Source: Minisyncoccota bacterium | GTDB taxonomy: Bacteria; Patescibacteriota; Minisyncoccia; UBA6257 | Reading direction: 5' to 3' | Assembly (NCBI GenBank): GCA_028694995.1 | Contig: JAQVJU010000001.1 | Coordinates: forward strand, 15,314 to 79,313 | DNA: 64,000 bases | Shown here: in pieces, positions 1-64,000 of the stretch | How positions within the stretch are numbered: the first letter of the stretch is position 1 | Layout of the letters: each line of letters opens with the position of its first letter | Notes under the pieces: model-generated | Database searches by the model: none | The model's input: the letters and a program-made list of their open reading frames with translations, nothing else | What the model was told of the DNA's origin: nothing | Made by a program: the position numbers and the translations under genes

Positions 1-6
1 CTATTA

Positions 7-83
7 GGGCAGTTAGCTCAGCTGGTTAGAGCGCATGACTTACATTCATGAGGTCATAGGTTCGAATCCTATACTGCCCACCA
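7..83 (+). tRNA. tRNA-Val (anticodon UAC), CCA encoded
   Basis: Cloverleaf read directly: acceptor GGGCAGT/ACTGCCC, anticodon stem CATGA/TCATG with loop CTTACAT, T-loop TTCGAAT, 3' ACCA. Confidence 0.9.
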
Positions 84-155
84 GTATTAAACTATGGCAA
101 AAATTAACAAAACGCCAAATGTTTCAATTGAAGATTTATAAAATAACATGAATTT

Positions 156-572
156 ATGTTAAATAGCGTGCCATTAGTAATTTTAATTATTTCTTTAAGC
201 ATAGCCACACTTGTAATAACTCCACTAATTGCTTCTTTAATTTTGCAATTACTTTCAAGGCTTTTAAAATTTCCAAAAACTGATTTTAAAACAGCACTTT
301 ATTGTAATTTAATTATTCTTGGGATTTTTGTAGCTTGTATTTCCACTATGGATATCTTATTTTTGGATCAAATTGAAAAATTATCATCTCTATTTCTTTT
401 AGTATCATCCCTAATTGCTCTTATCACTGGTAGTTTTGTTATCCATAAATTTTATAATTCATCGGTATTAAAATCATTTTTTGCTCTCCTCTTAACAGGT
501 GTAATTTTGTTTATTGCTTTTACTCTTGTTATAATTATGACAAGTGTGACTATAGCTCTTATAAAACATTAA
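156..572 (+). CDS. hypothetical polytopic membrane protein (138 aa)
   Basis: Intact ORF; translation is almost entirely hydrophobic helices; no recognisable family. Confidence 0.4.
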   Translation: MLNSVPLVILIISLSIATLVITPLIASLILQLLSRLLKFPKTDFKTALYCNLIILGIFVACISTMDILFLDQIEKLSSLFLLVSSLIALITGSFVIHKFYNSSVLKSFFALLLTGVILFIAFTLVIIMTSVTIALIKH

Positions 573-606
573 AAAGTCGAAAAAATAATTATTAAATTTT
601 AAAATT

Positions 607-1077
607 ATGGAAAACGAACAAGTCAAACAAAAATTCCCAATCGGTATGATATTAATTTTAATTCTTATTGGTTGGGGTGCGATAAATGTGTTACTAGGTG
701 TACGAAAGAACCCAATGTCTCAATTTGGGCCAGTATTACTTACTGGAGCAAGTGCAATAGTTGTTAATTTAATTATTGCAGCAATATTGGGAATAATATT
801 TTATGGAATAATAAAAAGGTTCAAGTGGGCGAGAAAGCTGGCGATTGGTTGGTATATTTTTTCAATGATATTATCGCTAATTAATTTACTATTCTTTTTG
901 GCTAACAAAACTATGTATAATAGTTATTATCAAAAAGTTTTATCGCCTGAAGCATATTCCCTGATGACTCCTGCCATAATAACTGGAACTCTTATATCAA
1001 TAATAGTTTTCGGTTGGATTATTGGACTTATAATAATAATCTATCTTACAAAGAAAAAAGATTTCTTTGTTAACTAA
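607..1077 (+). CDS. hypothetical membrane protein (156 aa)
   Basis: Intact ORF with ~4 hydrophobic helices; no recognisable motif. Confidence 0.4.
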   Translation: MENEQVKQKFPIGMILILILIGWGAINVLLGVRKNPMSQFGPVLLTGASAIVVNLIIAAILGIIFYGIIKRFKWARKLAIGWYIFSMILSLINLLFFLANKTMYNSYYQKVLSPEAYSLMTPAIITGTLISIIVFGWIIGLIIIIYLTKKKDFFVN

Positions 1078-1305
1078 ATTTTTTCCGAAAATAATTTATT
1101 ACAAAAGAATAAAATCCTATAGATTTCATGGTGATTGGTTTTAGGCTACGTACCATCAGTTCTGCTCAAAAAAATTCTGATTTTACCAAACAAACACACT
1201 AATAATTGATTTTATTTCAATAATAAGATAGAATAGACAGCACAAACCTTTATAATAAAATAAAAGATTAAATAAAAGTTATCTAAACTTTTTATTTAAC
1301 ATTAA

Positions 1306-1613
1306 GCCGAGGTAGCTCAGTGGTAGAGCGTTTGCCTAAATCTTTGGGCCAATTCATAGTAATATGAATTGCAAACTGGGTGAAATCGGAAAAACCCAAG
1401 TATAATTTTGGGCAATTCCGAGCCAAGCCTATTTAAATTAAATTTAAACAGGAAGGTGTAGAGACTATCTTTTTTAAGAGTAGGGGCAAATAAATATTTG
1501 CTTCAAAGCGCCCAGCCCCTATAAATAGGGTGATGATATAGTCCAAACTCTAAAGTAATTTAGAGAATGTTCGGAAGAGCAAAGCGTCCGGTGTTCGATT
1601 CACCGCCTCGGCA
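1306..1613 (+). tRNA. tRNA-Phe (anticodon GAA) interrupted by a group I intron; exon 1 1306-1337, exon 2 1574-1613, no CCA encoded
   Basis: 5' half GCCGAGG-TA-GCTCAGTGGTAGAGC-G-TTTGC-CT and 3' half GAAGA-GCAAA-GCGTC-CGGTG-TTCGATT-CACCG-CCTCGGC-A form a complete cloverleaf only when joined; D-arm and variable loop resemble canonical bacterial tRNA-Phe. Confidence 0.7.
1338..1573 (+). ncRNA. group I self-splicing intron (236 nt) inserted between U33 and G34 of tRNA-Phe
   Basis: P1: exon GCCU pairs with intron GGGC, with the U.G wobble at the splice site. P10: intron UCUUU just 5' of the guide pairs with 3' exon GAAGA. P2 hairpin CAATTCATA/TATGAATTG. P7 strands GACUAU / AUAGUC lie within the conserved S-like element GAUAUAGUCC. 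Terminal G at 1573. Confidence 0.7.
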
Positions 1614-1653
1614 CTTTAAAAAACCTTAATAGTGTTTTTTAAGTTTTAATCAT

Positions 1654-2454
1654 ATGACTTTACTGAAAAAAAATAACTCAATTTCATTACCTCTTACTGG
1701 TTCTCTTTTAGAAGGGGTAATTTTAGGAAAAAAAGAAAAATCTTTAATAATAGATCTCTCTCCTTATGGCACTGGCATTATTCAAGGACCAGAATTCCTT
1801 GAATCCAGAGATTATATCAAAAGCCTTTCTTCTGGAGATAAGGTTTTTGTTAAAATCCTTGATTGGAATAATGAAGAAGGTTTTATTGAATTGTCTTTAG
1901 AAAACCTTGAACGAAAGAAATCCTGGGAAACTATAAAAGATTTAAAGAATAAAAATGAAAGTTTTCCTTTTGTAATTCTTGAAGCTAATACTGGAGGCTT
2001 GATGGGAAAAACAGAAAACATTAAAGGGTTTTTACCTGCCTCTCAATTATCAGCTGAACATTATCCTAAGGCTGAAGAAGGAAAAAAATCCGAAATCTTA
2101 GAAAAACTAAAAGCCCTTATTGGTAAAGAAATCCAAGTAAAGGTTTTAGATTTTGACCAGGCAACAAATAAATTAATTCTTTCAGAAAAGCTAGTTGAAA
2201 AAGACAGATTGAAAGATATTATCAAAAACTATCAAGTAGAAGATAAGGTTAAAGTTAAAATTACAAAGATTGTTGATTTTGGTGCTTTTGTAAAATTAGA
2301 AGATTCAGGAATTGACGGTTTGATTCATCTCTCAGAGATTTCAGATCCAACCCCAGAAGACATTAATAAAGTTTTAAAAGAAGGAGAAGTTAAAGAAGCA
2401 AGAATAATCTCTATTGAAAACAATAAAATCTCTTTGTCTTTAAAAAATCTCTAA
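1654..2454 (+). CDS. S1 RNA-binding domain protein (short ribosomal protein S1-like, 266 aa)
   Basis: Repeated S1-like OB-fold segments (e.g. GEVKEARIISIENNKISLSLK); follows the tRNA-Phe gene. Confidence 0.5.
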   Translation: MTLLKKNNSISLPLTGSLLEGVILGKKEKSLIIDLSPYGTGIIQGPEFLESRDYIKSLSSGDKVFVKILDWNNEEGFIELSLENLERKKSWETIKDLKNKNESFPFVILEANTGGLMGKTENIKGFLPASQLSAEHYPKAEEGKKSEILEKLKALIGKEIQVKVLDFDQATNKLILSEKLVEKDRLKDIIKNYQVEDKVKVKITKIVDFGAFVKLEDSGIDGLIHLSEISDPTPEDINKVLKEGEVKEARIISIENNKISLSLKNL

Positions 2455-2471
2455 GTTTCAAATTAGTAAGT

Positions 2472-2500
2472 AAAATCCCAGCTTATTCAGCTGGGATTTT
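2472..2500. terminator. bidirectional rho-independent terminator between the S1-like gene and hup
   Basis: Perfect 9-bp stem ATCCCAGCT/AGCTGGGAT with loop TATTC, flanked by A-run and T-run. Confidence 0.6.
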
Positions 2501-2523
2501 AAAATTAAAAGAATAATCCTGTA

Positions 2524-2796
2524 TTATCTTACCGCGTCTTTTAATCCTTTTCCGGCTTTAAATTTAGGAACAGTCATCGCTGGAATTTGGATTTTTTCAC
2601 CGGTTTTAGGATTAACTCCTTGACGAGCTGCTCTTTTTCTAGCAGAAAAAGTGCCAAAACCAGTAACGGTAACAGTATCGCCTGAAACCAAGGCTTTGGT
2701 AATAGTATCTAAGATAGCCTCTAAAGCTTCAGCCGCGTCTTTTTTAGAACAACCTATTTTATTAACAATAGCTTCAATTAATCCTTCTTTTGTCAT
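2524..2796 (-). CDS. hup: DNA-binding protein HU
   Basis: 90 aa; MTKEGLIEAIV...GFGTFSARKRAARQGVNPKTGEKIQIPA arm motif typical of the HU/IHF family. Confidence 0.9.
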   Translation of the reverse strand: MTKEGLIEAIVNKIGCSKKDAAEALEAILDTITKALVSGDTVTVTGFGTFSARKRAARQGVNPKTGEKIQIPAMTVPKFKAGKGLKDAVR

Positions 2797-2819
2797 AATA
2801 TTTATTTTTTACAAATGTT

Positions 2820-2847
2820 CCTTTTAAATGAAAGTCATTTAAAAGGG
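2820..2847. terminator. 12-bp perfect hairpin downstream of rny (possible terminator)
   Basis: CCTTTTAAATGA-AAG-TCATTTAAAAGG; no clean U-tract. Confidence 0.35.
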
Positions 2848-2929
2848 GGTCGACCTTTTAAGCTAATATTTGACTCTCTTTATTATATCAAAAGAGTTAA
2901 GTAAAGTAAAACCTTTTAGTAAAGGGCTC

Positions 2930-4465
2930 TTATCTCGCTACCTCCACTACCCTGGTTTCCCTAATTACTGTAACTTTTATTTCTCCTGGGAATTTTAAGG
3001 TTTCTTCTAAGCGATTAGCAATTTCCTTAGCCAATTTAATAGCTCCTAAATCATCTATTTTTTCTGGCTGAACAAAAATCCTAACTTCCCTGCCAGCAGA
3101 AATAGCATATACTTTTTCCACTCCTTCATAAGAAGAGGCAATTTCTTCTAAATTAGCTAATCTTTTAAGATAAGCCTCAATTGAGTCTTTTCTAGCTCCA
3201 GGCCTTGAAGCTGAAATTGCATCAGCTGCATTTACAATTGCTGCCTCAATGGTTTCTATGGGATAAGTATCATGATGAGATTGCATTGCTTTAACAATTT
3301 CTTCTGGCATATTATATTTTATCAATATTCTCCTGCCTAATTCTAAATGAGTGCCTTCTATTTCTTGATCCACTGCTTTACCAATATCATGAAGCAAACC
3401 AGCTTTTTTACATATTTCTATATCAGCCCCTAATTCTGAAGCTAAAGCTGCGGCTAATAAAGAAACTTCTATTGAATGAGTAAGAGCATTTTGCCCATAA
3501 CTTGTCCTAAAATTTAATCTCCCTACCAGATAAACTAATTCTTGAGGTAAATCTAAAATACCAACTTCATAAAGCGCATCTTCGCCAGCTTTTTTTATTC
3601 TCTCCCTAACTTCTGTTTGAGCTTCAGCTATCTTTTCTTCAATCTTTGCTGGTTGAATGCGTCCATCTTGAATTAATTTTTCCAAAGCAACCTTAGCTAT
3701 CTCTCTTCTTGCTGAATCAAAACTTGAAAGCACTATGGTGCTTGGAGAATCATCCATTATTAATTCTACTCCAGATAATTTTTCAAAATGACGAATATTC
3801 CTCCCTTCACGACCAATTATCTTTCCTTTAATATCTTCTGAAGATAAATTAATAACACTTGTTGTTACTTCACCAACATTTGAACGACTGTATTTCTGAA
3901 TTGCTCCAATCATTATTTCTTTTGCTTTTTTTTCTATTTCCTCTTGTCTAGAAATCTCTAATTTTTTAAGAGCTTTTAAAACTTCTTCACTGTTTTCCTT
4001 TTCTATTTTTTTCATCAATTCTTCCTTTGCTTCTTTCTGAGTTAATTTTGCAATTTTCTCTAATAAATCTAATTCATTTTTCTGTATTTTTTCTAATTCT
4101 GTTTTCAATAACTGAATTTTCTCATATATCTGTTTATTCTCTTCTTCTTTTTCACTAAGCTCAATATGTCTTTTATCTAATAATTCTTCTCTTTGTAATA
4201 ACCTAGATTCAGTTTTATCTAATAAAGTTTTTCTTGCTTTTTTCTCTTTTTCTGCTTCTTCTAAAACCTGGGTTGCTTTTTCCCTGGCTTCCAGAACAAT
4301 ACTTTTTGCCTCTTCACGAACTTTTTCTATTCGTGTTTTTAATTTTGATTCAATTGATTCAGATGATTTTTGAGCGATTTTCTGACGAATAATATAGCCT
4401 AGAAAACCTCCAATACCTAAGGATACAATGCCAATAAAGACATTAAAAACATTAAAATTAAACAT
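2930..4465 (-). CDS. rny: ribonuclease Y
   Basis: N-terminal TM, long coiled coil, KH motif GKIIGREGRNIRHFE, HD domain LLHDIGKA. Confidence 0.9.
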   Translation of the reverse strand: MFNFNVFNVFIGIVSLGIGGFLGYIIRQKIAQKSSESIESKLKTRIEKVREEAKSIVLEAREKATQVLEEAEKEKKARKTLLDKTESRLLQREELLDKRHIELSEKEEENKQIYEKIQLLKTELEKIQKNELDLLEKIAKLTQKEAKEELMKKIEKENSEEVLKALKKLEISRQEEIEKKAKEIMIGAIQKYSRSNVGEVTTSVINLSSEDIKGKIIGREGRNIRHFEKLSGVELIMDDSPSTIVLSSFDSARREIAKVALEKLIQDGRIQPAKIEEKIAEAQTEVRERIKKAGEDALYEVGILDLPQELVYLVGRLNFRTSYGQNALTHSIEVSLLAAALASELGADIEICKKAGLLHDIGKAVDQEIEGTHLELGRRILIKYNMPEEIVKAMQSHHDTYPIETIEAAIVNAADAISASRPGARKDSIEAYLKRLANLEEIASSYEGVEKVYAISAGREVRIFVQPEKIDDLGAIKLAKEIANRLEETLKFPGEIKVTVIRETRVVEVAR

Positions 4466-4811
4466 AAGCCATTATTTAAGTTAAGGCCTATTATTCTCTA
4501 TTTTCTTGTTTAATAAATCAATAAATTCCTTTCTCTATCAATTGGCTATTCTTTCATTACTCAGCAATAAAAAACTCCTAAAGCTTGTTTTATTGCTTAA
4601 ACTAAAGAATTGAAAGATAAATAACCAATTAAGAAAGAAAAAGATTAACCTTAGCATTATTTTACAAGAATTATTCTATTAGAGAATTAATAGCGCCAAT
4701 TTAGACTAAAATTCTTTACGAAACATTAAGCCTTGATTTCTGTTATTAGATAAGTGCGGCTTAATTATAATCATTATAGCCAAGAAAATATCTTTTGTCA
4801 AAAATTAGAAA

Positions 4812-6446
4812 ATGAGATATACTAATAGTAATAATTTTAAATTTATGCCTCGTCTTTGTTCAAAAATTTGTTTAATAATTTTAGATGGTTGGGGAATAGG
4901 AGAAAAAAATTTCACTAATGCCATCTATCGAGCTGGCACCCCTAATTTAGATGAAATAAAAAAATACTATCCAATGCTTTCTCTTCAAGCATCTGGCATA
5001 GCTGTTGGCTTGCCATTTAATCGGGCTGGTAATAGCGAAGTAGGCCATCTAACATTAGGCAGCGGTCAAATAATATATCAATATTCTGTTCGAATATCCC
5101 AAAGTATAGAAAACGGATCTTTTTTTCAAAACCCTGCTCTTTTAGAGATAGCCAATCATGTAAAAGAAAATGACAGTACTCTTCATTTAGCTGGGTTATT
5201 AAGTGAAAATATTGTTCATAGTGCATACAACCATTTATTAGCTCTTTTAGATTTAGCTAATTCTTTAAAGATATCTAAGGTTAATCTCCATCTTTTTACT
5301 GATGGCAGAGATTCTCCTCCAAAAAGAGCCTTAGATTTAGTAGCTCAATTAATGAAAGATATGAAAAAAAAGAATGTGGGTAGAATTGCCAGTATTGCTG
5401 GTCGTTTTTACGCTATGGATAGAGATCAAAATTTTAGCCGTATTGCTAAAAGCTATAATATTTTAACTGAGGGCAAAGGCAAGATAATAAAAGATCCACT
5501 TGTTTATCTTAAAGAAAGTTATCAGGAAGGAATTACTGATGAATTTATTGTTCCAGCTATTATTGAAGAAAATCAAGATTCCAATTCTTTAGGATATATA
5601 AAAGAAAACGATGGCATAATATTTTTCAATTTTCGAGAAGAAAGAATGAGGCAATTAGTTGAAGCTCTTACTATGCCTGAATTTAAAGAATTTCCTGTTA
5701 AAAATATCCCTGGATTAAAAATTGCTACCTTTACTGAATACAAAAAAGAATTTCCAGTAAAAGTTGCTTTTCCACCTCAAAAAGTCACTGTTTGTTTATC
5801 ACAAATTCTTTCACAATATGGCAAAAGACAATTCCATTTAGCAGAAACAGAAAAATACGCTCATGTTACCTATTTTTTCAATTGCCTTAAAGAAAAACCC
5901 TTTCCTGGAGAATATTGGGTAATTATTCCTTCTATAAAAACATTGCGTTTAGAAGATTATCCCGCTTTGAAATCACTGGAAATCAGCACTCGCCTTATTC
6001 AAGCTTTTGAAGAAAATATTTATGAATTCATTTTAGTTAATTATGCTAGTCCTGATTTAATTGGCCATACAGGTAATATCAAATCAGGAATAGAATGCGC
6101 TAAAATTATTGACCAGGAAGTGGGGAAAATAATTAAAAAAAGCCTAGACCTTCAATACACTACAATCATTACTGCAGACCATGGAAATCTAGAGAGAATG
6201 ATGAATCCTATTACCGGTGAAATAGAAACAGAACATGATACAAGCTTAGTTCCTTTTTATCTTATTGATTCTCGTTGGAAGCTTTCTGCACCACGAACAG
6301 AAAAAGAAATAGCAGAAATTGAAAGATGGGCTGGAGGCATGCTTGCTGATGTTGCTCCCACTATCTTAGAGCTGTTTGGCTTACCTATTCCTTCAGAAAT
6401 GACTGGCCAAAGTCTATTACCTTTATTAAATATTAAAAAAAGTTAA
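4812..6446 (+). CDS. gpmI: 2,3-bisphosphoglycerate-independent phosphoglycerate mutase (alternative start at 4845, MPRLCSKICLIILDGWG)
   Basis: Motifs ILDGWG, GNSEVGHLTLGSG, TADHGN. Confidence 0.85.
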   Translation: MRYTNSNNFKFMPRLCSKICLIILDGWGIGEKNFTNAIYRAGTPNLDEIKKYYPMLSLQASGIAVGLPFNRAGNSEVGHLTLGSGQIIYQYSVRISQSIENGSFFQNPALLEIANHVKENDSTLHLAGLLSENIVHSAYNHLLALLDLANSLKISKVNLHLFTDGRDSPPKRALDLVAQLMKDMKKKNVGRIASIAGRFYAMDRDQNFSRIAKSYNILTEGKGKIIKDPLVYLKESYQEGITDEFIVPAIIEENQDSNSLGYIKENDGIIFFNFREERMRQLVEALTMPEFKEFPVKNIPGLKIATFTEYKKEFPVKVAFPPQKVTVCLSQILSQYGKRQFHLAETEKYAHVTYFFNCLKEKPFPGEYWVIIPSIKTLRLEDYPALKSLEISTRLIQAFEENIYEFILVNYASPDLIGHTGNIKSGIECAKIIDQEVGKIIKKSLDLQYTTIITADHGNLERMMNPITGEIETEHDTSLVPFYLIDSRWKLSAPRTEKEIAEIERWAGGMLADVAPTILELFGLPIPSEMTGQSLLPLLNIKKS

Positions 6447-6495
6447 TTTTTGACTTTTAAAAATTATTACTGTATACTTTAAAAGTTCTCTTTAA

Positions 6496-6852
6496 ATGAA
6501 TTTTTTTAGAAAAATCTTCTTTGGCATAATCTTCAATTCTTTAGCGATTTTATTATGCCAAGCTCTTTTCAATAATTTACTGAATGATTTCTATTTTCAG
6601 GGAGATTTTTCTCAGTTATTAATATTAGCTTTAGTTATCACGTTAGTTAATTTTTTCATCAAGCCTATCTTAAGACTTATTTTCCTGCCTTTTATTTGGA
6701 TAACGCTTGGACTTTTTTCTTTTGTTATTAATATCATTATCTTAAAGCTAGTCACCTGTTTTACTGCTTCACTTCTAATTCAATTACCTTTAACTTGGTT
6801 TGCTGCTTCAATGATTCTTAGTATCTTTAATTCTTTAATTCATAAATTATGA
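6496..6852 (+). CDS. hypothetical small membrane protein (118 aa), translationally coupled to secG (ATGA overlap)
   Basis: Hydrophobic ORF; its stop overlaps the next start codon. Confidence 0.4.
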   Translation: MNFFRKIFFGIIFNSLAILLCQALFNNLLNDFYFQGDFSQLLILALVITLVNFFIKPILRLIFLPFIWITLGLFSFVINIIILKLVTCFTASLLIQLPLTWFAASMILSIFNSLIHKL

Positions 6853-7067
6853 GTCAATCTTTTTTAACCATTCTTCAAATCATTGTTGGTGTTTTATTAA
6901 TTACCTTGGTTCTTCTCCAGCAAAGAGGTAGTGGTATGGGCGCTTTAGGTGGTTTGACTTCTCAGTTTTATGGCACTCGGAGAGGATTAGAAAAAACCAT
7001 TTTCATCTCAACGATTGTTTTAGGCGCTTTATTCATTCTTTTAGCAATTGTTTCTTTTCTGATTTAA
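6849..7067 (+). CDS. secG: preprotein translocase subunit SecG
   Basis: 72 aa with two TM helices; LLQQRGSGMGALGGLTSQFYG matches the SecG signature (LLQ...G.G...FG). Confidence 0.7.
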   Translation: MSQSFLTILQIIVGVLLITLVLLQQRGSGMGALGGLTSQFYGTRRGLEKTIFISTIVLGALFILLAIVSFLI

Positions 7068-7079
7068 TTCCTTTTTTAA

Positions 7080-8744
7080 ATGAAAAATCTTTTAAAGTCT
7101 TTCTTTAAAAAATGGTTTCTTTTAACATTAAAAGAAAGATTATTCTGTTTTTTGTTTTTAATAATACTCCTTATTGGAATTGTTGTTTTTTTTAGTAACT
7201 TACTTACTCAAATCACTGTTTTAGAGCCAAAAGAAGGAGGCAAGCTTCTTTTTGGAGCCATTGGAATTCCTTCTTATATAAATCCTGTTCTCTCTCAATC
7301 TAATGATTGTGAGCGAGATATTAGTGAATTAATTTATAGCAGTCTTTTTAGTATAGATGGCCAAGGATCTTTAGAGCCAGCATTAGCAGAAAAAGTTGAA
7401 ATTAACGAAGATGGAACTAGTTATACAATTTTCTTAAAAGATAATATCCTCTGGCATGATGGCGTTGAGTTTACAGCTGATGATGTAGTCTTTACCATTG
7501 AAACAATTCAAAATCCAAAAATAAAAAGCCCTTTGAGATTAAGTTGGGAAGGAGTGGTGGTAGAAAAACTCGGAGATAATATTATTCGTTTTAATCTTAA
7601 GAACACTTACCAACCTTTTCTTCAAAATCTCACTTTAAAAATAATTCCCAAGCATGTTTGGGAAGATATTGAACCTAGTTTTTTTAACACTGCAAAATAT
7701 AATCTCACCCCTATAGGAACTGGTCCTTATCTCTTTGATAATATAGAGAAAACCGAAAAAGGAAAGATTGTTAATTATTCCTTAGTGGCCAATGATAAAT
7801 ATTTTAAAAACAAACCCTATATTTCAAAGATAGTTTTCAAATTTTATGATAATTATGATTCAATGAAAAATGGTTTGTTGAAAAAAGAAATTGATGGGTT
7901 CTTCCCTCTCTTAATTGAAGATTTTGATTTTTTTGTTAATAAAAAAAATATTAAAATTAATTCTTTAATTTTAGCCCGATATTATGCTGTCTTTCTTGAT
8001 TTTAATAACCCTCTTTTTAAAAATGAAGATATCCGCCAAGCCTTAGATTTAGCAATTTCTAGAGAAGAACTAACCAAAGAAATATTACAAGAACAAGCTA
8101 TTGCTTTAGGCGGACCAATAACTCCTGGTTTCTTAGGCCCTGAAGCTGAACAAGAATTTAATAAAATACCAGAACATTCTTTAGAAACAGCTAAAAAACT
8201 AATTAATTCTTCAGGGTTAGCAAAAGAAGAACCAATTAGCTTTACTCTTTCTTTACCTCATAATACAGAATTAATTAAAGTAGCTAATTACCTTGTTAAT
8301 AGTTGGGAAAAGATAGGCCTTTCTGTAGAATTACAAATATTACCTTTAGCGACTTTGGAAAAAGAAGTTATTCAACCTCGCTCTTATGAAGCTTTTCTTT
8401 TTGGAGAAATAGTTGGTCAAAATCCTGACTTATACTCATTCTGGCATTCATCTCAAATTACTGATCCTGGACTTAATCTTTCTATGTTTCAAAACAAAGA
8501 ATTAGATAAGTTTTTAGAAATAGCCAGACAAACCTTTAATGAAAAAAAACGTCTTGAAAACTTAAACAATATCCAAACGCTTCTCGCTGAAGAAAAACCA
8601 GCAATTTTCTTATACAATCCATTTTATCTTTATCTCTTACCTCAATCTGTAAAAGGCAATCATATTGAATATGCTAATCTGCCTTCAGAAAAATTCACTG
8701 ATATAGAAAATTGGTACTTATACTCTAAAAGGGTTTTAAAGTAG
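7080..8744 (+). CDS. ABC transporter substrate-binding protein, family 5 (peptide/nickel type), N-terminal membrane anchor
   Basis: 554 aa; N-terminal TM then an SBP_bac_5-like region (ILWHDGVEFTADDVVFT...). Confidence 0.6.
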   Translation: MKNLLKSFFKKWFLLTLKERLFCFLFLIILLIGIVVFFSNLLTQITVLEPKEGGKLLFGAIGIPSYINPVLSQSNDCERDISELIYSSLFSIDGQGSLEPALAEKVEINEDGTSYTIFLKDNILWHDGVEFTADDVVFTIETIQNPKIKSPLRLSWEGVVVEKLGDNIIRFNLKNTYQPFLQNLTLKIIPKHVWEDIEPSFFNTAKYNLTPIGTGPYLFDNIEKTEKGKIVNYSLVANDKYFKNKPYISKIVFKFYDNYDSMKNGLLKKEIDGFFPLLIEDFDFFVNKKNIKINSLILARYYAVFLDFNNPLFKNEDIRQALDLAISREELTKEILQEQAIALGGPITPGFLGPEAEQEFNKIPEHSLETAKKLINSSGLAKEEPISFTLSLPHNTELIKVANYLVNSWEKIGLSVELQILPLATLEKEVIQPRSYEAFLFGEIVGQNPDLYSFWHSSQITDPGLNLSMFQNKELDKFLEIARQTFNEKKRLENLNNIQTLLAEEKPAIFLYNPFYLYLLPQSVKGNHIEYANLPSEKFTDIENWYLYSKRVLK

Positions 8745-8759
8745 TTTTCTATTAAAACC

Positions 8760-8843
8760 GCCTTGATGGCGAAATTGGTATACGCGCTAGCTTCAGGTGC
8801 TAGTTCCCGCAAGGGATTGGGAGTTCGAATCTCCCTCAAGGCA
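8760..8843 (+). tRNA. tRNA-Leu (anticodon CAG), type II, no CCA encoded
   Basis: Acceptor GCCTTGA/TCAAGGC, 3-bp D-stem, anticodon stem CTAGC/GCTAG with loop TTCAGGT, long variable arm, T-loop TTCGAAT. Confidence 0.85.
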
Positions 8844-8883
8844 CTAAACAATTTTTAAAATAGTAAAATTAAATAATAAAAAG

Positions 8884-10602
8884 ATGTCTACAATTAAAAA
8901 ACATCAAAAATTTTCTCATAGAAAAACCAAACAACCAATTGATCCTTTAAGGATTATTCCTTTAGGTGGTTTGGAAGAAATTGGCCGTAATATGGTCTTG
9001 TTTGAATACCAAAACCAAGTTTTGATTATTGATATGGGATTGCAATTCCCTGATGAAGATATGCCCGGGATTGATTTTATTATTCCTAATATAGAATACT
9101 TAACCAAACATCCAGAGAAAAAAATACTAGGAATTGTTATCACTCATGCCCATTATGACCATATTGGCGCCATTCCCTATCTGATTGACAAGATAAATTA
9201 CCCCCCAATCTTTACTGCTCCTTTAAGTAAAGGCATCATTTTAAAGAGACAGGAAGACTTTTCTAATTTAAAAAAACTTAATATTCAAGAAATATATCCA
9301 GGCAAGAAATTCATCTTGGGTCCATTTAAGATTACTCCTTTTCATTTAAACCATAATATTCCTGATACTCTTGGATTGGCAATAGACAGTCCTGCTGGTT
9401 TGATTATGTTTGCCACAGACTTTAAATTTGACCTTCAACCCATAGCAGACAAACCTGCTGACCTTTCACGAATTATTGACCTGGCTTCAAAGGGAACCAC
9501 TCTTTTAATGGCTGATTCAACCGGAGCTGAAAACCCTGGTCATTCTATCTCTGAGAAAACAATTATGGATAATATGGATCCTGTTTTTAGAGATGCTCAA
9601 GGCAGGATTATTTTATCAACCTTTTCTTCATTAATCAGCCGCGTCCAACAAGCAATCTGGCTTTCAGAAAAATACAATCGAAAAGTTGTCATTGAAGGAT
9701 TTTCCATGAAAACTAATGTTGCTATTGCGGAAAAATTAAAATATCTATCAATTAAAAAAGGCACTATTGTTGACTGGAAAACAGCAAGCCGATTAGAACC
9801 AAATAAGCTCACTGTTCTCTGCACTGGTGCCCAAGGAGAATCAGAGGCAGTTTTAATGCGAATTGTTAACCGACAACATAAATATCTTAGAATCCAGAAA
9901 AAAGATGTTGTTATCTTTTCTTCTTCTGTAGTCCCTGGTAATGAACTGGCTGTTCAAAACTTAAAAGATAATTTAGCTAAACAAGGCGCTAAAATCTATC
10001 ATTATAAAATGCTTGATATTCACGCCTCTGGCCATGGCTATCAAGAAGATTTAAAAACCATGATTAACTTAGTCAAACCTAAATTCTTCATTCCTATTCA
10101 TGGTCATTATTCAATGTTAAAAGCCCATGCAGAATTAGCTGAATCAGTCGGCATTGCTCCTAATAATGTGGTGTTGGCTATTAACGGCCAAGTAATTGAA
10201 TTGACAAAAAACAAAATAACAGCAACCCAAAAGTTTGTTCCTGCCAATTATATTATGGTTGACGGCTTAGGGGTTGGTGATGTTAAAGAAGTGGTTCTCA
10301 GGGCCAGACAAACTTTAGCCACTGATGGTATCTTTATTATTGTTGCTTTAGTAGATAGAAAAACAGGATTACTTCTAAATGATCCTCAGATTACTTCCCA
10401 AGGATTTGTCTATATGAAAGAATCAAAAGATTTAATTAATCAAACTAAAAAACTAGTCAGAGAAATTGTTAGTTCTTCTACTAGCGGCCATACATTTAAT
10501 GAAGAATATATTCGTAATAATTTAAGAAATAAAATAGGCCTGTTCCTGTTTAAGAAAACAGAAAGAAGGCCTATGGTTCTACCTATTGTAATTGAAGTTT
10601 AA
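8884..10602 (+). CDS. rnj: ribonuclease J
   Basis: N-terminus IIPLGGLEEIGRNM, metallo-beta-lactamase motif ITHAHYDHIGAIPYL, beta-CASP and C-terminal domains. Confidence 0.9.
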   Translation: MSTIKKHQKFSHRKTKQPIDPLRIIPLGGLEEIGRNMVLFEYQNQVLIIDMGLQFPDEDMPGIDFIIPNIEYLTKHPEKKILGIVITHAHYDHIGAIPYLIDKINYPPIFTAPLSKGIILKRQEDFSNLKKLNIQEIYPGKKFILGPFKITPFHLNHNIPDTLGLAIDSPAGLIMFATDFKFDLQPIADKPADLSRIIDLASKGTTLLMADSTGAENPGHSISEKTIMDNMDPVFRDAQGRIILSTFSSLISRVQQAIWLSEKYNRKVVIEGFSMKTNVAIAEKLKYLSIKKGTIVDWKTASRLEPNKLTVLCTGAQGESEAVLMRIVNRQHKYLRIQKKDVVIFSSSVVPGNELAVQNLKDNLAKQGAKIYHYKMLDIHASGHGYQEDLKTMINLVKPKFFIPIHGHYSMLKAHAELAESVGIAPNNVVLAINGQVIELTKNKITATQKFVPANYIMVDGLGVGDVKEVVLRARQTLATDGIFIIVALVDRKTGLLLNDPQITSQGFVYMKESKDLINQTKKLVREIVSSSTSGHTFNEEYIRNNLRNKIGLFLFKKTERRPMVLPIVIEV

Positions 10603-11422
10603 ACAATTCAACTGTGTTTTGAAAAGTAACTCTCTCAACTTCTTCTTGGGAGAGTTTTTTTATCTGAGCAATTTTCTTAGCCACTTCCCTAACATAAATA
10701 GGCTCATTTCTCTGACCACGATAAGGAATTGGCGCTACATATGGAGCATCAGTTTCAATTAATATTTTTTTCAAAAGTATTGCCTCTATTACCCTGTCCA
10801 TTTCTGAAGAATAAGTAATAACTCCTGACAATCCAATCAAAAACCCTTTATCAATAATCATTTTTGCCTGACTTAAATTCCCAGTAAAGAAATGAAATAC
10901 TCCTTGCCCTTTATATTCTTCAGCTTCTAAAATGGATAAAGCTTGTTCATATAGATTACGAACATGTAAACTTAAAGGTAATTGATATTTTTTAGCTATC
11001 TGAATTTGTTTTTTAAATTCTTTTTTTTGCGCTTCTTGATATTTCTCTTGATCTTTTTTTGAAAAATCTTTCAAGTAAGAATAATCTAAACCACATTCTC
11101 CAATTGCCACTACCTTAGGCTCTTGTAAAAGAATTTCAAAATTCCCATCAAAAACTTCTGGATTTTTAAATTCTGAATTAAAATTAATTGTATTTAATTC
11201 ATTCTTATCTACTTTCATTGGACCAGTATGGCTTGGATGCAAACCTACTGTAGCCCAGCAATTTTCATATTGTTTAGCAATAGCTACTGCTTTCTTAGAA
11301 GTTTCCAAACAAGTTCCAATATTAATTACAAAAACATTCTCTTGTTTGTTTTTTTGTATTATTTGCTCTAAATCTTTATCAAAAGCAGCTAAATTCAAAT
11401 GGGTATGTGAATCAAATATCAT
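10583..11422 (-). CDS. TatD-family metal-dependent hydrolase (DNase)
   Basis: N-terminal MIFDSHTHL and TIM-barrel TatD motifs (GECGLDY, ETDAPY). Confidence 0.85.
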   Translation of the reverse strand: MIFDSHTHLNLAAFDKDLEQIIQKNKQENVFVINIGTCLETSKKAVAIAKQYENCWATVGLHPSHTGPMKVDKNELNTINFNSEFKNPEVFDGNFEILLQEPKVVAIGECGLDYSYLKDFSKKDQEKYQEAQKKEFKKQIQIAKKYQLPLSLHVRNLYEQALSILEAEEYKGQGVFHFFTGNLSQAKMIIDKGFLIGLSGVITYSSEMDRVIEAILLKKILIETDAPYVAPIPYRGQRNEPIYVREVAKKIAQIKKLSQEEVERVTFQNTVELFKLQLQ

Positions 11423-11426
11423 AATA

Positions 11427-12467
11427 TTACAGAAGTTGTTTCTGAGGAATAAAAGAAGCTAAACGACCACTCTGAATATCTCTTAACAAATCAACTATAG
11501 CTGCGGCTAAGGGAATAGCAATAATAATTCCTGCAATTCCTGCTGTTTTACCTCCTATTAATAAAGCAATGATAATAACCAAAGGATTTAATTTCATTGT
11601 CTTGGCTCTTAATAAAGGAGCAATAAAACTTTCTATAGCTTGAATAACCATAAAGATAACTAAAACAGCAATACCTAGGAAAAAGCTTTGATTAAATCCA
11701 ATTAAGGTTGCTATCAACCCAATAATGATTGGACCGATATAGGGAATAAAATCAAATAAAGCAGTTAAGATGGCTAATAACTCAGCCTGAGGTATGCCTA
11801 AAATCTTAAAACTGATAAAAACTAAACTACCAACAAAACAACTTAAGATTAGTTGGGTAAAAAACCAATTACAAACTTTTCCTCGTGTTTTTCTCCAAAG
11901 CTCTATAACATAATTCTCATAAATCTTTGGGAAAATTAAAGAAATTGTTTTTTCTATTCCTTGTTTTTCTGTATTAATGAAAAAAGAAAACAATAAAACA
12001 GAAAAAGCAGTAAAAGCTCCACCAAGAATCTTGCTTAACAAACCAATAGATTGATTAAAAAATTCAAATAAATGACCTTGGGAAATACCTGTTAAACTTA
12101 ACCAGTTTTCTACAGAAGATTCTGGTAATTGCCATTCTTGCCATAATCGAAACAAAGATTCTTTATTTATCTCAGCAGGAATAAGGTTTATAAAATCAAG
12201 CATTGATTGGTTTAAGATAGGAATTAACCAAAAAGCCATTAGGCTTAAACTACCTAATAAAATTAAATACACCACTGAGGTTGCTAACCAACGATTTTTC
12301 CATTTTGTTTCTAAGTAATCAATGGGCTTTTCAAATAAAGAAGCTAAAATAAAGCTTAATAAGGCAATAAAAATAATTTGCCTAAAATACCAGGCAGCAA
12401 TAAAACCTATCAAGATGATATAAAATCTTAAAAAACTTTGCCAAGAAATATCTAGTTTTTGATTCAT
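11427..12467 (-). CDS. AI-2E family transporter-like permease
   Basis: 346 aa, ~8 TM helices, YhhT/AI-2E-like (PF01594) topology and C-terminal motif region. Confidence 0.5.
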   Translation of the reverse strand: MNQKLDISWQSFLRFYIILIGFIAAWYFRQIIFIALLSFILASLFEKPIDYLETKWKNRWLATSVVYLILLGSLSLMAFWLIPILNQSMLDFINLIPAEINKESLFRLWQEWQLPESSVENWLSLTGISQGHLFEFFNQSIGLLSKILGGAFTAFSVLLFSFFINTEKQGIEKTISLIFPKIYENYVIELWRKTRGKVCNWFFTQLILSCFVGSLVFISFKILGIPQAELLAILTALFDFIPYIGPIIIGLIATLIGFNQSFFLGIAVLVIFMVIQAIESFIAPLLRAKTMKLNPLVIIIALLIGGKTAGIAGIIIAIPLAAAIVDLLRDIQSGRLASFIPQKQLL

Positions 12468-12468
12468 T

Positions 12469-13740
12469 TTAAATATAAAGTAATTTTTCTAGTTTTTCCT
12501 TATTCTTATGAGGACCAATTAAAGCTAAGTTTAAAAACTCAGGTTTTAATAAATCTTGAGCTACTTTTTGAATATCAGAAATAGTTATTTCTTTAATTTT
12601 TTTTAGATATTGCTCAGGTGTTTCTATTTCTTTTCTTAATAATTCATCAAAAGCAAATCCTTCTGCTAAATTATGAATATTTTCTAAACCTAGAGCCACT
12701 TTACCATTAATATAATTTTTAGCCTTTTTTAACTCTTTATTACCTATTTTTTTTGTTTTTAATTTACCCCATTCTTTTAAAATGACTCTGATTACTTCTT
12801 CTAAGCGTTTATTATCTATGCCTGCCCTAACAACCCAAAAACCATGACTTGAATGGGTGACCATTAAACTACTGACATAATAAGCTACTCCTAATTTATC
12901 TCTAATAGCTTGAAAAAGCATTCCAGACATCCCTCCATCTAAAATAGTATCTAACATTTTTAAAGCATACCTTCCCTTATCAAAAAAGTTTATGCCCCTT
13001 ACCCCTAAGGCTAAATGAGTTTGATCTGTTTTTCTATTTTCTATAAAAACTTGGGGTTTGTTTTGTTTTTCTTTAACCTTTTCCTTTGCTATTCCTTGGC
13101 CTGACTTTATATTATGAAAATATTTTTTTACTTTTTTAATAATTTCTTTTTCAGAAAAATTACCACTGATAACAACAATTGTTGATTCTGCCCTATACTG
13201 AGATTCCTTGTATTTAATAAAATCTTTTTTTTGAAAGTTTATAATATTTTCCTTTGGGCCTAAGATAGAACGACCTATGGGTTGGTTACCATATAATAAT
13301 CTTCTCCAATGATCCCAAACATATCTTCTGGGTTCATCTTTATACATATTAATTTCTTCAATAATAACTCCTTTTTCTTTTTTTATTTCTTGAGATGGAA
13401 ATTGAGAATTTAAAAAAATATCTGAAACTACATCTAGGGCTATGTCTTTATTTTGCTTTGCTACCTTAGCGTAATAACCTGTGTACTCAAAACTAGTAAA
13501 GGCATTGTAAGAGCCACCAACAGAATCTAATTCTTTAGTAATGGCAAAGTTAGAAGGACGTTTTTTAGTACCTTTAAAGCACATATGCTCTAAGAAATGA
13601 GAAATACCATTATTCTCTTTACTTTCAAAATCACTGCCTGTATTTACTAAAACCATGGCTTGAAAAGAAAGTGCCTCTTTAGAAGGAACTGTAAGTACTT
13701 TTAATCCATTATTAAGTTTTATTAATTTAAACTTATGCAT
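12469..13740 (-). CDS. M16 family zinc peptidase (insulinase-like)
   Basis: Inverted zinc-binding motif HFLEHMCFKGT (HxxEH). Confidence 0.85.
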   Translation of the reverse strand: MHKFKLIKLNNGLKVLTVPSKEALSFQAMVLVNTGSDFESKENNGISHFLEHMCFKGTKKRPSNFAITKELDSVGGSYNAFTSFEYTGYYAKVAKQNKDIALDVVSDIFLNSQFPSQEIKKEKGVIIEEINMYKDEPRRYVWDHWRRLLYGNQPIGRSILGPKENIINFQKKDFIKYKESQYRAESTIVVISGNFSEKEIIKKVKKYFHNIKSGQGIAKEKVKEKQNKPQVFIENRKTDQTHLALGVRGINFFDKGRYALKMLDTILDGGMSGMLFQAIRDKLGVAYYVSSLMVTHSSHGFWVVRAGIDNKRLEEVIRVILKEWGKLKTKKIGNKELKKAKNYINGKVALGLENIHNLAEGFAFDELLRKEIETPEQYLKKIKEITISDIQKVAQDLLKPEFLNLALIGPHKNKEKLEKLLYI

Positions 13741-15106
13741 TATTTAATTTTTCTTTTATATATTGAACAATATCTGAACATTTAATCCTTTCTTGTTTCA
13801 TTGTATCTCGGTCACGAATAGTAACTGTATCATCTTCTAGGGTTTGATAATCAATGGTAATACACCAAGGCGTGCCAATTTCATCTTGACGGCGATATCT
13901 TTTCCCAATATTGCCAATATCGTCCCAGAGAGTCATAAATTCTGGTTTTAAAACATTAAAAACACTCTTTGCTTTTTTAGTTAATTCAGGTTTATTAGCT
14001 ACTAAAGGAAAAACTGCTGCCTTGTATGGCGCTAATGTTGGTTTCATTTTCAAAAACACTCTCTTGTCTTTATTGACCATTTCTTCTCTATAACTTTCTG
14101 CTAAAACAGAGAGAAAAGTTCTTTGTAAACCACCAGAACATTCAATAATGTATGGAACATATCTTTTTTTTGTTTGGGGGTCAAAATAATCAAGAGTTTT
14201 GCCAGAAAACTTACCATGTTGGGTTAAATCATAATCAGAACGATGGTGCACTCCTTCTAATTCTTCAAAATCATTAAAGAATTTGTATTCAATATCCCAA
14301 GCATCTTTTGCATAAAAAATCCTTTCTTCTGGAGTATGTTGTCTCCAGCGCAACCTTTCTTTACTTAAACCAATATCTTCCAAATACCAATTTAATCTAA
14401 TTTTTTTCCATTCTTCATATACTTTATCTGCATTTTCTGGAGCACAGAAATATTGGATATCCATTTGTTCAAATTCTCGAACCTTAAACAAGAATTTCCC
14501 TAAAGTAATTTCATTACGGAAAGCCTTACCTATTTGCCCTATACCAAAAGGAATTTGTGCAGCCATTGTATCTCTAACTGGTAGATAATCAAGATAAATA
14601 TTTTGACAAGATTCTCCTTTAAGGTATACCTTCATTTTTTCTCCAGCCACTGCCCCAACCTCAGTGGCCATTAAAAGATTGAATTCTTTTACTGTTGGTA
14701 TTAATTCTCCTTTACAATCAGGACAAGTTAAACTACCTTGTTCTAAAATCTTCCATTCTCCTGTTTGATTATCTTTTTCTAATATCCAGCCTTCAAGATG
14801 ATCAGCCCGAAATCTTTTTTTACAAACCGGGCATTGGATTAAAGGATCAGTAAAAGCAACTGTATGACCACTAGCCTCCCATGCCTTTGGATGCATCAGA
14901 ATAGACCCATCAATTAAATAAATATCATCTCTTTCCTGAACCATTTTTTTAATCCAAAGGTCACGAATATTTTTAGCTAAAAGCGAGCCCAGAGGACCAA
15001 AATCATAAACATTAGCTAGGCCACCATAAATCTCAGAAGAGAGATAAACAAAACCTCTTCTTTTGCATAAAGAAATGATTTTTTCCATTAAATCACTTTG
15101 ATTCAT
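13733..15106 (-). CDS. glyQS: glycine--tRNA ligase (dimeric alpha2 type)
   Basis: N-terminus ...RRGFVYLSSEIYGGLANVYDFGPLGS; class II motifs. Confidence 0.9.
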   Translation of the reverse strand: MNQSDLMEKIISLCKRRGFVYLSSEIYGGLANVYDFGPLGSLLAKNIRDLWIKKMVQERDDIYLIDGSILMHPKAWEASGHTVAFTDPLIQCPVCKKRFRADHLEGWILEKDNQTGEWKILEQGSLTCPDCKGELIPTVKEFNLLMATEVGAVAGEKMKVYLKGESCQNIYLDYLPVRDTMAAQIPFGIGQIGKAFRNEITLGKFLFKVREFEQMDIQYFCAPENADKVYEEWKKIRLNWYLEDIGLSKERLRWRQHTPEERIFYAKDAWDIEYKFFNDFEELEGVHHRSDYDLTQHGKFSGKTLDYFDPQTKKRYVPYIIECSGGLQRTFLSVLAESYREEMVNKDKRVFLKMKPTLAPYKAAVFPLVANKPELTKKAKSVFNVLKPEFMTLWDDIGNIGKRYRRQDEIGTPWCITIDYQTLEDDTVTIRDRDTMKQERIKCSDIVQYIKEKLNNA

Positions 15107-15133
15107 TTTATTTATTCTTTATTATTATTTTCT

Positions 15134-16867
15134 CTACAATCCAACAATGCCTTCATTTGGCAATACGGTTTTATCAGTTAATTCAATAGATTTAACTGCC
15201 GGATAATTTAAATTAATATTCTTTCCAGTAAAAGCATCTGTGGCTGTAAAGGTAGTTCTTTCTATCAAATCTATTGCCTGATTAATATGCGCTGTTGAAG
15301 GAGTAACTTTTATTTGGAAGATAAGTTCTTGAGCTTTAGTAATAATTCCTGAACCAGCTGGAATAATATCAATTTGCCAAGAAAACTCACGGGTTAAAGG
15401 ATCATATGTTGGACGATTAGAGCCATAATTACCACTAATTTGACTGGTAAATTCTACCCAGAGAGGTAAGGTGGTGCGGATTTTTACATCTCTTAAAGAA
15501 TTAAAACTATTTAACACCTTCCAGTGAATAGTAAAATCAGTAGCATTATTAGCTCTTAAAGGCAAACTACCAGTATTTGCTATCTGCGAAGGAGCATCAC
15601 GAAAATAACTTTCAATCACTAAATTACCACCACTATTAATTTTAATCGTATTCAAAGTTGCTGCCCGAGGCAATTCACTCACTTCTAGTTGTTCTGGTAC
15701 ATTAGAGCTTTTAATCAGTGTTTGTATTTCTAATATTACATTCTTTTGAACCGCGCTTGTCATTGGCCAATCTTCTTTTAACTTTATTGAAAATTCTAAA
15801 GTTCCTTTTTCTCCTGGATTAAGAGAATAAAGCGGCGCCACTTTTGCCCCAGACCAAACCAATGTATTAGTTTTTGATAAAAATGTTGCTTTTGGAGCCT
15901 TTAAAGTTGATAAATCAAAAGCTTCACCTTTTAACACTACTTCAACATCTAAATTCCTTAAAGTAGCAGAATAATTGTTTTGATAATCTATGACAACCTC
16001 TAAGGTTTCTCCTAAGTCAGCATTGTAATTAATTTGACTATTAACTAAAGAAGAAATAGCTAAGGGATTTTTAATTACTGTTAGAAAACTTTCAGCTTTG
16101 CTTAAAGGAAGAAAAACCCCATCCTTTACCATGCCTAGGTTTAAAATGATTCTTTTTGTTTCTCCAGCTTGTCCAGTCATAAATCCTTTGACAAGAACCT
16201 TGCCTTGACTGGCTGGGTATAATTCCCCTAATGTCCATCGATTATCTCCTGTGGCAGAAATTTCAGGAACAGATTCTTGAAAGATAAAACCTGTGGGCCA
16301 CTCCACTCGTACTTCAACATTGTCAAAGGTATAACCAGAAAGATTTTCCCAATTAATTTCTAAAGGAAAAACTTGTTCAGCAAAAACCTGGCTCAAGGTA
16401 ACAGCTTCTAATCTAAAAGAAGAACCAGAAATTAAAACAGATTTAACAGCTTTCTTTTCAAAAACAGAGCTAATTCCTTTTGAGCGATAAGCGAGAACTG
16501 CTTCAATTTTTTTTAATGTTTTTGATTCTCCAGTAATTAACAAACTAACTTCTTTTTTACCCATTGATAATGAATCTATTTCTTCTAGCTTTAAAGTGAG
16601 AACTTTTTCTTTAGGATTATCAACAGCAAATACCCCTTCAGGCAATTTTATCTTTATCTCTGCTTCTTCAAGCTTTACTCGGGATTTATTCTCAACTGTT
16701 AAAGAAAACTCCTTTACTTCACCAGATTTAGCTTCATCAGTTCCAGAAAAAACAAAATCTACTCCTCCTCTATTAAAAAATCCCCAAGTTAAATAACCAA
16801 TGATTAATATTAAAATTGTAATGACTACACCTCCCCAAAAAGTTTTAAAAAATGCTTTAATCTCCAT
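15134..16867 (-). CDS. hypothetical membrane-anchored extracellular protein (577 aa)
   Basis: N-terminal TM helix followed by a long beta-rich region; no known motif. Confidence 0.4.
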   Translation of the reverse strand: MEIKAFFKTFWGGVVITILILIIGYLTWGFFNRGGVDFVFSGTDEAKSGEVKEFSLTVENKSRVKLEEAEIKIKLPEGVFAVDNPKEKVLTLKLEEIDSLSMGKKEVSLLITGESKTLKKIEAVLAYRSKGISSVFEKKAVKSVLISGSSFRLEAVTLSQVFAEQVFPLEINWENLSGYTFDNVEVRVEWPTGFIFQESVPEISATGDNRWTLGELYPASQGKVLVKGFMTGQAGETKRIILNLGMVKDGVFLPLSKAESFLTVIKNPLAISSLVNSQINYNADLGETLEVVIDYQNNYSATLRNLDVEVVLKGEAFDLSTLKAPKATFLSKTNTLVWSGAKVAPLYSLNPGEKGTLEFSIKLKEDWPMTSAVQKNVILEIQTLIKSSNVPEQLEVSELPRAATLNTIKINSGGNLVIESYFRDAPSQIANTGSLPLRANNATDFTIHWKVLNSFNSLRDVKIRTTLPLWVEFTSQISGNYGSNRPTYDPLTREFSWQIDIIPAGSGIITKAQELIFQIKVTPSTAHINQAIDLIERTTFTATDAFTGKNINLNYPAVKSIELTDKTVLPNEGIVGL

Positions 16868-16887
16868 AGGTTTAAAATATTTAAAGA

Positions 16888-17616
16888 TTATGAACTCATT
16901 ATATCTGATTTTATAGCTAAAGTAAATTCATCTAAAAACCGCTTGAGATATTTTTTTTCTTTTAAAACCTCATTAACTTGAGAACGACGCAAGAATTGTT
17001 GTAAAGAAGAATTAAATAACAAATTCAAAATTCTTTTTTGTTGAGTATTTATTGGCCAATCTTGCTCTTGGTGATGTTGAGGACAGACAATGCCTTTTTT
17101 TTGAAAACTAAAAAACCTATTATTAATTGTTTTTCCACATTCAACACAACCTTCTAAAAATGGAAACAAGCCTAAAATTTCTAAAAACTTAGCATTAAAA
17201 TAAAGCCAAAGAAAATCAGCAATTTCAGGAAATTTATCAAAATTCTCTTCTAGAAAATAAAAAGAATCATAAAGAAGTTTCCAAATTTCTGGCTCAATTT
17301 GATTTTCAATTGTAAGCTTATCTACTAAATCTACAATCAAGAAAGAAACTAATAAAGGTTTTTTCTTTTTTTTAATTACGGGAAAAGAAAATTTCTCCAA
17401 GGCGCTAACTAAACGGGGATTTTGAGACATTGTAAATTGTATCTCCACTAATGAAGGCACTTCTAAATGACCAGGTAATTTTGCGTTTATTTTTCTAGCC
17501 CCTGGAGTCAGTAAATTTATTTTACCAAATTTCTGAGTATAAAAAGTATAATTCCGATCATGCTCTCTTACTGGTTCTTGTTTTAAAACAAAAGCTAAAG
17601 TTGTATAGTATTCCAT
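16888..17616 (-). CDS. recO: DNA repair protein RecO
   Basis: 242 aa; N-terminal OB-fold pattern (AFVLKQEPVREHDRNYTFYTQKFGKINLLTPGARK) and CVECGK zinc motif. Confidence 0.6.
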   Translation of the reverse strand: MEYYTTLAFVLKQEPVREHDRNYTFYTQKFGKINLLTPGARKINAKLPGHLEVPSLVEIQFTMSQNPRLVSALEKFSFPVIKKKKKPLLVSFLIVDLVDKLTIENQIEPEIWKLLYDSFYFLEENFDKFPEIADFLWLYFNAKFLEILGLFPFLEGCVECGKTINNRFFSFQKKGIVCPQHHQEQDWPINTQQKRILNLLFNSSLQQFLRRSQVNEVLKEKKYLKRFLDEFTLAIKSDIMSS

Positions 17617-17709
17617 AATATTAAAATTGAGTTTTTATCCTTCAGATAGTATACAAAATAAAGGGCTTTGCCTTCAAGAGAGAATTTAGATATAATAATT
17701 AAAGTCCAA

Positions 17710-17781
17710 CCCCCTGTAGTTTAATGGATAGAATGCGGGATTGCGGATCCCGTGATCGAGGTTCGACTCCTCGCAGGGGGA
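17710..17781 (+). tRNA. tRNA-Arg (anticodon GCG), no CCA encoded
   Basis: Acceptor CCCCCTG/CAGGGGG, D-loop AATGGATAGAAT is Arg-like, anticodon stem CGGGA/TCCCG with loop TTGCGGA, T-loop TTCGACT. Confidence 0.7.
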
Positions 17782-17784
17782 CTT

Positions 17785-19953
17785 ATGAATTCTGTTATCA
17801 AGCTCTCTGATTCAGTTTCTAAAATACGCGGTATCGGACCGCGTTATTTAAAATATCTAGAAAAATTAGGTATTAAAACTATCAAAGATTTACTTTGGTA
17901 TTTTCCTTTTCGTTATGAAGATTTTGCTAAGATTAAAAAGATTAATGAATTAGAGCCAGATATTAAAACCTCTGTAAGAGGAATTGTAAAAAAAATGGAT
18001 ATTAGGCGCAGTTTCCGAAAAAAAATGTTTATCTTAGAGGCTTTAATAGAAGATGAAACAGGAGAAATTACTGCTATTTGGTTTAATCAACCTTATTTAA
18101 AAAAGAATATTCCTATTGGCTCTATTGTTTCCTTATCAGGAAAAATAACTCAAAAAGGAAAAAAATTCATTATCTCCAGTCCAGCTTATGAAGTAATTTC
18201 CTTTTCAGCAACAAATAAAAATCTTCCTAAAGAAACCTTGCATACAGGACGCTTAGTTCCTGTTTATTCAGAAACTCAAGGATTAAGTTCCCGGGCATTG
18301 CGTTATTTTATAAAACCATTATTAAAAACAACTATTAATCTCAAAGAACCAATACCAGATTTCCTAATGGAAAAATACAAATTAATGAATTTATCACAAG
18401 CTCTCCAACAGATTCATTTTCCTTCTTCTTTATTTTTAGCTCAAAAAGCCAAAGAAAGATTTATCTTTGAATCACTTTTGCTTTCTCAAATTTTTCTTTT
18501 AAAAAATAAAAAAAGAAATTCTCTTATAAAAGCTCCTCAAATTAACTTAAATGTTCCCTTACTTCAAAAGTTTGTAAAATCTCTGCCTTTTACCCTAACT
18601 GATTGTCAAAAAAAAGCTATCTGGGAAATAGCTAAAAACTTAAACCAAAGCCCAATGAACCGTCTTTTAGAAGGAGAGGTTGGTTCAGGAAAAACTATAG
18701 TTGCTATGAGCGCAGCTTTATTAGCTATAAAGTCAAATTATCAGGTAGCTTTAATGGCCCCAACTGAAATTTTGGCCCAACAACACTACGATAAATTTAA
18801 AAGTTTCCTATCTCCTTTTAATTTAAAAATTGCTTTACTCACTTCTTCAAAAGCTAAAATTTATGACAATGAATTAGAAGGTGATATTTCAAAAAAAGCC
18901 CTTTATAAAACAATTTCTTCTCCTCTTATAGATATTCCTATTATTACTATTGGCACTCATGCTTTAATTCAAAAAAATGTTCGTTTTAGTCGCTTGGGTC
19001 TAATAATTGTTGATGAACAACATCGTTTTGGGGTTGAACAAAGAAAAAAACTCATTTCAAAAAATGATAATCAAAAAGAAATCCCTCATCTCTTATCAAT
19101 GACCGCCACTCCAATCCCTCGCACCTTAGCCTTGGCTTTTTACGGGGATTTAGATCTTTCTGTTTTAGATGAATTACCAAAAGAAAGAAAAAAAATCATC
19201 ACTGAAATCATCACTGAAAAAAACAAAAACAAAGTTTATGAATTTATTCGTCAGGAAATAAAAAAAGGGCGCCAGGCCTTTGTTATCTGTCCTCGAATTG
19301 AAGAAACTGAAAATTCAGATGTAAAAGCAAAAGATCTTCTTGATTTATCTGTAAAACTAAATTATGAGGTTAAGGCCGTTAAAAAAGAACATCAAAAATT
19401 AAGCCAGGATATTTTCCCTGATTTAAAAATTGGAATGCTTCATGGGAAAATGCTACCAAAAGAAAAAGAAAAGATTATGCAAGATTTTATTAAAAACAAG
19501 ACTAATATCCTAGTTTCTACTTCTGTTATTGAGGTGGGTATAGATATTCCCAATGCTTCAATTATGATTATTGAAGGCGCTGAGCATTTTGGCTTAGCTC
19601 AACTTCATCAATTCAGAGGACGCATTGGCAGATCTGTTCATCAATCCTATTGTTTTATTTTCACAGAAGCTCCTTATCAACAAACTGCCAAACGTTTAAA
19701 GATTTTAGAAAAATGTCATGATGGATTTCGCTTAGCAGAAATAGATTTATCCCTAAGAGGTCCGGGTGAATTCTTAGGCACCAAACAATCAGGTATTCCA
19801 GATTTAGTTATGAGCTCTCTTCTTAATAAAGAATTTATAGAAAAAGTCCACCAAGAAGCAAAAGAAATTTTAAAACAAGATTTTTCATTAAAAAAATGGC
19901 CTTTGTTATTGGCCAATTTTCAAGATTTTTCCAAAAATACTCTTCAACAATAA
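17785..19953 (+). CDS. recG: ATP-dependent DNA helicase RecG (ORF-track start 17752 trimmed, since it overlaps the tRNA)
   Basis: Wedge domain, Walker A GEVGSGKT, DEQH box, helicase C motifs. Confidence 0.9.
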   Translation: MNSVIKLSDSVSKIRGIGPRYLKYLEKLGIKTIKDLLWYFPFRYEDFAKIKKINELEPDIKTSVRGIVKKMDIRRSFRKKMFILEALIEDETGEITAIWFNQPYLKKNIPIGSIVSLSGKITQKGKKFIISSPAYEVISFSATNKNLPKETLHTGRLVPVYSETQGLSSRALRYFIKPLLKTTINLKEPIPDFLMEKYKLMNLSQALQQIHFPSSLFLAQKAKERFIFESLLLSQIFLLKNKKRNSLIKAPQINLNVPLLQKFVKSLPFTLTDCQKKAIWEIAKNLNQSPMNRLLEGEVGSGKTIVAMSAALLAIKSNYQVALMAPTEILAQQHYDKFKSFLSPFNLKIALLTSSKAKIYDNELEGDISKKALYKTISSPLIDIPIITIGTHALIQKNVRFSRLGLIIVDEQHRFGVEQRKKLISKNDNQKEIPHLLSMTATPIPRTLALAFYGDLDLSVLDELPKERKKIITEIITEKNKNKVYEFIRQEIKKGRQAFVICPRIEETENSDVKAKDLLDLSVKLNYEVKAVKKEHQKLSQDIFPDLKIGMLHGKMLPKEKEKIMQDFIKNKTNILVSTSVIEVGIDIPNASIMIIEGAEHFGLAQLHQFRGRIGRSVHQSYCFIFTEAPYQQTAKRLKILEKCHDGFRLAEIDLSLRGPGEFLGTKQSGIPDLVMSSLLNKEFIEKVHQEAKEILKQDFSLKKWPLLLANFQDFSKNTLQQ

Positions 19954-19954
19954 A

Positions 19955-20965
19955 TTAGCATTCTAATTCTGCAGTTAATTCTTCTTTTTTCCCTTGACGC
20001 CAATAGGAAATTTTTACCTTATCCCCAGCTTTAGAATTAACAAATGATTGAGCTAGGTTAAATTTTTTATCTACCTTTTTCCCATTGATTTCTAATATAA
20101 TATCTCCTTCTTTTAATCCTATTTTTTCAGCCAAACCGCCTGAAATAATCCCTCCATAACCAGGAATGCTTTCATATACAATAAAGGCGCCATAATCAAA
20201 AGGTAAACAATGTAATTCTTTCATTTCTTCATCAACTAAGAAATATCTCACCCCTAGACTAGGACGACATATTTTTCCGTATTTTTTAATATCTTTCAAA
20301 ATATTCTTCGCTTCATTTATTGGAATAGCAAACCCTATATTCTCAACCCCTAAGATAACTGCTGCACAAATACCAATAACTTTTCCATTGAGGTCAATTA
20401 AAGGACCGCCTGAATTACCAGGATTGATAGCGGCATCTGTTTGAATTAATCCTGAAAATTCCTGAACCTTTTCCTCGCCTTCTGTTTTGATTTGCCGAGA
20501 CAATCCAGAAACAATCCCTCGGGAAACAGTATCTTGAAATTCTCCTAGGACATTACCAATAGCAATTACTGTTTGCCCTAAAAGTAATTTAGAAGAATCA
20601 CCTAATTTTAAATGAGGGAACTTCTTTTTTGGAGAATCTATCTTTAATATAGCAATATCAGTTATCTTATCTCGAGCTAATATCTTACAAGGATAAGTTT
20701 TATTCTGCCAAATAACTGTATAAGAAGCTTCTTCATCTTCTACAATATGACGATTAGTAAGAATGTATCCATCTGCTGTTATAAAAAAACCAGAACAGCC
20801 TCCAATATTTACCATTCCTTTTTCATCTTGAACTAATCCTTGGGTTAACTCAGCTCCCATTTCTTCTGTGACTTTTGAAAATTCCTTGGAAACTAAAACC
20901 GCAACGATTGAAGGCGTTGATTTCTTAACTACTTGGATAATTTTCTTTGATTCAGAAAAAAACAT
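19955..20965 (-). CDS. htrA: HtrA/DegP-family serine protease with PDZ domain (start trimmed to 20965 to clear the tRNA)
   Basis: Trypsin-like catalytic motifs TNRHIV, DIAILKI, GNSGGPL plus a C-terminal PDZ domain. Confidence 0.8.
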   Translation of the reverse strand: MFFSESKKIIQVVKKSTPSIVAVLVSKEFSKVTEEMGAELTQGLVQDEKGMVNIGGCSGFFITADGYILTNRHIVEDEEASYTVIWQNKTYPCKILARDKITDIAILKIDSPKKKFPHLKLGDSSKLLLGQTVIAIGNVLGEFQDTVSRGIVSGLSRQIKTEGEEKVQEFSGLIQTDAAINPGNSGGPLIDLNGKVIGICAAVILGVENIGFAIPINEAKNILKDIKKYGKICRPSLGVRYFLVDEEMKELHCLPFDYGAFIVYESIPGYGGIISGGLAEKIGLKEGDIILEINGKKVDKKFNLAQSFVNSKAGDKVKISYWRQGKKEELTAELEC

Positions 20966-20975
20966 TATTTTCCAG

Positions 20976-21058
20976 TGCGCGGGAGAGGAGTCGAACCTCC
21001 ACGTCCTTACGGACACATCCACCTCAAGGATGCGTGTCTGCCATTTCACCACCCGCGC
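20976..21058 (-). tRNA. tRNA-Leu (anticodon GAG), type II, no CCA encoded
   Basis: Reverse complement GCGCGGG-TG-GTG..CAC-G-CATCC-TTGAGGT-GGATG- long variable arm -GGAGG-TTCGACT-CCTCT-CCCGCGC-A. Confidence 0.85.
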
Positions 21059-21067
21059 TTGAAAAAC

Positions 21068-21424
21068 TTACTTAGCTCTTTCTTTAAGTTTAGCACGAAT
21101 TTCTTTTTGAGATTTATCTCTAAGAAAATACATCTTAGCTCTGCGTACTCGGGCCGCGCTTATTAATTCAACTTTTTTAATATGAGGTGAAGCAATTGGA
21201 ATAACCCATTCCACTCCTACCTCACTAGCTGTTCTCCTAATAGTAATAGTGGCTCCAGCTTCTTTACCATGTTTGCGAGCAATAACCAAACCCTCTATTT
21301 GTTGGGTTTTTTCTTTATCACTATCTTTTGTTTTTTTTGATTTTGCTTTATCTAAACTTGGAACTTTTTGGAAAATCCTTACTGTCATTCCAGGTTTTAC
21401 TTCTTCTATCTTTATATTTGTCAT
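21068..21424 (-). CDS. rplS: 50S ribosomal protein L19
   Basis: 118 aa; ...ISAARVRRAKMYFLRDK... Confidence 0.85.
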   Translation of the reverse strand: MTNIKIEEVKPGMTVRIFQKVPSLDKAKSKKTKDSDKEKTQQIEGLVIARKHGKEAGATITIRRTASEVGVEWVIPIASPHIKKVELISAARVRRAKMYFLRDKSQKEIRAKLKERAK

Positions 21425-21484
21425 TTTAATAATTTAAAAGTATCTGTAATACCTTAGCATAAATAGGGGCCTTTAAGCAACTCT

Positions 21485-22441
21485 TTAAGAGGTTTTACTT
21501 AATTGATTTAAAAACTCTTTTAATTCCTGAGGCAAAGATGCTTTAATCACAAGTTTCTCTCCAGTAAGGGAAATGAAAGAAACTTCTTGAGCATGAAGAA
21601 AATGATAAGATAGATTTAAGTTATCAGATTTCTTAAATTTTCCATAAAGCTTATCACCAACAACAGGAAAACCAATACTTGCCAAATGAACCCTAATTTG
21701 ATGAGTTCTACCAGTTTCTGGAATGATTTCTAAAAGAGTAAACCCCTTGAATCTTTCTAAAACCTGATATTTGGTAAGTGCTGTCTTAGCTTTTGTCTCT
21801 TCTGTCTTTTTTACAATTATCTTTTGTTTTACAGTTGATTTTTTAGAACGAGTTAAAGGAAAATCTATCTCCCCTTTTGATTGCTTTAATTCACCCTTAA
21901 CTAAAGCAATGTATCTTTTCTTAACTTTTCTCTGTTTTAAAAGGTTTTTTAAATAAAAAAAAGAATTATTGTTTTTAGCAATAATTAAAACCCCAGAAGT
22001 GTCTTTATCTAAACGATGAACAATGCCAGGCCTTAACTTATCTTCACCTACTTGAGAGATAAAAGGATATTTGTCTATTAACCAACTAACTATGGAAGGA
22101 GAATTAAGATTATCCAGAGAAGCATGAGTTAAAACTCCTGCTGGTTTATCTATCACTAATAAATCATTGTTTTCATACAAGATTTTTGGTTCTAAGTTCA
22201 AGGACAATGGTTTTAAAACAGGTGTTTCTTTGCTTTTTTGAATAACAGAATCATCTAAATAAATTTCCTCTTCTCCTTTTAATAAAAGACTAGGTTTAAT
22301 TTTTTCTTTGTTTTTAATTTTAATTTTCCCTTGCTTAATTAAAAAAACAATTTTCTCTCTAGAAATATCTTTGATTACTTCTTTTAAGTATTTATCCAAG
22401 CGCACAGGCTTAGGAATTTGTTCTACAATGATTTTTCTCAT
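21485..22441 (-). CDS. RluA-family pseudouridine synthase with N-terminal S4 domain (RluD-like)
   Basis: S4 region RLDKYLKEV, catalytic motif HRLDKDTSGVLIIAKN. Confidence 0.8.
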   Translation of the reverse strand: MRKIIVEQIPKPVRLDKYLKEVIKDISREKIVFLIKQGKIKIKNKEKIKPSLLLKGEEEIYLDDSVIQKSKETPVLKPLSLNLEPKILYENNDLLVIDKPAGVLTHASLDNLNSPSIVSWLIDKYPFISQVGEDKLRPGIVHRLDKDTSGVLIIAKNNNSFFYLKNLLKQRKVKKRYIALVKGELKQSKGEIDFPLTRSKKSTVKQKIIVKKTEETKAKTALTKYQVLERFKGFTLLEIIPETGRTHQIRVHLASIGFPVVGDKLYGKFKKSDNLNLSYHFLHAQEVSFISLTGEKLVIKASLPQELKEFLNQLSKTS

Positions 22442-22504
22442 ACAAACCTGTTATTTAAATTAACGACAAACTATGTCGTTAATTTCCAATCCTTAATCTT
22501 AGAG

Positions 22505-22578
22505 TGGGCGGTAGAGGACTCGAACCCCTGACCTCATACACGTCAAGTACGCGCTCTAACCAACTGAGCTAACCGCCC
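22505..22578 (-). tRNA. tRNA-Val (anticodon GAC), no CCA encoded
   Basis: Reverse complement GGGCGGT-TA-GCTCAGTTGGTTAGAGC-G-CGTAC-TTGACGT-GTATG-...-TTCGAGT-...-ACCGCCC-A. Confidence 0.85.
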
Positions 22579-22579
22579 A

Positions 22580-22655
22580 TGGTGGGCGTAGATGGAATTG
22601 AACCATCGGCCTCCACTTTATAAGAGTGGCGCTCTAACCACTGAGCTATACGCCC
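22580..22655 (-). tRNA. tRNA-Ile (anticodon UAU), CCA encoded; 1 nt from tRNA-Val
   Basis: Reverse complement GGGCGTA-TA-GCTCAGTGGTTAGAGC-G-CCACT-CTTATAA-AGTGG-AGGCC-GATGG-TTCAATT-CCATC-TACGCCC-ACCA. Confidence 0.8.
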
Positions 22656-22660
22656 TTTTG

Positions 22661-24469
22661 CTATTTTATGAGCTCTTCAAATTCTTCCTTTTCTAAAGTT
22701 TCTTTTTTTATTAATTCTTGAGTCACTAATTCTAATTTATTAATATTTTTTTGCAATAATTTTTTAGTTTTTTGATAGCATTTATTTACAATATCAAAAA
22801 CTTCTTTATCTATTTTCGCTGCTGTTTCTTCTGAATAATTTTTTTCTGTAGCTATTTCCCGACCTAAAAAGATAAGTTCTTCTGTTTCATCAAAAGAAAT
22901 TGGGCCAAGCTTCTTACTCATTCCATATTTAGTCACTAAGCTCCTAGCAATGTCAGTTGCTTCTTTTAAATCATTAGCAGCGCCTGTAGAAACATCTTTA
23001 AATTTGATTTCTTCTGCCACATAACCTCCTAAAAGAGCGCAAAGATCATCTAAGAACTCTGAATGGGTTTTCATGTACTTTTCTTCTGTGGGCATTCTCA
23101 TTGTATAACCCGCCGCTCTGCCGCGCGCAATAATAGAAATCTTTCTGACTAAAGCAGTACCTGGAAGTAAGGCTGTGATTAAAGCATGCCCTGCTTCATG
23201 GTAAGCGGTAATTTCTTTTTCTTTTTTTGTCAAAAGACGACTTTTTCTTTCTGGACCTAAGATGACCTTTTCTATTGAATCTAATAATTCTTGCTGGCTA
23301 ATATTTTTTTTATTCCTTCGTGCTGCTAAAATTGCCGCTTCATTAACTAAGTTTGCTAAATCAGCACCAGAAAAACCAGGTGTTCTTTCAGCTATTTCCC
23401 TTAAATCTACAACAGGGTCTAATGTTTTACCTCGACTATGAATTTTCAATATTTCTTCCCGGTCATTAATGCTTGGCATATCTAAAATCACTCGCCTATC
23501 AAAACGACCTGGCCTTAATAAAGCTGGGTCTAAAACATCTGGTCTATTAGTTGCTGCAATAACAATTATCTTTGTATCTCTATCAAAACCATCCATTTCT
23601 ACTAAGATTTGGTTTAAAGTCTGTTCCCTTTCATCATGTCCACCACCCACTCCAGCGCCTCTGATTCTTCCAATAGCATCTATTTCATCAATGAACAAAA
23701 TAGAAGGAGCTGATTTTTTAGCTGTGGCAAATGTATCTCTAACACGACTGGCGCCAACCCCAACAAACATTTCCACGAATTCAGAGCCAGAAATATGGAA
23801 AAAAGGAACTCTGGCTTCACCAGCCACAGCCCTGGCTAATAAAGTTTTCCCTGAACCTGGCGGCCCCATTAAAAGAACTCCTCTAGGAATTTTAGCGCCT
23901 AAGTCATAAAACTTCTTAGGGGTTTTTAAAAACTCAACCACTTCTTTTAATTCTTCTTTTGCTTCTTTTAAGCCAGCCACATCTTTAAAGGTAATGCCAT
24001 CTTTACTTGGAGCAAATAACCTAATATTTGAACGGGAAAAAGAGAAAATTTGCATTGCCCCTTGATTAGCTCGACGAAAAGAATAAAACAAAAGAACACC
24101 TAAGATAATAACTGGTAATAAAATTGGCAAAATCACTGATAAGAAAAACGTCAAACTACTTTCTCCTTTAACTTCAATATTAAGAGCTGATATTTCTTCT
24201 GGTAAAAAACCAAAATTCTGAAGAGTTTCAGAAAAAGATACATTGGGCTCTCTTTCAGCAACAAAGGTTTTTTCTTCATTAAGAACAATTTCAAATTTAT
24301 TTGGATAAAGGACTACTTCCATTGGTTGCTCTTCTTTTAAAACCTGGATTGCTTCTGAAAGGCTGATTTTTTCTGGAGTAATAACAAGACCGCTCATTGC
24401 GGAAAAGATAAGCGAAAGACTTAAAAAGATAAGAAGAATGAAAACAAAAGATTTTGCTAATTTATTCAT
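22661..24469 (-). CDS. ftsH: ATP-dependent zinc metalloprotease FtsH
   Basis: Two N-terminal TM segments, AAA Walker [12 protein letters not shown] region, zinc motif HEAGHA. Confidence 0.9.
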
Positions 24470-24508
24470 AGCAATACCATCTTAACTTAAATTAAACTTA
24501 AAAGCAAT

Positions 24509-25726
24509 TTACGGATAAATTGGTTCTGTAGCGCCTCCTAAATGAGAAACTGCGCTATTAGTTGATTCTAAAGATGAGGTTAAAACAAGATACTGGTCAA
24601 AAAAAGCATAACTAATAGCTACTTCTTCACCAGAGTATGCGAAATAACGAATCTCAGCTCCAGCATTGGTTGTTTCCTGGAATTCTTTAGAGTCTCTTTT
24701 CGTAGGCACACTAATCAAAAACAAACTTTGGAGGTCTTTTAAAATACCTAGATTCTTTTCCCAAGATAAAAAGACTGATTTTACTTCTTCTTTATTTTCT
24801 ACACCAATATCAATAATCAAACCAAGCGAAGGATTGACTTCTCCATAATAAGTATAAATTAAGTATTTGCGAGCTAAGAGATAAGGATGTAATCTAGCTG
24901 GCAATTCAGGAACCAAGGAAAGAATAACCTCTTCATTTGTTAAGGGATCATTGTGAGTTTTAGGAATAAGAACTTTAAAAGTATTTGGTGAAGCTATCTC
25001 AGAAAGAGCGATCTCATGTATGGCTTCCTTTACTATATCACCAGAGATGCTTACATTTACAATGGATTTTTGAAAAGGACCACTAATTTGAGGATAAGGC
25101 GAATAAGCTATTGTTGTGGTTGTCGTTGTTGGCTCTTCTAATTCCACAGGTAAAACTTCTTTTTCTTTTCTTAACATGGGCCATAAGAAGAAATAGCCTA
25201 ATAAAATAGCACCAATAACTAAAATCCCAATTATTAATAAAGGAACTAGATTGCTTTTTTTAGGAGCTGAAACTGGACCTTCTGGCATTTCTTGAAATCC
25301 AGCGCCAGGTATATCTGGAGAAAAAGAAGGTGGTGCTATATCTGGCTCTATGCCTGGCATAGTGCCCCCTTCAGCTTTAATTCTTTCCAAATCTGATTCT
25401 GAGGTTCTAATAAAGACATTTGAAGGAGGTGGCGTAAACTTTGGTTCTGGCTCTTTAGCAAGGGATTCTTCTAAAGAGGCTGGCTGTTGTTGCCCTAAAG
25501 GCTCTGAAGGCATCTGACCAAATGGCTGTTCTGTGGCTGCAAATTGATTTGGTGTTTGTTGCTGAAATGAATCTGTTTGTCCTCCTGCTAAAGGTTCATA
25601 AGGTTGTTGAGGAAATTGACTTGCCCCTGAATCAGGACTTGTTTGTAAGTTAGGAATTCCTTCATCCTCTTTTTTAGGATAATTTTGAGGATAATTATTT
25701 TGATTAAGATTAAAATCTTCAGGCAT
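24509..25726 (-). CDS. hypothetical single-pass membrane protein with Pro/Gln-rich disordered N-terminal region (405 aa)
   Basis: Residues 1-160 are low-complexity P/Q/E/G-rich, then one TM (LVPLLIIGILVIGAILLGYFFLW), a TTTTTT linker and a ~200-aa C-terminal domain. Confidence 0.4.
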   Translation of the reverse strand: MPEDFNLNQNNYPQNYPKKEDEGIPNLQTSPDSGASQFPQQPYEPLAGGQTDSFQQQTPNQFAATEQPFGQMPSEPLGQQQPASLEESLAKEPEPKFTPPPSNVFIRTSESDLERIKAEGGTMPGIEPDIAPPSFSPDIPGAGFQEMPEGPVSAPKKSNLVPLLIIGILVIGAILLGYFFLWPMLRKEKEVLPVELEEPTTTTTTIAYSPYPQISGPFQKSIVNVSISGDIVKEAIHEIALSEIASPNTFKVLIPKTHNDPLTNEEVILSLVPELPARLHPYLLARKYLIYTYYGEVNPSLGLIIDIGVENKEEVKSVFLSWEKNLGILKDLQSLFLISVPTKRDSKEFQETTNAGAEIRYFAYSGEEVAISYAFFDQYLVLTSSLESTNSAVSHLGGATEPIYP

Positions 25727-25803
25727 GTTTTTAAATTATTTAAAATTTTATCAGTGAGTTTTCACCTATATTTATTATAATATTATGAAAAAGAAAGTCA
25801 ACC

Positions 25804-27939
25804 TTAATTGGGTCTTTTCTTTTTATTCTTATCTTCTTCTGAATAACGAATGTCTTTTAAAGAAAGAGATATTTTTCCATTAGGCTCAACCTTCTTTATT
25901 TTCAGATCTAGCTCTTCATCTTGATGAACTATATCCTCTACTTTATTAACATGCCAGGGCGCTAATTCAGAAATATGAAGCAATCCTTCTTTAGTGCCTC
26001 CTAAATCTATAATCGCCCCAAAGTCTTTAATTTGAATGACTTTGCCTTTTACTACTTCTCCAGCAGTAAATTCTTTAGTAACCTCTTTAATATCTTTAAT
26101 AGCTGCCTCAGCTTTTTGTTCATCAGGAGCTGTGACAAAAACTGTTCCATCATCTTCAATATCAATGGAAACATCATTGTCTTCAATTATTTTATTAATT
26201 ACCTTACCACCAGGCCCAATAAGACAACCAATTAATTCTTTTTTAATTTTTAAAGTAAATATTCTTGGGGCAAAAGGAGAAAGATTTTTTCTTGGCTCAG
26301 AAATCACTTGGTTCATTTTTTCCAAGATAAATTCCCTTGCTTTTTTAGCTTTATCTAAAATATCTGCAATAATATCCTCGGTTAATCCTTTTATCTTAAC
26401 ATCCATTTGTAAAGCAGTAATTCCATTTTTAGTACCAGCGGCTTTAAAATCCATATCCCCATAATGGTCTTCAGGACCTTGAATATCAGTCAAGATTTTA
26501 TACTTTCCTTTTTCATCTATCATCAATCCCATGGCAATACCAGAAACATGTTCTTTAATTGGAACACCACTAGCCATTAAAGCCAGAGAAGAAGCACAAG
26601 TGGCAGCCATTGAGGTTGAGCCATTAGAAGATAAAATCTCAGAAACTACCCTTACTGTATAAGGAAATTCTTCTTGTATAGGAATTATAGGAAAAAGAGC
26701 TCTTTCTCCTAAAGCGCCATGACCAATTTCTCTTCGCCCAGGGCCGCGCAAAGGACCAATCTCTCCAACTGAATATGAAGGAAAATTATAATGATGCAAA
26801 AATCTTTTTTCACCAGTTACTTCCATCCCTTGCATAAGCAAAACATCACCTGGAGAACCCAAGGTCACCACTGATAAGACATGAGTTTCACCTCTCATAA
26901 ATAAGGCTGAACCATGAGGTCGAGGTAAAATATCAATTGCCATTTCCAAAGGCCTAATTTCATCTAATTTTCTTAAATCAGGTCTTTTTTTATTTTCTAA
27001 AATATTCTGATGAATAATCTTATTTATCTGTTCATCAAAAATTGAATTTAAATCATTTAAAGATTCTAATGAAAAATCTTTAGCTTCTAAATGTTCAATT
27101 AATTCTGTTTTTAATAAATCAAGCTGAGTATTTCTTTCAGTTTTATCTTTAAGATAAAGAACAGTTTCTAATTTATTTTTTGCAAAACTTTCAATTTCTT
27201 TTTCTAATTCTAAATCCCATTCTTTTATCATTACCTCTTTCTTGGTCACTCCTACTTCATTTATAATCTTTTCTAATTGTTTATTTAAATTTGTGATTTC
27301 TTCCTGGGCTATCTTCATTGCCTGTTTGACAATATCTTCAGGCACTTCATCTGCCTCTGCTTCTAACATATTAATCAAATTATCTGGTCCAGATACAGTA
27401 ATATTAAAATCAGATTTTTCTCTTTCTTCATATTCGGCATTTATTATAAAGCCATTTTCTTTTGACCAACTTATTCTAGTAGCAGCTACTGGTCCTTGCC
27501 AGGGAATATTAGAAACACCCAGGGCCAAGGAAGCAGCAATGATACCCAAAATATCAGGATCATTTTTTTCATCAATAGAAAGACAAGTTACCACTACCTG
27601 TACCTCTCTTCTCATTTGTTGAGAAAAAAGGGGTCTAATAGTTCTATCTATTAAACGGCCATTTAAGATAGCTATTTCAGAAGGTCGTGATTCTCTTCTA
27701 ACAAAACGACTACCATAAATTTTACCCACTGCATAATATTTTTCTTCATAATCAACCATTAAAGGGAAAAAACCTAAATCTGCCTTATCTTCAGTTCCCA
27801 TTACTGCTGAAGCTAAAACAATAGTTTCACCCATTTTTACCATAACCGAACCATTGGCCTGTTCAACCAAATTAGAAAATTCAATATTTATTGTTTTATC
27901 TCCTGCTTTTACAGAAAACTGTTTTTTAATTATTGCCAT
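25804..27939 (-). CDS. pnp: polynucleotide phosphorylase
   Basis: Two RNase PH domains plus KH (LIGPGGKVINKI) and S1 (GEVVKGKVIQIKDFGAII) domains. Confidence 0.9.
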   Translation of the reverse strand: MAIIKKQFSVKAGDKTINIEFSNLVEQANGSVMVKMGETIVLASAVMGTEDKADLGFFPLMVDYEEKYYAVGKIYGSRFVRRESRPSEIAILNGRLIDRTIRPLFSQQMRREVQVVVTCLSIDEKNDPDILGIIAASLALGVSNIPWQGPVAATRISWSKENGFIINAEYEEREKSDFNITVSGPDNLINMLEAEADEVPEDIVKQAMKIAQEEITNLNKQLEKIINEVGVTKKEVMIKEWDLELEKEIESFAKNKLETVLYLKDKTERNTQLDLLKTELIEHLEAKDFSLESLNDLNSIFDEQINKIIHQNILENKKRPDLRKLDEIRPLEMAIDILPRPHGSALFMRGETHVLSVVTLGSPGDVLLMQGMEVTGEKRFLHHYNFPSYSVGEIGPLRGPGRREIGHGALGERALFPIIPIQEEFPYTVRVVSEILSSNGSTSMAATCASSLALMASGVPIKEHVSGIAMGLMIDEKGKYKILTDIQGPEDHYGDMDFKAAGTKNGITALQMDVKIKGLTEDIIADILDKAKKAREFILEKMNQVISEPRKNLSPFAPRIFTLKIKKELIGCLIGPGGKVINKIIEDNDVSIDIEDDGTVFVTAPDEQKAEAAIKDIKEVTKEFTAGEVVKGKVIQIKDFGAIIDLGGTKEGLLHISELAPWHVNKVEDIVHQDEELDLKIKKVEPNGKISLSLKDIRYSEEDKNKKKRPN

Positions 27940-27962
27940 ATATCTTGAAAATCTTTATTCAA

Positions 27963-28529
27963 TTATTTACTTTTTAATGTTGTTTTAATAATTTTTGGTA
28001 TTTTCTTATAAAAACCTTCTTTTTTAGAAGGGGCTAAAAGAAAATAATCTGATTTTGAATCTAAATCTAAATATTCATCAACAATTTCTTTTAAATGAAA
28101 TGAGGTTGTCTTACCAAAAGCCATAACCTCAACATACTTACCTAAGGCTCGTAAATATTCTACTAGAGGAATAAAATCACCATCACCAGTTATTAAAACA
28201 AAAGCATCCACATTAGAAGCCAATCTGACAGCATCAATGGCAAGGCCCACATCCCAATCTCCTTTTTTTGTCCCATCAGGATAAACCTGAAGATCTTTGA
28301 CTCTTACTTCTATACCTGATTTTTCTAAAGCATCAAAAAAAGAAGCCTCACCTGGCTCATCTGCTTTTGCCACATAGGCAATTGCTCTGATTAATTGACG
28401 ACCAGCTACAGCTTCTAAAAGAAGATTTTTAAAATTTACTCGCGCCCCATAAAGATTTTTTGCAGAATGATAAAGATTTTGCACATCAATCAAAACCACT
28501 ACTCGTTGATTTTTATTCCTAATTGTCAT
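27963..28529 (-). CDS. NYN/LabA-like domain protein (predicted RNase fold), located between rpsO and pnp
   Basis: VVVLIDVQNLY...GDWDVGLAIDAV...VLITGDGDFIPLV matches the NYN (PF01936) acidic-residue pattern. Confidence 0.65.
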   Translation of the reverse strand: MTIRNKNQRVVVLIDVQNLYHSAKNLYGARVNFKNLLLEAVAGRQLIRAIAYVAKADEPGEASFFDALEKSGIEVRVKDLQVYPDGTKKGDWDVGLAIDAVRLASNVDAFVLITGDGDFIPLVEYLRALGKYVEVMAFGKTTSFHLKEIVDEYLDLDSKSDYFLLAPSKKEGFYKKIPKIIKTTLKSK

Positions 28530-28566
28530 AAAAAATATTTTTAAAATTACTACTAAGCAGCATTTA

Positions 28567-28827
28567 TTATAGCTCTAACTTTTTTACAACTTTATTATAA
28601 CGACGAACTGAGGTTTTTTTTAAATAAGAAAGAAGCCTTCTTCTTTCAGAAATCATGCTTAAAAGACCTCTCCTTGAATGATAGTCTTTAGCATGTTCTT
28701 TTAAATGCTTGCTTAATAATTGTATTTTTTTTGTTAATAAAGCTATCTGCACTTCAGGAGAACCTGTATCTTTTTTATGAGTAGCAAATTCTTTAATAAC
28801 TTTTTCTTTTTGTTTTGTGTTTAGCAT
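28567..28827 (-). CDS. rpsO: 30S ribosomal protein S15
   Basis: 86 aa; ...DTGSPEVQIALLT..I..L..HLK.H.KD.HSRRGLL...RRRLL.YL. Confidence 0.9.
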   Translation of the reverse strand: MLNTKQKEKVIKEFATHKKDTGSPEVQIALLTKKIQLLSKHLKEHAKDYHSRRGLLSMISERRRLLSYLKKTSVRRYNKVVKKLEL

Positions 28828-28881
28828 ATCTCTGTATTTTTATATTATCACAATCCCTTAATAAAATCAATCTTGGACTTA

Positions 28882-28906
28882 AAAACCTCTCATTAAGAGG
28901 TTTTTT
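28882..28906. terminator. bidirectional rho-independent terminator between tRNA-Ser and rpsO
   Basis: AAAACCTCT-CATTA-AGAGGTTTT with T-tract 3' on both strands. Confidence 0.6.
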
Positions 28907-29083
28907 GCAATTTAATTCATCTTTTTTTATTTTTAAGCCCAATTAGAAAGAATTATATATCTATATCTAAATTTTAAATACATTTTTAAAATAACTTCCA
29001 GAACAATTTTTCTGAGTTTATTTTTTTATATTCTATGTTTTATTATTATAAAATAATAAATTTTAAATCTGATTAATGAAATG

Positions 29084-29171
29084 CGGAGGGTGTGGGATTC
29101 GAACCCACGGGTCGCTTTTAGACGACCACGGTTTAGCAAACCGCTGCTTTGGACCACTCAGCCAACCCTCC
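29084..29171 (-). tRNA. tRNA-Ser (anticodon GCU), type II, no CCA encoded
   Basis: Reverse complement GGAGGGT-TG-GCTGAGTGGTCCAAAGC-A-GCGGT-TTGCTAA-ACCGT- long variable arm -GTGGG-TTCGAAT-CCCAC-ACCCTCC-G. Confidence 0.85.
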
Positions 29172-29377
29172 TTAAGATATAATTTACATTAAGTTTATCT
29201 AAAAATAATTTAAAAAGCAACTTTTAAATTAAAAATAGGTTTTTAAAAATAAATTTATTATAAAAGTTGAAATTTGAACTTGGGTTTAAAAACTTGACAA
29301 ATAATTATAGTATGATAAAATAAAACCAGTTATCTCCCAAAAAGGGAGTTTTTTAATACGAAAAACTAATAGAAATC

Positions 29378-29911
29378 ATGAATAATAGTGATGAATCGTC
29401 TAAAATAGGCTTATTAGCTATTATCTTATTCTTTAGTCTAATAAGCTTCTGGCCAAGATTTTTAGTTGAAGGTTCTCCTTTTATGACTATTCAACAAAGC
29501 ATAAATGAACCAATCCAACAAGATCTTGAAACAAACAATCTTGCAAAAGAAGAAATTGATCCTTATTACATCTCTAATAATACTTTCTTCTCTCCAATTA
29601 ATACTCCGGTATTAATTCAAGTTAAAAAAGTATATGCTACAGCCTATTCTTCAACTCCAGACCAAACAGATGGTGATCCTTTTACCACTGCTTCTGGTGC
29701 TCATGTTTATGATGGGGTTTTAGCTGCTAATTTCTTATCTTTTAATACCAAGGTAAGAATTCCAGAAGTCTTTGGTGATAAGATATTCATTGTTGAAGAT
29801 AGAATGAATTCACGATTTGGAGATAATAGGATTGATATCTGGTTTCCAGATAGAACTTCAGCTCAAGAATTCGGAATCCAGGAAACTACAATTGAGATTT
29901 TAAATTATTAA
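29378..29911 (+). CDS. secreted 3D-domain protein (MltA/YoaR-like cell-wall binding domain)
   Basis: Signal/anchor helix, then YATAYSSTPDQTDGDPFTTASGAHVYDGVLAANFLSFNTKVRIPEVFGDKIFIVEDRMNSRFGDNRIDIWFPD (3D-domain Asp pattern). Confidence 0.6.
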   Translation: MNNSDESSKIGLLAIILFFSLISFWPRFLVEGSPFMTIQQSINEPIQQDLETNNLAKEEIDPYYISNNTFFSPINTPVLIQVKKVYATAYSSTPDQTDGDPFTTASGAHVYDGVLAANFLSFNTKVRIPEVFGDKIFIVEDRMNSRFGDNRIDIWFPDRTSAQEFGIQETTIEILNY

Positions 29912-29926
29912 TTAAATCAGGAAAAC

Positions 29927-29953
29927 AAAAACCCGGCTTTTGCCGGGTTTTTT
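29927..29953 (+). terminator. rho-independent terminator of the 3D-domain gene
   Basis: AAAACCCGGC-TTTT-GCCGGGTTTTTT. Confidence 0.8.
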
Positions 29954-30092
29954 AGTGCAATATCCTTGAATTAGTCCGAACGCATTTCGCCGCCTGCGAC
30001 GGTGAGAAAATCCCCCAACGAAAAATCTGAGGGGCAGCAAAGTCACACCGCTGACAATTTTAAGTTTTTCTTAGGCGACAAATTCTTAAAAA

Positions 30093-30689
30093 TTATTCTT
30101 TTGAAAGATACTTGCTTTTCAAAAAATTTGTAAAATCTGCCATCTCTCTTTGATAAAGAGCAAGTTTTTGTTTTTTTTCTTCAGGAGTCAAAATAACTGT
30201 CATTTCCGCTCCAAAACTTTGAATACGAAAACCACCAAAGATTCCCATTCTACTGAAAGTAAGCCTGGCGTCAAATGGAATTTCTCGTCCTTTGTAAAAT
30301 TCTTCCAAAAATCCCATCATCTTTCGTTGCTGTTTAAAGTTTGTAATTCTCCATTCTTGCTCCAACTGTTCTTTCTTGTTACCCTTTGCCTTACTCCATC
30401 CCTCTGGCTCAGGCGAATATATATCAACCCATGGATATAGCAAACCATGTTGTTCTTCTCCCTCCTTGGTTATATGGCCCTCACAAGAGGCGTCCGTGGT
30501 AAATTCATGAACCAAAAAAGCAGCGACAGTTTCTTTGATTTTCTCATCAACTCCCTTGTCAAGGCGATCAGCTGTATGCTCAACTTCTGCTAATTTTTGT
30601 TCCCACGCAATCTCTTTTTCAGATTTAACAAGCTCTCCCTGTCCTTGCTCAGGAGGTTCGGGATTAAAATTTGATCGTTCTAGATACAT
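30093..30689 (-). CDS. hypothetical acidic protein (198 aa), compositionally atypical (GC ~40%)
   Basis: Intact ORF with no TM and no recognisable motif; GC clearly above its surroundings. Confidence 0.45.
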   Translation of the reverse strand: MYLERSNFNPEPPEQGQGELVKSEKEIAWEQKLAEVEHTADRLDKGVDEKIKETVAAFLVHEFTTDASCEGHITKEGEEQHGLLYPWVDIYSPEPEGWSKAKGNKKEQLEQEWRITNFKQQRKMMGFLEEFYKGREIPFDARLTFSRMGIFGGFRIQSFGAEMTVILTPEEKKQKLALYQREMADFTNFLKSKYLSKE

Positions 30690-30749
30690 ATGATTAAAAA
30701 ATTTTCTTCCCTAAAAATTAAATATAGTTCGAGCCAATGTTTTTCTACG

Positions 30750-30836
30750 TGGTGCCCAGGGTGGGACTCGAACCCACAAGCTTATAAAAGCCAAGCATTT
30801 TAAGTGCTTTGCGTATACCGATTCCGCCACCTGGGC
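30750..30836 (-). tRNA. tRNA-Leu (anticodon UAA), type II, CCA encoded
   Basis: Reverse complement GCCCAGG-TG-GCG..CGC-A-AAGCA-CTTAAAA-TGCTT- long variable arm -GTGGG-TTCGAGT-CCCAC-CCTGGGC-ACCA. Confidence 0.85.
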
Positions 30837-30902
30837 TTTTTATATCTTAATAATTAAGATAAAGGATATGTAAATTTTCTAAGATTATATATTTTCTTCT
30901 TG

Positions 30903-30974
30903 AGGCGCGGGAGGGAATCGAACCCTCGCATCGAGGTTTTGCAGACCCCAGCGTTTCCACTTCGCCACCGCGCC
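30903..30974 (-). tRNA. tRNA-Cys (anticodon GCA), U73 discriminator, no CCA encoded
   Basis: Reverse complement GGCGCGG-TG-GCGAAGTGGAAACGC-T-GGGGT-CTGCAAA-ACCTC-GATG-CGAGGG-TTCGATT-CCCTC-CCGCGCC-T. Confidence 0.85.
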
Positions 30975-30988
30975 ACAAGTTTATCTTA

Positions 30989-32467
30989 TTAAATTTTTCT
31001 AAAAAATACAAGCCGATCTCCTTGCTCTATGGTTTTTGAACAGGAAACTAAAAGTCCACATTCTTCTCCTCTTTTAACTTCTGAAACTTCAATTCGATTT
31101 TTTTGTAAATTTAAGATTCTTCCTTGAGCTATTGTTTCTTCATTACGCACTAAATAAAAAGTATTTTTACCTTGAGCCTTGCCCTCAATTATCTTACCAC
31201 CAATTAATTGATTACCTTTAATGGGATTAAAAATAGCTAAAACTTCTAATTTGCCAAGGATTTCTTCTGTAGGTTTTTCTATAAATTTATGTTTTATCAA
31301 TTCTTCTGCTTTATCTTTGATTTCATAGATAATATCACCTTCAATTAAGTACAAATTATCTCTTGTTAATAATAAATTACTAATCTCAGGTTTTCTTTTA
31401 ACTCGAAAACCAATAATTAAAGCATCTTTAGAAGGAGTCAATTTAAAATCATTTTCAGATATATCACCAACTTCATTTTTAAAAAGCAAGAAAAGCCATT
31501 TATTATCTATACCAATTTGTTTTATAATTTCCTCTAAGGCTTCACCTGAGCCAACCGTATCACTTTTTATAATCAAAGGAATTTCAATTTCAGAATCTTT
31601 ATTGCCTAATTCTTTAATAATTTGACTAGATGTTTTAATAGGCTCTAATACTTCTATCTCTGTTTTTCCTGCATAGAAAGTTTCACCAACTGGGGCTAAT
31701 CCTTCAAGCCCAACCACTCTTACTGGCGCAGAAAAGGTTGCTTTTATTATAGGTTTTCCTTTAAAGTTTTCCAATATTTTTACTTTGCCTGAAATATTTC
31801 CCACTATAATTTCATCTTTTAAATGAAGAGTGCCATCAGTAATAATCAAACTAGCAGTATTGCCTCTAAAGCGGTCTAAACGAGATTCTATTACAATACC
31901 TGAGGCTGCATTATTAGGATTGGCTTTTAGTTCTTGCATTTCTGATAAAAGAATCACTAATTCTAAAAGCTCATCAACCCCTTCTCCAGTTTTTGAAGAA
32001 ACCCCAACACAAGGCACATCTCCACCACGCCCTTCTAGTAAAACACCTAATTCACTTAATTCATTTTTAACTTTTTCTAAATTAGCTGTTGGTTTGTCTA
32101 TTTTAGTCAAAGCAATAATAAAAGGAATTTCTGCATTTTTAATAATATCAAAAGATTCTTTTGTTTGTAATTTAATACCTTCTTCTGCAGCAACAACTAA
32201 AATCGCAATATCAGCAACTTTAGCTCCACGAGAACGAATCTTAAAAAAAGCTTCATGTCCTGGAGTGTCAATAAAGGTAATCTTATGTTTATCAACCTCT
32301 ATCTCATAAGCTCCTATGTGCTGAGTAATCCCTCCTGTTTCTTCATCAACAATCTTTGTCTTTTTAATATAATCTAAAAGACTAGTTTTTCCATGATCAA
32401 CATGACCTAAAACTACAATAACTGGAGGACGGGAAATTAAGCCTGGTTGTATGCCTTTGTTTTTCAT
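30989..32467 (-). CDS. infB: translation initiation factor IF-2, short form (493 aa; ORF-track start trimmed to clear the tRNA-Ser gene)
   Basis: G domain VIVVLGHVDHGKTSLLDYI, DTPGHEAF, TKIDK; C-terminal IF-2 beta-barrel domains. The long N-terminal region of canonical IF-2 is absent. Confidence 0.85.
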   Translation of the reverse strand: MKNKGIQPGLISRPPVIVVLGHVDHGKTSLLDYIKKTKIVDEETGGITQHIGAYEIEVDKHKITFIDTPGHEAFFKIRSRGAKVADIAILVVAAEEGIKLQTKESFDIIKNAEIPFIIALTKIDKPTANLEKVKNELSELGVLLEGRGGDVPCVGVSSKTGEGVDELLELVILLSEMQELKANPNNAASGIVIESRLDRFRGNTASLIITDGTLHLKDEIIVGNISGKVKILENFKGKPIIKATFSAPVRVVGLEGLAPVGETFYAGKTEIEVLEPIKTSSQIIKELGNKDSEIEIPLIIKSDTVGSGEALEEIIKQIGIDNKWLFLLFKNEVGDISENDFKLTPSKDALIIGFRVKRKPEISNLLLTRDNLYLIEGDIIYEIKDKAEELIKHKFIEKPTEEILGKLEVLAIFNPIKGNQLIGGKIIEGKAQGKNTFYLVRNEETIAQGRILNLQKNRIEVSEVKRGEECGLLVSCSKTIEQGDRLVFFRKI

Positions 32468-32482
32468 AATAAATAAAATGAG

Positions 32483-32564
32483 CGGAGGAGACAGGACTCG
32501 AACCTGCAAGCCCTTACGGGCACCAGTTTTCAAGACTGGCGCATTACCATTCTGCCACTCCTCC
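32483..32564 (-). tRNA. tRNA-Ser (anticodon UGA), type II, no CCA encoded
   Basis: Reverse complement GGAGGAG-TG-GCAGAATGGTAATGC-G-CCAGT-CTTGAAA-ACTGG- long variable arm -GCAGG-TTCGAGT-CCTGT-CTCCTCC-G. Confidence 0.8.
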
Positions 32565-32574
32565 AAAATGGTCG

Positions 32575-32645
32575 TGCCCCTACCAGGATTCGAACCTGGA
32601 TTAATGGCTTAAGAGGCCACTACTCTACCGTTGAGTTATAGGGGC
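32575..32645 (-). tRNA. tRNA-Lys (anticodon CUU), no CCA encoded
   Basis: Reverse complement GCCCCTA-TA-ACTCAACGGTAGAGT-A-GTGGC-CTCTTAA-GCCAT-TAAT-CCAGG-TTCGAAT-CCTGG-TAGGGGC-A. Confidence 0.8.
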
Positions 32646-32969
32646 ATCAGTATTTTATTCTTAAAATAGTTTAAGTGCACTTTGTCGCCTACAACAATAA
32701 CAATCAGATTCTAAGAACTTAAGTAACTACTCCGTAAACTTAAATAATTTTAAGTTTTTCTGTAAACTAATCGTAACTCATTACAATAAATTTTTCAAGA
32801 AAAATGAGATTAACAAATTTACTGCCTTGTAATAAATGCCTTAGCTCTTTTGTCACAAGAAAAGCCCTCTTTGGAATTTTCGTTATTAATGAATCCCTTA
32901 GAGGGCATGAGTACAAACAAGAGTACAAAATAGAAAAGTATTATCATAGGCAGGAAAGCCCCTCCTCTC

Positions 32970-33665
32970 TCATCTGTATAGGATATCGGTACCGATCACG
33001 ACAAGGTTCTTCTTAGAATGACCAAGCTTGATGGGTTCATGTCTCCTAACGACAACTTTGTGCATGTCATCAGTAAGTGTAAGCAATACTAATTCTCTGT
33101 TCCAGCACCGACTGGTTTTCGGTTTTTGAGGAAAACTCTCTTCTGTCTCGTTTTGCCATCCCCAAATGCTCCCGTCTTTTTCAATCCCGTACCCAGCCTG
33201 ATAGTCACCGTCAGAGTTCTCTTCTATCCAAATCCACCAGCTCCAGAGGCTTTCATCTTTTTCAATACTGAACTCAAGACTATATTTACCAATATAATAC
33301 GATGTCTTCGAGAACAAAGCCTCGGGCTTCTGTCCGTTGGCCGGATAGAAATTAATATAATAGAACTTTTTATCTCCATCCTTTTTCTCCATCACAACAA
33401 CTTTTGCGGGCTGCCAGACGGCTTTAATTAAAGTATTTTTGGCTTTGTAGATATCTTCCCAGGAATCCTCTGGATTAATTGCTTTTGCCGCTTGGAGCGT
33501 AGTAAGCCGATAATCTGAGATGAAGAAATTATGCCCAACTCTAACTCCACCACCTGTGGACTGAATTACAAACCGCACAAAGTCCTTGTCATCAACTAAA
33601 AAGTTGTTAACGTTAATCTCTATTCGTACATTCGCCACTACCTGAATCAACATCTGATTTTCCAT
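32970..33665 (-). CDS. hypothetical Trp-rich acidic protein (231 aa), compositionally atypical (GC ~45%), strong SD AAGGAGG
   Basis: Intact ORF preceded by AAAGGAGGGGTATCATG on the minus strand; internal degenerate repeat EKDESLWSWWIWIEENSDGDY / EKDGSIWGWQNETEES; no known family. Confidence 0.45.
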   Translation of the reverse strand: MENQMLIQVVANVRIEINVNNFLVDDKDFVRFVIQSTGGGVRVGHNFFISDYRLTTLQAAKAINPEDSWEDIYKAKNTLIKAVWQPAKVVVMEKKDGDKKFYYINFYPANGQKPEALFSKTSYYIGKYSLEFSIEKDESLWSWWIWIEENSDGDYQAGYGIEKDGSIWGWQNETEESFPQKPKTSRCWNRELVLLTLTDDMHKVVVRRHEPIKLGHSKKNLVVIGTDILYR

Positions 33666-34067
33666 GATACCCCTCCTTTTTTACCCATAGGATTGAATTT
33701 GTCTTTACAGACATCCATGGGCAGGAATCGTCGCGACCATGCAATAATTACCACTCACCGTGAGTAGTATACTGAATACCAAAAATTTGATATCCAAAAC
33801 ACTACTCACTTAAGTGGTAAAGAAGAAGTGACTTTCCTTTTTCATTTTTTTAATGTGCTAATTGTATTTGAAATAAGATTCTTGAAACTTTCCTTAAAAA
33901 CCTATCTCTCTTATTTTAACGCTACTTTCTAACGTTATTAGTATTGAAGATATTGTAAGATTTGTCATGATGTTGAGAAATATCTGTTAAAAAGTAACTT
34001 TTTGATAAAAACAGAAATTATTGTTGTTAATTTTTAATTAGGTAAAGCAAAAACTGAAATTTAATAC

Positions 34068-34144
34068 TGGTGCCCTCGGCAGGAGTCGAACCTGCAATCT
34101 TCTGTTCCGAAGACAGAAATGTTATCCAGTTACACCACGAGGGC
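34068..34144 (-). tRNA. tRNA-Arg (anticodon UCG), CCA encoded
   Basis: Reverse complement GCCCTCG-TG-GTGTAACTGGATAACAT-T-TCTGT-CTTCGGA-ACAGA-AGATT-GCAGG-TTCGACT-CCTGC-CGAGGGC-ACCA. Confidence 0.85.
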
Positions 34145-34223
34145 TCATTGAAAAATAGAGTGTTTTACTCTATGATTAAAGAAGAATCTTTGGTTTTTTA
34201 ATTATAATGAAAAATCCGTAATT

Positions 34224-35723
34224 ATGCAAATCCCTAAAGAAATTTTAAACATCTTAGAAAAGCTTACCAAAGCTAATTTTGAAGCTTATATTGTTGGCGG
34301 TTGTGTCAGAGACCTGCTTATTCATCCTGCTCAAAACCCTAAAGATTGGGATATTGCCACTAATGCCCTACCTGAACAAATCCAAGCAATCTTCCCTGAT
34401 AGTCTATATGAGAATAATTTTGGCACCATAGCAGTAAAAACAAGATCAAAAGATCCAACTTTAAAGATAATAGAAATTACCACTTTCCGAAAAGAAGGAA
34501 AATACACTGATAAAAGACATCCAGATAAGATTCAATTTGCAAAAACAATAGAAGAAGATCTTTGTCGTCGTGATTTTACTATTAATACCATAGCTCTAAA
34601 AATTGAAACTTTTAAAAGCCAAAAACCAAAGTTTCAAATTATAGACCTGTATAATGGACAAAAAGATTTAAAAAACAAGATTATCCGAACAGTTGGTGAT
34701 CCAACAAATCGTTTTCAAGAAGATGGGTTAAGGTTAATGCGAGCTATTCGTTTAGCTTGCGAATTGAATTTTGAAATTGAACCTGAAACTCAAAAAGCTA
34801 TCAAAGCAAATTCTTCACTTTTGTCTTTTATCTCCAAGGAAAGAATCCGGGATGAATTTATTAAAATTATTAACACTCGACAAGCTGCTCAAGGAGTCTT
34901 GTTATTAAAAGAAACTAACTTATTAAAAGAAATCATCCCGGAAATAGAAGAATCAATAGGCGTTACCCAAAACAAACATCATATTTATACTGTTTGGGAG
35001 CATTTATGGCGCTCTTTAGATTATGCCGCTAAAAAAAATTTCAGTTTAGAAGTAAGATTAGCTAGTTTATTCCATGACATTGGTAAGCCTCAGGTTAAAC
35101 AGGGCGAGGGAATAGATTCTACTTTTTATAACCATGAATGGGTAGGAACTAAAATCTCAGCTAAAATTTTTAATCGGTTAAAATTCCCAAAATCCATTTC
35201 AGAAAAAACCCTTAAGTTAATCCGTTATCATCAATTTGTTTATGACCCAGAAATTACTACTGATGCTGCAATCCGAAGATTATTAGTCAAGGTTGGGAAA
35301 GAAAACATCCAAGAATTAGCCCAGGTAAGAGAAGCGGATCGTATTGGTTCTGGGTGCCCTAAAGCCTTGCCTTTTCGTTTACGCCATTTTCTTTTTCGTG
35401 TAGAAAAAGTTTTACAAGAACTAGAAGGAAACCAACCTTCTTTAAAAATTTTAAAGATAAATGGCAATGATCTTATCAAAAATCTAAAACTACAACCAGG
35501 ACCAAAGATTGGAGCTATTTTAAGCATTCTCTTAGAAGAAATTTTAGATAACCCTGAGAAAAATAATAAGAAAGATTTAGAAAAACTTGCTAAAGAATTA
35601 ATTGAATTACCAGAAAAAGAATTAATTAAAAAAAGAAAAATTGCTGAAAAAAAATATCAAAATCTCTTAGAAGAAGAGGAGATAAAAATTAAGAAAAAAT
35701 ACTATGTAGATAACGGGGCGTAG
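34224..35723 (+). CDS. cca: CCA-adding tRNA nucleotidyltransferase with HD domain
   Basis: Pol-beta-like head (FEAYIVGGCVRDLLI...DWDIAT), tRNA-NT domain, C-terminal HD (HHIYTVWEH...LFHDIGKP). Confidence 0.8.
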   Translation: MQIPKEILNILEKLTKANFEAYIVGGCVRDLLIHPAQNPKDWDIATNALPEQIQAIFPDSLYENNFGTIAVKTRSKDPTLKIIEITTFRKEGKYTDKRHPDKIQFAKTIEEDLCRRDFTINTIALKIETFKSQKPKFQIIDLYNGQKDLKNKIIRTVGDPTNRFQEDGLRLMRAIRLACELNFEIEPETQKAIKANSSLLSFISKERIRDEFIKIINTRQAAQGVLLLKETNLLKEIIPEIEESIGVTQNKHHIYTVWEHLWRSLDYAAKKNFSLEVRLASLFHDIGKPQVKQGEGIDSTFYNHEWVGTKISAKIFNRLKFPKSISEKTLKLIRYHQFVYDPEITTDAAIRRLLVKVGKENIQELAQVREADRIGSGCPKALPFRLRHFLFRVEKVLQELEGNQPSLKILKINGNDLIKNLKLQPGPKIGAILSILLEEILDNPEKNNKKDLEKLAKELIELPEKELIKKRKIAEKKYQNLLEEEEIKIKKKYYVDNGA

Positions 35724-35786
35724 TGTAGAGGCTAACACGCAGCGTTCGGGACGCTGAGATCGTGGGTTCAAATCCCGCCGCCCCGA
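35714..35786 (+). tRNA. tRNA-Pro (anticodon CGG), no CCA encoded; overlaps the cca stop codon
   Basis: CGGGGCG-TA-GTGTAGAGGCTAACAC-G-CAGCG-TTCGGGA-CGCTG-AGATC-GTGGG-TTCAAAT-CCCGC-CGCCCCG-A. Confidence 0.8.
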
Positions 35787-35798
35787 CTTAATAATATT

Positions 35799-36572
35799 AT
35801 GAATTTATTTCAAACTATTGTTCTAAGTATTGTCCAAGGAATAACAGAGTTCTTGCCTGTTTCTAGTTCTGGCCATTTAGCTGTTCTTCAAACTATTTGG
35901 CAATTACCAGAATCTTCTATTGCCTTTGATACCTTACTTCATTTTGGCACTTTGGGTGCTATCTTAGCAATATTCTACAAAGACATTAAAGCAATTATTG
36001 AAAATAAAAACTGGAAAATAATTAAACTACTTATCATTGGCACTTTACCAGCAGCAATTTTTGGTTTGCTTTTTAAATCATTTATTGAAACTAAATTTAG
36101 CTCTTTAAAGTTTATTGGCTTTGCTTTTTTAATAACTGCCCTGTTTCTTTTCCTAACTAGATTTGCAACAAGATTCTCTGAGAAAAACCAACAAAATCAA
36201 ATTGATATAGAAAGCATTTCTTTTCTAGATGCTTTGATAATAGGCATAGCTCAAGCAATAGCGCTATTTCCTGGCATTTCCCGATCTGGAATGACAATTA
36301 CTGCTGGTTTATTTAGAAAATTAGAACCAAAAACCGCTTATGAATTTTCTTTTCTTTTAGCAATTCCTGCTATCTTAGGCGCTTTTGTTTTACAAATGCC
36401 AAACTTAATCCAACAAGCACAAAATAATTACCTTCTTTATGCCTTAGGAACTTTAATTGCTTTTATTATTGGTATTATCAGCTTAAAAGTTTTATCCAAG
36501 ATACTACAAAAAGGAAAATTCTTTTGGTTTTCTTTTTATTTATTAATCCTTGGCATTTTAATTTTAATTTAA
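35799..36572 (+). CDS. uppP: undecaprenyl-diphosphate phosphatase (BacA/UppP)
   Basis: N-terminus IVQGITEFLPVSSSGHL, 8 TM helices, PGISRSG motif. Confidence 0.9.
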   Translation: MNLFQTIVLSIVQGITEFLPVSSSGHLAVLQTIWQLPESSIAFDTLLHFGTLGAILAIFYKDIKAIIENKNWKIIKLLIIGTLPAAIFGLLFKSFIETKFSSLKFIGFAFLITALFLFLTRFATRFSEKNQQNQIDIESISFLDALIIGIAQAIALFPGISRSGMTITAGLFRKLEPKTAYEFSFLLAIPAILGAFVLQMPNLIQQAQNNYLLYALGTLIAFIIGIISLKVLSKILQKGKFFWFSFYLLILGILILI

Positions 36573-36587
36573 ATAATTTTTATAAAA

Positions 36588-38324
36588 ATGCTCAAATCAG
36601 AAATCAAAAAATATATTCATCAATCTTTTAAAAAAGTAGCTAAAAAAAATAATTGGCCTCTGTTATCTATTAATGATATCCCTTTAGAAACTCCTGCTAT
36701 TGAACAATTTGGAGATTATAGCACCACCATTGCTTTTTTAATCAGTAAAAATGTTAAGAAATCTCCTTTAGAAATAGCTGAGATTTTAGTAAAAGAAATG
36801 AACCTACAATTACCCAATAAGATATTAAAGGTTGAGATAGCTAAAAATGGTTTTATTAATTTTTATCTTAATCCAATATTTATCCAAAAACAATTAGAGA
36901 AGATTTTAAAAAATAAAGAAACCTTTGGTTTTTCAAAAAAAGGAAAAAAAGAAAAAATTGTCATTGATTATTCATCACCTAATATTGCCAAGCCAATGCA
37001 TATTGGCCATTTACGCTCAACCATTATCGGAGAGGCCTTGGCTAATCTCTATGAATGCTTGGGTTATCAAGTAATTCGTTGGAATTACCTTGGTGATTGG
37101 GGAACTCAATTTGGAAAATTAATTGCTGCATATAAACTCTGGGGCAATAAAAAAGAAATAGAAAAAGCACCTATTGCTACCCTTCTTCATTTATATAGAA
37201 AATTCCATCAAGAATTAAAAAATAATCCAGAATTAGAAAAATTCGGCCAACAAGAATTTAAAAAACTAGAACAAGGTAATAAAGAAAACAGAAAATTGTG
37301 GCTTTGGTTTAAAAAAGAATCTTTAAAAGAATTTGAAAAAATCTATCATCTTTTAAATATTAAATTTGATCTTTTTGTCAGTGAAAGTTTTTTTGAAAAA
37401 GATCTTCTCCCTTTAATAAATTCTTTACATAAAAAAGGATTAACTCAAGAAAGCCAAGGGGCCATAATTATTCCTTTAGAAAAATATGGCCTACCTCCAG
37501 CCCTGATTCAAAAATCAGATGAAGCTTCTTTGTATCTTACCCGTGATTTGGCTTTAATTTCCTATCGTTTTAAAAAATACCAACCAATAAAAATTCTTTA
37601 TGTTGTTGGCAATGAACAAGACATACACTTTAAACAAGTTTTTACCTTAGCAAAAATACTTTTTCCAAAACAAAAAACCGAATTAGCGCATGTAAAATTT
37701 GGTTTAGTTTTATCAACAGAAAAGAAAAAATTCTCCACTAGAGAAGGTGAGTTAATTTCCTTAGACCAAGTAATTAATGAAGCGATTGAAAAATCCTTGG
37801 AGATAATTAAAAAGAAAAACACTGACTGGCCATTAAAAAAACAAGAGAAATTAGCTCAAGCTATTGCCCTTGGCGCCTTAAAGTTCAATGACTTAAAATC
37901 ATTCCGTACCCTTGATGTTGTTTTTGACTGGGATAAAATGCTTGATTTTTCTGGAAATACCAGTGTTTATCTTCAATATACTTATGCTCGGATAAATAAA
38001 ATTCTTACTAAAGCCAAAAAAACCAAAAATATTAAACCAAACTATTTGTCATTAAATCACCCTTTGGAAATTCAACTCATTAAAAAATTATCTGAATTTC
38101 CAGAAATAATAGAATTAAGCGCTGAAAAATATGCGCCAAATTACTTAGCCACTTATTTATTATCTCTTGCTGATTTATCTAATCAATACTATGAATCAGT
38201 CCCGGTGCTTAAAGAAGAAAATAAAGATCGCCTTCAAGCTCAATTAAATCTTTTACAAACCATTACCCAAATCTTAAAAAACGGTTTACAAATATTAGGG
38301 ATTCAAGTTTTAAAAGAAATTTAG
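36588..38324 (+). CDS. argS: arginine--tRNA ligase
   Basis: SSPNIAKPMHIGHLRST (HIGH), anticodon-binding DALR C-terminal domain. Confidence 0.9.
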   Translation: MLKSEIKKYIHQSFKKVAKKNNWPLLSINDIPLETPAIEQFGDYSTTIAFLISKNVKKSPLEIAEILVKEMNLQLPNKILKVEIAKNGFINFYLNPIFIQKQLEKILKNKETFGFSKKGKKEKIVIDYSSPNIAKPMHIGHLRSTIIGEALANLYECLGYQVIRWNYLGDWGTQFGKLIAAYKLWGNKKEIEKAPIATLLHLYRKFHQELKNNPELEKFGQQEFKKLEQGNKENRKLWLWFKKESLKEFEKIYHLLNIKFDLFVSESFFEKDLLPLINSLHKKGLTQESQGAIIIPLEKYGLPPALIQKSDEASLYLTRDLALISYRFKKYQPIKILYVVGNEQDIHFKQVFTLAKILFPKQKTELAHVKFGLVLSTEKKKFSTREGELISLDQVINEAIEKSLEIIKKKNTDWPLKKQEKLAQAIALGALKFNDLKSFRTLDVVFDWDKMLDFSGNTSVYLQYTYARINKILTKAKKTKNIKPNYLSLNHPLEIQLIKKLSEFPEIIELSAEKYAPNYLATYLLSLADLSNQYYESVPVLKEENKDRLQAQLNLLQTITQILKNGLQILGIQVLKEI

Positions 38325-38340
38325 AATTAAAATAAAAGAC

Positions 38341-38368
38341 TTGACAAATATTTTCTGTTTGCTATACT
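38341..38368 (+). promoter_or_regulatory. sigma70-like promoter copy 1 (TTGACA-16-TATACT) within repeated AGACTTGACAAAT box
   Basis: Read directly from the sequence. Confidence 0.45.
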
Positions 38369-38372
38369 AAGG

Positions 38373-38421
38373 ATGCTGTCATTTAGAGAAGCTTGCTTCA
38401 ATAAGTGGCAGCATTTTTTTA
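38373..38421 (+). terminator. very strong intrinsic terminator (about 20-bp near-perfect hairpin + T7) downstream of argS
   Basis: ATGCTGTCATTTAGAGAAGC-TT-GCTTCAATAAGTGGCAGCAT followed by TTTTTTT. Confidence 0.6.
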
Positions 38422-38453
38422 TTAAACCCTTAATATAAGATTATTAAGTAGAC

Positions 38454-38482
38454 TTGACAAATTATAAATTTATAGTTATAAT
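38454..38482 (+). promoter_or_regulatory. sigma70-like promoter copy 2 (TTGACA-17-TATAAT) for the lipoprotein gene
   Basis: Consensus -35 and -10 with 17-nt spacer; same AGACTTGACAAAT box as copy 1. Confidence 0.5.
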
Positions 38483-38547
38483 TTGTTTAGCATTTTGACA
38501 ATTTTAAATATTAAATAAAAAATTAGAAAGAAAGGAATTGAGCTGAA

Positions 38548-38892
38548 ATGAAAAATAAAGCTGTCTTGTTAATAATTATTTTTATTAGCTTGGTTTGTTT
38601 AAATGGGTGCTACTGTTGTGGTCCCTGTATTACCTGTCCGTCACCTACCCCTAAATGTAGTTTGACTGTTATTGCCACGTATACCAGTAATGTATACGGA
38701 TATGTATACATTAATAATCAAAATACTGGCAAATATATCGATTTCGAATACTCCCCGAGTATTCGATTCGAAAATCTGCCATGCAACCAGATGGTTAAAG
38801 TATACGTAGTAGATAGCGGCCCATGCTTTTCGCATGTGCAGCATATCTACTTAAATCCTGGTGGTAATACTTTGTATTTTACATATTGGTAG
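38548..38892 (+). CDS. small Cys-rich secreted lipoprotein (114 aa), GC-elevated codons
   Basis: Signal peptide with lipobox LNG-C; mature part has CYCCGPCITCPSPTPKC and three further Cys. Confidence 0.5.
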   Translation: MKNKAVLLIIIFISLVCLNGCYCCGPCITCPSPTPKCSLTVIATYTSNVYGYVYINNQNTGKYIDFEYSPSIRFENLPCNQMVKVYVVDSGPCFSHVQHIYLNPGGNTLYFTYW

Positions 38893-38899
38893 CAACTTA

Positions 38900-38928
38900 A
38901 GCCCGTTCAATAAATGAACGGGTTTTTC
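38900..38928 (+). terminator. rho-independent terminator of the lipoprotein gene
   Basis: GCCCGTTCA-ATAAA-TGAACGGG-TTTTTC. Confidence 0.8.
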
Positions 38929-39071
38929 ATTTAAATACTTATTATCTTACTATTGTCAATATTGGTAAAATATGGTATAATTTAAAATAGAAGAATCAAG
39001 GAATTAATCTTTCTTTGAATTAATCAATTTATTCTATATAATTAAAAAGAGTAAAATATCAATTTAAAAAA

Positions 39072-40139
39072 ATGTTAAAAAGAATAAAAAATTGGTTTTG
39101 GCCTACAAAAGAGAATAATTTTCATCCTGGTATTTTAAGTGATCGGGCTATTTCCATATTTATTCTTTTGTTTTTATTAGTCAAGGTTATCTTTAGTTTT
39201 AATCTTATTTTAGTAAAACAATCCTCTCTTTTTGCTGATGTAAGCGCTCAGGAGATTTTTCAATTAACTAATGATATTAGAAAACAAAGTGGTTTAACAC
39301 CAGTTTTAGAAAATTCTTTATTAAATCAAGCTGCGAGATATAAAGCTGAAGATATGTTGCAACATTCTTATTTTAGTCATTTCAGCCCTGCGGGAATTTC
39401 CCCTTGGTTTTGGATAGAAAAAGCTGGATATGATTATTATTATGCCGGAGAGAATTTAGCAATGAATTTTTTAGATAGCGAAGAAGTTGTTAAAGGCTGG
39501 TTTAATTCTCCTCGTCATCGAGATAATCTCTTAAATAAAAACTATCAGGAAATGGGTATTGCTGTTATCTCTGGTGATTTTAATAAAGAAGGAATTAATA
39601 GAATCTTAGTGGTTCAATTATTTGGCGCTAAAAAACACCAACCTTCAACACCAATAGCTTTAGCACAAGAACCAGAAACAACCCCAGAAAAAGAAACTGT
39701 CATTCCCTCAGAACAACATATAGAAGAATCTTTTGAGCAAACCCCTAGTGAAGTTTTATCTGAACAGGAACAACCAACTACTGAACCAACTGAGATTGCA
39801 TCAAGTAAGCCAACCATTCCTATAGAAACTACTCAAGAAGAAAGTCTTGTTCAACCTGAGCCAGAAATACCAGTGGCAACAGTATTATTAGAACAACAAA
39901 ACATTTTAAATAAAATAAACAACAATACTAGAAACCAAGTAGATATTATTAATAAAATTATCGCTGTTTTCATAATCTCTTTTGGTTTAATAATACTGTT
40001 TGGTATTGTTTTACAAAGACAATCTATTGATATTGGTATTTCTGAATTAGTTCTTAGAAGCTTTATTGTTATTATTTTAGGAATTTCATTTTTCACTTTT
40101 CAATTAGAAAGCATTATTGGAAACTTAATGATTTATTAA
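39072..40139 (+). CDS. CAP/SCP (PR-1-like, YkwD-type) domain protein with acidic linker and C-terminal TM helices
   Basis: NQAARYKAEDMLQHSYFSHFSP...GENLAMNF...VKGWFNSPRHRDNLLNKNYQEMGIAV matches the CAP domain pattern. Confidence 0.6.
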   Translation: MLKRIKNWFWPTKENNFHPGILSDRAISIFILLFLLVKVIFSFNLILVKQSSLFADVSAQEIFQLTNDIRKQSGLTPVLENSLLNQAARYKAEDMLQHSYFSHFSPAGISPWFWIEKAGYDYYYAGENLAMNFLDSEEVVKGWFNSPRHRDNLLNKNYQEMGIAVISGDFNKEGINRILVVQLFGAKKHQPSTPIALAQEPETTPEKETVIPSEQHIEESFEQTPSEVLSEQEQPTTEPTEIASSKPTIPIETTQEESLVQPEPEIPVATVLLEQQNILNKINNNTRNQVDIINKIIAVFIISFGLIILFGIVLQRQSIDIGISELVLRSFIVIILGISFFTFQLESIIGNLMIY

Positions 40140-40141
40140 AG

Positions 40142-40858
40142 ATGACTACTGATGTAAAAATTTCATTGTTTGCTTTTTTATTTCTCTTTTTGGGTCTTTT
40201 TTTTATATTCAATGGCAGCGCTTTTCCTACCTGGTTTAATTACAAATTTCAAGAAATAACCCATCTTTTCCAAAGCGAATTATTCCGTTCTCCAAAATTC
40301 CTGACTAAAATCCCTGTAGTTGAAAAAGATGGATTAAATTCTAATGTTCTTTTTCCTTTTTTTTCTCCAACTGAAACAGGAAATGTAGTTTTACCGCCTA
40401 TTCCTGAAGAGGCAAATGAAACAAATATTATTGAATTACCAAAATTCAATATTAAAGCCCCAATCATTACTGTAAAAACTCCTGATTTGGATTTAATTTA
40501 CAAAGAGCTTAAAAAAGGAGTGGTGCTTTATCCAGGATCAACTAATCCTAAACAAGGTTATTCTATTATTATCGGTCATAGCTCCCAATATCCATGGGAA
40601 AAAGGTAATTATAAATCAGTTTTTTCTTTATTAAATGAATTGGATATTGGTGACCAAATCTATATTTTTTGGGAGCAACAACCTTTAGTTTTTGAATTTG
40701 CAGATAAGAAAATTTTTATCCCCTGGCCTAAAGGCTCAGAGACCACAGAAACAATCTTTCCCCCAAGCAATGAGGAAACAATTCTTATTCTTCAAAGTTG
40801 CTGGCCGGTGGGTGTAGCCTCAAAGCGAGTTGCGGTAAAGCTGGTTCTTGTGAAATAA
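40142..40858 (+). CDS. sortase-family transpeptidase (putative)
   Basis: N-terminal TM; His (IIGHSSQ), Cys in LILQSCWPVG (TLxTC-like) and downstream Arg (SKRVAVK) with the spacing of the sortase catalytic triad. Confidence 0.5.
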   Translation: MTTDVKISLFAFLFLFLGLFFIFNGSAFPTWFNYKFQEITHLFQSELFRSPKFLTKIPVVEKDGLNSNVLFPFFSPTETGNVVLPPIPEEANETNIIELPKFNIKAPIITVKTPDLDLIYKELKKGVVLYPGSTNPKQGYSIIIGHSSQYPWEKGNYKSVFSLLNELDIGDQIYIFWEQQPLVFEFADKKIFIPWPKGSETTETIFPPSNEETILILQSCWPVGVASKRVAVKLVLVK

Positions 40859-40887
40859 TTCTTTATCTGTTATTATGATTAAGCTTT

Positions 40888-40962
40888 GGCGCTATCGTCT
40901 AGTCTGGTCTAGGACACGGGGCCTTCAATCCCGGAACATGGGTTCGAATCCCATTAGCGCCA
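40888..40962 (+). tRNA. tRNA-Glu (anticodon UUC; unusual C at position 33), no full CCA encoded
   Basis: GGCGCTA-TC-GTC-TAGTCTGGTCTAG-GAC-A-CGGGG-CCTTCAA-TCCCG-GAAC-ATGGG-TTCGAAT-CCCAT-TAGCGCC-A; overall architecture like bacterial tRNA-Glu. Confidence 0.65.
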
Positions 40963-40986
40963 CCTCTTATTGCCAATCATTTTATT

Positions 40987-42090
40987 ATGATAATTTTGGG
41001 AATTGAAACTTCTTGTGATGAAACGGCTATTGGTATTTTAGAAGCTAAAAAAACCAAGGCCGGTTTTTTTATTAAACCCTTAAGCAATGTTGTTTCCAGC
41101 CAAATTAAAATCCATAAAAAATATGGAGGCGTTGTCCCAATGCTAGCTAGTAGAGAACATACAAAAAACATTCCTTTTGTTTTAAAAAAATCTTTACGAC
41201 AAACCTTTGGTTCTGAAAAAGAATTCTCTAAAATTGATCTTATTGCAGTGACTAAAGGGCCAGGTTTAATTCTTTCTTTATTAATTGGTGTTAATTTTGC
41301 TAAAACATTAGCTTGGGCTTGGGAAAAACCAATTATGGGTGTTAATCACTTAGAAGGACATTTATTTAGTTTTTTATTACCAGAAAAGAATAAAAGTCAT
41401 AAGCTTTCAATTAATGATTATGAGAAAATATTCCCTGCTATTTGTCTTTTAGTTTCTGGTGGCCATACCCAATTAATCCATATTAAAAAATTCGGTGATT
41501 ATAAAATTATTGGTGAAACCCGAGATGATGCTGCTGGTGAATGTTTTGATAAAGGAGCTCGTATCTTGGATTTAGAATATCCTGGCGGACCAAATATAGC
41601 TAAAATAGCAGAGCAAGTTAAAACAATTCAAAAAATATCAAAACTACAAGATATTTCTTTGCCTAGACCAATGATACATACTAAAGATTATGATTTTTCT
41701 TTTTCTGGATTAAAAACCGCCCTTCTTTATTTAACTCAAGAGATTAATTTTTCAAATAAAAAAAAGAAATTAACCCCAATGCTTGCTTTTGAGCTTCAAG
41801 AAGCTATTACTGATGTTTTGGTAGAAAAAACTCTTAAAGCTGCTCAAGAATTTAAAACAAAATCCATTATTTTAGCTGGAGGAGTTTCAGCTAATTTAAG
41901 ATTGAGACAAAAATTTGAAAATAGATTAAAAGAGAGAGATTTGAACATTAAACTCTTAACCCCTTTATTGGAATACACTACTGATAATGCTATAATGATA
42001 GCGCTTGCTGGCTTTTTCCAATATGTTTACAACCCAAGGAAAATTTGGGATTGGAAAAAACTTGAAGCAATGGCTAATTTAAGATTATAG
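40987..42090 (+). CDS. tsaD: tRNA N6-adenosine threonylcarbamoyltransferase TsaD (Kae1/Gcp)
   Basis: MIILGIETSCDETAIGIL, HLEGH metal-binding motif. Confidence 0.9.
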   Translation: MIILGIETSCDETAIGILEAKKTKAGFFIKPLSNVVSSQIKIHKKYGGVVPMLASREHTKNIPFVLKKSLRQTFGSEKEFSKIDLIAVTKGPGLILSLLIGVNFAKTLAWAWEKPIMGVNHLEGHLFSFLLPEKNKSHKLSINDYEKIFPAICLLVSGGHTQLIHIKKFGDYKIIGETRDDAAGECFDKGARILDLEYPGGPNIAKIAEQVKTIQKISKLQDISLPRPMIHTKDYDFSFSGLKTALLYLTQEINFSNKKKKLTPMLAFELQEAITDVLVEKTLKAAQEFKTKSIILAGGVSANLRLRQKFENRLKERDLNIKLLTPLLEYTTDNAIMIALAGFFQYVYNPRKIWDWKKLEAMANLRL

Positions 42091-42118
42091 GTTAATTTAT
42101 AAAAACAATTCTGAAACC

Positions 42119-44287
42119 GTGGATAAGGTTTACGAACATCAAAAAACAGAAAAAAATATCTATCAGCTTTGGGAAAAATCAGGCTTTTTTAATCCTGATA
42201 AATTACCTTTTGATAAAAAAAGCAAACCTTTTTGTATTATCATGCCTCCACCAAACGCTAATGCGCCATTACATATTGGCCATGGTGTTTTTGTTACTTT
42301 GCAAGATTTAATGATTCGTTTTCAAAGAATGAGGGGCAGAAGAACTCTTTGGCTTCCAGGCACTGATCATGCTGGATTTGAAACCCAAGTAGTTTTTGAA
42401 AAAGAATTAGAAAAACAAGGAAAATCTGGTTTAGAAATGAATCGAGATGAGTTTTATAAATCAGTCTGGCAATACACACAAAAAAACAAAAAAATTGTCA
42501 GAGATCAATTAAAACTCTTAGGCGCTTCTTGTGATTGGTCTCGAGAAAAATTCACTCTTGATAAGGATATTCAAAAAACTGTTTATCAAACCTTAGAAAA
42601 ATTATGGAAAGACGGATTATTGTATCGAGGCAAAAGAATTGTCAACTATTGCCCTAAGCATAAAACTGCTTTTTCTGAATTAGAAGTTAAATATCAAGAA
42701 CAAAAAGATTTTCTCTATTTTGTAAGATACAGGTTAAAAGAAGAAAAAAACAAATGGATTACTGTGGCTACTACCAGACCAGAAACTATTCCTGGAGACA
42801 CGGCTATAGCCGTTAATCCTAAGGATAATAGATATAAAAAATTAATTAATAAAATTGTTATTGAACCAATCACCAAAAGAGAAATTCCTATAATTGCTGA
42901 TAAAGATGTTGAAATTGATTTTGGTACTGGGGCTTTAAAAATTACTCCAGCTCATGATTCTTTAGATTTTGAAATAGGGCAAAGGCATCATTTAGAAACA
43001 AGAGGAACTTTGGATTTTAACGGCTATTTTAATGAATTAGCCGGGCCTTTAGCTGGGCTCAATGTTTCTCAAGCCAGAGAAAAATCAATAACAATTTTAC
43101 AAGCCAATGGCTCTTTAGTTAAAAAAGAAGAATATGTTCATCAAGTAGGGCATTGTTATAAATGTAATTCCAGAATAGAGCCAATGATTATGGACCAATG
43201 GTTTATAGCAATGACCAAACTCTTACCAAAGAAAAATAAGTCTTTAAAAGATTTAGCTATTAATGCTGTAAAAAAGGGAGAGATAAAGATAATCCCTTCT
43301 CGTTTTGAAAAGGTATTTTTCCACTGGATGAATAATATCAAAGACTGGAATATTTCCCGTCAAATTCGTTGGGGAATTCCTATCCCTGCTTATCATTGTG
43401 AAGATTGTAAAGAATCTTTTATACAAATAGATAAAATCCCTAAAAAATGCCTTTATTGCCAAAGCAAGAATATTAAAAAAGACACTGATGTCTTAGATAC
43501 CTGGTTTTCTTCAGGTCAATGGCCTTATGCTACTCTTTTTGACAAACAAGGATTAAAATCTAAAGATTTTAAAACCTTTTATCCCACTGACATAATGGAA
43601 ACTGGTTGGGATATTCTATTTTTCTGGGTTGCTAGGATGATTATCCTAGGTATTTATTATACTGGGAAAATTCCATTTAAATATGTTTATCTTCATGGTT
43701 TGGTCAGAGATAAAGATAGACAAAAAATGTCTAAATCAAAAGGTAATGTTATTGATCCCTTAGCTGTAATTGATGTTTATGGAGCTGATGCTTTAAGAAT
43801 GGCTTTAATTATTGGCAATACAGCAGGCAATGATATTGTTATTTCAGAAGAAAAAATCAAAGGTTATCGTAATTTTGCTAATAAAATATGGAATGCCTCT
43901 CGTTTTGTTATTAGTAATTTAAATGATTATGATGGCAAAAAACCAATATTAAATACAAAGGATAAAAAGATATTAATTGCCTTTGAGAAAACAAAACAAA
44001 AGATAACAAAAAACTTAGAAAACTTTAAATTCTCTTTAGCTGGAGAAGCTCTTTATCATTATTTTTGGCATACTTTTGCTGACAAAATAATTGAGGAAAT
44101 GAAAAATAGGATTAAAGAAAATCAAGATAAAAAACAAGCTCAATATATCCTTGATATAATCCTAAAAGATTGCTTAAAAATGTTACATCCATTCATGCCA
44201 TTTGCTACTGAAGCTATTTGGCAAAAACTACCTCATTATAAAAACAAAAAAGATAATCTTTTAATAATTACTCAATGGCCTCAATAA
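42119..44287 (+). CDS. valS: valine--tRNA ligase, short form (722 aa, GTG start, lacks C-terminal coiled coil)
   Basis: PPPNANAPLHIGHG (HIGH), KMSKSKGNVIDP (KMSKS), DWNISRQIRWGIPIP editing/CP1 motif, N-terminal YEHQKTEKNIYQLWEKSGFF. Confidence 0.65.
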   Translation: MDKVYEHQKTEKNIYQLWEKSGFFNPDKLPFDKKSKPFCIIMPPPNANAPLHIGHGVFVTLQDLMIRFQRMRGRRTLWLPGTDHAGFETQVVFEKELEKQGKSGLEMNRDEFYKSVWQYTQKNKKIVRDQLKLLGASCDWSREKFTLDKDIQKTVYQTLEKLWKDGLLYRGKRIVNYCPKHKTAFSELEVKYQEQKDFLYFVRYRLKEEKNKWITVATTRPETIPGDTAIAVNPKDNRYKKLINKIVIEPITKREIPIIADKDVEIDFGTGALKITPAHDSLDFEIGQRHHLETRGTLDFNGYFNELAGPLAGLNVSQAREKSITILQANGSLVKKEEYVHQVGHCYKCNSRIEPMIMDQWFIAMTKLLPKKNKSLKDLAINAVKKGEIKIIPSRFEKVFFHWMNNIKDWNISRQIRWGIPIPAYHCEDCKESFIQIDKIPKKCLYCQSKNIKKDTDVLDTWFSSGQWPYATLFDKQGLKSKDFKTFYPTDIMETGWDILFFWVARMIILGIYYTGKIPFKYVYLHGLVRDKDRQKMSKSKGNVIDPLAVIDVYGADALRMALIIGNTAGNDIVISEEKIKGYRNFANKIWNASRFVISNLNDYDGKKPILNTKDKKILIAFEKTKQKITKNLENFKFSLAGEALYHYFWHTFADKIIEEMKNRIKENQDKKQAQYILDIILKDCLKMLHPFMPFATEAIWQKLPHYKNKKDNLLIITQWPQ

Positions 44288-45015
44288 TTTTGACTTTTAT
44301 TTTAGCAATCTTTATTGGGCTCTTGCCTATTATCCTCTGGTTAATATTTTTTCTATGGCAAGACATTAATAAACCAGAGCCTTTAAAATGGATTTTGATT
44401 CTGTTTTTATTAGGAGCTATCATTACTCCCTTTATTGGAATTATTGAAAATTATTTGCTAAAACTATTTAAAATAAACACTTTAGGTTCTTTATCTTTTG
44501 CTACTGCTATTCTTGTTTGCTTAATCATTGCAATAATAGAAGAATTGGCAAAGTTTTTTACTACAGCAATAGCTTTGAAAAAAAATAAACATTTTGATGA
44601 AGCAATCGACGCGATGATCTATTTAATTGTTTTAGCTTTAGGGTTTGGAGCAGTAGAGAATACATTAGTTGCTTTTCAAGAAATAATGCTTGGAGCAAGT
44701 TTTTTACCAACGCTTCAGTTAATAAGTTTGCGTTTTGTTGGTGCTAATCTACTCCATGCTATAAGCTCAGGAATTATTGGTTTTTTCTGGGCTTTAAGCT
44801 TAATAACTGATAGGAAAAAATATTTAAATATAGGATTATTCTTAGGTATTTTATTGCATTGGCTCTTTAATATTGCTATTATAAAACTAGGCGGCAATGC
44901 TGTTTTTGTAATCAGTCTTGTTTTATTCTTTACTAGTATTTTCCTTCTTTGGGCATTTGATATCCTAAAACAAATTCAAAAACCCATTAATTCAAAAAAT
45001 AAATTAATAATTTAA
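44275..45015 (+). CDS. PrsW-family intramembrane metalloprotease (putative)
   Basis: EELAKF (EExxK), FGAVENTLV (FxxxE), HAISSG / HWLFN motifs on a polytopic membrane protein. Confidence 0.55.
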   Translation: MASIILTFILAIFIGLLPIILWLIFFLWQDINKPEPLKWILILFLLGAIITPFIGIIENYLLKLFKINTLGSLSFATAILVCLIIAIIEELAKFFTTAIALKKNKHFDEAIDAMIYLIVLALGFGAVENTLVAFQEIMLGASFLPTLQLISLRFVGANLLHAISSGIIGFFWALSLITDRKKYLNIGLFLGILLHWLFNIAIIKLGGNAVFVISLVLFFTSIFLLWAFDILKQIQKPINSKNKLII

Positions 45016-45019
45016 TACT

Positions 45020-45415
45020 ATGGCAGAAAAAACCATTTCAAAGAAAATTAACAAAGAAGAAAATGTTTGGCCAGCTTCAGAAGAAGAAGGCGAATTAGCA
45101 ATTGATCTTTGTGAAACCAAAGACGAGCTCATTCTTCAAGCAGCTATTGGCGGTGTGAATATAAATGAAATAGATATTTCTATTACCAATGACATGATTA
45201 CCATCAGGGGAGAAAGAAATCGGGAGGGAAAAGATAAAATTGATAAATTTTATTACAGTGAGTGTTTTTGGGGTCCTTTTTCTCGTTCCTTAATCCTCCC
45301 TCAAGAAATAAACGCTGATAAAGCTAAGGCCTCTATCAAAAATGGTTTACTTAGCATCTATTTGCCAAAATTAATTAAAACCAAAAAGAAAACTTTAAAA
45401 ATAGAAGAGGAATAA
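45020..45415 (+). CDS. Hsp20/alpha-crystallin family small heat-shock protein
   Basis: 131 aa; ACD pattern ...AIDLCETKDELILQAAIGGVNINEIDISI..DMITIRGE...FSRSLILP...A.IKNGLLSIYLPK. Confidence 0.75.
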   Translation: MAEKTISKKINKEENVWPASEEEGELAIDLCETKDELILQAAIGGVNINEIDISITNDMITIRGERNREGKDKIDKFYYSECFWGPFSRSLILPQEINADKAKASIKNGLLSIYLPKLIKTKKKTLKIEEE

Positions 45416-45417
45416 AA

Positions 45418-45501
45418 GCCGCGGTGGCGGAACTGGCAGACGCAATAGGTTTAGGACCTATTAGGGTTTTCCCTGTGGGAGTTCAAATCTCCCCCGCGGC
45501 A
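45418..45501 (+). tRNA. tRNA-Leu (anticodon UAG), type II, no CCA encoded
   Basis: GCCGCGG-TG-GCG..CGC-A-ATAGG-TTTAGGA-CCTAT- long variable arm -GGGAG-TTCAAAT-CTCCC-CCGCGGC-A. Confidence 0.85.
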
Positions 45502-45513
45502 CCCTATTAATTA

Positions 45514-45539
45514 AAAACTCCGTTTTAAACGGAGTTTTT
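45514..45539. terminator. bidirectional rho-independent terminator
   Basis: AAAACTCCGTT-TTA-AACGGAGTTTT. Confidence 0.7.
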
Positions 45540-45568
45540 AATTTGTAATTTAATCTCTTTTTTACTTC

Positions 45569-45916
45569 TTAGAAACCTGTAATACTTACACCTAAGAAAT
45601 TAGCCACTAGGTAAATTAATACCTTAGCCAATAAAGCTATTCCTACTCCTATCAAAGCATAAACCAAAGAGTTTAATGCTTTTTTGGCTTTTTCTGCATC
45701 TCCAGCTGCTGTTATATATTGCCAACCTGCAAAAACTATCATAATCGCTGCTAGAAAAAGCACAATATTAAAAAACCAATTCAAAACTTTTGTTAATATT
45801 ACCCAGATATCAGTTAATCCTCCAGATGTTCCTGGGGGGATAGTTGCTGGCTGACCAAAACAAGGCAAAGCAATAAAAAAGCTTAAAAGTAAAACTGGGA
45901 CGATATATTTTTCCAT
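45569..45916 (-). CDS. small secreted helical-hairpin protein, paralog A (VirB2/TrbC-pilin-like architecture)
   Basis: Signal peptide (..ALPCFGQ), then two hydrophobic helices joined by a charged loop: IVFAGWQYITAAGDAEKAKKALNSLVYALIGVGIALLA. Confidence 0.5.
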   Translation of the reverse strand: MEKYIVPVLLLSFFIALPCFGQPATIPPGTSGGLTDIWVILTKVLNWFFNIVLFLAAIMIVFAGWQYITAAGDAEKAKKALNSLVYALIGVGIALLAKVLIYLVANFLGVSITGF

Positions 45917-46033
45917 TTTGTTTATTGAAATTAATTATATTCGACCTTTAAAAATTATAACAAATTTTAAGCAAATACTCAATAAAAATGATGCTAATTA
46001 ATAATACAATCATGTATTCTTAAGATAGTTTTT

Positions 46034-46417
46034 TTATTTACCTACTTCACTCATTTCGTTTATTGTATTGTTTCCTATTGTTAAATCAACTTCAAGAACA
46101 TTTTCAATTACTTTAGTTATTGCGCTTGCCATTAAAACTACACCAATTCCTACTAAAGCCCAAATTAAAGTCTTTTGAGCTGTTTCTATCTTTTGCTGAT
46201 TTCCAGCAGAAGTCATATATAAATAACCTGCATAAACAATGAGTATTGCACTTACTATTACAGCCAAACTCTTTAAGAAATTAATTATAGCTTCTATTAA
46301 ACTGGTAATGGTTGTAATTTCTTTAAAGGGATTTTTAAATGCAAAATCTTGCCCTAATGCTGGTAAAGCTATTAAGAAAATTGTTAATAGACTAATTATA
46401 AAAATAAGATTTTTCAT
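46034..46417 (-). CDS. small secreted helical-hairpin protein, paralog B
   Basis: Signal peptide (..ALPALGQ); core ILIVYAGYLYMTSAGNQQKIETAQKTLIWALVGIGVVLMA aligns with paralogs A and C. Confidence 0.5.
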   Translation of the reverse strand: MKNLIFIISLLTIFLIALPALGQDFAFKNPFKEITTITSLIEAIINFLKSLAVIVSAILIVYAGYLYMTSAGNQQKIETAQKTLIWALVGIGVVLMASAITKVIENVLEVDLTIGNNTINEMSEVGK

Positions 46418-46436
46418 TTTGTTAAGTTAATTAAGA

Positions 46437-47276
46437 TTAATGAATATACGAAGGGATACAATAAACAAAAGCCTTGCCTTGTGGCTGCTTTGTTGCTGTG
46501 TTTTCAAAAGTACAAGTCCAACCAGTTTTTGTACTCTCTGATTGCAAAATCTCAGTTGTAGAATCTAAGGCAAAACAAAAACCTTCTTTTAAATAATAAT
46601 AATTTGGTTCACAATAAGCTGTTCCAAAAGCCTGCTTGCAATCTGCTTCCATATAGTCATAACAATAGATTGACTCTTCTGCCCATTTACCATAGCTAGC
46701 TACATCCCAATATTTTTGCTCTATTTCAGTTTTCCTGCTTTGTATTTGTTCCTCAAGACTGGGGGTGGGAGGAAGATTGCTGTCAGAATTAGAGGAAGAA
46801 AAGCTTGGCGGTTGTGAAGATTGAGGAGGTTGTGGGGATTGTGGCTTCACCTCTTCGCATTCAATTTTCCACCAAGTGCCAGTATAATACTCTGGGTCAA
46901 GTTCTCCTGTGAAATTAATAAGAAACCAGAATATTGTATTAACAATTACCCAAGCAGCTAAAATAATTATTAGCCCCATGATAGCATTGTAAATTGTTTT
47001 TTGTCCTGTTCTGATATTCTCTTCTTTACCTGCTGAAAAAATCCAAAGAAACCCTCCATAAACTATTAAAATAACAATAATTAAGAAAGCTATTTCTATG
47101 GCAAAATACACTACATTTTGAGCTAATTGTAATAGATGACAGATATTACATTCTGGTTCTGAAGGCCCTCCACAAGGAACTAATCCAGCTGCCTGAACAA
47201 ACAAAGGAAAACAATAAAAACCAATCATTAAGAAAAAGATAATTAATTTCTGAGTTATTTTGTTTGTATTTTTCAT
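46437..47276 (-). CDS. paralog C: helical-hairpin module fused to a Pro/Gln/Ser linker and a Cys-rich C-terminal ectodomain (279 aa)
   Basis: Core ILIVYGGFLWIFSAGKEENIRTGQKTIYNAIMGLIIILAA; linker PQSPQPPQSSQPPSFSSSNSDS; C-terminal domain with about 8 Cys. Confidence 0.5.
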   Translation of the reverse strand: MKNTNKITQKLIIFFLMIGFYCFPLFVQAAGLVPCGGPSEPECNICHLLQLAQNVVYFAIEIAFLIIVILIVYGGFLWIFSAGKEENIRTGQKTIYNAIMGLIIILAAWVIVNTIFWFLINFTGELDPEYYTGTWWKIECEEVKPQSPQPPQSSQPPSFSSSNSDSNLPPTPSLEEQIQSRKTEIEQKYWDVASYGKWAEESIYCYDYMEADCKQAFGTAYCEPNYYYLKEGFCFALDSTTEILQSESTKTGWTCTFENTATKQPQGKAFVYCIPSYIH

Positions 47277-47313
47277 CTTTCTTTTATTTTAATCCTTTTT
47301 ATATTTAATTAAA

Positions 47314-48627
47314 TCATTGTCTTTGTTTCCAAAAAAGATTAATGTTGTCTCGTGCTATTCCAATAGCTCTTGCTGGTTCTTCACCTTTTAAAAGAACCCC
47401 GTTAATCATTTCTTGAAAAATCTTTTTTATATCTTGAAAATTGTATTGATACCAATTATAAGTTGTTAAAAGTTGCCTGATAAAAACTCCACTATCTAAA
47501 TCATTGAGAGATTCATTAATCAAGTCAAGCCGAGCCGGGGGGTTTTTAGTTTGATTAAAATAAGATTGAGCAATGTTCTTTTGATTAAAAAATTTCAAAA
47601 AATCCCAACTTGCTTTTTGATACTGAGAAGACTGGATCACTGCTAAAACCATTGTTTGTCCATAATTAATTCTTGAAGAAGAACCATCAATAAATTGAGA
47701 TAAAGCAGTAACTCCATAACTTAAATTAGGACTGTATCCCTCTATTATTTTTTTTGCTTGATTATATCCTATCATCATCACTGTTTCTCCTCGACTAAAA
47801 GCAATTATTGAATTATCCATATTATCATTCCAGGTATAATATCGAGAATAAGGGTTTGCAAATTGAGTATAAAAATTTATAGCTTCTTCTCCAGGGACTA
47901 TAGATTTATTCCCTCTTTCAACAGCTCTATCAAAAATTACCCTTTTTTCAGATAAATCAACCATTTCACTGCCATATTGCATCATTAGGGCTGAGAGAAT
48001 ATCTGTTTCCCATTCAATATTAGAAGCCAAACCTAAGGCAATTGCTGCTCTGCTAATGCGTCCTTGGGGATTCACTTGCCTTAGAGTAGGTATTAAGTCA
48101 AGAATCTCTTCCCAAGTGGTTGGCGGCAAAACTATATTATAATGCTTAAAAACATCCTGGTTATAATAAAGAACTAAAGTATCAGTATAAAGAGGTAAAC
48201 CTAATAAATGATTATCTTCAATTATTCCACTCAGAGATATTGGCGAATAATCCTGCTTTAAATCAAAAACATTAAAATATTTATCTGTATTTAAATCCAA
48301 AGGGTAGATTTTATCTTGATAAACAGGCAACCAATTATCTTGAAGCATTAAAATATCAGGCGCCTGATTATCTGCAAAAGCCCTTAAAAGATCTTCATGA
48401 TAAGTCTTTTCGTCTTTTAAGGTATAGTTAACAGTAATATGAGGATATGATTGATTGTAAGCTTGAGTTATGAGCTCAAAAGCCAAAGGATCATCTCTTA
48501 TTCCCCAAATTTCTAAAGTAATTGGTTTTGGGCGGACTTTTCTAAAAAAAATACCAGCAAAAGCAATCAAAAAAATAACAACAAAAGCGATTAAAACAAT
48601 TTTTTTTTGATGAGATGTTAAAGACAT
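47314..48627 (-). CDS. ABC transporter substrate-binding protein, family 1 (sugar type), membrane-anchored
   Basis: N-terminal TM, then an SBP_bac_1-like region starting ITLEIWGIRDDP...ITVNY. Confidence 0.5.
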   Translation of the reverse strand: MSLTSHQKKIVLIAFVVIFLIAFAGIFFRKVRPKPITLEIWGIRDDPLAFELITQAYNQSYPHITVNYTLKDEKTYHEDLLRAFADNQAPDILMLQDNWLPVYQDKIYPLDLNTDKYFNVFDLKQDYSPISLSGIIEDNHLLGLPLYTDTLVLYYNQDVFKHYNIVLPPTTWEEILDLIPTLRQVNPQGRISRAAIALGLASNIEWETDILSALMMQYGSEMVDLSEKRVIFDRAVERGNKSIVPGEEAINFYTQFANPYSRYYTWNDNMDNSIIAFSRGETVMMIGYNQAKKIIEGYSPNLSYGVTALSQFIDGSSSRINYGQTMVLAVIQSSQYQKASWDFLKFFNQKNIAQSYFNQTKNPPARLDLINESLNDLDSGVFIRQLLTTYNWYQYNFQDIKKIFQEMINGVLLKGEEPARAIGIARDNINLFWKQRQ

Positions 48628-48639
48628 GATTTTTATATT

Positions 48640-49185
48640 TTAGGCTCTGGCTTTGGGTAATTTTGCCAAAAACCCATAATGAGTAATGCCTAAAGATAAT
48701 TCTCTTTCTAATTGAAAACCTGATTTTTCAATTAGGTTTAATGCATCTTCTTTTGAAAAAGGCAATAATTGTTTTTGCGCTGGTAGTTTATCAGGATTCC
48801 ACTCTATAACTACAAGATAGCTTTCTGGTTTTAAAACTCTCTTAGCTTCTAAAAGAAACTTTTCTTTATTTTCTACTTGAAAAAGAACATTGGCTATTAA
48901 AACTAAATCACAAGAACCATTAGGTAAATTACTGCCTCTTTCCTCTTCTAAATTAGCCCATCGTGTTTCTATAATCGGCAAAAGGCCTTCTGTTTTTGCC
49001 CTGAATTCCAAAGCCTCTAAAGAAGGTTTCCAAATATCAAGAGAAATCACTTTTCCTGAAGGCCTGACAAGTTTAGCCATGGCCAAACTAAAATAACCTG
49101 AACCGCTGCCAAAATCAGCCACTACCATTCCTTCTTTTAAAGGTAAGGTTCTGATTATTTCTTCTGGATTAAAAAAAGTATTCAT
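48640..49185 (-). CDS. class I SAM-dependent methyltransferase
   Basis: Motif I VADFGSGSGYFSLAMA and an acidic residue after beta-2 (ISLDIW). Confidence 0.7.
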   Translation of the reverse strand: MNTFFNPEEIIRTLPLKEGMVVADFGSGSGYFSLAMAKLVRPSGKVISLDIWKPSLEALEFRAKTEGLLPIIETRWANLEEERGSNLPNGSCDLVLIANVLFQVENKEKFLLEAKRVLKPESYLVVIEWNPDKLPAQKQLLPFSKEDALNLIEKSGFQLERELSLGITHYGFLAKLPKARA

Positions 49186-49230
49186 TAAAATTAAATTCTT
49201 TGTTATTAATTTTAATTATACCAAATTATC

Positions 49231-51693
49231 TTACAATAAAGTAATACTGGCAATTTTATCTCCTGATTCTAGTTTCATAATCCTGACCCCTTGGGTAGAA
49301 CGTCCTAAAACAGGAATACTTTGAAGCGGAGCTTTAATCACCTGGCCTTTTTGTGAAACAGCCACTAAAAATTCTTCATCTAAAGCCAAACGAGACTTTA
49401 CTAAATTACCTGTTTTAGCTGTAATTTTGATGGTTTTAATTCCCCGACCGCCTCTTTTTTGTTTTCGATATTCTCCTAAATTAGTTTTTTTACCAAAACC
49501 ATTCTCACTAATAACAATGATCTGTTGTTTATTTTTTTGTTCTTTTAATTCAATAGGAATTAAACTCACCACCTTATCATCTAAGGAAATTTTCATACCA
49601 ATAACTCCACTGGCTGAACGTTTCATTGCTCTGGCTTCTTTTTCAGAAAATCTAATAGATTGTCCTTTTTGAGAAGTTAAAATTATTTCTCCGCCCTTAG
49701 AAATTAAAGCCGCGCCAATAAGCTTATCATCTTTTGCTAATTTTAAGGCAATAATCCCACTACGGCGAATATTCTGATATTCTTTTAATAAGCTTTTTTT
49801 TATCATTCCTTTCTCAGTAGCCATAAATAAATAATATGAGCTTTGACTTTTCATATCTGCTGGACAATTAAATAAGACAACCACCTGTTCTTGAGGACCT
49901 AGGCTAATATAATTTTGGATTGTTTTTCCCCTAGAAGTACGCGAGGCTTCAGCTATTTCTATAGCGCGCAAAGAGAATAATCTGCCCTGGTCAGTAAAAA
50001 ACAAGATTTGGTCTCTGGTATTACAAGACACTAAATGAGTGATAATATCTTCTTCATTTTTAGCTTCATAACCAATCACTCCTTTCCCACCTCTTTTTTG
50101 GCCTTTAAAAGAAGAAGGACTAATTCTTTTGATATAGCCGTTTTTAGAAAAAGAAATCAATGTTTCCTGAGAAGGAATTAATTCTTCATCTGCTATTGCT
50201 TCTGGCAGATGGGCTTGTATTTGAGTGCGTCTTTCGTCTCCGAATTTTTCCTTTAGTTCTTGCACTTCTTTTTTAATAATTTCTACTATTTTTTTTGGTT
50301 CCTTGAGAATAAGTAAATATTCTTTTATTAACTTATTTTTCTCAGCTAATTCTTCTTCAATTTTATTTCTTTCTAATTTTGCCAGACTTTGTAATTTCAT
50401 TTCTAAGATAGCTTCAGCCTGTAATTCGCTAAAATGATACTTGGCCATTAATTTCTTCTGAGCTTCTTCTTTATTCTCTGAAGATTTGATTAATTTTATT
50501 ATTTCATCAATATGACTTAAAGCTTTTGCCAAACCTTCTAAAATATGAGCTCTTTCTTTAGCTTTTTTTAAGAGATATTCAACTCGTCGACGGATAATGA
50601 TTTTACGATGATTAATGTATTCTTCCAAAATATCCTTAATTGAAAGAACTTGAGGTTGCAAACCGTTCTCTGTCAAAGCCAACATATTAAAATGGAAGTT
50701 TTTTTCCAAAGCAGTAAATTTGAATAATTGATGAAGAATGCTCTTAGGAATAGCATTGCTTTTTAATTCAATAACAATTCTTAATCCATCTTTATCTGAT
50801 TCATCTCTTAAGTCTTTTATGCCTTCTATTCTTTTTTCTTCTACCAAATTAGCTATCTGAGCAATTAATTCAGCTTTATTCACTAAGTAAGGAATTTCAT
50901 TAATAATAATTTTTCTTTCTTTTTCTTCTATTATCTCTGCTTTTGCCCGACAGACAATTGTGCCCTTGCCATTAGCATAAGCTTCTAAGATATTTTGTTT
51001 GCCAAAAATAATGCCACCAGTAGGAAAATCTGGTCCTTGAATAAATTGCATTAAATCTCCTACTGAAGCATTAGGTTTATCTAATAAATAAATAATGGCC
51101 TCAGTTATTTCTCTTAAATTATGAGGGGGGATATTTGTTGCCATGCCCACAGCAATGCCCATAACCCCGTTTAAAATCAATTGAGGTATTTTAGCAGGTA
51201 AATAATTAGGCTCTTGTCTCGTGCCATCATAATTAGGAGAAAAATCAACTGTTTCTTTATCTAAATCTTCTAAGATTTCTTCAGCTAATGGAGTTAATTT
51301 TGCTTCTGTGTAACGCATTGCTGCTGGCGGATCCCCATCAACAGAACCAAAATTCCCCTGACCCTTGATTAAAGGATAGCGTAAAGAAAAATCTTGAGCC
51401 ATTCTTACTAGGGCATCATAAACCGCAACATCACCATGGGGATGATATTTTCCTAAAACTTCTCCAACCACTGAAGCGGATTTTCTTGATTTTGCTCCTG
51501 AAGTCAAACCAATTTCTTTCATGGCAAAAAGAATTCTTCTCTGAACAGGTTTTAAACCATCTCTGGCATCAGGTAAGGCGCGAGAAATAATAATTGACAT
51601 CGCATAATCCAAATATGAATCTTTTAATTCTTCTCCAATATCTCTCATTTCAATTGTCTCTTGTTTTTTCTCTTTTTTTTCTTTTTTTGACAT
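49231..51693 (-). CDS. gyrA: DNA gyrase subunit A
   Basis: [21 protein letters not shown], catalytic Tyr region [11 protein letters not shown]-terminal beta-pinwheel repeats. Confidence 0.9.
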
Positions 51694-51702
51694 AGATTAA
51701 TT

Positions 51703-52341
51703 TTATTGCTTATTCAAAACAATTAACTTAGTTTCTTCTGGTAAGGTGTTTTTCCTAATAATCAATTTATCAACTGTTTCTGGTTTTTTACCTATTGCTT
51801 TTACAAATTTATCAAGAGGGTCAAGCTTAATTTTTAATTGAGGCAAGGCATAATGCATTGGAATAATTATCTTTGGTTCAATTTGATTGATAAAAGAAAT
51901 TGCTTCTTCATAGTTAATAGTATAATTTCCTCCAACAGGCACTAAAAGAATATCAGCCTCTCCAACCTTTTCTAAAGATTCTTCTCTTAATTGTGGTTCT
52001 CCTAAATCTCCTAAATGACAGATGGTAATCTCTTCTGATTTTATTAAAAAGATAGTATTTTCACCTCTGCTTTGCCCTCTTTTTTTATCATGAAAACTTT
52101 GTAATCCATCTATAAAAATACCTCCCATTTCCAATTCTCCTGGCCCTTCTAAAACAAAAGGCTCACCCATAATAACGCTTTTGTTATTATGGTCTTCATG
52201 TTGATGAGTAATCAAAAGAATATCTGCTTTAAAACGAGAAGGTTTTAAACCTGTTGCTTTTTCTGAATAAGGGTCAATCGCTATAATTTTCCCTTTAGTT
52301 TCTAAACGAAAAAAAGAATGTCCAAACCACTGAATAATCAT
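51703..52341 (-). CDS. MBL-fold metallo-hydrolase
   Basis: HQHEDHNN motif (HxHxDH). Confidence 0.7.
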   Translation of the reverse strand: MIIQWFGHSFFRLETKGKIIAIDPYSEKATGLKPSRFKADILLITHQHEDHNNKSVIMGEPFVLEGPGELEMGGIFIDGLQSFHDKKRGQSRGENTIFLIKSEEITICHLGDLGEPQLREESLEKVGEADILLVPVGGNYTINYEEAISFINQIEPKIIIPMHYALPQLKIKLDPLDKFVKAIGKKPETVDKLIIRKNTLPEETKLIVLNKQ

Positions 52342-52374
52342 ATATCTTATATTATCATTTTAAAATTATTATTT

Positions 52375-53163
52375 CTAATAAACTGATTTATTAAACACTC
52401 GTGTACTTAAGAAAGTAATCACAATATTAAACCCTAAAAGAATAAAAATACTCAAAGGCAAAGAATGTGAAGTAATTAATAATATTTCTTCCTTAGGCAA
52501 AGAATCAGCAAGAATCACCCAACGTAAAGCATCAATGCCATAATTTAAGGGATTATAAAAAGCTATTCTGGCCATCCATTCTGGCGCATTGCTCAAAGGG
52601 AAAAAAGCTCCAGAAAGAAAAGCCATTGGGGCAAAAATAAGCTGGGAGATAATGGAAAAATTCTCTATTTTCTTAAGACGAGAAACTAAAAAAATCCCTA
52701 AAGACGCCATGCCATAACTAATAAGAAAGATAACTAACATTGCTTTAATAAAAAGAAATTTACTAAAATCAAGGCCTAAATAGGGAATAATCAATAAAAT
52801 CAAAGCCCCTTGAATCAAAGCAGTTGTTGTTGCGCCTAAGATTTTTCCTAAGATAATAGTTGAGCGACTGATTGGCGATACTAAAATTTCTTTTAAAAAT
52901 CCAAATTCTCTATCCCAAACTATGGAGATTGTTGAAGAAACAGCCATAATACTAATACTTAAACCTAAGATACCAGGAAAAAAGAATTGAACAAAATCAT
53001 AATTTAAAGTGGAAACTGGAAACATGGTTTTTAATCCAGTGCCAAAAAAAATCAAGATAATTATTGGTAAAAATATGGAAGTAAAAAATTTAACCGCATT
53101 GCGTAAATAAATAAGAACCTCCCGATACCAGATTATATAAAGTGTTTTTAATTGTTTACCCAT
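52375..53163 (-). CDS. ABC-2 family exporter permease
   Basis: 262 aa, 6 TM, ABC-2 topology; overlaps the upstream ATPase gene. Confidence 0.7.
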   Translation of the reverse strand: MGKQLKTLYIIWYREVLIYLRNAVKFFTSIFLPIIILIFFGTGLKTMFPVSTLNYDFVQFFFPGILGLSISIMAVSSTISIVWDREFGFLKEILVSPISRSTIILGKILGATTTALIQGALILLIIPYLGLDFSKFLFIKAMLVIFLISYGMASLGIFLVSRLKKIENFSIISQLIFAPMAFLSGAFFPLSNAPEWMARIAFYNPLNYGIDALRWVILADSLPKEEILLITSHSLPLSIFILLGFNIVITFLSTRVFNKSVY

Positions 53164-54202
53164 TGTTTTTAAAAAATGAAAACAGAGAACAAAGAGTGAA
53201 AGGCTCTGACTCTTCTTCTATTTCTTTATTATCTCTGATTTTTCTACCAGTAATTTCCAAAAAAACATCTTCTAGAGTCGGCCTTCTTAATTCCATGGAA
53301 ATAATACGTGGACTAATTGCCTTTACTAAAACAGGCAGAAACTTATCACCATTTTCTACTTTAACCCTTAACTCTTTGCCAATCCATTTAATTGAATGAT
53401 TGGGAAACTTTGTTTGAATTTCTTTTTCTGCAATCTGATTATTCTCTGTTCTTAAGAAAATAATATCTTCTCCGATGGTTTTTTTTAAATTTTCTGGTGT
53501 GTCGAAAGCAACAATATCTCCCTGATCCAAAATAGCTATTCGGTCACAATTTTCAGCTTCGCTTAAATACTGAGTCGTTAAGAAAATGGTAATATTTTTC
53601 TTTTTTCTTAGGTTAAAAATGTAATCCCAAATTTTTCTTCTTGTCTGAGGATCTAAACCAATAGTTGGTTCATCTAGAAACAAAATCTGCGGCCAATGAA
53701 TTAAAGCCCTTACAAGCTCTAATCTTCTTTTCATACCACCAGAAAATGTTTCTACTCTAGCTTTCCTTCTATCCCAAAGCTCACAAAGTTTTAAAAGCTC
53801 TCTTCTGCGTTCAAGATATTCTTTCCTAGTTATGCCATAAAGCATTGCGTGAAGATACAAATTCTCTTCAGCTGTTAAATGATTATCTAAAATGGTTTCT
53901 TGGAAAACCAAACCAATAGAATTCCTAACTGCATTTGACTGATGAGTAATATGATAACCATTAACATAAGCCACGCCTGAACTTGGCTGTGAAAGAGTAC
54001 AAAGAATATTAATCGCTGTTGTTTTTCCAGCGCCATTAGGGCCTAAAAGACCAAAAACTTCCCCTTTTTTAACTGTAAAAGACACTCCATTAAGAGCCTT
54101 GATATGTTTGTATCTTTTTTTTAGGTTTTCTACCTGAATAACTTCTGAAATATTGTTTTGATTGTTTTCAATCTGCTCTTCTTTAGCCTTTAAGCTACTC
54201 AT
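53156..54202 (-). CDS. ABC transporter ATP-binding protein (ABC-2 exporter partner)
   Basis: Walker A GLLGPNGAGKTT, signature LSGGMKRRL, Walker B ILFLDEPT. Confidence 0.85.
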   Translation of the reverse strand: MSSLKAKEEQIENNQNNISEVIQVENLKKRYKHIKALNGVSFTVKKGEVFGLLGPNGAGKTTAINILCTLSQPSSGVAYVNGYHITHQSNAVRNSIGLVFQETILDNHLTAEENLYLHAMLYGITRKEYLERRRELLKLCELWDRRKARVETFSGGMKRRLELVRALIHWPQILFLDEPTIGLDPQTRRKIWDYIFNLRKKKNITIFLTTQYLSEAENCDRIAILDQGDIVAFDTPENLKKTIGEDIIFLRTENNQIAEKEIQTKFPNHSIKWIGKELRVKVENGDKFLPVLVKAISPRIISMELRRPTLEDVFLEITGRKIRDNKEIEEESEPFTLCSLFSFFKNNG

Positions 54203-54217
54203 ATAAAATCACTTTGT

Positions 54218-55228
54218 TTATTTTTTAATTAATCCCATTTTTTCTTTAACTTCCTGGATTGTCTGTTTTGCTATTTGAGAAGCGTATTTTCTGCCTTGTT
54301 CTAAAATTCTATTAACTAATGCTGGTCTTTTTTCATAAAATTTCCTTCTTTCTTGAATTGGTTTTAATTCTTCATATATTGCCTTAGCTAACTCTTCTTT
54401 TAATAACTTATACTGAATTCCTTGATTGCTAAGATAAAGTTTTTCATATTCTAATCTTTTTTTCTTTCCTTCAAATAATTCCACAAAAGTTAATAAAGCA
54501 AAAACCCCTCCTTTGTCAGGTATTTTTTTACCTTTGCCAATATCAGTTGGCACTTTAGTTAATTTATCTTTAATAACTTTTAAACTATCTACTAGGTTAA
54601 TATAGCTACCTTCTTTTGATTTTGACATCTTGCCTTGTCCAGTTAAAGAAGGGATATTGGCCAAAGGCATAAAATATGCCTTTGGTTCAGGAAAAGTCTG
54701 TCCAAAATGACGATTAAATGTTCTGGCTATTTCTCTAGTAACTTCTAGATGTGGTGACTGATCTTTACCCACAGGCACAAACTGAGTTTTGTAAAGTAAA
54801 ATATCAGCAGCCATTAAAACAGGATAATAAAAAAGCCCCATATTAATGTATTTTGGCTGTTCTTGTTTTTTTTCTTTATAGGTTGGCAATTGCTCCAAAC
54901 GAGAAACTGGATAAATAGTACTTAAGAGATAAGCTAATTCAGTATGCTCTGGCACTTGTGATTGAATCAAGAAATGGCATTTTTTAGGATCTAGGCCACA
55001 AGCTAAATAATCCAGAACTACTTTATCTATCTGTTCTTGAAATTTTTTGGGATTATAAGGAGAAGTAATCCCATGAAGGTCAACTATAGAATAAATACAA
55101 TCATAATCTTTTTTATTTTGCAGTTCCAAATATCCTTTTACTCCACCTAAATAATTACCCAAATGAAGAAATCCAGTTGGCCGAGTACCAGAGAAAACCC
55201 TAACTTTTGTTTTATTTTTTAAACTCAT
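54218..55228 (-). CDS. trpS: tryptophan--tRNA ligase (start trimmed to clear tRNA-Gly)
   Basis: FSGTRPTGFLHLGNYLG (HIGH-type) and GKMSKSK (KMSKS). Confidence 0.85.
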   Translation of the reverse strand: MSLKNKTKVRVFSGTRPTGFLHLGNYLGGVKGYLELQNKKDYDCIYSIVDLHGITSPYNPKKFQEQIDKVVLDYLACGLDPKKCHFLIQSQVPEHTELAYLLSTIYPVSRLEQLPTYKEKKQEQPKYINMGLFYYPVLMAADILLYKTQFVPVGKDQSPHLEVTREIARTFNRHFGQTFPEPKAYFMPLANIPSLTGQGKMSKSKEGSYINLVDSLKVIKDKLTKVPTDIGKGKKIPDKGGVFALLTFVELFEGKKKRLEYEKLYLSNQGIQYKLLKEELAKAIYEELKPIQERRKFYEKRPALVNRILEQGRKYASQIAKQTIQEVKEKMGLIKK

Positions 55229-55251
55229 TCTTTTGAAAATTAAGATAGTTG

Positions 55252-55325
55252 TGGAGCGGGTAACGGGATTCGAACCCGTGCCTGAACCTTGGAAGGGTTC
55301 CATACTACCACTATACTATACCCGC
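55252..55325 (-). tRNA. tRNA-Gly (anticodon UCC), CCA encoded
   Basis: Reverse complement GCGGGTA-TA-GTATAGTGGTAGTAT-G-GAACC-CTTCCAA-GGTTC-AGGC-ACGGG-TTCGAAT-CCCGT-TACCCGC-TCCA. Confidence 0.85.
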
Positions 55326-55606
55326 AAAAAAGAAGATCTTAAACAGATCTCTTTTTATATTTTAACTCTTTTTTATCTAAAAATCAATTTGATTATGCAA
55401 TCTCTCTTGGTCTTAATGAGTGAAAACAAGAAAGTCTTTATCTGTTTAATATTCATTGACATACATTAAAGTTTGTGATAACTTTTATTTGCTTTAATAT
55501 ATTAATCATTAAAACTTCTTGACATTTCTTTTGTTTTGTGATAATATTAGATTATAATATTTTTAACTTTAATACAATTTAATTTTAAAATAAATTGAAT
55601 AAAAAC

Positions 55607-57526
55607 ATGACAATAATTAATTCACAAAAAATGAAAAAAACTTTAATCTTTTCCCTTTTATTAAGCGGAATTTTATTATTTAATATAATGCCTTTTTTTG
55701 CTGAGGCAGCTATTTTAGTTACTGGCACTAGAGAAAGCCATGATGCTAGTTATGTCTCAGTAGCCGTAGTTGATAGACCTCCTCATTGCGCTGATTGCAC
55801 CACAACTACTACTCGACCGCCTCACTGCACCACTACTACCACTACTAGACCTCCGCATTGCACCACTACTACCACTACTAGTACTACCAGGCCTCCTTAT
55901 TGCCAAACTTATAACTGTAATATTAATACTTGGCAATGCGTTGAAGCTCCATGTGGCACAGGACAATATTCTTCATTAACTAGTTGCCAAGCTAATTGCA
56001 AAGCTCCAATCACTCGTTACTCTTGCAATACAAACACTTGGCAATGTGTTGTTAATCCTTATGGACCATATACTTCTTTAAGTTCTTGCCAAACTAATTG
56101 TATATCTCCAATCACTCGTTATTCTTGTAATACTAATACTTGGCAATGTGTTATTGATTCTGTTGGACCATACACTTCTTTATCTACATGTCAGGCTAAC
56201 TGTAAAGCCCCAATAACTCGTTATTCTTGTAATACAAATACTTGGCAATGCTATCAAGATACTTATGGGCCATATACTTCTTTAAATTCTTGTCAAAATG
56301 ATTGTAAAGCTCCAGTAACCCGATATTCTTGTAATACAAATACTTGGCAATGCTATCAAGATACTTATGGGCCATATACTTCTTTAAATTCTTGTCAAAA
56401 TGATTGCCAATCTTCTGTTATTTCTCTTAATGTTTCTTGTTATGCCTCACCTAGCTCAGCACAAACTTATCAAACTATCACTTTTTACAGTAATGTTTCT
56501 GGAGGAACAGGAAATTATTCCTATTCTTGGTCTGGTTCAGCTTCTGGCAATCAATCTTATTCTCAAAGAAGCTTTAGCAACCCAGGCTCTTATACAGCCT
56601 TTTTAACTGTTTATGATTCACAAGGCAGAAGCGCCAATACTTCTTGTAGCACCTATGTTAGCAGTGGCAGTAATCAATGCCCTAATCCTCCAACCATAAA
56701 TCTTTGGGCTGACAAATACAGTGTTCAACAAGGGGAAACAACTTATCTTCGCTGGACTTCTAGTAATGCCAATTATTGTGTTGCCTCAAATGGCTGGAGC
56801 AATAACAAATCAACAAGCGGCATTGAAACAATCAGTCCAATTAGCAATACAACATATACCTTAACTTGTTATGGATATGGTAATTGTGGTTCTATATCTC
56901 AATCAGTTACTATTTACACTGCAACAACTCAAACTGGTTTAAATCTTACAAAATTAGGACGCAATCTCTCTGGTGGCAGTAGAGTTTATTCAAAGGTCAT
57001 TCAAGTATTAGAAAATGACATTATTGAATTCCATCTTACAGTGAGTGCCGGCAATAATGTTGATTTATATAATGTGATTGTTAAAGATCCATTACCTTCA
57101 GTTCTTACTTATATGCCTGGGACTACAAAAATAGGAGGGGTTACTCAACCCGATACTATTACTACAACTGGTTTATCTCTTGGTACTATTTATCAAAACA
57201 CTAGCAAGGTCATTACTTTTCAAGCTAGAAGTGGTCCTTCTTCTGTGTATTTAAGTCATACTAATACTGCTGAAGCAACAGCTAATAATCAAAACAAAGT
57301 AACAGATAGCGCAACTGTCACCTATGGATTAGTTGCTGGAGCCGCTACAGTAAAAACAGGTGTTAATAATTCATTGTTAATATCTTTTACTCTGAGCTTA
57401 ATGATTGCTTTTGCCATCTGGTGTTATCTTCGATTTAATCCTAGTGGGCAATTAGCTTTAGCAACTATAGAAAGAAAAACCCGTGATTCTTATCTTGCCC
57501 TTGCTCGTTATCGTAATCGTAAATAA
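55607..57526 (+). CDS. large repeat-containing cell-surface protein (about 640 aa; likely true start 55631, MKKTLIFSLLL..AEAA signal peptide), C-terminal TM anchor
   Basis: Signal peptide; Thr-rich TTTTTRPPHC x3; about 5.5 tandem 34-aa Cys modules (ITRYSCNTNTWQCV..YGPYTSLSSCQ.NC.AP); beta-rich C-terminal region; hydrophobic C-terminus LLISFTLSLMIAFAIWCYL. Confidence 0.55.
   Translation: MTIINSQKMKKTLIFSLLLSGILLFNIMPFFAEAAILVTGTRESHDASYVSVAVVDRPPHCADCTTTTTRPPHCTTTTTTRPPHCTTTTTTSTTRPPYCQTYNCNINTWQCVEAPCGTGQYSSLTSCQANCKAPITRYSCNTNTWQCVVNPYGPYTSLSSCQTNCISPITRYSCNTNTWQCVIDSVGPYTSLSTCQANCKAPITRYSCNTNTWQCYQDTYGPYTSLNSCQNDCKAPVTRYSCNTNTWQCYQDTYGPYTSLNSCQNDCQSSVISLNVSCYASPSSAQTYQTITFYSNVSGGTGNYSYSWSGSASGNQSYSQRSFSNPGSYTAFLTVYDSQGRSANTSCSTYVSSGSNQCPNPPTINLWADKYSVQQGETTYLRWTSSNANYCVASNGWSNNKSTSGIETISPISNTTYTLTCYGYGNCGSISQSVTIYTATTQTGLNLTKLGRNLSGGSRVYSKVIQVLENDIIEFHLTVSAGNNVDLYNVIVKDPLPSVLTYMPGTTKIGGVTQPDTITTTGLSLGTIYQNTSKVITFQARSGPSSVYLSHTNTAEATANNQNKVTDSATVTYGLVAGAATVKTGVNNSLLISFTLSLMIAFAIWCYLRFNPSGQLALATIERKTRDSYLALARYRNRK
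55896..56410 (+). repeat. in-frame tandem 102-bp (34-codon) repeats; the last two copies are nearly identical (82 bp perfectly identical)
   Basis: ATTCTTGTAATACAAATACTTGGCAATGCTATCAAGATACTTATGGGCCATATACTTCTTTAAATTCTTGTCAAAATGATTG occurs at 56223 and again at 56325. Confidence 0.8.
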
Positions 57527-57547
57527 ACAAGAAAATCAGGAATAATT

Positions 57548-57575
57548 AAAACCACCCTTAAATGAGGGTGGTTTT
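57548..57575. terminator. rho-independent terminator of the surface-protein gene (abuts the tRNA-His 3' end)
   Basis: AAACCACCC-TTAAATGA-GGGTGGTTTT. Confidence 0.75.
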
Positions 57576-57576
57576 A

Positions 57577-57660
57577 ATTTACAAAGGGTGACCAGAGGGA
57601 TTTGAACCCTCGCTGGCAGTTCCACAGACTGCCGTGCTAACCAACTACACCATGGCCACC
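57577..57660 (-). tRNA. tRNA-His (anticodon GUG) with genomically encoded G-1, no CCA encoded
   Basis: Reverse complement G-GTGGCCA-TG-GTGTAGTTGGTTAGCAC-G-GCAGT-CTGTGGA-ACTGC-CAGC-GAGGG-TTCAAAT-CCCTC-TGGTCAC-C (G-1 pairs with C73). Confidence 0.85.
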
Positions 57661-57730
57661 ATTATCAGTTTTTAATTATAAGATAAAAAACCTTTTCTTT
57701 CAAGTAAAATTATGATAAACTAGGTAAGTT

Positions 57731-57804
57731 CTCCCTGTAGCTTAACTGGATAAAGCGCCTCCCTTCTAAGGAGGAAAGTGCAGGTTCGAGTCCTGCCAGG
57801 GAGA
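57731..57804 (+). tRNA. tRNA-Arg (anticodon UCU), no CCA encoded
   Basis: CTCCCTG-TA-GCTTAACTGGATAAAGC-G-CCTCC-CTTCTAA-GGAGG-AAAGT-GCAGG-TTCGAGT-CCTGC-CAGGGAG-A. Confidence 0.85.
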
Positions 57805-57811
57805 CTTAATA

Positions 57812-57885
57812 CGGGGGATAGTGTAATGGCAGCACGAGTCCTTTGGGAGGATTTAGTCCGGGTTCAAGTCCCGGTTCCCCGACCA
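57812..57885 (+). tRNA. tRNA-Pro (anticodon UGG), CCA encoded
   Basis: CGGGGGA-TA-GTGTAATGGCAGCAC-G-AGTCC-TTTGGGA-GGATT-TAGTC-CCGGG-TTCAAGT-CCCGG-TTCCCCG-ACCA. Confidence 0.85.
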
Positions 57886-57926
57886 GATTAAATCAAGAAA
57901 GTTTTCTACTTGCTTTGCAAGTATTT

Positions 57927-58112
57927 TTATTTTCCTAATTCCTTTATTGCATTCAGAGGACATATTTTTTTACACTCTCCGCATTTCTTGCATTTTTCTT
58001 GATCAATAAAAGATTTACCATCTTTTTCAATTTTAATTGCATTATAAGGACAAGCTTGAACACAAGCCCCACAACCAACACAAATTGACTTATCTACTTT
58101 AAAGCTTTTCAT
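57927..58112 (-). CDS. 2x[4Fe-4S] ferredoxin
   Basis: 61 aa; CVGCGACVQACP and CKKCGECKKICP cluster motifs. Confidence 0.8.
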   Translation of the reverse strand: MKSFKVDKSICVGCGACVQACPYNAIKIEKDGKSFIDQEKCKKCGECKKICPLNAIKELGK

Positions 58113-58161
58113 CTTTTTATTATAATCCTTAATAAATTTATTTACAAAAATTTTTAAATTT

Positions 58162-58188
58162 AAAACTGCGGATTTAGTCCGCAGTTTT
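58162..58188. terminator. bidirectional rho-independent terminator
   Basis: AAAACTGCGGA-TTTAG-TCCGCAGTTTT (11-bp stem including A/T runs). Confidence 0.7.
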
Positions 58189-58206
58189 ATTCTTAGTGTT
58201 TTATAA

Positions 58207-59154
58207 TTAAAAACACATTATCTCAATCATTTCTTTTTCAGGAGATTCTTCATACTCTTCTAATCCAGGAATTGGTTCATAATCTTCTATACCCTTAGCT
58301 GGTTTAGGAATAATATATTGAACTTCTCGGTTTTGAGGGATTTGATCAAAAGGCATTTCTATTACTTCAAGATTTGTTAACCATTCATCAAAACCTGTTC
58401 GCCAAGTAACTTTATTTGAATTTAAAGCTTTCTCATATTCTTGCCACCAGGTTAATCTAGTGCCTCCTAAATAAGAATGGGAAACTAAAATCATGTCAGA
58501 AGGTTTATTGTTAAGACAATAATTTATAACCTCACCAAATTTCTTAGCACCAGCTCCTCTGGCCCATAAACTATAATCACATAAAGAGCCTCTACCCATT
58601 TCTTCAAATGGCACATTAGAAACAGAAACAATTTTTACATTGTATCCTTCTGGTTTATAAACAACTGCTTTTTCTTCTGCTGTGCCTCGAGCCAGAATAT
58701 AGCCTATGCCTAAATCTTCTGCGGCCTTAACTGTATTTTCATCATAGGCAAAGTAACGAGAAGCAAATACTCTCATTGGCTTATTAGTAATACATTCAAC
58801 AGCCTCTTTTGCTTCTTTCATTAAAGCATGTTGTCTATCATATGAAACATCCCAAAAAGGTTCTTCTGCATAAAGACCAGAAATTTCATATCCTTTATCA
58901 GCTAATCTTTTAAAAACATCTGGAAATTCATTTAAGATGTTTTCTTGAGCCTGAATTAAGGCTGTAATGCCTTGTTCATCTAAAGTCTTTTCCCAATGAA
59001 GAATTCCTTCAATTCCTTCAAACTCAATGAGCATAATCAAGCCGTTTATTTTATCAGCTATTTTATCAGCTGGTTGTTGGAAAATATCTGTACCTGCTAA
59101 TATTAAAATTGCTAATAAAATTAAACCAAGAATTAAATATGTATTTTTACTCAT
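58207..59154 (-). CDS. hypothetical membrane-anchored extracellular protein (315 aa)
   Basis: N-terminal TM (LILGLILLAILILAG), then a soluble domain with no motif I can name. Confidence 0.4.
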   Translation of the reverse strand: MSKNTYLILGLILLAILILAGTDIFQQPADKIADKINGLIMLIEFEGIEGILHWEKTLDEQGITALIQAQENILNEFPDVFKRLADKGYEISGLYAEEPFWDVSYDRQHALMKEAKEAVECITNKPMRVFASRYFAYDENTVKAAEDLGIGYILARGTAEEKAVVYKPEGYNVKIVSVSNVPFEEMGRGSLCDYSLWARGAGAKKFGEVINYCLNNKPSDMILVSHSYLGGTRLTWWQEYEKALNSNKVTWRTGFDEWLTNLEVIEMPFDQIPQNREVQYIIPKPAKGIEDYEPIPGLEEYEESPEKEMIEIMCF

Positions 59155-59210
59155 ATTGTTAAATAGTTTTAATTTTATCCGACCTTTTATTTAGTTTTTA
59201 TTAAAAAACT

Positions 59211-60800
59211 TTAAGCAAACATTAGTAATTCAGGTTTAAAAATCATCAAAATTCCAATAAGGAGCATTAAAATTCCTCCAATTAAATAGGAAAGTCGCGT
59301 GTATTTATTTGTCAAACCAGTTACTTTTAAAGTTAACATGGCGCCTATAAAAACAATTAAATCATCGAGCATGAAAATAAAGATATACAATAACATGTAA
59401 GAATAATATTGCCAGTTAGTTAAATTGCTTAAAGCCAAAGTTTGGGTAAATACAACTGGAAAACCAATTGAACAAACTAATTCTATCAAATTAACCATGC
59501 CCGCTAAAAGAATAATACCTATCAAGGACAAGATTAAAGATTTCTTATGAACAATTGATTTTACTTTATCTAGAATAGATTTTTTTTGTTCAACATTGGT
59601 CGCCTTGCAAGCAGCATCTGGATTAATAAAATAATCTCTTAAATTGTAAATACCACTACTAATGGCTACTAATCCTATTAATAATCTAATCCAGAAAATA
59701 AACCCAAGGAAAAGAATTAAGTTCAGCCAAGCTGCCATAAAAAGAAAGTAGACAAAGGCTGAAGCAATAATAAAAGTAAAGCCCAAGATCCACATTTTCT
59801 TTCTATCCTTAATTTTAATCAGAAAACTGATTAAAAAAACTAACACCCACATTGCGCAAGGATTAAACCCATCAAGCCCGCCTAAAACAATAGATAGAAC
59901 TGGCAAAGAAAGATCTTTTGTTTTTACTTCACCTATTAAAGGGATTTTAATCTTATCTGGTAGTGGTTTTTCTTTGGTTGATTCTCCAAAATGAGTAAAA
60001 CGAGTGATAATACTTTCTACTAAATCAGGACATTCTTGTTCTATATAGCATTTTATTGATTCTTCTATCATCTTACCTGAAACTTCTTCATTGTGCCAAC
60101 CTATTATAATTTTTTCTCCAATTACCAATAAAGGTAAATCTGGATTCTGGATACCAAACTCCTCTATTATTTGTTTTAATATTTCAGCGTTTTTAGTCTG
60201 AGTAGTATTAAGATAAACAATATTAAGATTAGGGTATTTGTCTTTAGTTTCATCTAAATAATTTTTCTCTTGGGCACATAATGGACAACCATCAGTCCAA
60301 AAAAGATAAGCTTTGATTTCTTCTTGATTGACTAAAGTGGTTGTTGTGGTGCTTGTGGGTGGAGTTTGTTGTGTGGTCATAGTTGTTTGATCAGAAAAAA
60401 GCATGGCTTTAATTGAATCTGAACAAACATTATTCAAACAATTCAAAACCAACTCTTCTATCTGTTGGCCCGTGGTTTCATCTTGGTGATAACCAATCAA
60501 AGGTTCATCATTTATTATCATTATGGGCACACCAGGAATATCTATCTCTAGTTTTTCTCCTATCTCAATTAATAAATCACGATTTGCTTTGTTGTTATAA
60601 ATCTCAAAACTATAAACCTTAAGAGAAGGATATTTTGATTCCAAAGACTTTAAAAATAATTCCTCTTGAGCACAATGAGGACAGCCCTGACCCCAGAAGA
60701 AATAAAGATTAATTTCATCTTCCTGGGCAAAAGAATTTTTAGCAACGCAGCCAAAAATTATAACAAGACCAATTAAGCCTAATAAAAAATATTTTTTCAT
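59211..60800 (-). CDS. fusion protein: two thioredoxin-fold (CxxC) domains + CcdA/DsbD-like transmembrane disulfide-transfer domain
   Basis: Signal peptide; WGQGCPHCAQE and WTDGCPLCAQE active sites separated by a Thr-rich linker; C-terminal polytopic domain with GLDGFNPCAMWVL motif. Confidence 0.55.
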   Translation of the reverse strand: MKKYFLLGLIGLVIIFGCVAKNSFAQEDEINLYFFWGQGCPHCAQEELFLKSLESKYPSLKVYSFEIYNNKANRDLLIEIGEKLEIDIPGVPIMIINDEPLIGYHQDETTGQQIEELVLNCLNNVCSDSIKAMLFSDQTTMTTQQTPPTSTTTTTLVNQEEIKAYLFWTDGCPLCAQEKNYLDETKDKYPNLNIVYLNTTQTKNAEILKQIIEEFGIQNPDLPLLVIGEKIIIGWHNEEVSGKMIEESIKCYIEQECPDLVESIITRFTHFGESTKEKPLPDKIKIPLIGEVKTKDLSLPVLSIVLGGLDGFNPCAMWVLVFLISFLIKIKDRKKMWILGFTFIIASAFVYFLFMAAWLNLILFLGFIFWIRLLIGLVAISSGIYNLRDYFINPDAACKATNVEQKKSILDKVKSIVHKKSLILSLIGIILLAGMVNLIELVCSIGFPVVFTQTLALSNLTNWQYYSYMLLYIFIFMLDDLIVFIGAMLTLKVTGLTNKYTRLSYLIGGILMLLIGILMIFKPELLMFA

Positions 60801-60810
60801 TATCTTTAAA

Positions 60811-61734
60811 TTAATTATTCAATTCTTTGATATATGAATAGGCAGAAAGGGCAGCTGAGGCGCCTTGGCCAACAGCAACAACAATTTGCTTAAAAGGAAA
60901 ATCACAAACATCACCAGCAACAAAAATCCCTTTATGAGAAGTTTCCATGGTTTTTAAATTACTCATAATTTCCCTTTTTTCATTTAAATCAATGAATCCT
61001 TTTACAAACTCTGTATTTGGCATAACACCAATTTGAATAAAGCAACCAGCTGTTTCTATTTCATGAATTTTTTTTGTCTTTCGTTCCTGATAAACAATTT
61101 TTTTTAATTCTCCATCCCCTTCAAAACTTAAAACTTCTGCATTAGTGATTATTTGAATTCTTGATTGATTTTCTATTTCTTCTTTTAAGATCTCATCACA
61201 AGTTAAATGATCCAAGTATTCTAATAAATAAATTTCTGAAGCAAATTTTAAAAGGCTAATTGCTGCTTCAGCTCCAGTGTTTCCGCCGCCAATTACTGCT
61301 ACTTTTTTATTTTCAAAAGCCTTTTCATCGCAAGTAAGGCAATAAGAAATTCCTTTTCCTATAAACCTCTCTTCATTTTTAATGTTTAATCTTTTTAATT
61401 CTGCGCCTGTGGCAATAATTATTGCTAGACTATTATATTCTTTTTCTTTAGTCTTCAACTTAAAACCAACTTTCAATTTTTCTATCTTAATAACTTCTTC
61501 ATAATTCTGTATGGTTATTTCATTTTGAACCAAATGATTATGAAATAATTTTAATAAATCCCTACCATTGATTTTTGGAAAACCAGGATAGTTTTCTATT
61601 CTCCAAGACAAGCCAACTTGACCTAAAAACTCTTTAGTAATTAATAATGTTTTTAACTTTTTCCGGGAAGCATAAATACCCGCGGTAATTCCAGCTGGAC
61701 CACCACCTAGAATAATTAAATCATATTGTGCCAT
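60811..61734 (-). CDS. trxB: thioredoxin-disulfide reductase-like FAD/NAD(P) oxidoreductase
   Basis: FAD motif IILGGGPAGITAGIYA, redox-active CLTCDE, NAD motif VAVIGGGNTGAEAA. Confidence 0.7.
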   Translation of the reverse strand: MAQYDLIILGGGPAGITAGIYASRKKLKTLLITKEFLGQVGLSWRIENYPGFPKINGRDLLKLFHNHLVQNEITIQNYEEVIKIEKLKVGFKLKTKEKEYNSLAIIIATGAELKRLNIKNEERFIGKGISYCLTCDEKAFENKKVAVIGGGNTGAEAAISLLKFASEIYLLEYLDHLTCDEILKEEIENQSRIQIITNAEVLSFEGDGELKKIVYQERKTKKIHEIETAGCFIQIGVMPNTEFVKGFIDLNEKREIMSNLKTMETSHKGIFVAGDVCDFPFKQIVVAVGQGASAALSAYSYIKELNN

Positions 61735-61975
61735 ATTTTTTCAAAGCTTCATCAATTTTTTCTTTTTTCCAACCAATAATTATTTCATCATTTATTATTA
61801 AAACAGGAATATTTTTTTGTTTGGAAATTTCTTCCATTTCCTGTCTCTTTTCTGGTTGTTCATATAAGTCAATTTCTTCAAACCCAATTCCTTGATGTGA
61901 TAAATAATCTTTAACCACATAACAATAAGAACAATCTGGGGATGAATAAATTTTGATTTTTACTTTTTCTGTCAT
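61721..61975 (-). CDS. glutaredoxin/NrdH-like small redoxin
   Basis: 84 aa; IKIYSSPDCSYCYVVKDYL (CxxC) with Grx fold pattern. Confidence 0.7.
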   Translation of the reverse strand: MTEKVKIKIYSSPDCSYCYVVKDYLSHQGIGFEEIDLYEQPEKRQEMEEISKQKNIPVLIINDEIIIGWKKEKIDEALKKYGTI

Positions 61976-62088
61976 TTTTGATTCTTTAATTTTTACTATA
62001 ACAAATTATAACAAAGAAATTAAATAAGAAAAAGAATATTCAATTAATATCCTTTTTCTGATATACTTTTGAAAAGAAAATTTATAAG

Positions 62089-62159
62089 GGGCTGGTAGGT
62101 AAATGGCATACCACGGCATTCGCATTGCCGAATTCCGGGTTCGATTCCCGGTCAGTCCA
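62089..62159 (+). tRNA. tRNA-Ala (anticodon CGC) with G3.U70, no CCA encoded
   Basis: GGGCTGG-TA-GGTAAATGGCATACC-A-CGGCA-TTCGCAT-TGCCG-AATTC-CGGG-TTCGATT-CCCGG-TCAGTCC-A; G3 pairs with U70. Confidence 0.75.
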
Positions 62160-62191
62160 CTAACAAAATCTCTGTTTTTAAAACAGAGATT

Positions 62192-63286
62192 TTATTTTCT
62201 CTCTAGGTTCTTTTCACAATCAGGACATTTAAAGATTGAGCAAGGTGTGCCGCGCTGATGAGGAATTTTATACCCGCATTCTGGGCAAACACAATAACCG
62301 CCTGGCCCTAATCCAGTTGCCTCTTCTATCTTGTTTTTAAACCGACCGCGCCTTTGCCAGCCATAGCTGCGACCTATCATTGGCTTATAATACCCTGTTT
62401 CAAGTTCATGGCTCTGAATCTGAATCATCACATAAGTAAGATTTTTAATCTCTTCCATTAATTCTTTTCTTAATTTATCTGAAATTTCAGTTGCCTCTTG
62501 AACTTTTAAATTACTTGGTAAGTTTATCTCCAAACTAGCAGTTATAGCAGAGCCTTTCTTTTGAGTCTTTAAAGAATCAATTAGAATATTTTGTTTTGTA
62601 GCAATTTCATTTATTTTTGTTTCAATTTCTGGATCTGCTGAAACATCTAATAAAGAATCAGCTGCTTCTTTACCTAAAGAAAAAGATTCTTTAATAACAT
62701 AAATTCCAATTAAAAAAGCTAAGATTGAATCTGTGTAAATCCAATATTTTGTTAAAAACAATCCTATAAAAACCACTAAAGAAGCATAAACATCTATTCG
62801 AGAATGGACTCCATCAGACAATAGGGCGATTGAGTTTTCTTTCTTACCAAAATGAATTTTTAATCGAGCCATTATTTCATTAACTAAGGCAGAAATAATC
62901 ATAATACCAAAAGCTAAAACTGGAATCTTTATTATAGAGGGATTAACAAAACTCTGAACAGCTTCATAAATAATTCCAATCCCTGTGGCTAGAAGTATTA
63001 AGGTAATCACCATTCCAGCTAAGACCTCAAATTTATAATATCCATAAGGATGTTTTTGATCTTCTGGTTTCTTTGATATCTTAATACCAATAAATCCTAT
63101 GACTGAGGAAAAAATATCCATTAAAGAATGAATTCCTTCTGCCAAAACAGCTGTTGAACTAGAAAAGAGACCAATGCTAATTTTTGCACCAGCTAAAAAG
63201 ATATTAGATATTATAGAAACTAAAGCAATTTTTTCTTTCATTTTTTTACTTATTTTGACTATACGCCCATAACTGTCTTTTGTCAA
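62192..63286 (-). CDS. cation diffusion facilitator (CDF) family metal transporter with C-terminal Cys4 zinc-ribbon
   Basis: 6 TM CDF core (HSLMDIFSS, LSDGVHS metal-site motifs), cytoplasmic domain, then CVCPECG...CPDCEK. Confidence 0.75.
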   Translation of the reverse strand: MTKDSYGRIVKISKKMKEKIALVSIISNIFLAGAKISIGLFSSSTAVLAEGIHSLMDIFSSVIGFIGIKISKKPEDQKHPYGYYKFEVLAGMVITLILLATGIGIIYEAVQSFVNPSIIKIPVLAFGIMIISALVNEIMARLKIHFGKKENSIALLSDGVHSRIDVYASLVVFIGLFLTKYWIYTDSILAFLIGIYVIKESFSLGKEAADSLLDVSADPEIETKINEIATKQNILIDSLKTQKKGSAITASLEINLPSNLKVQEATEISDKLRKELMEEIKNLTYVMIQIQSHELETGYYKPMIGRSYGWQRRGRFKNKIEEATGLGPGGYCVCPECGYKIPHQRGTPCSIFKCPDCEKNLERK

Positions 63287-63390
63287 TTTTTAATTTAAAA
63301 TATAAAACCTGATCTCTAAGTCATAATTAAATATCTTTTATCTTTTATTGCAATAAAATAAAATTTAATAATAACTAAGATTAATTTTAT

Positions 63391-63645
63391 TTTTGGCTTA
63401 ACAAAGCTAAAACCTGCTTAAAAACCAGGTTTGCGCTTAAATAAGCCATTTCTTTGAAATTGTTTCACACTTTGTTTCACACAATGTTTCATGTGAAACA
63501 TTTTATCTCATAAATCAGGGTATTTTTCTATTTTTGGCTTAACAGAGCCAAAACCCGTCAAAATGCCGGGTTTGCGCTTAAATAAGCCATTTCTTTGAAA
63601 TTGTTTCACACTTTGTTTCACACAATGTTTCATGTGAAACATTTT
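63391..63645. repeat. two copies of a ~114-bp direct repeat (63391-63504 and 63532-63645) upstream of nusA
   Basis: Each copy: TTTTGGCTTAACA.AGC.AAAACC-hairpin-GCGCTTAAATAAGCCATTTCTTTGAAATTGTTTCACACTTTGTTTCACACAATGTTTCATGTGAAACATTTT; the hairpin arms differ by compensatory changes. Confidence 0.8.
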
Positions 63646-63929
63646 GCTTAAAATTGTAAAAAATACATGTTAATATATCTTAATAATATCTATATAATAT
63701 AAATTATTGTTTTTTATAAAAAAATGATTTTCTCTTTAAAAAACTAACTTAAGTTCTTTTGTATGATAAAACTCTATTTTAAAATTTTTCTCTGAATTGC
63801 AATCTTTGATTTTTTTAATAAAAACTATTAATGCTTAATTATAAAAGTTGACTTTTGAAAAAAAGAGAGTAGAATAAGTGTTAATGAAGAGATCGCGAAA
63901 AGCGGTCTTTCTTAATAAAAATTAAAAAA

Positions 63930-64000
63930 ATGATAGATTTAAAAACATTAAAACCATTAGTACGCCAAATAGCAGAAGAAAAAGGATTACCAGAACAAAG
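63930..64000 (+). CDS. nusA: transcription termination/antitermination factor NusA (5' partial; runs off the window)
   Basis: MIDLKTLKPLVRQIAEEKGLPEQ resembles the NusA N-terminus (..LL.AL..LEKEKGI..E). Confidence 0.45.
   Translation, partial: MIDLKTLKPLVRQIAEEKGLPEQ

What the first reader, a model, noticed from the sequence alone, without database searches (positions are those of the whole stretch)
1306..1613. tRNA-Phe(GAA) split by a 236-nt group I intron inserted between U33 and G34
The two tRNA halves lie 236 nt apart and form a canonical Phe-like cloverleaf only when joined. The intervening sequence shows group I hallmarks that can be read directly from the sequence.
- P1: the exon end GCCU pairs with GGGC at 1346-1349, with the obligatory U.G wobble at the 5' splice site.
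- P10: the adjacent intron bases UCUUU pair with the first five bases of exon 2, GAAGA.
- P2: there is a hairpin CAATTCATA/TATGAATTG.
- P7: the strands GACUAU and AUAGUC lie within the conserved S-like element GAUAUAGUCC.
- The intron ends in a terminal guanosine.
From memory, bacterial tRNA group I introns are classically reported in tRNA-Leu(UAA), tRNA-fMet, tRNA-Ile(CAU) and tRNA-Arg(CCU). A Phe(GAA) host with insertion at 33/34 would be an unusual location. The intron is ORF-less, so it carries no homing endonuclease.
Basis: partly seen in the sequence, partly recalled or inferred. Interest (0 to 1): 0.62.

Follow-up and report, generated by a model that had tools for sequence, protein, structure and literature searches.

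The report
Group I intron splitting tRNA-Phe gene

Summary
Rfam Intron_gpI matches window 1328-1565 at 99.6 bits (E 1.4e-24). ARAGORN in intron mode calls tRNA-Phe(GAA) with a 236-nt intron after position 33. Exon 1 is 1306-1337, the intron 1338-1573 and exon 2 1574-1613.

The junction U1337|G1574 is supported by comparison. Two metagenome contigs carry an uninterrupted tRNA-Phe that is 72/72 identical to the predicted spliced product, in the same gene neighbourhood.

An alignment of 59 homologous tRNA-Phe introns shows strong covariation for P1, P2, P3, P4, P6, P8, P9 and P10, and an invariant P7. Two extra hairpins (P7.1/P7.2) between P7 and P3' give a subgroup IA-like architecture rather than the classical IC3.

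The window comes from a Paceibacterota (Patescibacteria/CPR) genome.

The novelty claim fails. Position 33/34 is the classical tRNA-fMet intron site. Nakagawa et al. 2026 (PMC13011429) already list Phe(GAA) 33/34 in a Doudnabacteria genome.

Verdict: a real, probably self-splicing intron and a new member of a known kind. Interest is low. Splicing itself was not tested.

The parts
1306..1337 (+). tRNA-Phe(GAA) exon 1: acceptor 5' strand, D arm, anticodon stem 5' strand, C32 and U33. U1337 is the -1 uridine at the 5' splice site.
   Evidence: ARAGORN intron mode. The sequence is identical to the 5' half of the uninterrupted tRNA-Phe in L205 and L177.
1338..1573 (+). Group I intron, 236 nt, without an ORF, with an IA-like architecture.
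   Evidence: Rfam RF00028, 99.6 bits, E 1.4e-24. Fold z = -5.87. Covariation in 59 homologues.
1334..1349 (+). P1 stem-loop. Exon bases GCCU 1334-1337 pair with intron bases GGGC 1346-1349, with the U1337.G1346 wobble at the 5' splice site. Bases 1341-1349 form the internal guide sequence.
   Evidence: 100% of cells are paired in 59 sequences. Three of the four pairs show changes on both sides that follow the anticodon-stem sequence.
1350..1371 (+). P2 hairpin, 9 bp (1350-1358 with 1363-1371), with a GUAA (GNRA) loop.
   Evidence: Recovered by the MFE fold. Eight of nine pairs show compensatory changes.
1376..1382 (+). P3 5' strand CUGGGUG. It pairs with 1509-1515.
   Evidence: 99.5% paired, three covarying pairs. 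Recovered by the MFE fold.
1386..1421 (+). P4 (1386-1391 with 1416-1421) enclosing P5 (1395-1399 with 1408-1412).
   Evidence: P4 is 99.7% paired. The window carries an A-U pair (A1390-U1417) where 53 of the 59 aligned sequences have G-C.
1422..1457 (+). P6 (1422-1424 with 1455-1457, and 1428-1430 with 1450-1452) plus an AU-rich P6a extension.
   Evidence: 100% paired. All three inner pairs covary.
1463..1467 (+). P7 5' strand GACUA. It pairs with 1539-1543. P7 holds the guanosine-binding site in group I introns (established knowledge).
   Evidence: Invariant and paired in 59 of 59 sequences. This says nothing about covariation, but it is the conserved catalytic core.
1468..1504 (+). Two extra hairpins between P7 and P3': P7.1 (1468-1471 with 1476-1479) and P7.2 (1483-1491 with 1496-1504).
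   Evidence: Recovered by the MFE fold. Compensatory changes occur among the 16 introns that share this sub-type.
1509..1515 (+). P3 3' strand CGCCCAG.
1517..1530 (+). P8 hairpin, 5 bp.
   Evidence: Rfam alignment, MFE fold, covariation.
1531..1543 (+). J8/7 (UGAUGAU) followed by the P7 3' strand (A)UAGUC. The string GAUAUAGUCC is invariant across the family.
   Evidence: Invariant columns of alignment A1.
1548..1565 (+). P9 hairpin, 7 bp, with a GUAA loop.
   Evidence: Recovered by the MFE fold. It is present in about half of the family (30 of 59 have letters in these columns), and six of the seven pairs covary.
1573..1573 (+). Omega-G, the last intron base before the 3' splice site.
   Evidence: Read directly from the sequence. 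All 59 family members end in G immediately before GAA.
1574..1613 (+). tRNA-Phe exon 2: G34 A35 A36 G37 A38, anticodon stem 3' strand, variable loop, T arm, acceptor 3' strand and A73. Bases 1574-1578 pair with 1341-1345 to form P10. CCA is not encoded; the next bases are CUUUAA.
   Evidence: P10 is 97.6% paired. The pair opposite tRNA position 37 is C-G in 37 sequences and U-A in 21.

Best explanation
The locus is a tRNA-Phe(GAA) gene of a Paceibacterota (Patescibacteria/CPR) bacterium. It is interrupted between U33 and G34 by a 236-nt, ORF-less group I intron with an IA-like architecture.

Inferred mechanism, from the standard group I pathway:
1. The roughly 308-nt precursor is transcribed.
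2. The intron folds into P1-P9 with the P3/P7 pseudoknot.
3. A free guanosine nucleotide bound in P7 attacks the phosphodiester after U1337, which is held in P1 by the U1337.G1346 wobble.
4. The internal guide sequence (1341-1349) keeps exon 1 in place and aligns exon 2 through P10 (1341-1345 with 1574-1578).
5. Omega-G1573 enters the G site.
6. The 3'-OH of U1337 attacks the bond after G1573. This joins ...GCCU to GAAGAGC... and yields a 72-nt tRNA-Phe with anticodon loop CUGAAGA.
7. End processing and CCA addition follow, because CCA is not encoded.

What is shown here: the intron's identity, its boundaries, its conserved and covarying structure, and the existence of identical uninterrupted alleles. 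What is inferred: splicing itself, self-splicing without protein help, and whether this is the only tRNA-Phe gene in the genome.
For: - Rfam Intron_gpI, 99.6 bits, E 1.4e-24, full-length model.
- ARAGORN calls tRNA-Phe(gaa) i(33,236).
- In the junction grid, reading the flanking bases, only the 1337|1574 join gives U at -1, G at omega and a canonical 7-nt anticodon loop with a purine at position 37.
- Empty-site proof of the junction: metagenome contigs L205 and L177 carry an uninterrupted tRNA-Phe 72/72 identical to exon 1 + exon 2, and L220 is 67/72. All three lie directly upstream of the orthologous S1-domain gene and downstream of tRNA-Ala(GGC)-tRNA-Val(UAC). The blastn alignment of the window to L205 begins exactly at 1574.
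- Family-wide structure in 59 tRNA-Phe introns: 83.5% of cells are paired against 70.0% in shuffles. The covariation score is 0.342 against 0.131 (0 of 500 shuffles reach it). Slid registers reach at most 48.7%.
- P1 and P10 co-vary with the exon sequences.
- The unguided MFE fold recovers the helices, z = -5.87.
- The nearest relatives keep the intron: L113 is 93.2% and L027 87.3% identical over the intron. About three quarters of their substitutions lie in unpaired or peripheral positions. Of the 12 listed inside helices, 7 keep the pair, including the compensatory changes 1354/1367 and 1487/1500, and 5 break it.
- Related Patescibacteria tRNA introns with the same core motif (Asn/Asp, 35/36) were shown to self-splice precisely in vitro (PMC13011429, abstract).
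Against: - There is no RNA-level evidence for this locus. Splicing, GTP dependence and protein independence were not tested.
- The rest of the genome is not available, so a second intact tRNA-Phe gene cannot be excluded. There is none in this 64-kb window.
- No promoter signal stands out above chance. Seven promoter-like sites were found against 5.3 expected. The best candidate is at 1234-1261.
- The alignment pattern used to collect the family required the conserved core. The invariance of P7 and J8/7 is therefore partly by construction.
Confidence: 0.92

Rival explanations
1. The intron is a decaying, splicing-dead remnant, the locus is a tRNA pseudogene, and a functional uninterrupted tRNA-Phe is encoded elsewhere in the genome.
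For: Only 64 kb of the genome is visible, and there is no expression evidence. Uninterrupted alleles with an identical mature sequence exist in related organisms.
Against: - Every family-invariant core position is intact in the window.
- P1 and P10 match the exons perfectly.
- Relatives at 94% and 78% flank identity retain the intron at 93% and 87% identity. Most of their substitutions lie in unpaired positions, and a small majority of those in helices keep the pair.
- The exons are identical to a presumably functional uninterrupted allele.
- Patescibacteria genomes mostly show a single tRNA-Phe gene in the excerpt of the supplementary tRNA-count table of PMC13011429.
Confidence: 0.04
2. It is a genuine group I intron, but in vivo it depends on a protein cofactor or RNA chaperone rather than being autonomously self-splicing.
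For: - Many group I introns need protein help in vivo (established knowledge; for example CYT-18 and CBP2 in fungal mitochondria).
- The intron is AU-rich (36% GC in the Rfam hit), with weak P6a and P7.1 helices.
Against: - Related Patescibacteria tRNA introns self-splice in vitro (PMC13011429).
- The intron has two GNRA loops (L2, L9), which are typical stabilising tertiary-contact elements.
- Its predicted fold is strong (z = -5.87).
Confidence: 0.15
3. The splice sites are different from those proposed. One example is U1341|A1578, which would give anticodon AAA. Another is a shifted register giving a different isoacceptor, as happens with the Asn/Thr miscalls described for this phylum.
For: ARAGORN accepts several alternative joins as tRNA-like. 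The join 1341|1578 also has U at -1 and G at omega. [quoted passage not shown]
Against: - U1341 lies in the P1 loop, not in a U.G wobble.
- The alternative join would give the loop CUAAAUA, with an unmodified-type A34 and a pyrimidine at position 37.
- Uninterrupted alleles in L205 and L177 are 72/72 identical to the 1337|1574 join.
- P10 covariation with position 37 fits only this register.
Confidence: 0.01

Closest known systems
tRNA-Phe(GAA) 33/34 group I intron of Doudnabacteria genome GCA_016699995.1 (Nakagawa et al. 2026, mSystems, PMC13011429, Table 1 and supplementary table)
   Same: Same host tRNA, same anticodon, same insertion site (U33|G34) and same P1/P10 logic. It shares the core strings GGAAGGUGUAGAGACUA, CCGAGCCAAGCC and GAUGAUAUAGUCCAAA. 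It has no ORF and comes from the same phylum.
   Different: - It is 211 nt long, against 236 nt here, and only 63% identical in the alignment.
- Between P7 and P3' the published intron has the majority form: one stem capped by a conserved loop, UGAG-CCCAACAAUAAU in the published sequence (family consensus UGAGUCCCAACAAUAAU). The window has two separate hairpins, P7.1 and P7.2.
- The published intron lacks the P9 hairpin that the window has.
- The host class differs: Doudnabacteria there, Paceibacterota here.
[quoted passage not shown]
   Same: Same phylum and the same core motif. My pattern, derived from the Phe introns, also retrieved 19 ARAGORN tRNA-Asn and 14 'tRNA-Thr(UGU)' calls. The paper shows that its own such Thr calls were Asn miscalled by two bases. 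These introns are also mostly ORF-less and sit in the anticodon loop.
   Different: They are inserted two bases downstream (35/36), in different tRNAs. Some of them carry homing endonuclease genes.
Classical bacterial tRNA group I introns: tRNA-fMet 33/34, tRNA-Leu(UAA) 34/35, tRNA-Arg(CCU) and tRNA-Ile(CAU) 36/37, all subgroup IC3
   Same: Anticodon-loop insertion, U at -1 and G at omega, an internal guide that pairs with the anticodon stem-loop, small size and no ORF. The fMet intron uses the same 33/34 position.
   Different: They belong to subgroup IC3. By my recollection of Michel and Westhof 1990, IC3 introns lack helices between P7 and P3', whereas this intron has P7.1 and P7.2 there. 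The host phyla also differ (Cyanobacteriota, Pseudomonadota).
Phage subgroup IA introns (for example T4 td and Twort orf142; recalled from the literature, not tested here)
   Same: The P7.1/P7.2 hairpins between P7 and P3'. The same P7 / P3' / P8 / J8/7 core motif occurs in at least 120 IMG/VR viral contigs and in annotated phage genomes.
   Different: The phage copies are not in tRNA genes (118 of 120). BLAST similarity is limited to about 40-115 nt of the core. Several of the phage matches lie under or next to annotated HNH endonuclease genes.

Membership tests
Group I intron (Rfam RF00028) | Covariance-model match above the curated gathering score. | tested here: met
   99.6 bits against 50, E 1.4e-24, model positions 1-253 of 253.
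Group I intron (Rfam RF00028) | P1 formed by the 5' exon end and the internal guide sequence, with a U.G wobble at the 5' splice site. | tested here: met
   U1337.G1346 plus three G-C or C-G pairs. The helix is 100% paired, and it covaries with the exon in 59 homologues.
Group I intron (Rfam RF00028) | Terminal guanosine (omega-G) and a P10 pairing with the 3' exon. | tested here: met
   G1573. P10 is 5 bp and 97.6% paired in the family. The C-G to U-A switch tracks tRNA position 37 (37 and 21 sequences).
Group I intron (Rfam RF00028) | Conserved core P3-P8 with the P3/P7 pseudoknot and J8/7. | tested here: met
   P3 is 99.5% paired, P4 99.7% and P6 100%. P7 is 100% paired and invariant, and P8 covaries. 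The MFE fold agrees.
Group I intron (Rfam RF00028) | Guanosine-initiated two-step transesterification (self-splicing). | not testable with these tools
   This needs an in vitro splicing assay or RNA sequencing. Only related Asn and Asp introns of the phylum have been assayed (PMC13011429).
Bacterial anticodon-loop tRNA group I introns, class Phe 33/34 ('Phe.2Ug' in the nomenclature of Williams 2020) | Insertion between U33 and G34 of tRNA-Phe(GAA), so that exon ligation restores a canonical tRNA matching uninterrupted homologues. | tested here: met
   The join is 72/72 identical to the uninterrupted tRNA-Phe in syntenic contigs L205 and L177. The same site is used in 57 other genomes and in the published case.
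Subgroup IA | Additional hairpins P7.1 and P7.2 between the 5' strand of P7 and the 3' strand of P3 (Michel and Westhof 1990, recalled from memory). | tested here: met
   Hairpins at 1468-1479 and 1483-1504 appear in the MFE fold. Both show compensatory changes in 16 introns of this sub-type. Nakagawa et al. classify nearly all Patescibacteria tRNA introns as IA and none as IC.
Subgroup IA | Best score with subgroup-specific covariance models (GISSD-type classification). | not tested
   Subgroup models are not available in these tools.
Subgroup IC3 (classical bacterial tRNA introns) | A compact core with no helices inserted between P7 and P3' (recalled from the literature). | tested here: not met
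   A 40-nt insert (1469-1508) forms two covarying hairpins. The Rfam alignment treats it as an insertion.
Mobile group I intron with a homing endonuclease | An intron-encoded homing endonuclease ORF. | tested here: not met
   The intron is 236 nt long. The only ORF of 40 aa or more overlapping it is a 44-aa minus-strand ORF, 1292-1426.

The most novel reading that the evidence does not exclude
The tRNA-Phe 33/34 IA intron may be far more prevalent in Patescibacteria than the single case reported from 95 complete genomes, and it may still be turning over.

- Organisms with a 72/72 identical mature tRNA-Phe in the same gene neighbourhood occur both with and without the intron, although the intron has no endonuclease gene.
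- That pattern could reflect ongoing gain, by reverse splicing or by an endonuclease acting in trans, or precise loss.
- Alternatively, as Nakagawa et al. speculate, the intron could serve as an RNA-based (for example GTP-sensing) control on tRNA-Phe supply in these reduced genomes.
Probability: 0.15. Interest if true: 0.5.

Novelty: new member of a known kind. Interest (0 to 1): 0.2.

Why it matters
For genome annotation, the point is practical. Default tRNA finders miss this gene, so the genome would appear to lack tRNA-Phe. Nakagawa et al. [quoted passage not shown]

Biologically, this adds one more example, with an exact syntenic empty-site control, to a recently described phenomenon: ribozyme introns sitting in tRNA genes of highly reduced CPR genomes. 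It does not open a new question.

The family data collected here could be a useful starting set for someone studying the evolution of these introns. They comprise 59 aligned Phe introns, two structural sub-types and P10 covariation with G37/A37.

Tried and rejected
- **Alternative splice registers.** I built a grid of 81 joins scored with ARAGORN. Several give tRNA-like calls, but only 1337|1574 satisfies U at -1, G at omega and a canonical loop. The empty-site alleles settle the question.
- **Is the window the published genome?** No. Its intron is only 63% identical to the Doudnabacteria sequence. The nearest genome is Candidatus Paceibacterota STE_68 (L113, JAQVJR010000001.1), at 94% over 4.8 kb.
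- **Viral origin or vector.** The core motif occurs in at least 120 IMG/VR contigs. None matches the window, and 118 of 120 are not in tRNA genes.
- **BLAST of the intron against annotated phage genomes.** This found only core-motif similarity of 17-49% coverage, so it gives no specific relative.
- **Promoter and terminator scan of 1000-2600.** The counts do not differ from shuffles, so I make no claim about transcription signals.
- **Williams 2020 (tFind).** The table listing the 21 intron classes is an image, so I could not verify whether Phe.2Ug is among them.
- **Other interrupted tRNAs in the window.** I found none, and there is only one Intron_gpI hit.
- **Integration signature for the 1.1-kb indel upstream of the tRNA.** There are no convincing flanking direct repeats and no Pfam match above the cut-off for its two ORFs.

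Full report
**1. What is at the locus**

Reading window 1100-1900 shows the two tRNA halves as described. Exon 1 is GCCGAGGTAGCTCAGTGGTAGAGCGTTTGCCT (1306-1337). Exon 2 is GAAGAGCAAAGCGTCCGGTGTTCGATTCACCGCCTCGGCA (1574-1613). They are separated by 236 nt.

Default ARAGORN finds 20 tRNAs in the window, and none is Phe. With introns allowed it calls tRNA-Phe(gaa) i(33,236), both on the region and on the whole window. The joined 72-nt sequence gives a canonical cloverleaf with anticodon loop CU-GAA-GA and discriminator A73. CCA is not encoded.

Rfam's Intron_gpI model matches 1328-1565 over its full length at 99.6 bits (gathering score 50, E 1.4e-24). It is the only group I hit in the window.

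**2. Anatomy**

The Rfam alignment, an unguided MFE fold and the family alignment together give these helices:

| Element | Window coordinates | Note |
|---|---|---|
| P1 | 1334-1337 / 1346-1349 | U1337.G1346 at the 5' splice site |
| P2 | 1350-1358 / 1363-1371 | GUAA loop |
| P3 | 1376-1382 / 1509-1515 | |
| P4 | 1386-1391 / 1416-1421 | |
| P5 | 1395-1399 / 1408-1412 | |
| P6 | 1422-1424 / 1455-1457 and 1428-1430 / 1450-1452 | plus an AU-rich extension |
| P7 | 1463-1467 / 1539-1543 | |
| P7.1 | 1468-1471 / 1476-1479 | |
| P7.2 | 1483-1491 / 1496-1504 | |
| P8 | 1517-1521 / 1526-1530 | |
| J8/7 | 1531-1537 | |
| P9 | 1548-1554 / 1559-1565 | GUAA loop |
| omega-G | 1573 | |
| P10 | 1341-1345 / 1574-1578 | |

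The MFE fold is -70.4 kcal/mol, z = -5.87, and no shuffle of 200 folds as well.

In the family, U1468 belongs to P7.1.

The intron cannot hold an endonuclease gene. The only ORF of 40 aa or more that overlaps it is a 44-aa ORF on the minus strand.

**3. Splice junction**

In the grid of possible joins, reading the flanking bases, only 1337|1574 combines U at -1, G at omega and a normal 7-nt loop.

A formal alternative, 1341|1578, would give the loop CUAAAUA. Its uridine is not in a wobble pair.

The decisive evidence is comparative. I scanned metagenome contigs for the window's exon 1 fused to CCTGAAGAG and found at least 120 uninterrupted tRNA-Phe genes.

- Two of them, L205 and L177, are 72/72 identical to the predicted spliced product. 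A third, L220, is 67/72.
- All three sit immediately upstream of the orthologue of the window's S1-domain gene (69, 64 and 65% amino-acid identity).
- All three sit downstream of tRNA-Ala(GGC)-tRNA-Val(UAC). The window also has tRNA-Val(UAC) upstream, at 7-83.
- The blastn alignment of the window to L205 starts exactly at 1574.

These are syntenic empty sites.

**4. Family and covariation**

I built a core motif from the window and the published homologue: GGTGTAGAGACTA, then 40-70 nt, then GATATAGTCC.

ARAGORN places 57 of them in tRNA-Phe, 19 in tRNA-Asn and 14 in 'tRNA-Thr(UGU)'. The literature shows that such Thr calls can be Asn miscalled by two bases. A few fall in other tRNAs. By record title, most of the 120 loci are Patescibacteria MAGs.

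After normalising ambiguous G|G boundaries, all 57, the window and the published case read U33|intron...G|G34.

On the 59-sequence alignment A1, my structure gives:

| Measure | Observed | Control |
|---|---|---|
| Cells paired | 83.5% | 70.0% in shuffles |
| Covariation score | 0.342 | 0.131 (0 of 500 shuffles reach it) |
| Cells paired with slid partners | - | at most 48.7% |

Per helix:

- P1 is 100% paired, and three of its four pairs change on both sides, tracking the anticodon stem.
- P3 is 99.5% paired, P4 99.7% and P6 100%.
- P7 is 100% paired and invariant.
- P10 is 97.6% paired. The pair opposite tRNA position 37 is C-G in 37 sequences and U-A in 21.

This P10 pattern ties the intron's guide sequence to both exons.

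Two sub-types exist between P7 and P3':

- The majority form is a single stem with a conserved loop, UGAGUCCCAACAAUAAU.
- The window's form, found in 16 sequences, has two hairpins. Both show compensatory changes.

Helices in this position are the hallmark of subgroup IA (Michel and Westhof 1990, from memory). This agrees with the published assignment of nearly all Patescibacteria tRNA introns to IA and none to IC.

**5. Organism and close relatives**

The nearest genome is Candidatus Paceibacterota STE_68 (L113). It is 94% identical over 4.8 kb, and its intron is 93.2% identical. Next is Paceibacterota STB_31 (L027), whose flanks are 78% identical and whose intron is 87.3% identical.

About three quarters of the substitutions in these two introns fall in loops or other unpaired positions. 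Of the 12 listed inside helices, 7 keep the pair, including the compensatory changes 1354/1367 and 1487/1500, and 5 break it. This fits a maintained ribozyme better than a decaying one.

**6. Comparison with what is known**

Nakagawa et al. 2026 (PMC13011429) surveyed tRNA group I introns in Patescibacteria. Their Table 1 lists 'Phe (GAA) 33/34' in Doudnabacteria genome GCA_016699995.1. Their supplement gives its sequence, which aligns with the window intron at 63% identity and shares the core strings.

They also state that 33/34 is a commonly found site (tRNA-fMet), and that introns occur at nearly every anticodon-loop position. They showed precise in vitro self-splicing for related Asn and Asp introns.

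Williams 2020 had already expanded the classes from 4 to 21.

The 'unusual host and location' argument therefore does not stand. This is a new member of a known kind.

**7. Mechanism**

I commit to the standard group I pathway, described under the best explanation. Identity, boundaries and structure are shown. Catalysis is inferred.

The rivals are a dead intron or pseudogene, protein-dependent splicing, and a different junction. They are weighed in their own section. The first and third are unlikely on the evidence above. The second cannot be tested here.

**8. Limits**

- There are no RNA data.
- Only 64 kb of the genome is visible, so it is unknown whether this is the sole tRNA-Phe gene.
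- The family was collected with a motif taken from Phe introns.
- The invariance of the core is partly by construction.

Noticed in passing
window 82-1196: About 1.1 kb between tRNA-Val(UAC) (7-83) and the tRNA-Phe gene is absent from the 94%-identical relative L113, where the alignment resumes directly after tRNA-Val. The extra segment carries two small hydrophobic ORFs (156-572, 138 aa; 607-1077, 156 aa). Neither has a Pfam match above the cut-off, and there are no clear flanking direct repeats. It may be a small insertion or deletion next to a tRNA gene.
   Followed up: partly
window 22580-22655 (-): A tRNA-Ile with anticodon UAU. To my knowledge most bacteria read AUA with a lysidine-modified CAU tRNA, so a UAU isoacceptor is a minority solution. 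I did not investigate further.
   Followed up: no
window 1577 (tRNA position 37); alignment A1: This tRNA-Phe has G37 rather than the A37 I recall as typical of bacterial tRNA-Phe. In the intron-bearing family, 37 genes have G37 and 22 have A37, and the intron's P10 strand switches C/U accordingly. Both intron sub-types occur with both G37 and A37 exons.
   Followed up: partly
alignment A1, columns 244-286 (loci L001-L120): The tRNA-Phe introns fall into two structural sub-types between P7 and P3'. The majority type has one stem capped by a highly conserved 17-nt loop, UGAGUCCCAACAAUAAU. Its conservation suggests a tertiary contact, and I do not know its function. The window's type has two plain hairpins.
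   Followed up: partly
loci L243-L362 (IMG/VR viral contigs): The same P7...J8/7-P7' core motif occurs in at least 120 viral contigs, and 118 of 120 are not inside tRNA genes. I did not examine the host genes. L312 comes from the same metagenome (3300037067) as a contig carrying the window's S1 gene, but it does not match the window.
   Followed up: partly
loci L005, L009, L012, L037, L057, L064, L105, L118: Several contigs carrying this Patescibacteria-type intron are labelled Gammaproteobacteria, Nitrospirota or Methanosarcinaceae archaeon in their record titles. All of these except L005 have the intron inside tRNA-Phe. These may be mis-binned or mislabelled CPR contigs, as Williams 2020 suspected for a 'Pacearchaeota' hit. 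I did not check this.
   Followed up: no
window 1-64000: The window holds 21 tRNA genes in 64 kb, a high density. tRNA-Val at 7-83 is followed by an encoded CCA (CACCAG at 79-84), while tRNA-Phe is not (CUUUAA after A73).
   Followed up: no

Follow-up and report, generated by a model that had tools for sequence, protein, structure and literature searches.

A 0.8-kb insertion at the 3′ end of a Patescibacteria tRNA-Leu gene as a probable cargo module of a serine-recombinase-associated element family

The locus considered here lies in a 64-kb stretch of low-GC Patescibacteria sequence (henceforth, the window), on whose minus strand infB is followed in order by tRNA-Cys, tRNA-Leu(UAA), a 60-nt spacer, an ORF of 198 aa, a non-coding tail of about 140 nt and a terminator. 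The tRNA-Leu gene (30750-30836, minus strand; ARAGORN and Rfam calls) stands directly upstream of the ORF (30093-30689, minus strand) and on the same strand, while the bidirectional hairpin terminator (29927-29952) is common to the convergent gene for a 3D-domain protein at 29378-29911. The first-pass annotation of this DNA had described an intact minus-strand ORF of this length, a flanking terminator, a position at the 3′ end of tRNA-Leu(UAA) and a specific minus-strand tail sequence, and all four are present in the window. NCBI labels the ORF product a hypothetical protein from a Candidatus Pacebacteria MAG. Elsewhere in the window, a full-length group I catalytic intron is found at 1328-1565 on the plus strand (Rfam RF00028, 99.6 bits); introns of this class have been described within Patescibacteria tRNA genes (PMC13011429).

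The interval had been singled out for its composition, with its flanks put at 25-30% GC, the segment 29955-30700 at 40-55% and the tail at about 55%. When measured, the contrast is real but modest: the window mean is 31.8% and the interval 29955-30749 has 38.5%, placing it at the 97.6th percentile of equal-sized windows, which elsewhere reach a maximum of 42%. Neither the flank nor the segment estimate was borne out, and the figure for the tail is approached only in a core of 83-96 nt at 52-54% (99.6th percentile, like tRNA genes), the whole of 29955-30092 having 44%. Among the 47 ORFs of the window, the 198-aa ORF ranks second in both GC (z = 2.5) and GC3 (30% where the average is 21%; z = 1.9), which makes it an outlier on both counts.

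Two syntenic relatives, L211 and L215, were reached via homologs of the neighbouring 3D-domain protein. Their genes, like those of the window, run in the order pnp, NYN, rpsO and tRNA-Ser, then the 3D-domain gene, the terminator, tRNA-Leu, tRNA-Cys and infB, and in both (2/2) the island is absent from the syntenic site, with clean junctions and with the T-run of the terminator only 1-2 nt from tRNA-Leu. The terminator-to-tRNA interval, for which the first-pass annotation had proposed a synteny comparison, is thus empty in each. On the minus strand, with a slash marking the junction, the empty sites read CTGGGCAC/(T)AAAAAAC and then the terminator: specifically, CTGGGCAC/AAAAAACCCGGCAAAAGCCGGG in L211 and CTGGGCAC/TAAAAAAC followed by the terminator in L215. 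Further, L211 carries AAAAACCCGGCTTTTGCCGGGTTTTTT, the same sequence as the window terminator, directly beside tRNA-Leu; the terminator is the flank that adjoins tRNA-Leu in the empty sites, and in the window it lies outside the insert. The same strand of the window reads CTGGGCAC/CACGTAGAAAAACA at the tRNA end of the island and ATATTGCAC/TAAAAAACCCGG (also written ATATTGCAC/TAAAAAACCCGGCAAAAGCCGGG) at the other. From the comparison of these junctions it follows that a 4-bp core, GCAC (GTGC on the plus strand), has been duplicated, one copy lying at 29955-29958 and the other, which is that of the host tRNA-Leu, at 30752-30755. It had been stated that no direct repeat is visible, which this pair contradicts; moreover, at its right end the island mimics, in degenerate form, the 3′ terminus of a tRNA. 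The two copies bracket 797 bp (29955-30751, minus strand, counting one copy of the core), an interval nearly identical to the one delimited in the first-pass annotation. The CA at 30750-30751, contributed by the insert, completes the encoded CCA of tRNA-Leu.

Hence, the 797 extra bp constitute a presence/absence polymorphism positioned exactly at the tRNA 3′ end, as seen against relatives that are not very close, their 3D-domain proteins being 66-77% identical to that of the window; instead of a gain, a precise loss in both L211 and L215 could conceivably account for it. The genomic 3′ end of tRNA-Leu itself differs among these sequences: it reads GGGCAC-CA in the window (30750-30752) versus GGGCAC-TA or GGGCAC-AA in the relatives (L211 5579-5582 and L215 5566-5570), where the CCA is not encoded. 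Two further features of the neighborhood may be recorded. The cluster of rpsO, a gene for an NYN-domain protein and pnp is conserved in several Patescibacteria (window 25804-28827, L008, L211 and L215), with the NYN-domain protein, a predicted RNase, always lying between S15 and PNPase. In L211, a gene running off the locus (1-56) encodes an FtsH-like AAA/M41 protease of 1029 aa with an intein that contains a LAGLIDADG domain.

The insert can be divided into modules, all on the minus strand, of which the leader and tail are conserved at the nucleotide level between the loci of close homologs of the ORF. The leader LD1, CGTAGAAAAACATTGGCTCGAACTATATTTAATTTTTAGGGAAGAAAATTTTTTAATCAT (30690-30749), ends at the ATG and has 91% identity with the leader consensus; its 5′ part corresponds to the codons for FLKNIGSNHIL of the recombinase introduced below. 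In other loci, LD1-type leaders stand upstream of unrelated cargo ORFs. The tail opens with the block B5, AAGAATTTGTCGCCTAAGAAAAACTTAAAATTGTC (35 nt, 30053-30087), which agrees with the consensus at 32 of 35 positions and coincides in sequence with codons ~29-41 of the recombinase gene (KEFAAKEKLEIV). It continues in a GC-rich body with local hairpins (29992-30052), including a terminator-like one at 30012-30033, and closes with the block B3, GGCGAAATGCGTTCGGACTAATTCAAGGATATTGCAC (29955-29991), which has 95% identity with the B3a consensus and forms an attR-like junction. B3 holds a T-loop-like sequence, GTTCGGAC, and terminates in the window as GCAC/TA and generally as GCAC(C/T)A, just as a tRNA 3′ end does. 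In other loci, where it finishes with CTGCACCA, a leader comes next, so that B3 stands exactly where a real tRNA end would. Leaders indeed begin right after either real tRNA ends (Leu, Ile, Phe and Met) or B3 ends, yielding GCACCA/CGTAGG; therefore, B3 takes the position of a tRNA end. LD1, B5 and B3 each occur once in the 64 kb. Copies of the tail differ from each other by the gain or loss of entire GC-rich hairpins, and pairing within them is not conserved.

Several other interpretations of the tail were tried and set aside: an SRP-RNA or tRNA-like element found no covariance-model support, a hand-built 7-bp "acceptor stem" (GGUGCGG:CUGCACC) breaks in several copies, a consensus RNA structure proved weak and devoid of covariation, and a MITE with an AAGAAT target duplication was abandoned given the link to a recombinase and the GCAC junctions. 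The window also holds a second insertion 3′ of a tRNA (32646-34067, minus strand), between tRNA-Arg(tcg) (34068-34144) and tRNA-Lys (32574-32645), two genes that are only 3 nt apart in L215. Its 231-aa ORF (32970-33665) has the top GC3 of the window (45.5% against the 21% mean), and near its end are a degenerate B5-like sequence (32761-32740) and a B3-like one (~32695-32650). This insertion probably represents an earlier cassette of the system that has since decayed.

A metagenome scan with the first 21 nt of the tail, i.e., the start of B5, recovered at least 120 contigs. Among the matches listed, about one third of the B5 sites lie inside the gene for a large serine recombinase (LSR), the remainder belonging to tails behind unrelated ORFs, and in none does the 198-aa gene stand upstream of B5. 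The LSR, as found in the related loci, shows the Pfam domains Resolvase (2e-19), Recombinase (6e-16) and Zn_ribbon_recom (1.9e-07), and matches the integrase family phrog_95 at 1.8e-75. It is present in L205, L195, L139 and other relatives, and the closest homolog of the window ORF (P0002, 77% identity), located elsewhere than at the window locus, is encoded divergently beside it with the same LD1, B5 and B3. Eight independent contigs share one layout: tRNA, a second leader type LD2, the LSR gene in antisense with B5 inside it, an inverted LD2, an inverted B3 plus body, LD1, the cargo, B5, body, B3 and the host flank. This arrangement is repeated with six unrelated cargos (L115, L139, L169, L178, L198, L195 and L138). 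Across the eight contigs the cargos, unrelated to one another, comprise membrane proteins, hypothetical proteins and the TYW3-like protein. Parts of both leaders derive from LSR coding sequence. The autonomous, LSR-carrying form spans ~2.6-2.8 kb and the solo cassette 0.8 kb. The first-pass annotation had noted the lack of an integrase, and indeed neither the island nor the rest of the 64-kb window contains a recombinase gene homologous to the associated LSR or a second copy of the modules; therefore, the window copy is a non-autonomous remnant that is probably stranded. In viral contigs of IMG/VR, B5 had just 5 matches, all attributable to chance, giving no sign of a phage origin.

The LSR-bearing locus L205 offers some additional observations. 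The 3′ end of its LSR ORF runs antisense across an LD2 copy into a tRNA-Arg gene (1527-1690); its final ~60 codons thereby read as the reverse complement of the leader that precedes this same LSR gene. After the cassette, a segment of ~175 bp with a T-loop-like sequence is flanked on each side by direct repeats of ~35 bp (L205 4150-4360; L207 1430-1645). The next genes downstream encode 195 aa in L205 versus 162 and 128 aa in L207, in contexts that are otherwise identical, which suggests cassette turnover.

Contigs with two B5 copies carry them inverted and 1.0-1.2 kb apart. Among the matches listed, the flanks of B5 fall into 36 cases with recombinase sequence on both sides, 64 with other sequence on both sides, 9 with other sequence before and recombinase after it, and 5 scored as recombinase before and other sequence after it; three of these five (L094, L110 and L112) are true recombinase-to-tail junctions, the other two being recombinase variants. 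Inversion between the B5 in the LSR gene and the B5 behind the cargo predicts two products, both of which are found in metagenome contigs: LD1-cargo-B5-LSR(aa 29-end)-tRNA in L188 (4539-7075), and B3-LD2-LSR(aa 1-42)-B5-body-B3 in L112 (7382-7804), L110 and L094. The LSR gene is therefore split in one of the two orientations. Directly 3′ of B5 within the LSR gene there is a hairpin with a 7-bp stem that covaries while the encoded peptide varies (L205 2940-2985; L087-L203): GCCTCGC pairs with GCGAGGC (encoding ASLCEA), GCTTCCT with AGGAAGC (ASFQEA), and GCCTCTT with AAGAGGC (ASFQEA). All comparison sequences are metagenome assemblies, in which repeats can give chimeric joins; the same junction classes are seen again in many independent samples.

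As to the cargo of the window copy, the ORF product is mildly acidic (pI 5.35; 36 D+E versus 29 K+R), in agreement with its earlier description as an acidic protein. It had also been called an orphan, which is not the case: we found 101 homologs sharing 31-77% identity with it, from Pace-, Wildermuth-, Specht-, Lipton-, Yonath-, Kerfeldbacteria and others, 97 genome loci with a homolog, including some from Chlamydiae, Dependentiae and Chloroflexi, and, at E <= 1e-3, a family of 2,599 clusters at 50% identity, mainly from Patescibacteria with other phyla also represented. Identities of 60-77% are seen across different Patescibacteria classes, and the GC content of the homologous genes stays at 33-46% (mostly 36-42%), although their hosts range over 32-49%. 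A same-strand tRNA lies at most 400 nt upstream of 11 of the 19 genes of the close subfamily (58%), with six amino-acid identities represented, against 3.2% for random positions (p about 1e-13) and 11% in the wider family. In L008, a family gene is also found upstream of rpsO-NYN-pnp, which could hint at some positional conservation.

Profile searches with the ORF against Pfam, NCBIfam, PADLOC and PHROGs gave nothing usable, a sequence-profile search of PDB gave 0 hits, Foldseek against PDB nothing significant, and the domain fusions across the family are uninformative. The invariant residues include I51, K52, S68, C69, G71, H72 and P86, with E70, W87 and D48 conserved in at least 90% of members; the ORF carries the motif T65-x-x-S68-C69-E70-G71-H72. 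The enzyme TYW3 is typified by the signature (S/T)xSSCxGR together with an invariant Asp and His (PMC5311493). With hhalign, Taw3 motif segments taken from PDB align to residues 47-74 (P 1.9e-4), pairing D48 with the Taw3 Asp and matching T-x-x-S-C-x-G, with His instead of Arg. The family has T-x-x-S-C-E-G-H where TYW3 has its signature, keeping the Thr, one Ser, the Cys and the Gly; ~25 residues past the Cys it has no conserved His, P86-W87 being conserved there instead. Moreover, the Pfam TYW3 profile matches 0 of 40 members even at E <= 10. Given the motif alignment on the one hand, and the failure of Foldseek and Pfam to return a match on the other, we describe the protein as having a divergent, TYW3-like predicted fold and not as a member of TYW3, a judgment for which the evidence is mixed. 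A tentative guess at its activity would be SAM-dependent or Cys-nucleophile modification of a nucleic acid. The family could possibly be a new bacterial branch of TYW3/Taw3-related methyltransferases. Bacteria are not known to make wybutosine; therefore, the substrate of such a branch would have to differ from that of TYW3/Taw3.

Taken together, we judge it probable, at roughly 0.7, that the 797 bp inserted at the 3′ terminus of tRNA-Leu(UAA) are the cargo module of a family of small integrative elements of Patescibacteria. The suggestion that this is a horizontally acquired remnant at a tRNA hotspot finds support in its absence from L211 and L215, the duplicated GCAC and the modules held in common with the LSR elements. 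We advance the following plausible mechanism. B3, with its GTTCGGAC and terminal GCACCA, would imitate a tRNA 3′ end. The LSR, implicated as the catalyst by association, would recombine the B3-leader junction, acting as an attP-like site, with the tRNA 3′ end, acting as an attB-like site, and the crossover would fall within the shared GCAC. The boundary of the tRNA end with the host flank would then be attB; in the window, attL would be the tRNA-Leu junction GGGCAC/CACGTAG and attR would be ATATTGCAC/TAAAAAAC with the terminator. Under this scheme, reads from an empty site should run CTGGGCAC TAAAAAACCCGGC, and those from a circle or attP junction ATATTGCAC CACGTAGAAAAACATTGG. The window copy would be a stranded cassette that can be moved only by an LSR supplied in trans. 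Its transcription would probably depend on read-through from the tRNA-Cys/tRNA-Leu unit and stop at the host terminator, and the GC-rich tail would represent the recombination end of the element and not an RNA gene. Serine recombinases normally require just a 2-bp core. A simple attP/attB model does not account for the part that B5 and the GC-rich body play in the tail.

A more specific proposal, which we put forward tentatively and at somewhat less than even odds, would make the island one stranded representative of a so far undescribed class, the LSR-driven miniature cassettes, defined by three features jointly. The class would dock on the 3′ ends of many tRNA genes via B3, the element-borne mimic of a tRNA end; it would swap single-gene cargos; and its LSR gene would contain its own recombination site, namely B5 with the covarying hairpin, whereby inversion against the other B5, the one behind the cargo, would disrupt and restore that gene and so provide a built-in on/off switch. 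The element family appears to be undescribed: the searchable literature on serine recombinases, Patescibacteria/CPR, cassettes and tRNA yielded no described equivalent, which is not proof of absence.

Two competing explanations would keep the island immobile or its tail an RNA. The tail might be a structured ncRNA, either a 3′-UTR element or an sRNA, that is co-transcribed with the ORF and regulates or stabilizes it, as the first-pass annotation had suggested in proposing a gene with an attached ncRNA. Its local hairpins, the mildly favorable fold of 181 nt of the minus strand (z = -2.4 versus shuffled controls), the GC-rich core at 52-54% in a 32% GC genome and the placement of the terminator after the tail are all compatible with this. 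However, a scan against Rfam, as had been proposed, matched no family at the gathering threshold, hits by E-value lying far below the gathering scores and mostly spanning the terminator, and RNAalifold on 18 tail copies gave a weak consensus structure (-13.5 kcal/mol; covariation term -0.11) in which just 2 of 23 pairs change on both sides. The appearance and disappearance of hairpins as whole units, and the occurrence of the tail behind unrelated genes and inverted upstream of genes, with a start made of recombinase coding sequence, are also at odds with an RNA gene, which we accordingly regard as unlikely. It is quite unlikely, too, that the ORF is a vertically inherited housekeeping enzyme modifying tRNAs beside whose genes it sits. 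The TYW3/Taw3-like predicted fold and motif, the frequent adjacency to tRNA genes, the L008 gene upstream of rpsO-NYN-pnp and the size of the family speak for such an enzyme, but it would hardly be missing with clean junctions from the same site in L211 and L215. The upstream tRNAs being of six identities, the fall in adjacency from 58% in the close clade to 11% in the wider family, the identities of 60-77% across classes with a GC content independent of that of the host, and the residence of the closest homolog elsewhere by an LSR all point the same way.

Other alternatives accept a foreign origin and differ in the kind of element. The island could be an integron-type gene cassette whose tail acts like attC, folding in single-stranded form and being captured into arrays: the ORF is promoterless, the recombination module behind it varies in length but keeps its ends conserved, alternating ORFs and tails form arrays in L006 and L008, and the downstream cassettes differ between L205 and L207 within the same outer flanks. 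Yet the accompanying recombinase belongs to the serine family and not to the IntI tyrosine recombinases, the conserved stem pairing of attC (R''/L''-L'/R') was not found by RNAalifold on the 18 tails, and docking occurs on a tRNA 3′ end instead of an attI next to the integrase gene, making this reading very improbable. The earlier thought of a small toxin or anti-phage defense module draws solely on context, i.e., a small foreign island adjacent to a tRNA. It is the least probable of these readings and, in our view, extremely so: PADLOC matched 0 families at E <= 1, the gene stands alone with no partner, and neither the PHROG, Pfam and NCBIfam searches nor the domain fusions of the family were informative. 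We hence favor the LSR-associated cassette.

The nearest analogue of such a cassette is the tycheposon or tRNA-island model, tycheposons being the tRNA-targeting integrative elements of Prochlorococcus (bioRxiv 10.1101/2020.12.28.424599). In both cases cargo appears to be integrated at a tRNA 3′ end, the element is bordered on one side by the tRNA end and on the other by another att copy that resembles a tRNA, and degenerate, integrase-less elements pile up beside the tRNA. In contrast, tyrosine recombinases are used there and an LSR would be used here; the present elements are tiny (0.8 kb solo, 2.6-2.8 kb with the LSR), with no replication module seen, and have many different tRNA targets in Patescibacteria hosts; and at their right end a conserved, element-borne sequence mimics a tRNA end without copying the particular tRNA that was targeted. 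With other LSRs and serine integrases (phiC31, Bxb1 Int, CcrA/B of SCCmec, XisF and TnpX/TndX), the enzyme shares the Resolvase, Recombinase and Zn-ribbon domains, and mobilization of cassettes by site-specific recombination is known for such enzymes. Beyond the phrog_95 match, its likeness to CcrB and XisF is distant, with scores far under the curated cut-offs, which places it outside those equivalogs. It also differs in having a recombination-prone block of 35 nt with a covarying hairpin within its own coding sequence, and an inverted copy of the block behind the cargo, such that inversion splits the recombinase gene.

Integron cassettes with their attC sites, including CALIN arrays, resemble these elements in the combination of an ORF with a 3′ site, conserved ends, a variable middle, small arrays and turnover; they differ by the serine recombinase, the lack of attC-type pairing and the use of a tRNA end as the dock. 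The DNA-invertase switches (Hin, Gin and Cin) and shufflons likewise have inverted repeats of a recombinase site with both orientations found in nature. Here, however, the recombinase ORF itself contains one of the repeats, with the result that one orientation truncates the enzyme, and the enzyme is large and integrase-type; the likeness concerns the relatives only and not the window copy. On the side of the cargo, the family departs from the TYW3/Taw3 N4-methyltransferases of tRNA-yW (PMC5311493) in having His for Arg, in the loss of the second Ser of the motif, in the absence of an equivalent of the downstream invariant His, and in matching neither the Pfam profile nor, at a significant level by Foldseek, any PDB structure.

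The genomes of Patescibacteria are tiny, and gene exchange among them is little known. A practical consequence is that annotation should avoid the label ncRNA for GC-rich "tails" such as this one. The large family with the TYW3-like predicted fold joins the candidate nucleic-acid-modifying enzymes. The associated LSR, being small, apparently self-regulating and provided with short, well-defined sites, belongs to a type of enzyme that is used in genome engineering. Finally, the 0.8-kb island leads to what appears to be a compact and widespread cassette system, with representatives in at least 120 metagenome contigs, that would carry single genes across distant lineages and leave them behind tRNA genes.

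Follow-up and report, generated by a model that had tools for sequence, protein, structure and literature searches.

Genes and features at the locus

The window analyzed here is the whole 64-kb stretch of DNA. It is a low-GC, tRNA-dense core-chromosome stretch of a Paceibacterota-like genome. An array of three minus-strand genes, named C, B, and A in their order of reading, lies within it together with the following features.

45418-45503, convergent with A: tRNA-Leu gene
45509..45543, no strand assigned: palindromic terminator-like hairpin of 16 pairs, flanked on either side by T runs, between the tRNA-Leu gene and the stop of A
45569..45916, minus: gene A, predicted pilin of 115 aa, last gene of the array
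45934..45982, minus: promoter-like sites in the B-A gap, TTGAGT-17-TATAAT preceded by TG, and TTGTTA-18-TATAAT
45941-45947, minus: leader heptamer AGGTCGA, within the promoter-like stretch of the B-A gap
46034..46417, minus: gene B, predicted pilin of 127 aa, middle gene of the array
46437..47276, minus: gene C, predicted pilin of 279 aa, first gene of the array
46440..46760, minus: ectodomain of C (residues 173-279 in the AlphaFold2 model), with six conserved Cys
47314..48627, minus: membrane-anchored family-1 SBP homolog (SBP_bac_1) whose anchor is an N-terminal hydrophobic segment; its gene immediately precedes the pilin array
48640..49185, minus: small cytoplasmic class I SAM-dependent methyltransferase (Methyltransf_31/11/25), 12 nt upstream of the SBP gene

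The first-pass annotation described three tandem minus-strand genes of these lengths, encoding paralogs that each carry a signal peptide, two hydrophobic helices, and a charged loop. The ORF coordinates agree with this arrangement, with intergenic gaps of 19 nt (C-B) and 117 nt (B-A). The paralogy is borne out by significant mutual alignments in pairwise BLASTP (A vs B, 3.9e-22 with 33% identity over 105 aa; B vs C, 8.4e-14; A vs C, 1.3e-9). Identity within the array is low, at 27-35%. When the window was translated in six frames and scanned with an HMM of the three cores, no other paralog was identified.

The topology is likewise seen in both hydropathy and AlphaFold2 models. In a Kyte-Doolittle scan, each protein has an N-terminal hydrophobic segment and two further long hydrophobic stretches. 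The model of A has helices at residues 5-20, 34-69, and 74-107, and that of C has helices at 4-29, 45-79, and 85-122. The hairpins have pLDDT values of about 85-93 in these two models, and the hairpin loops of the trio bear 2-3 Lys/Arg. The predicted cleavage sites, assigned by eye using the -3/-1 rule, fall between CFG and Q, ALG and Q, and VQA and A. Protein A consists of a signal peptide (approximately residues 1-21) and the hairpin (34-69 and 74-107), and its C-terminus is a conserved "..G.xxTF" sequence.

Family assignment and T4SS context

The earlier call of a VirB2/TrbC-pilin-like architecture is supported by the PF18895 T4SS_pilin model (gathering cut-off 26.6 bits), which all three proteins exceed with scores of 49.0 (A), 36.4 (B), and 36.8 bits (C). 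The PF04956 TrbC/VirB2 model has a gathering cut-off of 27.9 bits; B lies above it at 32.8 bits, and A (14.9) and C (16.5) lie below. NCBIfam NF045849 (pilin-like conjugal transfer protein, equivalog cut-off 40) gives 41.3 bits for B, 37.8 for A, and 10.9 for C. Nearly all homologs carry a precomputed PF18895 label, and the homologs of C carry the NCBI name "pilin [Candidatus Paceibacterota]". A profile of 85 array pilins gave no significant match to solved conjugative pilins among PDB sequences.

Small membrane proteins unrelated to pilins, such as holins, ATPase c-subunits, or transporter accessory subunits, could resemble the trio by composition alone. There are weak sub-threshold matches to DctQ, Tetraspanin, EssA, and other membrane families, and the fold matches are of the non-specific kind typical of helical hairpins. 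Each of these alternative matches is far under its own cut-off, however, and B exceeds two pilin models in addition to the PF18895 model that all three exceed. F-ATPase subunit c gave no match, and a check for any unrelated housekeeping family that could explain the trio identified none. Given the PF18895 scores of all three proteins, this reading is disfavored and is considered very improbable. Judged from these profile matches, A, B, and C are most likely VirB2-like pilins of the Patescibacteria-type T4SS_pilin family.

A published "VirB2 array" is defined as at least two PF04956/PF18895 pilin genes in tandem or one gene apart (PMC12102498), and the trio falls within this definition. It is a new case of the tandem VirB2-like pilin arrays already published in Patescibacteria (PMC12102498, PMC10633639). 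In that survey, VirB4 is present in 2,417 of 3,035 (80%) Patescibacteria assemblies, tandem VirB2 arrays number 441 and have a mean within-array identity of 25%, and a pilin gene lies near virB4 in only 1,135 of 1,948 assemblies (PMC12102498). Ca. Southlakia epibionticum requires its pilin series to grow as an epibiont (PMC10633639).

No gene for a T4SS ATPase (VirB4, VirD4) or channel subunit (VirB6, VirB3, TrsD) was identified in the 64-kb window, whose scanned ORFs matched housekeeping and envelope genes only. The first-pass annotation had reported VirB4 and VirD4 to be missing, and Pfam scans of essentially all ORFs of at least 90 aa agree. No integrase, relaxase, or VirB4-type ATPase is present in the window, hence there is no ICE context. 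At 80 related SBP-pilin loci, T4SS families are absent from the 25 most frequent families in 72 ORFs of at least 450 aa within 8 kb on either side.

Conserved gene order and the ectodomain of C

Pfam matches confirm the SBP and the SAM methyltransferase as the same-strand neighbors named earlier. The SBP matches SBP_bac_1 (PF01547) at 1e-25 and 91.9 bits, and its nearest solved relatives in the PDB are sugar- and oligosaccharide-binding proteins (best E 2.6e-24). Its gene is probably co-transcribed with the pilin array. No binding-protein-dependent permease is found in the window, and the sole ABC genes there (52375-54202) are an ABC-2/DrrA-type pair. The SBP as part of a normal importer was also considered and set aside; the genes that lie between pilin sub-arrays at four related loci (L032, L037, L039, and L043) have no Pfam match and no homolog in the window.

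The GyrA-methyltransferase-SBP-pilin operon is conserved in many genomes. Of 75 evaluable genomes with an SBP orthologue, 74 have a pilin gene immediately after it; the median gap is 7 nt, and the two genes often overlap. The methyltransferase orthologue immediately precedes the SBP gene at 55 of 73 loci; at seven more it lies downstream, at most 3 kb away. The SBP-pilin junction is kept where GyrA and the methyltransferase are missing or rearranged. The SBP and the methyltransferase are proposed to be co-expressed partners of the pilins. To our knowledge, tight and near-universal coupling to an SBP homolog is a feature of no known T4SS. No report of an SBP-pilin link in Patescibacteria was found in a literature search of incomplete coverage, so the link may already be reported.

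Arrays among the relatives have 1 to 6 genes and can be sorted by position. In 49 of 55 arrays, C is the best match of the pilin encoded first. An LVxC..C..C motif is confined to first genes: 37 of 55 have it, and none of the 86 middle genes or the 55 last genes does. The last gene is a conserved A-type of about 115-120 aa. The 41 homologs of A are mostly 112-128 aa in length and mostly 50-68% identical to it. The median gap in related arrays is 75.5 nt before the last gene vs 10 nt before middle genes, and all 11 orthologous leaders compared retain the near-consensus promoter-like element and AGGTCGA. From its length, conservation, and predicted own promoter, A is most likely the candidate major subunit.

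Protein C contains (N- to C-terminal) a signal peptide (1-29), a Cys-bearing ecto-segment GLVPCGG..C..C, the hairpin (45-122), a "W..IEC" segment with C140, a linker (143-167), and a six-Cys C-terminal domain (173-279). The linker is Pro/Ser/Gln-rich and disordered, with pLDDT below 50. The first-pass annotation had counted about 8 Cys in a C-terminal domain of about 130 aa. Both figures are corrected here: C holds 11 Cys, of which six are in that domain, and the folded part in the AlphaFold2 model is about 105 aa (residues ~173-279). The other five are one in the signal peptide, C35, C43, and C46 before helix 1, and C140 just after helix 2. In 41 homologs of C, L32, V33, C35, C43, C46, G75, G101, I104, and C140 are invariant, and the C-type first genes combine an invariant LVPC..C..C…C cysteine set with a variable ectodomain. 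The outside segments are probably clamped by disulfides between C35/C43/C46 and C140.

The modeled ectodomain of C is a six-Cys β-sandwich of one helix and six β-strands, with pLDDT of 81-92. It has no Pfam match and no Foldseek match at E of 0.001 or below. The best Foldseek match is the H-type lectin SLL-2 (3wmp, E 0.016, TM 0.49 on the target); the weak matches also include Helix pomatia agglutinin (E 0.14-0.17) and the R-pyocin fibre tip. From these weak lectin-like matches to a predicted fold, the domain may plausibly be an adhesin module, and the variable ectodomain could recognize a host-surface ligand. The domain is rare, with 6 phmmer matches in 1.84 billion cluster representatives, and 4 of the 6 are pilin fusions. 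The other two (P0089 and P0090) are Cna-B-like repeat proteins in which the last ~35 residues alone align, and this was judged to be motif-level similarity. Across the pilin family, members are fused to many ectodomains, including PKD, SLT/lysozyme-like, and Cys-rich modules.

A close relative (L092) was compared with the window. A, B, and C are 89-95% identical between the two, and the neighboring housekeeping genes are 88-98% identical. The differences sit in the mature N-termini, the linker of C, and the tail of B. This would be expected if these parts are exposed.

Proposed function and alternative readings

A large part of bacterial diversity belongs to the Patescibacteria, which live attached to other microbes. 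Few envelope components have been shown to be essential for this attached lifestyle, and VirB2-like pilins are one of them, as established in one Saccharibacterium. As a pilin array, the trio is expected in such genomes and is no surprise. The locus presents a Paceibacterota-type array apart from a secretion machine, in a conserved operon that also encodes a methyltransferase and an orphan protein of the sugar-binding type. Its order is fixed, with an adhesin-like first gene and a conserved last gene that is predicted to be separately promoted, and it yields candidates for a major subunit, a host-binding subunit, and an unexpected partner protein.

The reading considered rather likely is that these VirB2-like pilins are specialized subunits of a filament for host contact, which a T4SS encoded elsewhere would assemble. 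The precursors of A, B, and C would be exported by Sec and their signal peptides cut off. The two helices would then form a membrane hairpin whose two ends lie outside the cell and whose Lys-bearing loop lies inside. A monoderm-type T4SS (VirB4/VirB6/TrsD/PrgI) would extract and polymerize the subunits; its genes would be located elsewhere on the chromosome, as in most Patescibacteria. The product would be a short surface filament or conduit for contact with the host cell. Protein A would be the bulk subunit because it is short and strongly conserved and has its own promoter-like sites upstream and a terminator-like hairpin after it. B would be a second structural subunit, and C would be a low-copy subunit displaying its ectodomain; B and C are most likely minor or adhesin subunits. 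From the position-specific subfamilies, it is proposed that the paralogs are specialized and not interchangeable. We know of no pilus of this type seen in any Patescibacterium in the literature found. This counts against the filament reading, as do several other observations: the window has no T4SS ATPase or channel genes, T4SS families are not among the most frequent ones in large ORFs at the related loci, the array-pilin profile matches no solved conjugative pilin by sequence, only B passes the TrbC/VirB2 model, and the coupling to an SBP homolog is foreign to known T4SSs.

The missing T4SS genes, in the window and among the most frequent large-ORF families at related loci, would also fit a T4SS-independent envelope complex, which is close to the lineage-specific surface system that the first-pass annotation offered as its alternative. 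The pilin-fold hairpins would then oligomerize as a membrane platform or anchor with no extracted pilus, and the platform, the tethered SBP homolog, and the ectodomain of C would capture host carbohydrates or hold the cell on its host. The near-constant SBP-pilin junction (74 of 75 loci, median gap 7 nt), which outlasts changes in GyrA and the methyltransferase, argues for such a complex, as do an SBP without a cognate permease in the window and the many ectodomain fusions, as if the hairpin were an anchor. This reading is nevertheless considered unlikely. Genes of the same Pfam family belong to the essential T4SS cluster in Ca. S. epibionticum, and 1,135 assemblies have them close to virB4. 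In addition, B passes the TrbC/VirB2 model, and a short, ectodomain-free A with a promoter of its own fits a polymerizing major subunit better than an anchor. By analogy with Bartonella and Anaplasma, VirB2 arrays of Patescibacteria have been suggested to serve antigenic or host-range variation, and the genes could accordingly be interchangeable major pilins kept for such variation. Identity within the trio is about as low as in the published arrays, and array size varies among relatives. The positional subfamilies are conserved, however, with C-type genes first and the Cys motif confined to first genes, A-type orthologues are mostly 50-68% identical across many genomes, and neither repeats nor recombination cassettes were noted. 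Because of this positional orthology and the ordinary divergence from L092, variation is rejected as the main explanation and is held to be improbable.

A bolder reading, to which we give limited credence, is that the methyltransferase-SBP-pilin operon is a distinct and ancient Patescibacteria module in which a VirB2-type filament or oligomer is functionally wired to a tethered carbohydrate-binding protein. This may be a host-contact or nutrient-capture organelle whose SBP senses or hands over host glycans, or the SBP may be an assembly or anchoring factor of C-type pilins. If true, the pilin fold and the SBP fold would serve here in a way unknown from any T4SS or ABC system.

The closest known systems are SEML1_0006-0019 of Ca. 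Southlakia epibionticum and the arrays of PMC12102498 (Quiñonero-Coronel et al. 2025; Wang et al. 2023, PMC10633639), which belong to the same PF18895/PF04956 families. They share with the trio tandem divergent paralogs (27-35% identity here, 25% mean there), Sec signal peptides, and a location on a Patescibacterium chromosome. Unlike them, the trio has no T4SS cluster around it in the window, its genes are ordered into position-specific subfamilies, and its first gene carries a putative Cys-clamped ecto-segment and a Cys-rich domain. Microgenomatia and Saccharimonadia are the groups emphasized in the published work, and no mention of an SBP link was found there (PMC12102498, PMC10633639). The kind of array is thus already known, and new here are the conserved SBP-pilin operon context, the ordered array, and the rare ectodomain of C.

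VirB2/TrbC conjugative pilins (PF04956) have the same long signal peptide, two hydrophobic helices, and short basic loop. They differ in belonging to T4SSs of Gram-negative bacteria, whereas the organism here is thought to be monoderm, in lying with VirB5, VirB6, and VirB4, none of which is near the trio, and in having no folded-ectodomain fusion like that of C. A VirB5-type minor pilin or tip adhesin may be comparable in function, with C as the proposed low-copy subunit presenting a binding module; it has no sequence or fold relation to C, which has a VirB2-like hairpin of its own, extended by a further domain. The Mbov_0395/MMCAP2_0565 protein of Mycoplasma ICEs (NF045849) is a similarly small pilin-like protein of wall-less or monoderm, small-genome bacteria, but the trio lies outside any ICE context in the window and C has no match to it. 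The archaeal conjugation-like (Ced/Ted) pilus pilin of Aeropyrum pernix (PDB 8dfu) is also counted among the closest known systems.

Family membership and predicted topology of the pilin-like trio

The three adjacent pilin-like genes, A, B, and C, are transcribed in the order C, B, A. Directly upstream of C is the gene for a membrane-anchored family 1 solute-binding protein homolog (SBP), preceded by a class I SAM methyltransferase gene.

Genes of the pilin-like cluster
45569-45916, minus strand, A, 115 aa
46034-46417, minus strand, B, 127 aa
46437-47276, minus strand, C, 279 aa
47314-48627, minus strand, SBP
48640-49185, minus strand, methyltransferase

The first-pass annotation had described these ORFs, with the same lengths, as paralogs of VirB2/TrbC-pilin-like architecture. 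The observation is sound and its interpretation is correct. Judged by sequence, A, B, and C are true paralogs, with all three pairs significant in BLASTP (A-B, E 3.9e-22; B-C, E 8.4e-14; A-C, E 1.3e-9). All three score above the curated Pfam threshold for PF18895 (T4SS_pilin). B is additionally above the cut-offs of PF04956 (TrbC/VirB2) and of the NCBIfam equivalog NF045849 (Mycoplasma ICE pilin-like conjugal transfer protein), with A slightly under the latter. Every other family match of the trio is far under its own cut-off, so no housekeeping family accounts for it. C has 46 relatives among 5.8 billion proteins, nearly all labeled PF18895 and named by NCBI as 'pilin [Candidatus Paceibacterota bacterium]'. 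A has 41 relatives, mostly 112-128 aa in length and mostly 50-68% identical to A. The A-type pilins share a conserved '..TF' ending.

Each protein has a signal-like hydrophobic N-terminus followed by two long hydrophobic stretches. AlphaFold2 models, built with alignments of 40-41 homologs, contain a helical hairpin in A (helices 34-69 and 74-107) and in C (helices 45-79 and 85-122), with a hairpin pLDDT of about 85-93. The connecting loop carries 2-3 Lys/Arg in each of the three proteins. By the positive-inside rule, this loop would be cytoplasmic and both ends of the mature protein outside; Sec export and cleavage are presumed for all three. Because helical hairpins are generic, the fold evidence is weak. 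A fold search with the A model returned generic hairpins only, and a profile of 85 array pilins matched no solved pilin by sequence.

Cysteines and ectodomain of pilin C

Pilin C contains 11 Cys: one within the signal peptide, three ahead of helix 1 (C35, C43, and C46), one immediately past helix 2 (C140), and six within the C-terminal domain, where about eight had been reported. Residues 143-167 are a Pro/Gln/Ser linker modeled as disordered, and residues ~173-279 are a confidently modeled domain of one helix and six β-strands. L32, V33, C35, C43, C46, G75, G101, I104, and C140 are invariant across 41 C-type homologs. The three Cys before helix 1 and the one after helix 2, predicted to lie outside, suggest disulfides that would tie the two ecto-segments together. 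The stretch 59211-61734 (minus strand) encodes a 529-aa protein with weak thioredoxin/glutaredoxin-like matches, adjoining a thioredoxin-reductase-type flavoprotein; the 529-aa protein is a candidate for the thiol-disulfide chemistry that the many extracytoplasmic Cys of C would require.

Beyond C140, the C homologs are modular and variable. They carry, for example, the module of the window, a 'CxxCG…ECLSLGxC…FGPGGKC' module, other Cys-rich modules, SLT/lysozyme-like domains, or short tails ending in GGGGGAGAF. The module of the window is rare, with six matches in 1.84 billion cluster representatives, four of which are pilin fusions. Its best Foldseek matches, none significant, are the lectin-like SLL-2 (E 0.016) and Helix pomatia agglutinin, and also include an R-pyocin fibre tip. 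In several C homologs (P0037, P0039, P0040, P0043, P0044, and P0022/25/27/34), the hairpin is fused to very different ectodomains, with SLT/lysozyme-like domains C-terminal and PKD domains N-terminal to it.

Conserved context, array order, and leader of pilin A

The window is about 31% GC with 20 tRNA genes, and its core genes include ValRS, GyrA, PNPase, FtsH, IF-2, RecG, ArgRS, TrpRS, RNase J/Y, and HU. Metagenomic contigs carry identical or near-identical copies of the locus, with Paceibacterota MAGs as the relatives. The window is core chromosome of a Patescibacterium rather than a mobile element. When essentially all ORFs of at least 90 aa were scanned with Pfam, there was no VirB4, VirB6, VirD4, TrsD, or relaxase in the window, in keeping with the absence of VirB4/VirD4-type ATPases noted at first pass, and the window has no fourth pilin paralog.

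Relatives of falling similarity repeat the arrangement GyrA, methyltransferase, SBP_bac_1, pilins, including a distant genome (L010) with different flanks and a five-pilin array whose first two members have N-terminal PKD domains. An alignment of five SBP orthologues was used as the query to take the 80 best loci from GTDB species representatives (30-65% identity; labels such as Paceibacterota, Portnoy-, Yanofsky-, and Falkowbacteria), in which pilins were called with an HMM iterated from the three cores. In 74 of the 75 loci with enough downstream sequence, the gene next after the SBP gene is a same-strand pilin gene. The gap between them has a median of 7 nt and is at most 40 nt in 58 of the 74, and some of the genes overlap. 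One to six pilin genes lie behind the SBP gene, three being commonest, and the junction is kept where GyrA and the methyltransferase are absent. Of 73 loci, 55 have the methyltransferase orthologue immediately upstream of the SBP gene; in another clade (seven loci) it is downstream, after the SBP, pilin, and HTH/Glucodextran_B protein genes in that order. The frequent families among the 72 ORFs of at least 450 aa in these loci are FtsH, VanW, SMC, ComM-like, and Lon, with no T4SS family among them.

The solved proteins most closely related to the SBP bind sugars or oligosaccharides. The window contains no cognate permease for it, the nearby ABC pair being ABC-2/DrrA-type. A second orphan solute-binding protein (SBP_bac_5, 554 aa; 7080-8744, plus strand) also lacks adjoining transporter genes.

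Among arrays of at least two genes, C is the best match of the first gene in 49 of 55. Of the 55 first genes, 37 contain the motif [LVI][VIL]xC[GND]…C..C, which is missing from all 86 middle and all 55 last genes. Last genes are 119 aa long at the median. In four loci (L032 12841-16523, L039 11013-14582, L043 4302-8116, and L037 3059-5458), a pair of large pilins near the SBP gene is separated from small pilins further downstream by a conserved set of three or four genes on the same strand. The intervening genes have no Pfam match and no homolog in the window, and two are membrane- or secreted-protein-like.

The gaps along the cluster are 45 nt (GyrA to methyltransferase), 12 nt (methyltransferase to SBP), 37 nt (SBP to C), 19 nt (C to B), and 117 nt (B to A). 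A terminator-like palindromic hairpin follows A at 45509-45543. The B-A gap contains a near-consensus promoter-like site, TTGAGT-17-TATAAT, with a TG ahead of it. The promoter scan alone proves nothing, since this AT-rich region has 26 matches and shuffled sequence would be expected to give 26.3. Conservation carries more weight: all 11 orthologous leaders (the window and L005, L009, L012, L013, L015-L017, and L020-L022) have both a TTGAyw-16-to-18-TATAAT element and the AGGTCGA heptamer, with 23-33 nt of pure A/T between the heptamer and the ATG. In the window, (A)AGGTCGA is at 45941-45948 (minus strand), downstream of the promoter-like element. The sole other AAGGTCGA in the window, at 2850-2857 (minus strand), comes after the strong promoter that precedes the HU gene (2524-2796), and the motif may belong to the leaders of highly expressed genes. 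In all arrays of at least three genes taken together, the last pilin is preceded by a median gap of 75.5 nt and middle pilins by one of 10 nt, which fits separate and strong transcription of A.

Interpretation of the trio

A survey of 3,035 Patescibacteria genomes (Quiñonero-Coronel et al. 2025, PMC12102498) used PF04956, PF18895, and other profiles. VirB4 was present in 2,417 assemblies, and VirB2-like pilins in 1,948 of the VirB4-containing assemblies, near virB4 in 1,135 of those. The same study reported 441 tandem pilin arrays of 2-11 genes with a mean within-array identity of 25%, so the trio is a further member of an array kind already described. Ca. Southlakia epibionticum cannot grow as an epibiont without the pilin series within its T4SS cluster (Wang et al. 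2023, PMC10633639), and a 2025 review considers Patescibacteria systems unique among monoderms in their potential for conjugative-type pili (PMC12857230). The SBP-pilin link is not mentioned in the literature, as far as this could be searched; the coupling to the SBP and the position-specific subfamilies extend the published class modestly.

A T4SS-dependent filament is, on balance, the probable product of the trio. A distant T4SS would assemble A, B, and C, with A as the putative major subunit and C as a minor subunit bearing an adhesin. A T4SS-independent membrane or surface complex associated with the SBP is a rather unlikely alternative, in favor of which stand the conserved SBP junction and the absence of T4SS genes nearby. 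Antigenic variation is improbable. Identity to a close relative (L092) is 90.7% for A, 89.0% for B, and 95.0% for C, and that of neighboring genes is 87.6% to 97.8%. The differences are located in the N-termini of mature A and B, the B tail, and the C linker, with the hairpins and the C-terminal domain of C nearly unchanged; a hypervariable antigen array does not diverge in this way. That the pilin resemblance is an artefact is very hard to credit, given the curated cut-offs passed by all three proteins and the two further ones passed by B.

Further surface proteins are encoded in the window at 39072-40858 (plus strand), 15134-16867 (minus strand), and 55595-57526 (plus strand): a CAP-domain protein, with a sortase next to it downstream, and two large DUF11/CLIPPER-repeat proteins. 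Relatives keep the CAP-sortase pair and one of the CLIPPER genes in synteny with the pilin operon. A full-length group I catalytic intron (Rfam, 99.6 bits, E 1.4e-24) is present at 1328-1565 (plus strand), flanked by a 156-aa ORF and an S1-domain gene, with no surrounding tRNA or rRNA gene called. The mechanical GTG start of the RecG ORF (17752-19953, plus strand) overlaps a tRNA-Arg gene (17710-17782, plus strand), so the true start is probably further downstream. ARAGORN identified a tRNA-Ile with anticodon UAU at 22580-22655 (minus strand), which is unusual in bacteria, where AUA is normally read by a lysidine-modified CAU tRNA.

Follow-up and report, generated by a model that had tools for sequence, protein, structure and literature searches.

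The gene at positions 55607..57526 of the window (the whole 64,000-nucleotide stretch of DNA that was analyzed) encodes a 639-amino-acid (aa) protein, which we interpret, with moderate confidence, as a sortase-linked fibrillar adhesin of Paceibacteria (CPR/Patescibacteria) with a multivalent, probably glycan-binding tip. From the N- to the C-terminus, the protein was predicted to consist of a signal peptide, a Thr/Pro/His/Cys linker, five disulfide modules, two PKD-like Ig domains, one CLIPPER/DUF11 domain, an A-A-T-[VI]-x-T-G motif, a transmembrane (TM) helix, and a basic helix, an architecture that supported the initial annotation of a repeat-built secreted surface protein with a C-terminal anchor. 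The CDS begins with the ATG at 55607 and, like its parts, the promoter and terminator candidates, and the two genes of the sortase pair described below, lies on the forward (+) strand; two public contigs carry a gene call for the identical protein, and the reading frame covers 55595..57526 if counted from an alternative TTG start at 55595. Purifying selection was found in every region of the protein, with a pN/pS of 0.13 in the modules. The 211 homologues are named Paceibacterota, Minisyncoccia or Parcubacteria, and precomputed PF01345 matches are present on most of them.

The predicted signal peptide (aa 1–34; 55607..55708) contains a hydrophobic helix at aa 11–25 followed by AEA|A, with cleavage probably occurring after AEA, and thus provides the N-terminal secretion signal seen in sortase substrates; a conserved A-[AS]-I-[IL]-V-T-G motif comes next. 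The linker (aa 35–98; 55709..55900) was predicted to be disordered, with pLDDT values below 50 for aa 25–97. The three T5-6RPPHC copies described earlier are all present in the translation, to which an additional RPPYC variant has to be added. Tandem Repeats Finder resolved this region into a 33-bp repeat of 2.8 copies at 55794–55881, and the number of linker units varies between alleles.

Module 1 (aa 99–134; 55901..56008) is a divergent 36-aa variant with six Cys, and modules 2–5 (aa 135–270; 56009..56416) are four 34-aa units that start at 56009, 56111, 56213, and 56315 and have the Cys spacing C-x6-C-x13-C-x3-C. The earlier description of about 5.5 tandem 34-aa modules with four Cys each has to be revised to this extent, but its total of about 22 Cys agreed with the 22 counted in the modules, out of 33 in the whole protein. 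At the DNA level, the array was detected as a 102-bp period with 4.4 copies at 55961–56406 (Tandem Repeats Finder score of 514). A structure prediction of one module gave a beta-hairpin and an alpha-helix with a pLDDT of 90, and this fold was predicted for each of modules 2–5. All four Cys are retained in 631 of 633 module instances, and correlated Cys loss in the other two led to the predicted disulfide pairing of C1–C4 and C2–C3. Conservation of the module exceeds the four cysteines, as Y4, N7, T10, G19, and Y21 are also kept.

The 34-aa module matched none of the families in Pfam, NCBIfam or the PDB, so that the modules are not trivially explained by a well-characterized domain, a possibility raised in the initial annotation. 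It is present in 545 representative protein clusters, and its hosts include cellulases, beta-glucanases, and giant-virus and protist proteins. On glycoside hydrolases, it is placed C-terminal to GH7, between GH6 and GH45, and after GH16, and in P0242 it adjoins a true CBM1; it also occurs on a Paceibacteria prepilin-type (pilin-like) protein, on proteases, and on many proteins without any other domain. The module family is unannotated, widely spread, and extracellular. Like CBM1 and other small disulfide-rich CBMs, the module has a length of ~30–36 aa, four Cys (two disulfides), and aromatic as well as polar residues that are conserved; it is joined by Thr/Pro-rich linkers, as CBM1 is, takes up positions on GH7, GH6, and GH45 that CBM1 also occupies, and co-occurs with a true CBM1 in P0242. 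CBM1 (PF00734) membership was nevertheless rejected, because the CBM_1 HMM did not match the target, though the same library detects CBM_1 in P0242, and because the predicted fold contains an alpha-helix, in contrast to the all-beta wedge of CBM1. The Cys spacing also differs, being approximately x10/x5/x9 in CBM1 and x6/x13/x3 in the module.

The C-terminal stalk, described earlier as beta-rich, is predicted to form three beta-sandwich domains, which at finer resolution are two PKD-like Ig domains and one CLIPPER (DUF11) domain. The first Ig-like domain (aa 271–355; 56417..56671) contains a conserved Cys278/Cys347 pair, and the second (aa 356–442; 56672..56932) contains invariant Cys391/Cys421. 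The term “PKD-like” is used as a description only, because the fold is Ig-like but the PKD profiles (PF18911/PF00801) were not matched above threshold, with PKD_4 reaching 18.3 bits versus a cutoff of 27. Matches of the Ig region to PKD and Ig-like domains in PDB sequences were weak only, and Foldseek returned generic tandem Ig-like structural matches for the stalk. An S-layer protein was considered and rejected, since the Foldseek matches to SbsB and EA1 reflect a generic tandem Ig arrangement and the protein carries a TM/sorting tail of its own. In the putatively CnaA-like CLIPPER stalk domain (aa 443–575; 56933..57331), DUF11 profiles scored above their curated cutoffs, marginally for PF01345 (24.9 versus 24.6 bits) and more clearly for TIGR01451 (34.9 versus 24 bits), DUF11 being one of the models that the initial annotation had proposed for HMM searches of the C-terminal region. 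The AF2 model shows an all-beta domain at aa 445–573 with a pLDDT of ~80–90. A PDB profile search with the CLIPPER region found nothing and did not reach 9IFR. Only some CLIPPER domains have an intramolecular Lys–Asn isopeptide bond with a catalytic Asp or Glu. The candidate isopeptide triad here is K449/E474 (or D494)/N553, with K449 and E474 each conserved in 59 of 60 sequences and D494 and N553 in all 60, and K449/E474/N553 correspond in position to K715/D748/N806 in the domain solved in the work defining the CLIPPER (DUF11) domain (PMC12617251).

The C-terminal region comprises the candidate sortase recognition motif A-A-T-V-K-T-G (aa 579–585; 57341..57361), a predicted TM helix (aa 589–610; 57371..57436), and a conserved basic cytoplasmic helix (aa 611–639; 57437..57523) that was predicted to be continuous. 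The motif sits in a flexible linker of low pLDDT, four residues before the TM helix, and has the invariant residues G578, A579, T581, T584, and G585 with a variable x position (R35, K24, Q18, A9, V8, E5, N2, and S1). Relative to LPxTG, L is replaced by T/A and P by V/I in TVKTG, and so the reported absence of LPxTG holds for the strict motif, but an LPxTG-like A-A-T-[VI]-x-T-G is invariant in the family and sortase orthologues adjoin family members. The hydrophobic helix and basic tail typical of sortase substrates are both present, the tail being unusually long and conserved (F610, N611, G614, E622, K624, R626, L630, and R634), and this is the only ORF in the window with the motif, a TM helix, and a basic tail. 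No sorting-signal HMM (TIGR01167-type and all others) matched the tail, a tail-only profile search of a 5.8-billion-protein database reduced 201 seed candidates to four short fragments, and a literature search for sorting signals of CPR sortases found nothing relevant.

The sortase-like gene noted earlier at 40142..40858 encodes a genuine sortase domain (Pfam, 45.8 bits versus a cutoff of 26.6) with His/Cys/Arg catalytic positions, and it is the candidate processing enzyme. It is the single sortase of the genome, fits no curated class, lies 15 kb from the adhesin gene, and is conserved as a pair with the gene for a CAP/YkwD-like membrane protein (39072..40139). Sortase orthologues (46–61% identity) lie at most two genes away from a family member in L008, L009, L011, and L012, and in L012 the surrounding genes differ. 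The linkage is seen in several genomes but is not universal: a family member is near the sortase in five of the 28 species-level sortase loci and in only about one third of the informative loci, and the positive loci are partly interrelated. The recurrence of this adjacency in several divergent genomes suggested that the tail is probably a non-canonical sortase signal.

Modules 4 and 5 are identical at 94 of 102 nt. The period of 102 bp given in the initial annotation was confirmed, but the exactly identical run is 83 nt (56222–56304 and 56324–56406) and not 82. A very recent duplication of 102 bp, proposed on this basis, was contradicted by a 97.9%-identical strain that already has five modules, with only 87 of 102 nt identical between its modules 4 and 5; moreover, all nine in-tract differences between the window and that strain are homogenizing. 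On these two grounds, the close match between modules 4 and 5 reflects gene conversion rather than a new duplication event. Among strains 91–100% identical in the flanks, whose alleles all come from short-read metagenome assemblies prone to repeat collapse or chimeras (the source samples include JGI 3300014206, Ga0265294, ERZ27250894, and ERZ27247361), the module number was 5, 4, or 3, and it ranges from 0 to 11 across the Paceibacteria family (>200 proteins); the repeat number is thus polymorphic rather than fixed, as had been anticipated. A 4-module contig, otherwise 100% identical to the window, carries a precise 102-bp deletion within the 83-nt shared tract, and two further alleles with three modules, one of them mosaic, each contain different modules. 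Unequal crossing-over and gene conversion among the 102-bp units alter the number and the order of the modules. The likening of this gene to phase-variable adhesins was not upheld, because the repeat units (102 and 33 nt) lie within the CDS and are multiples of three, and the observed alleles are all in frame. On/off switching by simple sequence repeats was accordingly rejected, as the variation is one of size only.

We considered it quite unlikely that errors of assembly, by repeat collapse or chimeric joins, produced the copy-number and mosaic alleles at an actually stable locus. The short-read origin of every allele would allow this, and the 4-module contig, whose only difference is one unit missing within a perfect repeat of 83 nt, has a typical signature of collapse; however, a 3-module allele was recovered in two different assemblies (L004 and L005), the mosaic allele L003 holds a segment of 235 nt that matches neither parent type exactly, the module content differs between the two 3-module alleles, the conversion tract is present in three independent contigs (the window, L001, and L002) versus L006 and L007, and the family-wide range of module numbers also speaks against it. 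A plain type-I membrane protein is possible, if on the whole doubtful, as an account of the C-terminus. The TM helix would then be permanent, the basic helix would have a cytoplasmic or interface function in partner binding, clustering or signalling, the xTG would be a domain–membrane junction, and the sortase would act elsewhere. Family-wide sequence conservation of a ~30-aa tail forming a predicted continuous helix would not usually be expected of a sortase signal that is discarded, and the lack of a match to any sorting-signal model, the distance of the sortase here, and its absence from most of the surveyed family and sortase neighborhoods are all consistent with such a protein. On the other hand, an invariant T..TG in which x is free, set in a flexible linker just ahead of the TM helix and accompanied by a basic tail, has the logic of a sortase signal, the adjacency to an orthologous sortase recurs even in a rearranged context, and no other class of ORF with a sorting-type signal, and hence no alternative substrate candidate, was found among the 301 ORFs around sortases.

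As for the tip, the module family occupies CBM-typical positions on glycoside hydrolases, and this domain-context association suggested that the array most likely forms a tip that binds its ligand multivalently, the ligand probably being a glycan. The modules might instead be inert structural spacers, rigid and protease-resistant beads like EGF-type repeats whose number sets length only, with any ligand binding due to other parts, such as the linker or Ig domains. This would agree with the existence of family members with no modules (22 of 120), with the presence of modules on many unrelated proteins, proteases included, and with purifying selection that shows no sign of diversifying change, but we regard it as unlikely, given that the modules lie at the distal tip and not in the membrane-proximal stalk, that five residues are conserved besides the four cysteines, and that the GH7, GH6–GH45, GH16, and pilin-like placements are typical of binding modules. 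Miniature Kunitz-type protease inhibitors, shielding the epibiont surface from host proteases, appeared very improbable. The best PDB sequence match of the module is indeed a Kunitz-type tick anticoagulant peptide, and the module resembles Kunitz/BPTI in having a beta-hairpin and then a C-terminal helix, pinned by disulfides, and a ...Y.S...C...C ending similar to the Kunitz C-terminus. However, that match is not significant (E = 0.12), the module is half the size (34 versus ~55 aa) with four rather than six Cys, neither the N-terminal segment nor the protease-binding loop is present, its cysteines in the match do not fall in the register of the Kunitz disulfide partners, and Pfam gave no Kunitz_BPTI (PF00014) match on the target protein. 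A Kunitz/BPTI identity was rejected, as Cys number, size, and register all disagree.

For the sortase-linked adhesin that we favor, the protein would be exported via its Sec signal peptide, and about 16 disulfides would form outside the cell. The C-terminal TM helix would hold the protein, the preceding A-A-T-[VI]-x-T-G motif would be recognized, most likely by the sortase at 40142..40858, and cleavage between T584 and G585 would be followed by transfer to the cell wall. The three beta-sandwich domains, with the CLIPPER domain possibly locked by an isopeptide bond, would project the distal part, namely the flexible Thr/Pro linker and the five ~34-aa two-disulfide beta-beta-alpha mini-domains, away from the cell, where the tip may attach the bacterium to a partner cell or to a substrate. 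Recombination between the 102-bp units would alter reach and valency with the frame intact. A more far-reaching combination, which we put forward only tentatively, is that the module represents a new carbohydrate-binding mini-domain family, common to CPR bacteria, giant viruses, and protists, that replaces CBM1 on GH7, GH6, and GH45; that the tail is a CPR-specific signal for a new class of sortase encoded in a conserved CAP–sortase pair; and that the protein is a host-attachment adhesin of a Paceibacteria epibiont whose valency is tuned by module recombination.

In Gram-positive surface proteins of the alpha C/Rib and Esp/SasG types, long in-frame and nearly identical DNA repeats correspond to whole folded units, and the copy number changes between strains by recombination. 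The gene described here likewise has in-frame DNA repeats that encode folded units with a strain-variable copy number, whereas its units are much smaller (34 aa), disulfide-bonded, and found in a CPR bacterium. The protein also resembles the sortase-anchored fibrillar adhesins with CLIPPER (DUF11)/CnaA stalks (PMC12617251) in its signal peptide, its distal putative binding region, its Ig-like stalk including a CLIPPER domain with a Lys/acid/Asn triad, and its C-terminal motif, hydrophobic helix, and basic tail, together with a sortase in the genome. It differs from them in having one CLIPPER domain and not a long tandem stalk, a motif of A-A-T-[VI]-x-T-G and not LPxTG, a long and conserved tail, a sortase without a curated class, a CPR host, and a tip built from an unannotated mini-domain.

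CPR/Patescibacteria are mostly uncultured epibionts, and to our knowledge how they recognize and hold their partners is largely unknown. The gene supplies a candidate CPR adhesin family of defined architecture, as well as a candidate non-canonical sortase signal for which a candidate enzyme has been identified. That the module is spread over cellulases, beta-glucanases, a CPR pilin-like protein, and proteins of giant viruses and protists points to a new family of very small ligand-binding, possibly carbohydrate-binding, domains, and the strain series (five, four, and three modules, a mosaic, and a conversion tract) is a natural example of repeat-mediated surface-protein remodeling in a reduced genome.

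A candidate sigma-70-like promoter (TTGACA-17-TAATAT with an upstream TG; 55519..55547) lies ~60 nt 5′ of the start codon and agrees with the consensus at 10 of 12 positions, a consensus match only, as such sites were no more frequent in the region than in shuffles. The strong terminator reported earlier downstream of the gene corresponds to an intrinsic-terminator-like hairpin with a 16-bp stem (57544..57579; dG of −22.2 kcal/mol, z = −5.1), located 3′ of the stop codon. A double-thioredoxin membrane protein encoded further downstream (59211–60800) might take part in the oxidative folding of the modules. Short antisense and out-of-frame ORFs are also present within the repeats and are by-products of repeat composition.

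The open reading frame at 55607–57526 (+) is real; an identical 639-aa protein was called on two public contigs. Comparison with a 97.9%-identical strain revealed purifying selection on every region of the gene (pN/pS 0.00–0.48; 0.13 for the modules). Its homologues bear the names Candidatus Paceibacterota, Minisyncoccia or Parcubacteria, so that the source organism is a CPR/Patescibacteria bacterium; the contigs related to the window originate from anaerobic-digester-type metagenomes, and the window has a G+C content of ~31% and is dense in tRNA genes. The translation shows RPPHC-type units followed by five Cys modules (m1–m5), and Tandem Repeats Finder detected repeats with periods of 102 bp (4.4 copies, score 514) and 33 bp (2.8 copies). 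Modules m4 and m5 are identical at 94 of 102 nt, with an exact run of 83 nt. A promoter-like site lies 5' of the gene and a strong hairpin 3' of it. The initial annotation had described this ORF with its repeats, modules, m4/m5 near-identity and 3' terminator, and its description was borne out with small numerical corrections.

The repeat array was compared among strain contigs. Five modules were found in loci with flanks 99.4% identical to the window (L001 and L002), which encode the same protein, and in loci with 97.9% flank identity (L006 and L007), where m4 and m5 match at only 87 of 102 nt. Orthologous modules of different strains are more alike (96–99 of 102 nt) than m4 and m5 inside one strain; all six differences between the window and L006 in m5 (positions 49–78) carry the m4 state, and three differences in m4 carry the m5 state. 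For these reasons, the near-identity of m4 and m5 is a tract of gene conversion, laid down in an array that had five modules before the strains split, rather than the “very recent” duplication initially proposed. Across the family of Paceibacteria homologues, the module count varies from 0 to 11. Two loci with about 91–92% flank identity (L004 and L005) carry three modules: m1, an m2/3-like unit and an m4/5-like unit. In a locus with flanks 100% identical (L044; 0 mismatches in 2,472 nt), which has four modules, the sole difference from the window is a precise 102-bp deletion with its junction within the 83-nt tract common to m4 and m5. The L003 allele (ERZ27247361 k141_1763006, 409–2145), with three modules (m1, an m4-like unit and an m5-like unit), is a mosaic: gene nt 1–440 and the intergenic region before them belong to the L004 (91%-lineage) type, nt 441–675 form a unique 235-nt stretch of the array that is identical to neither type, and nt 676–1737 (1062 nt), together with 7.4 kb of downstream sequence, belong to the window type (99–100% identical). 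Either strains recombined within the array to give this mosaic, or the assembly joined several strains into a chimera; because every strain contig was assembled from short reads, individual alleles may be collapsed or chimeric. Repeat remodelling among strains is well documented by these data and merits follow-up.

An AlphaFold2 model built from 60 homologues (mean pLDDT 72.8) comprised a signal-peptide helix (aa 11–25), a disordered Thr/Pro/His/Cys linker (aa 25–97), five beta-beta-alpha modules (aa 101–266; pLDDT about 80–86), three beta-sandwiches (aa 275–352, 363–439 and 445–573), a low-confidence linker containing AATVKTG (aa 576–587), a TM helix (aa 589–610) and a C-terminal helix (aa 612–638). 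Foldseek matches were generic tandem Ig-like proteins. The first sandwich is only PKD-like, as its PKD score fell under the Pfam cutoff. The third is DUF11 by both Pfam and NCBIfam, now named CLIPPER, a CnaA-like stalk domain in fibrillar adhesins, often with a Lys–Asn isopeptide bond (PMC12617251). Such a bond is plausible here, because K449, E474, D494 and N553, conserved in 59–60 of 60 sequences, correspond in position to K715/D748/N806 in the CLIPPER domain of solved structure. We infer that the protein is a fibrillar adhesin, probably anchored by a sortase. In many family members (P0001–P0047), a conserved A-[AS]-I-[IL]-V-T-G motif (55700–55726; aa 32–40) comes directly after the signal peptide and is sometimes repeated as WGIIVTG/D.

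The module matched no family in Pfam, NCBIfam or PDB. Its consensus from 392 instances in the homologues is xTRYsCNTsT[YW]QCyq...G.YtSL..C...Cq.P, with C-x6-C-x13-C-x3-C spacing, and a single module modelled with 112 diverse instances (pLDDT 90) is predicted to form a beta-hairpin (residues 4–7 and 12–15) and a helix (24–30). All four Cys are kept in 631 of 633 complete instances; the other two each lack both Cys2 and Cys3, which weakly suggests C1–C4 and C2–C3 pairing. An exhaustive profile search placed the module in 545 representative clusters, where one protein may have as many as about 30 copies, with carriers including Paceibacteria, a deltaproteobacterium, a choanoflagellate, MMETSP protists and Aureococcus; the closest viral models were uncharacterised giant-virus proteins (TM about 0.7, 28–41% identity). 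The module is positioned C-terminal to GH7 (P0236), between GH6 and GH45 (P0188), after GH16 (P0222) and beside a genuine CBM1 (P0242), and S8 and C1 proteases also carry it. Such positions are those expected of small binding modules, and the ligand would probably be carbohydrate. A Paceibacteria prepilin-type (N_methyl) protein (P0122/P0293, MDD3434804.1) has five copies at its C-terminus, and the module is therefore displayed on both pilin-like and sortase-type surface proteins. As an unannotated disulfide mini-domain that spans kingdoms and is placed like a CBM, the module merits follow-up. Other Paceibacteria carriers (P0115, P0117, P0127, P0137, P0138, P0152, P0155, P0173, P0176, P0181, P0221 and P0228) terminate in another conserved tail, NLPWW[RQ]EIIPvLpGFLRGiwr, possibly a second CPR signal for C-terminal anchoring or sorting, as yet undescribed.

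The C-terminus of every family member consists of GLVAGAAT[VI]xTG[AP], ~20 hydrophobic residues and WYYLKFNPKGQL...E.K.RD..L...R, a tail that no known sorting-signal model matched; x varies freely (R, K, Q, A, V, E, N or S), as it does in LPxTG. The ORF at 40142–40858 (+) encodes a genuine sortase (Pfam, 45.8 bits; under every NCBIfam class cutoff) with the conserved residues GHS...LILQSCWPVG...KR[VI]AV. It is paired with a CAP/YkwD-like membrane protein (the pair spanning 39072–40858 (+)), an arrangement conserved across Paceibacteria, within a CAP-sortase-TsaD-aaRS-PrsW block at 39–45 kb, 15 kb from the family gene. In three divergent relatives (L008, L009 and L011), the family gene divergently adjoins the CAP-sortase pair; in L012 it directly adjoins the sortase in another gene context (family protein 37% identical), in L010 and L015 it adjoins CAP alone, and two loci were uninformative or negative. 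A signal-bearing ORF occurred in 5 of 28 species-level sortase loci, or in 4–5 of the ~12 with enough upstream DNA; all five encode CLIPPER-family proteins, and among the 301 ORFs around the surveyed sortases the signal occurred in no other ORF class. The protein is thus, on balance, probably a substrate of this sortase via a non-canonical signal, although the long, conserved tail leaves its TM helix as a permanent anchor a live alternative. The candidate CPR-specific pair of sorting signal and sortase merits follow-up.

Upstream of the CAP-sortase pair, a 114-aa ORF (38548–38892 (+)) has a lipoprotein-like signal and nine Cys (LNGCYCCGPCITCPSP...) and matched no family. Three small secreted/membrane ORFs at 45569–47276 (-), adjoining a solute-binding protein gene, correspond to the T4SS_pilin (PF18895) genes of the L008, L009 and L011 syntenic blocks. 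A redox cluster at 59211–61734 (-), with glutaredoxin beyond, is syntenic in all strains; it holds a 528-aa secreted/membrane protein with two thioredoxin-fold regions (CxxC; weak matches to the thiol-disulfide oxidoreductases TrbB, DsbE, ResA and StoA), a thioredoxin-reductase-like flavoprotein and the glutaredoxin, and is a candidate for the machinery that forms or isomerises the surface protein's ~16 extracellular disulfides. A Group I catalytic intron (Rfam RF00028, 99.6 bits, full-length model match) at 1328–1565 (+) is followed by a 266-aa ORF (1654–2454). The longest Trp-tRNA synthetase ORF (54218–55303 (-)) overlaps tRNA-Gly (55252–55325 (-)), so its true start is probably an internal Met; the gene call in a related strain is 336 aa versus 361 aa.
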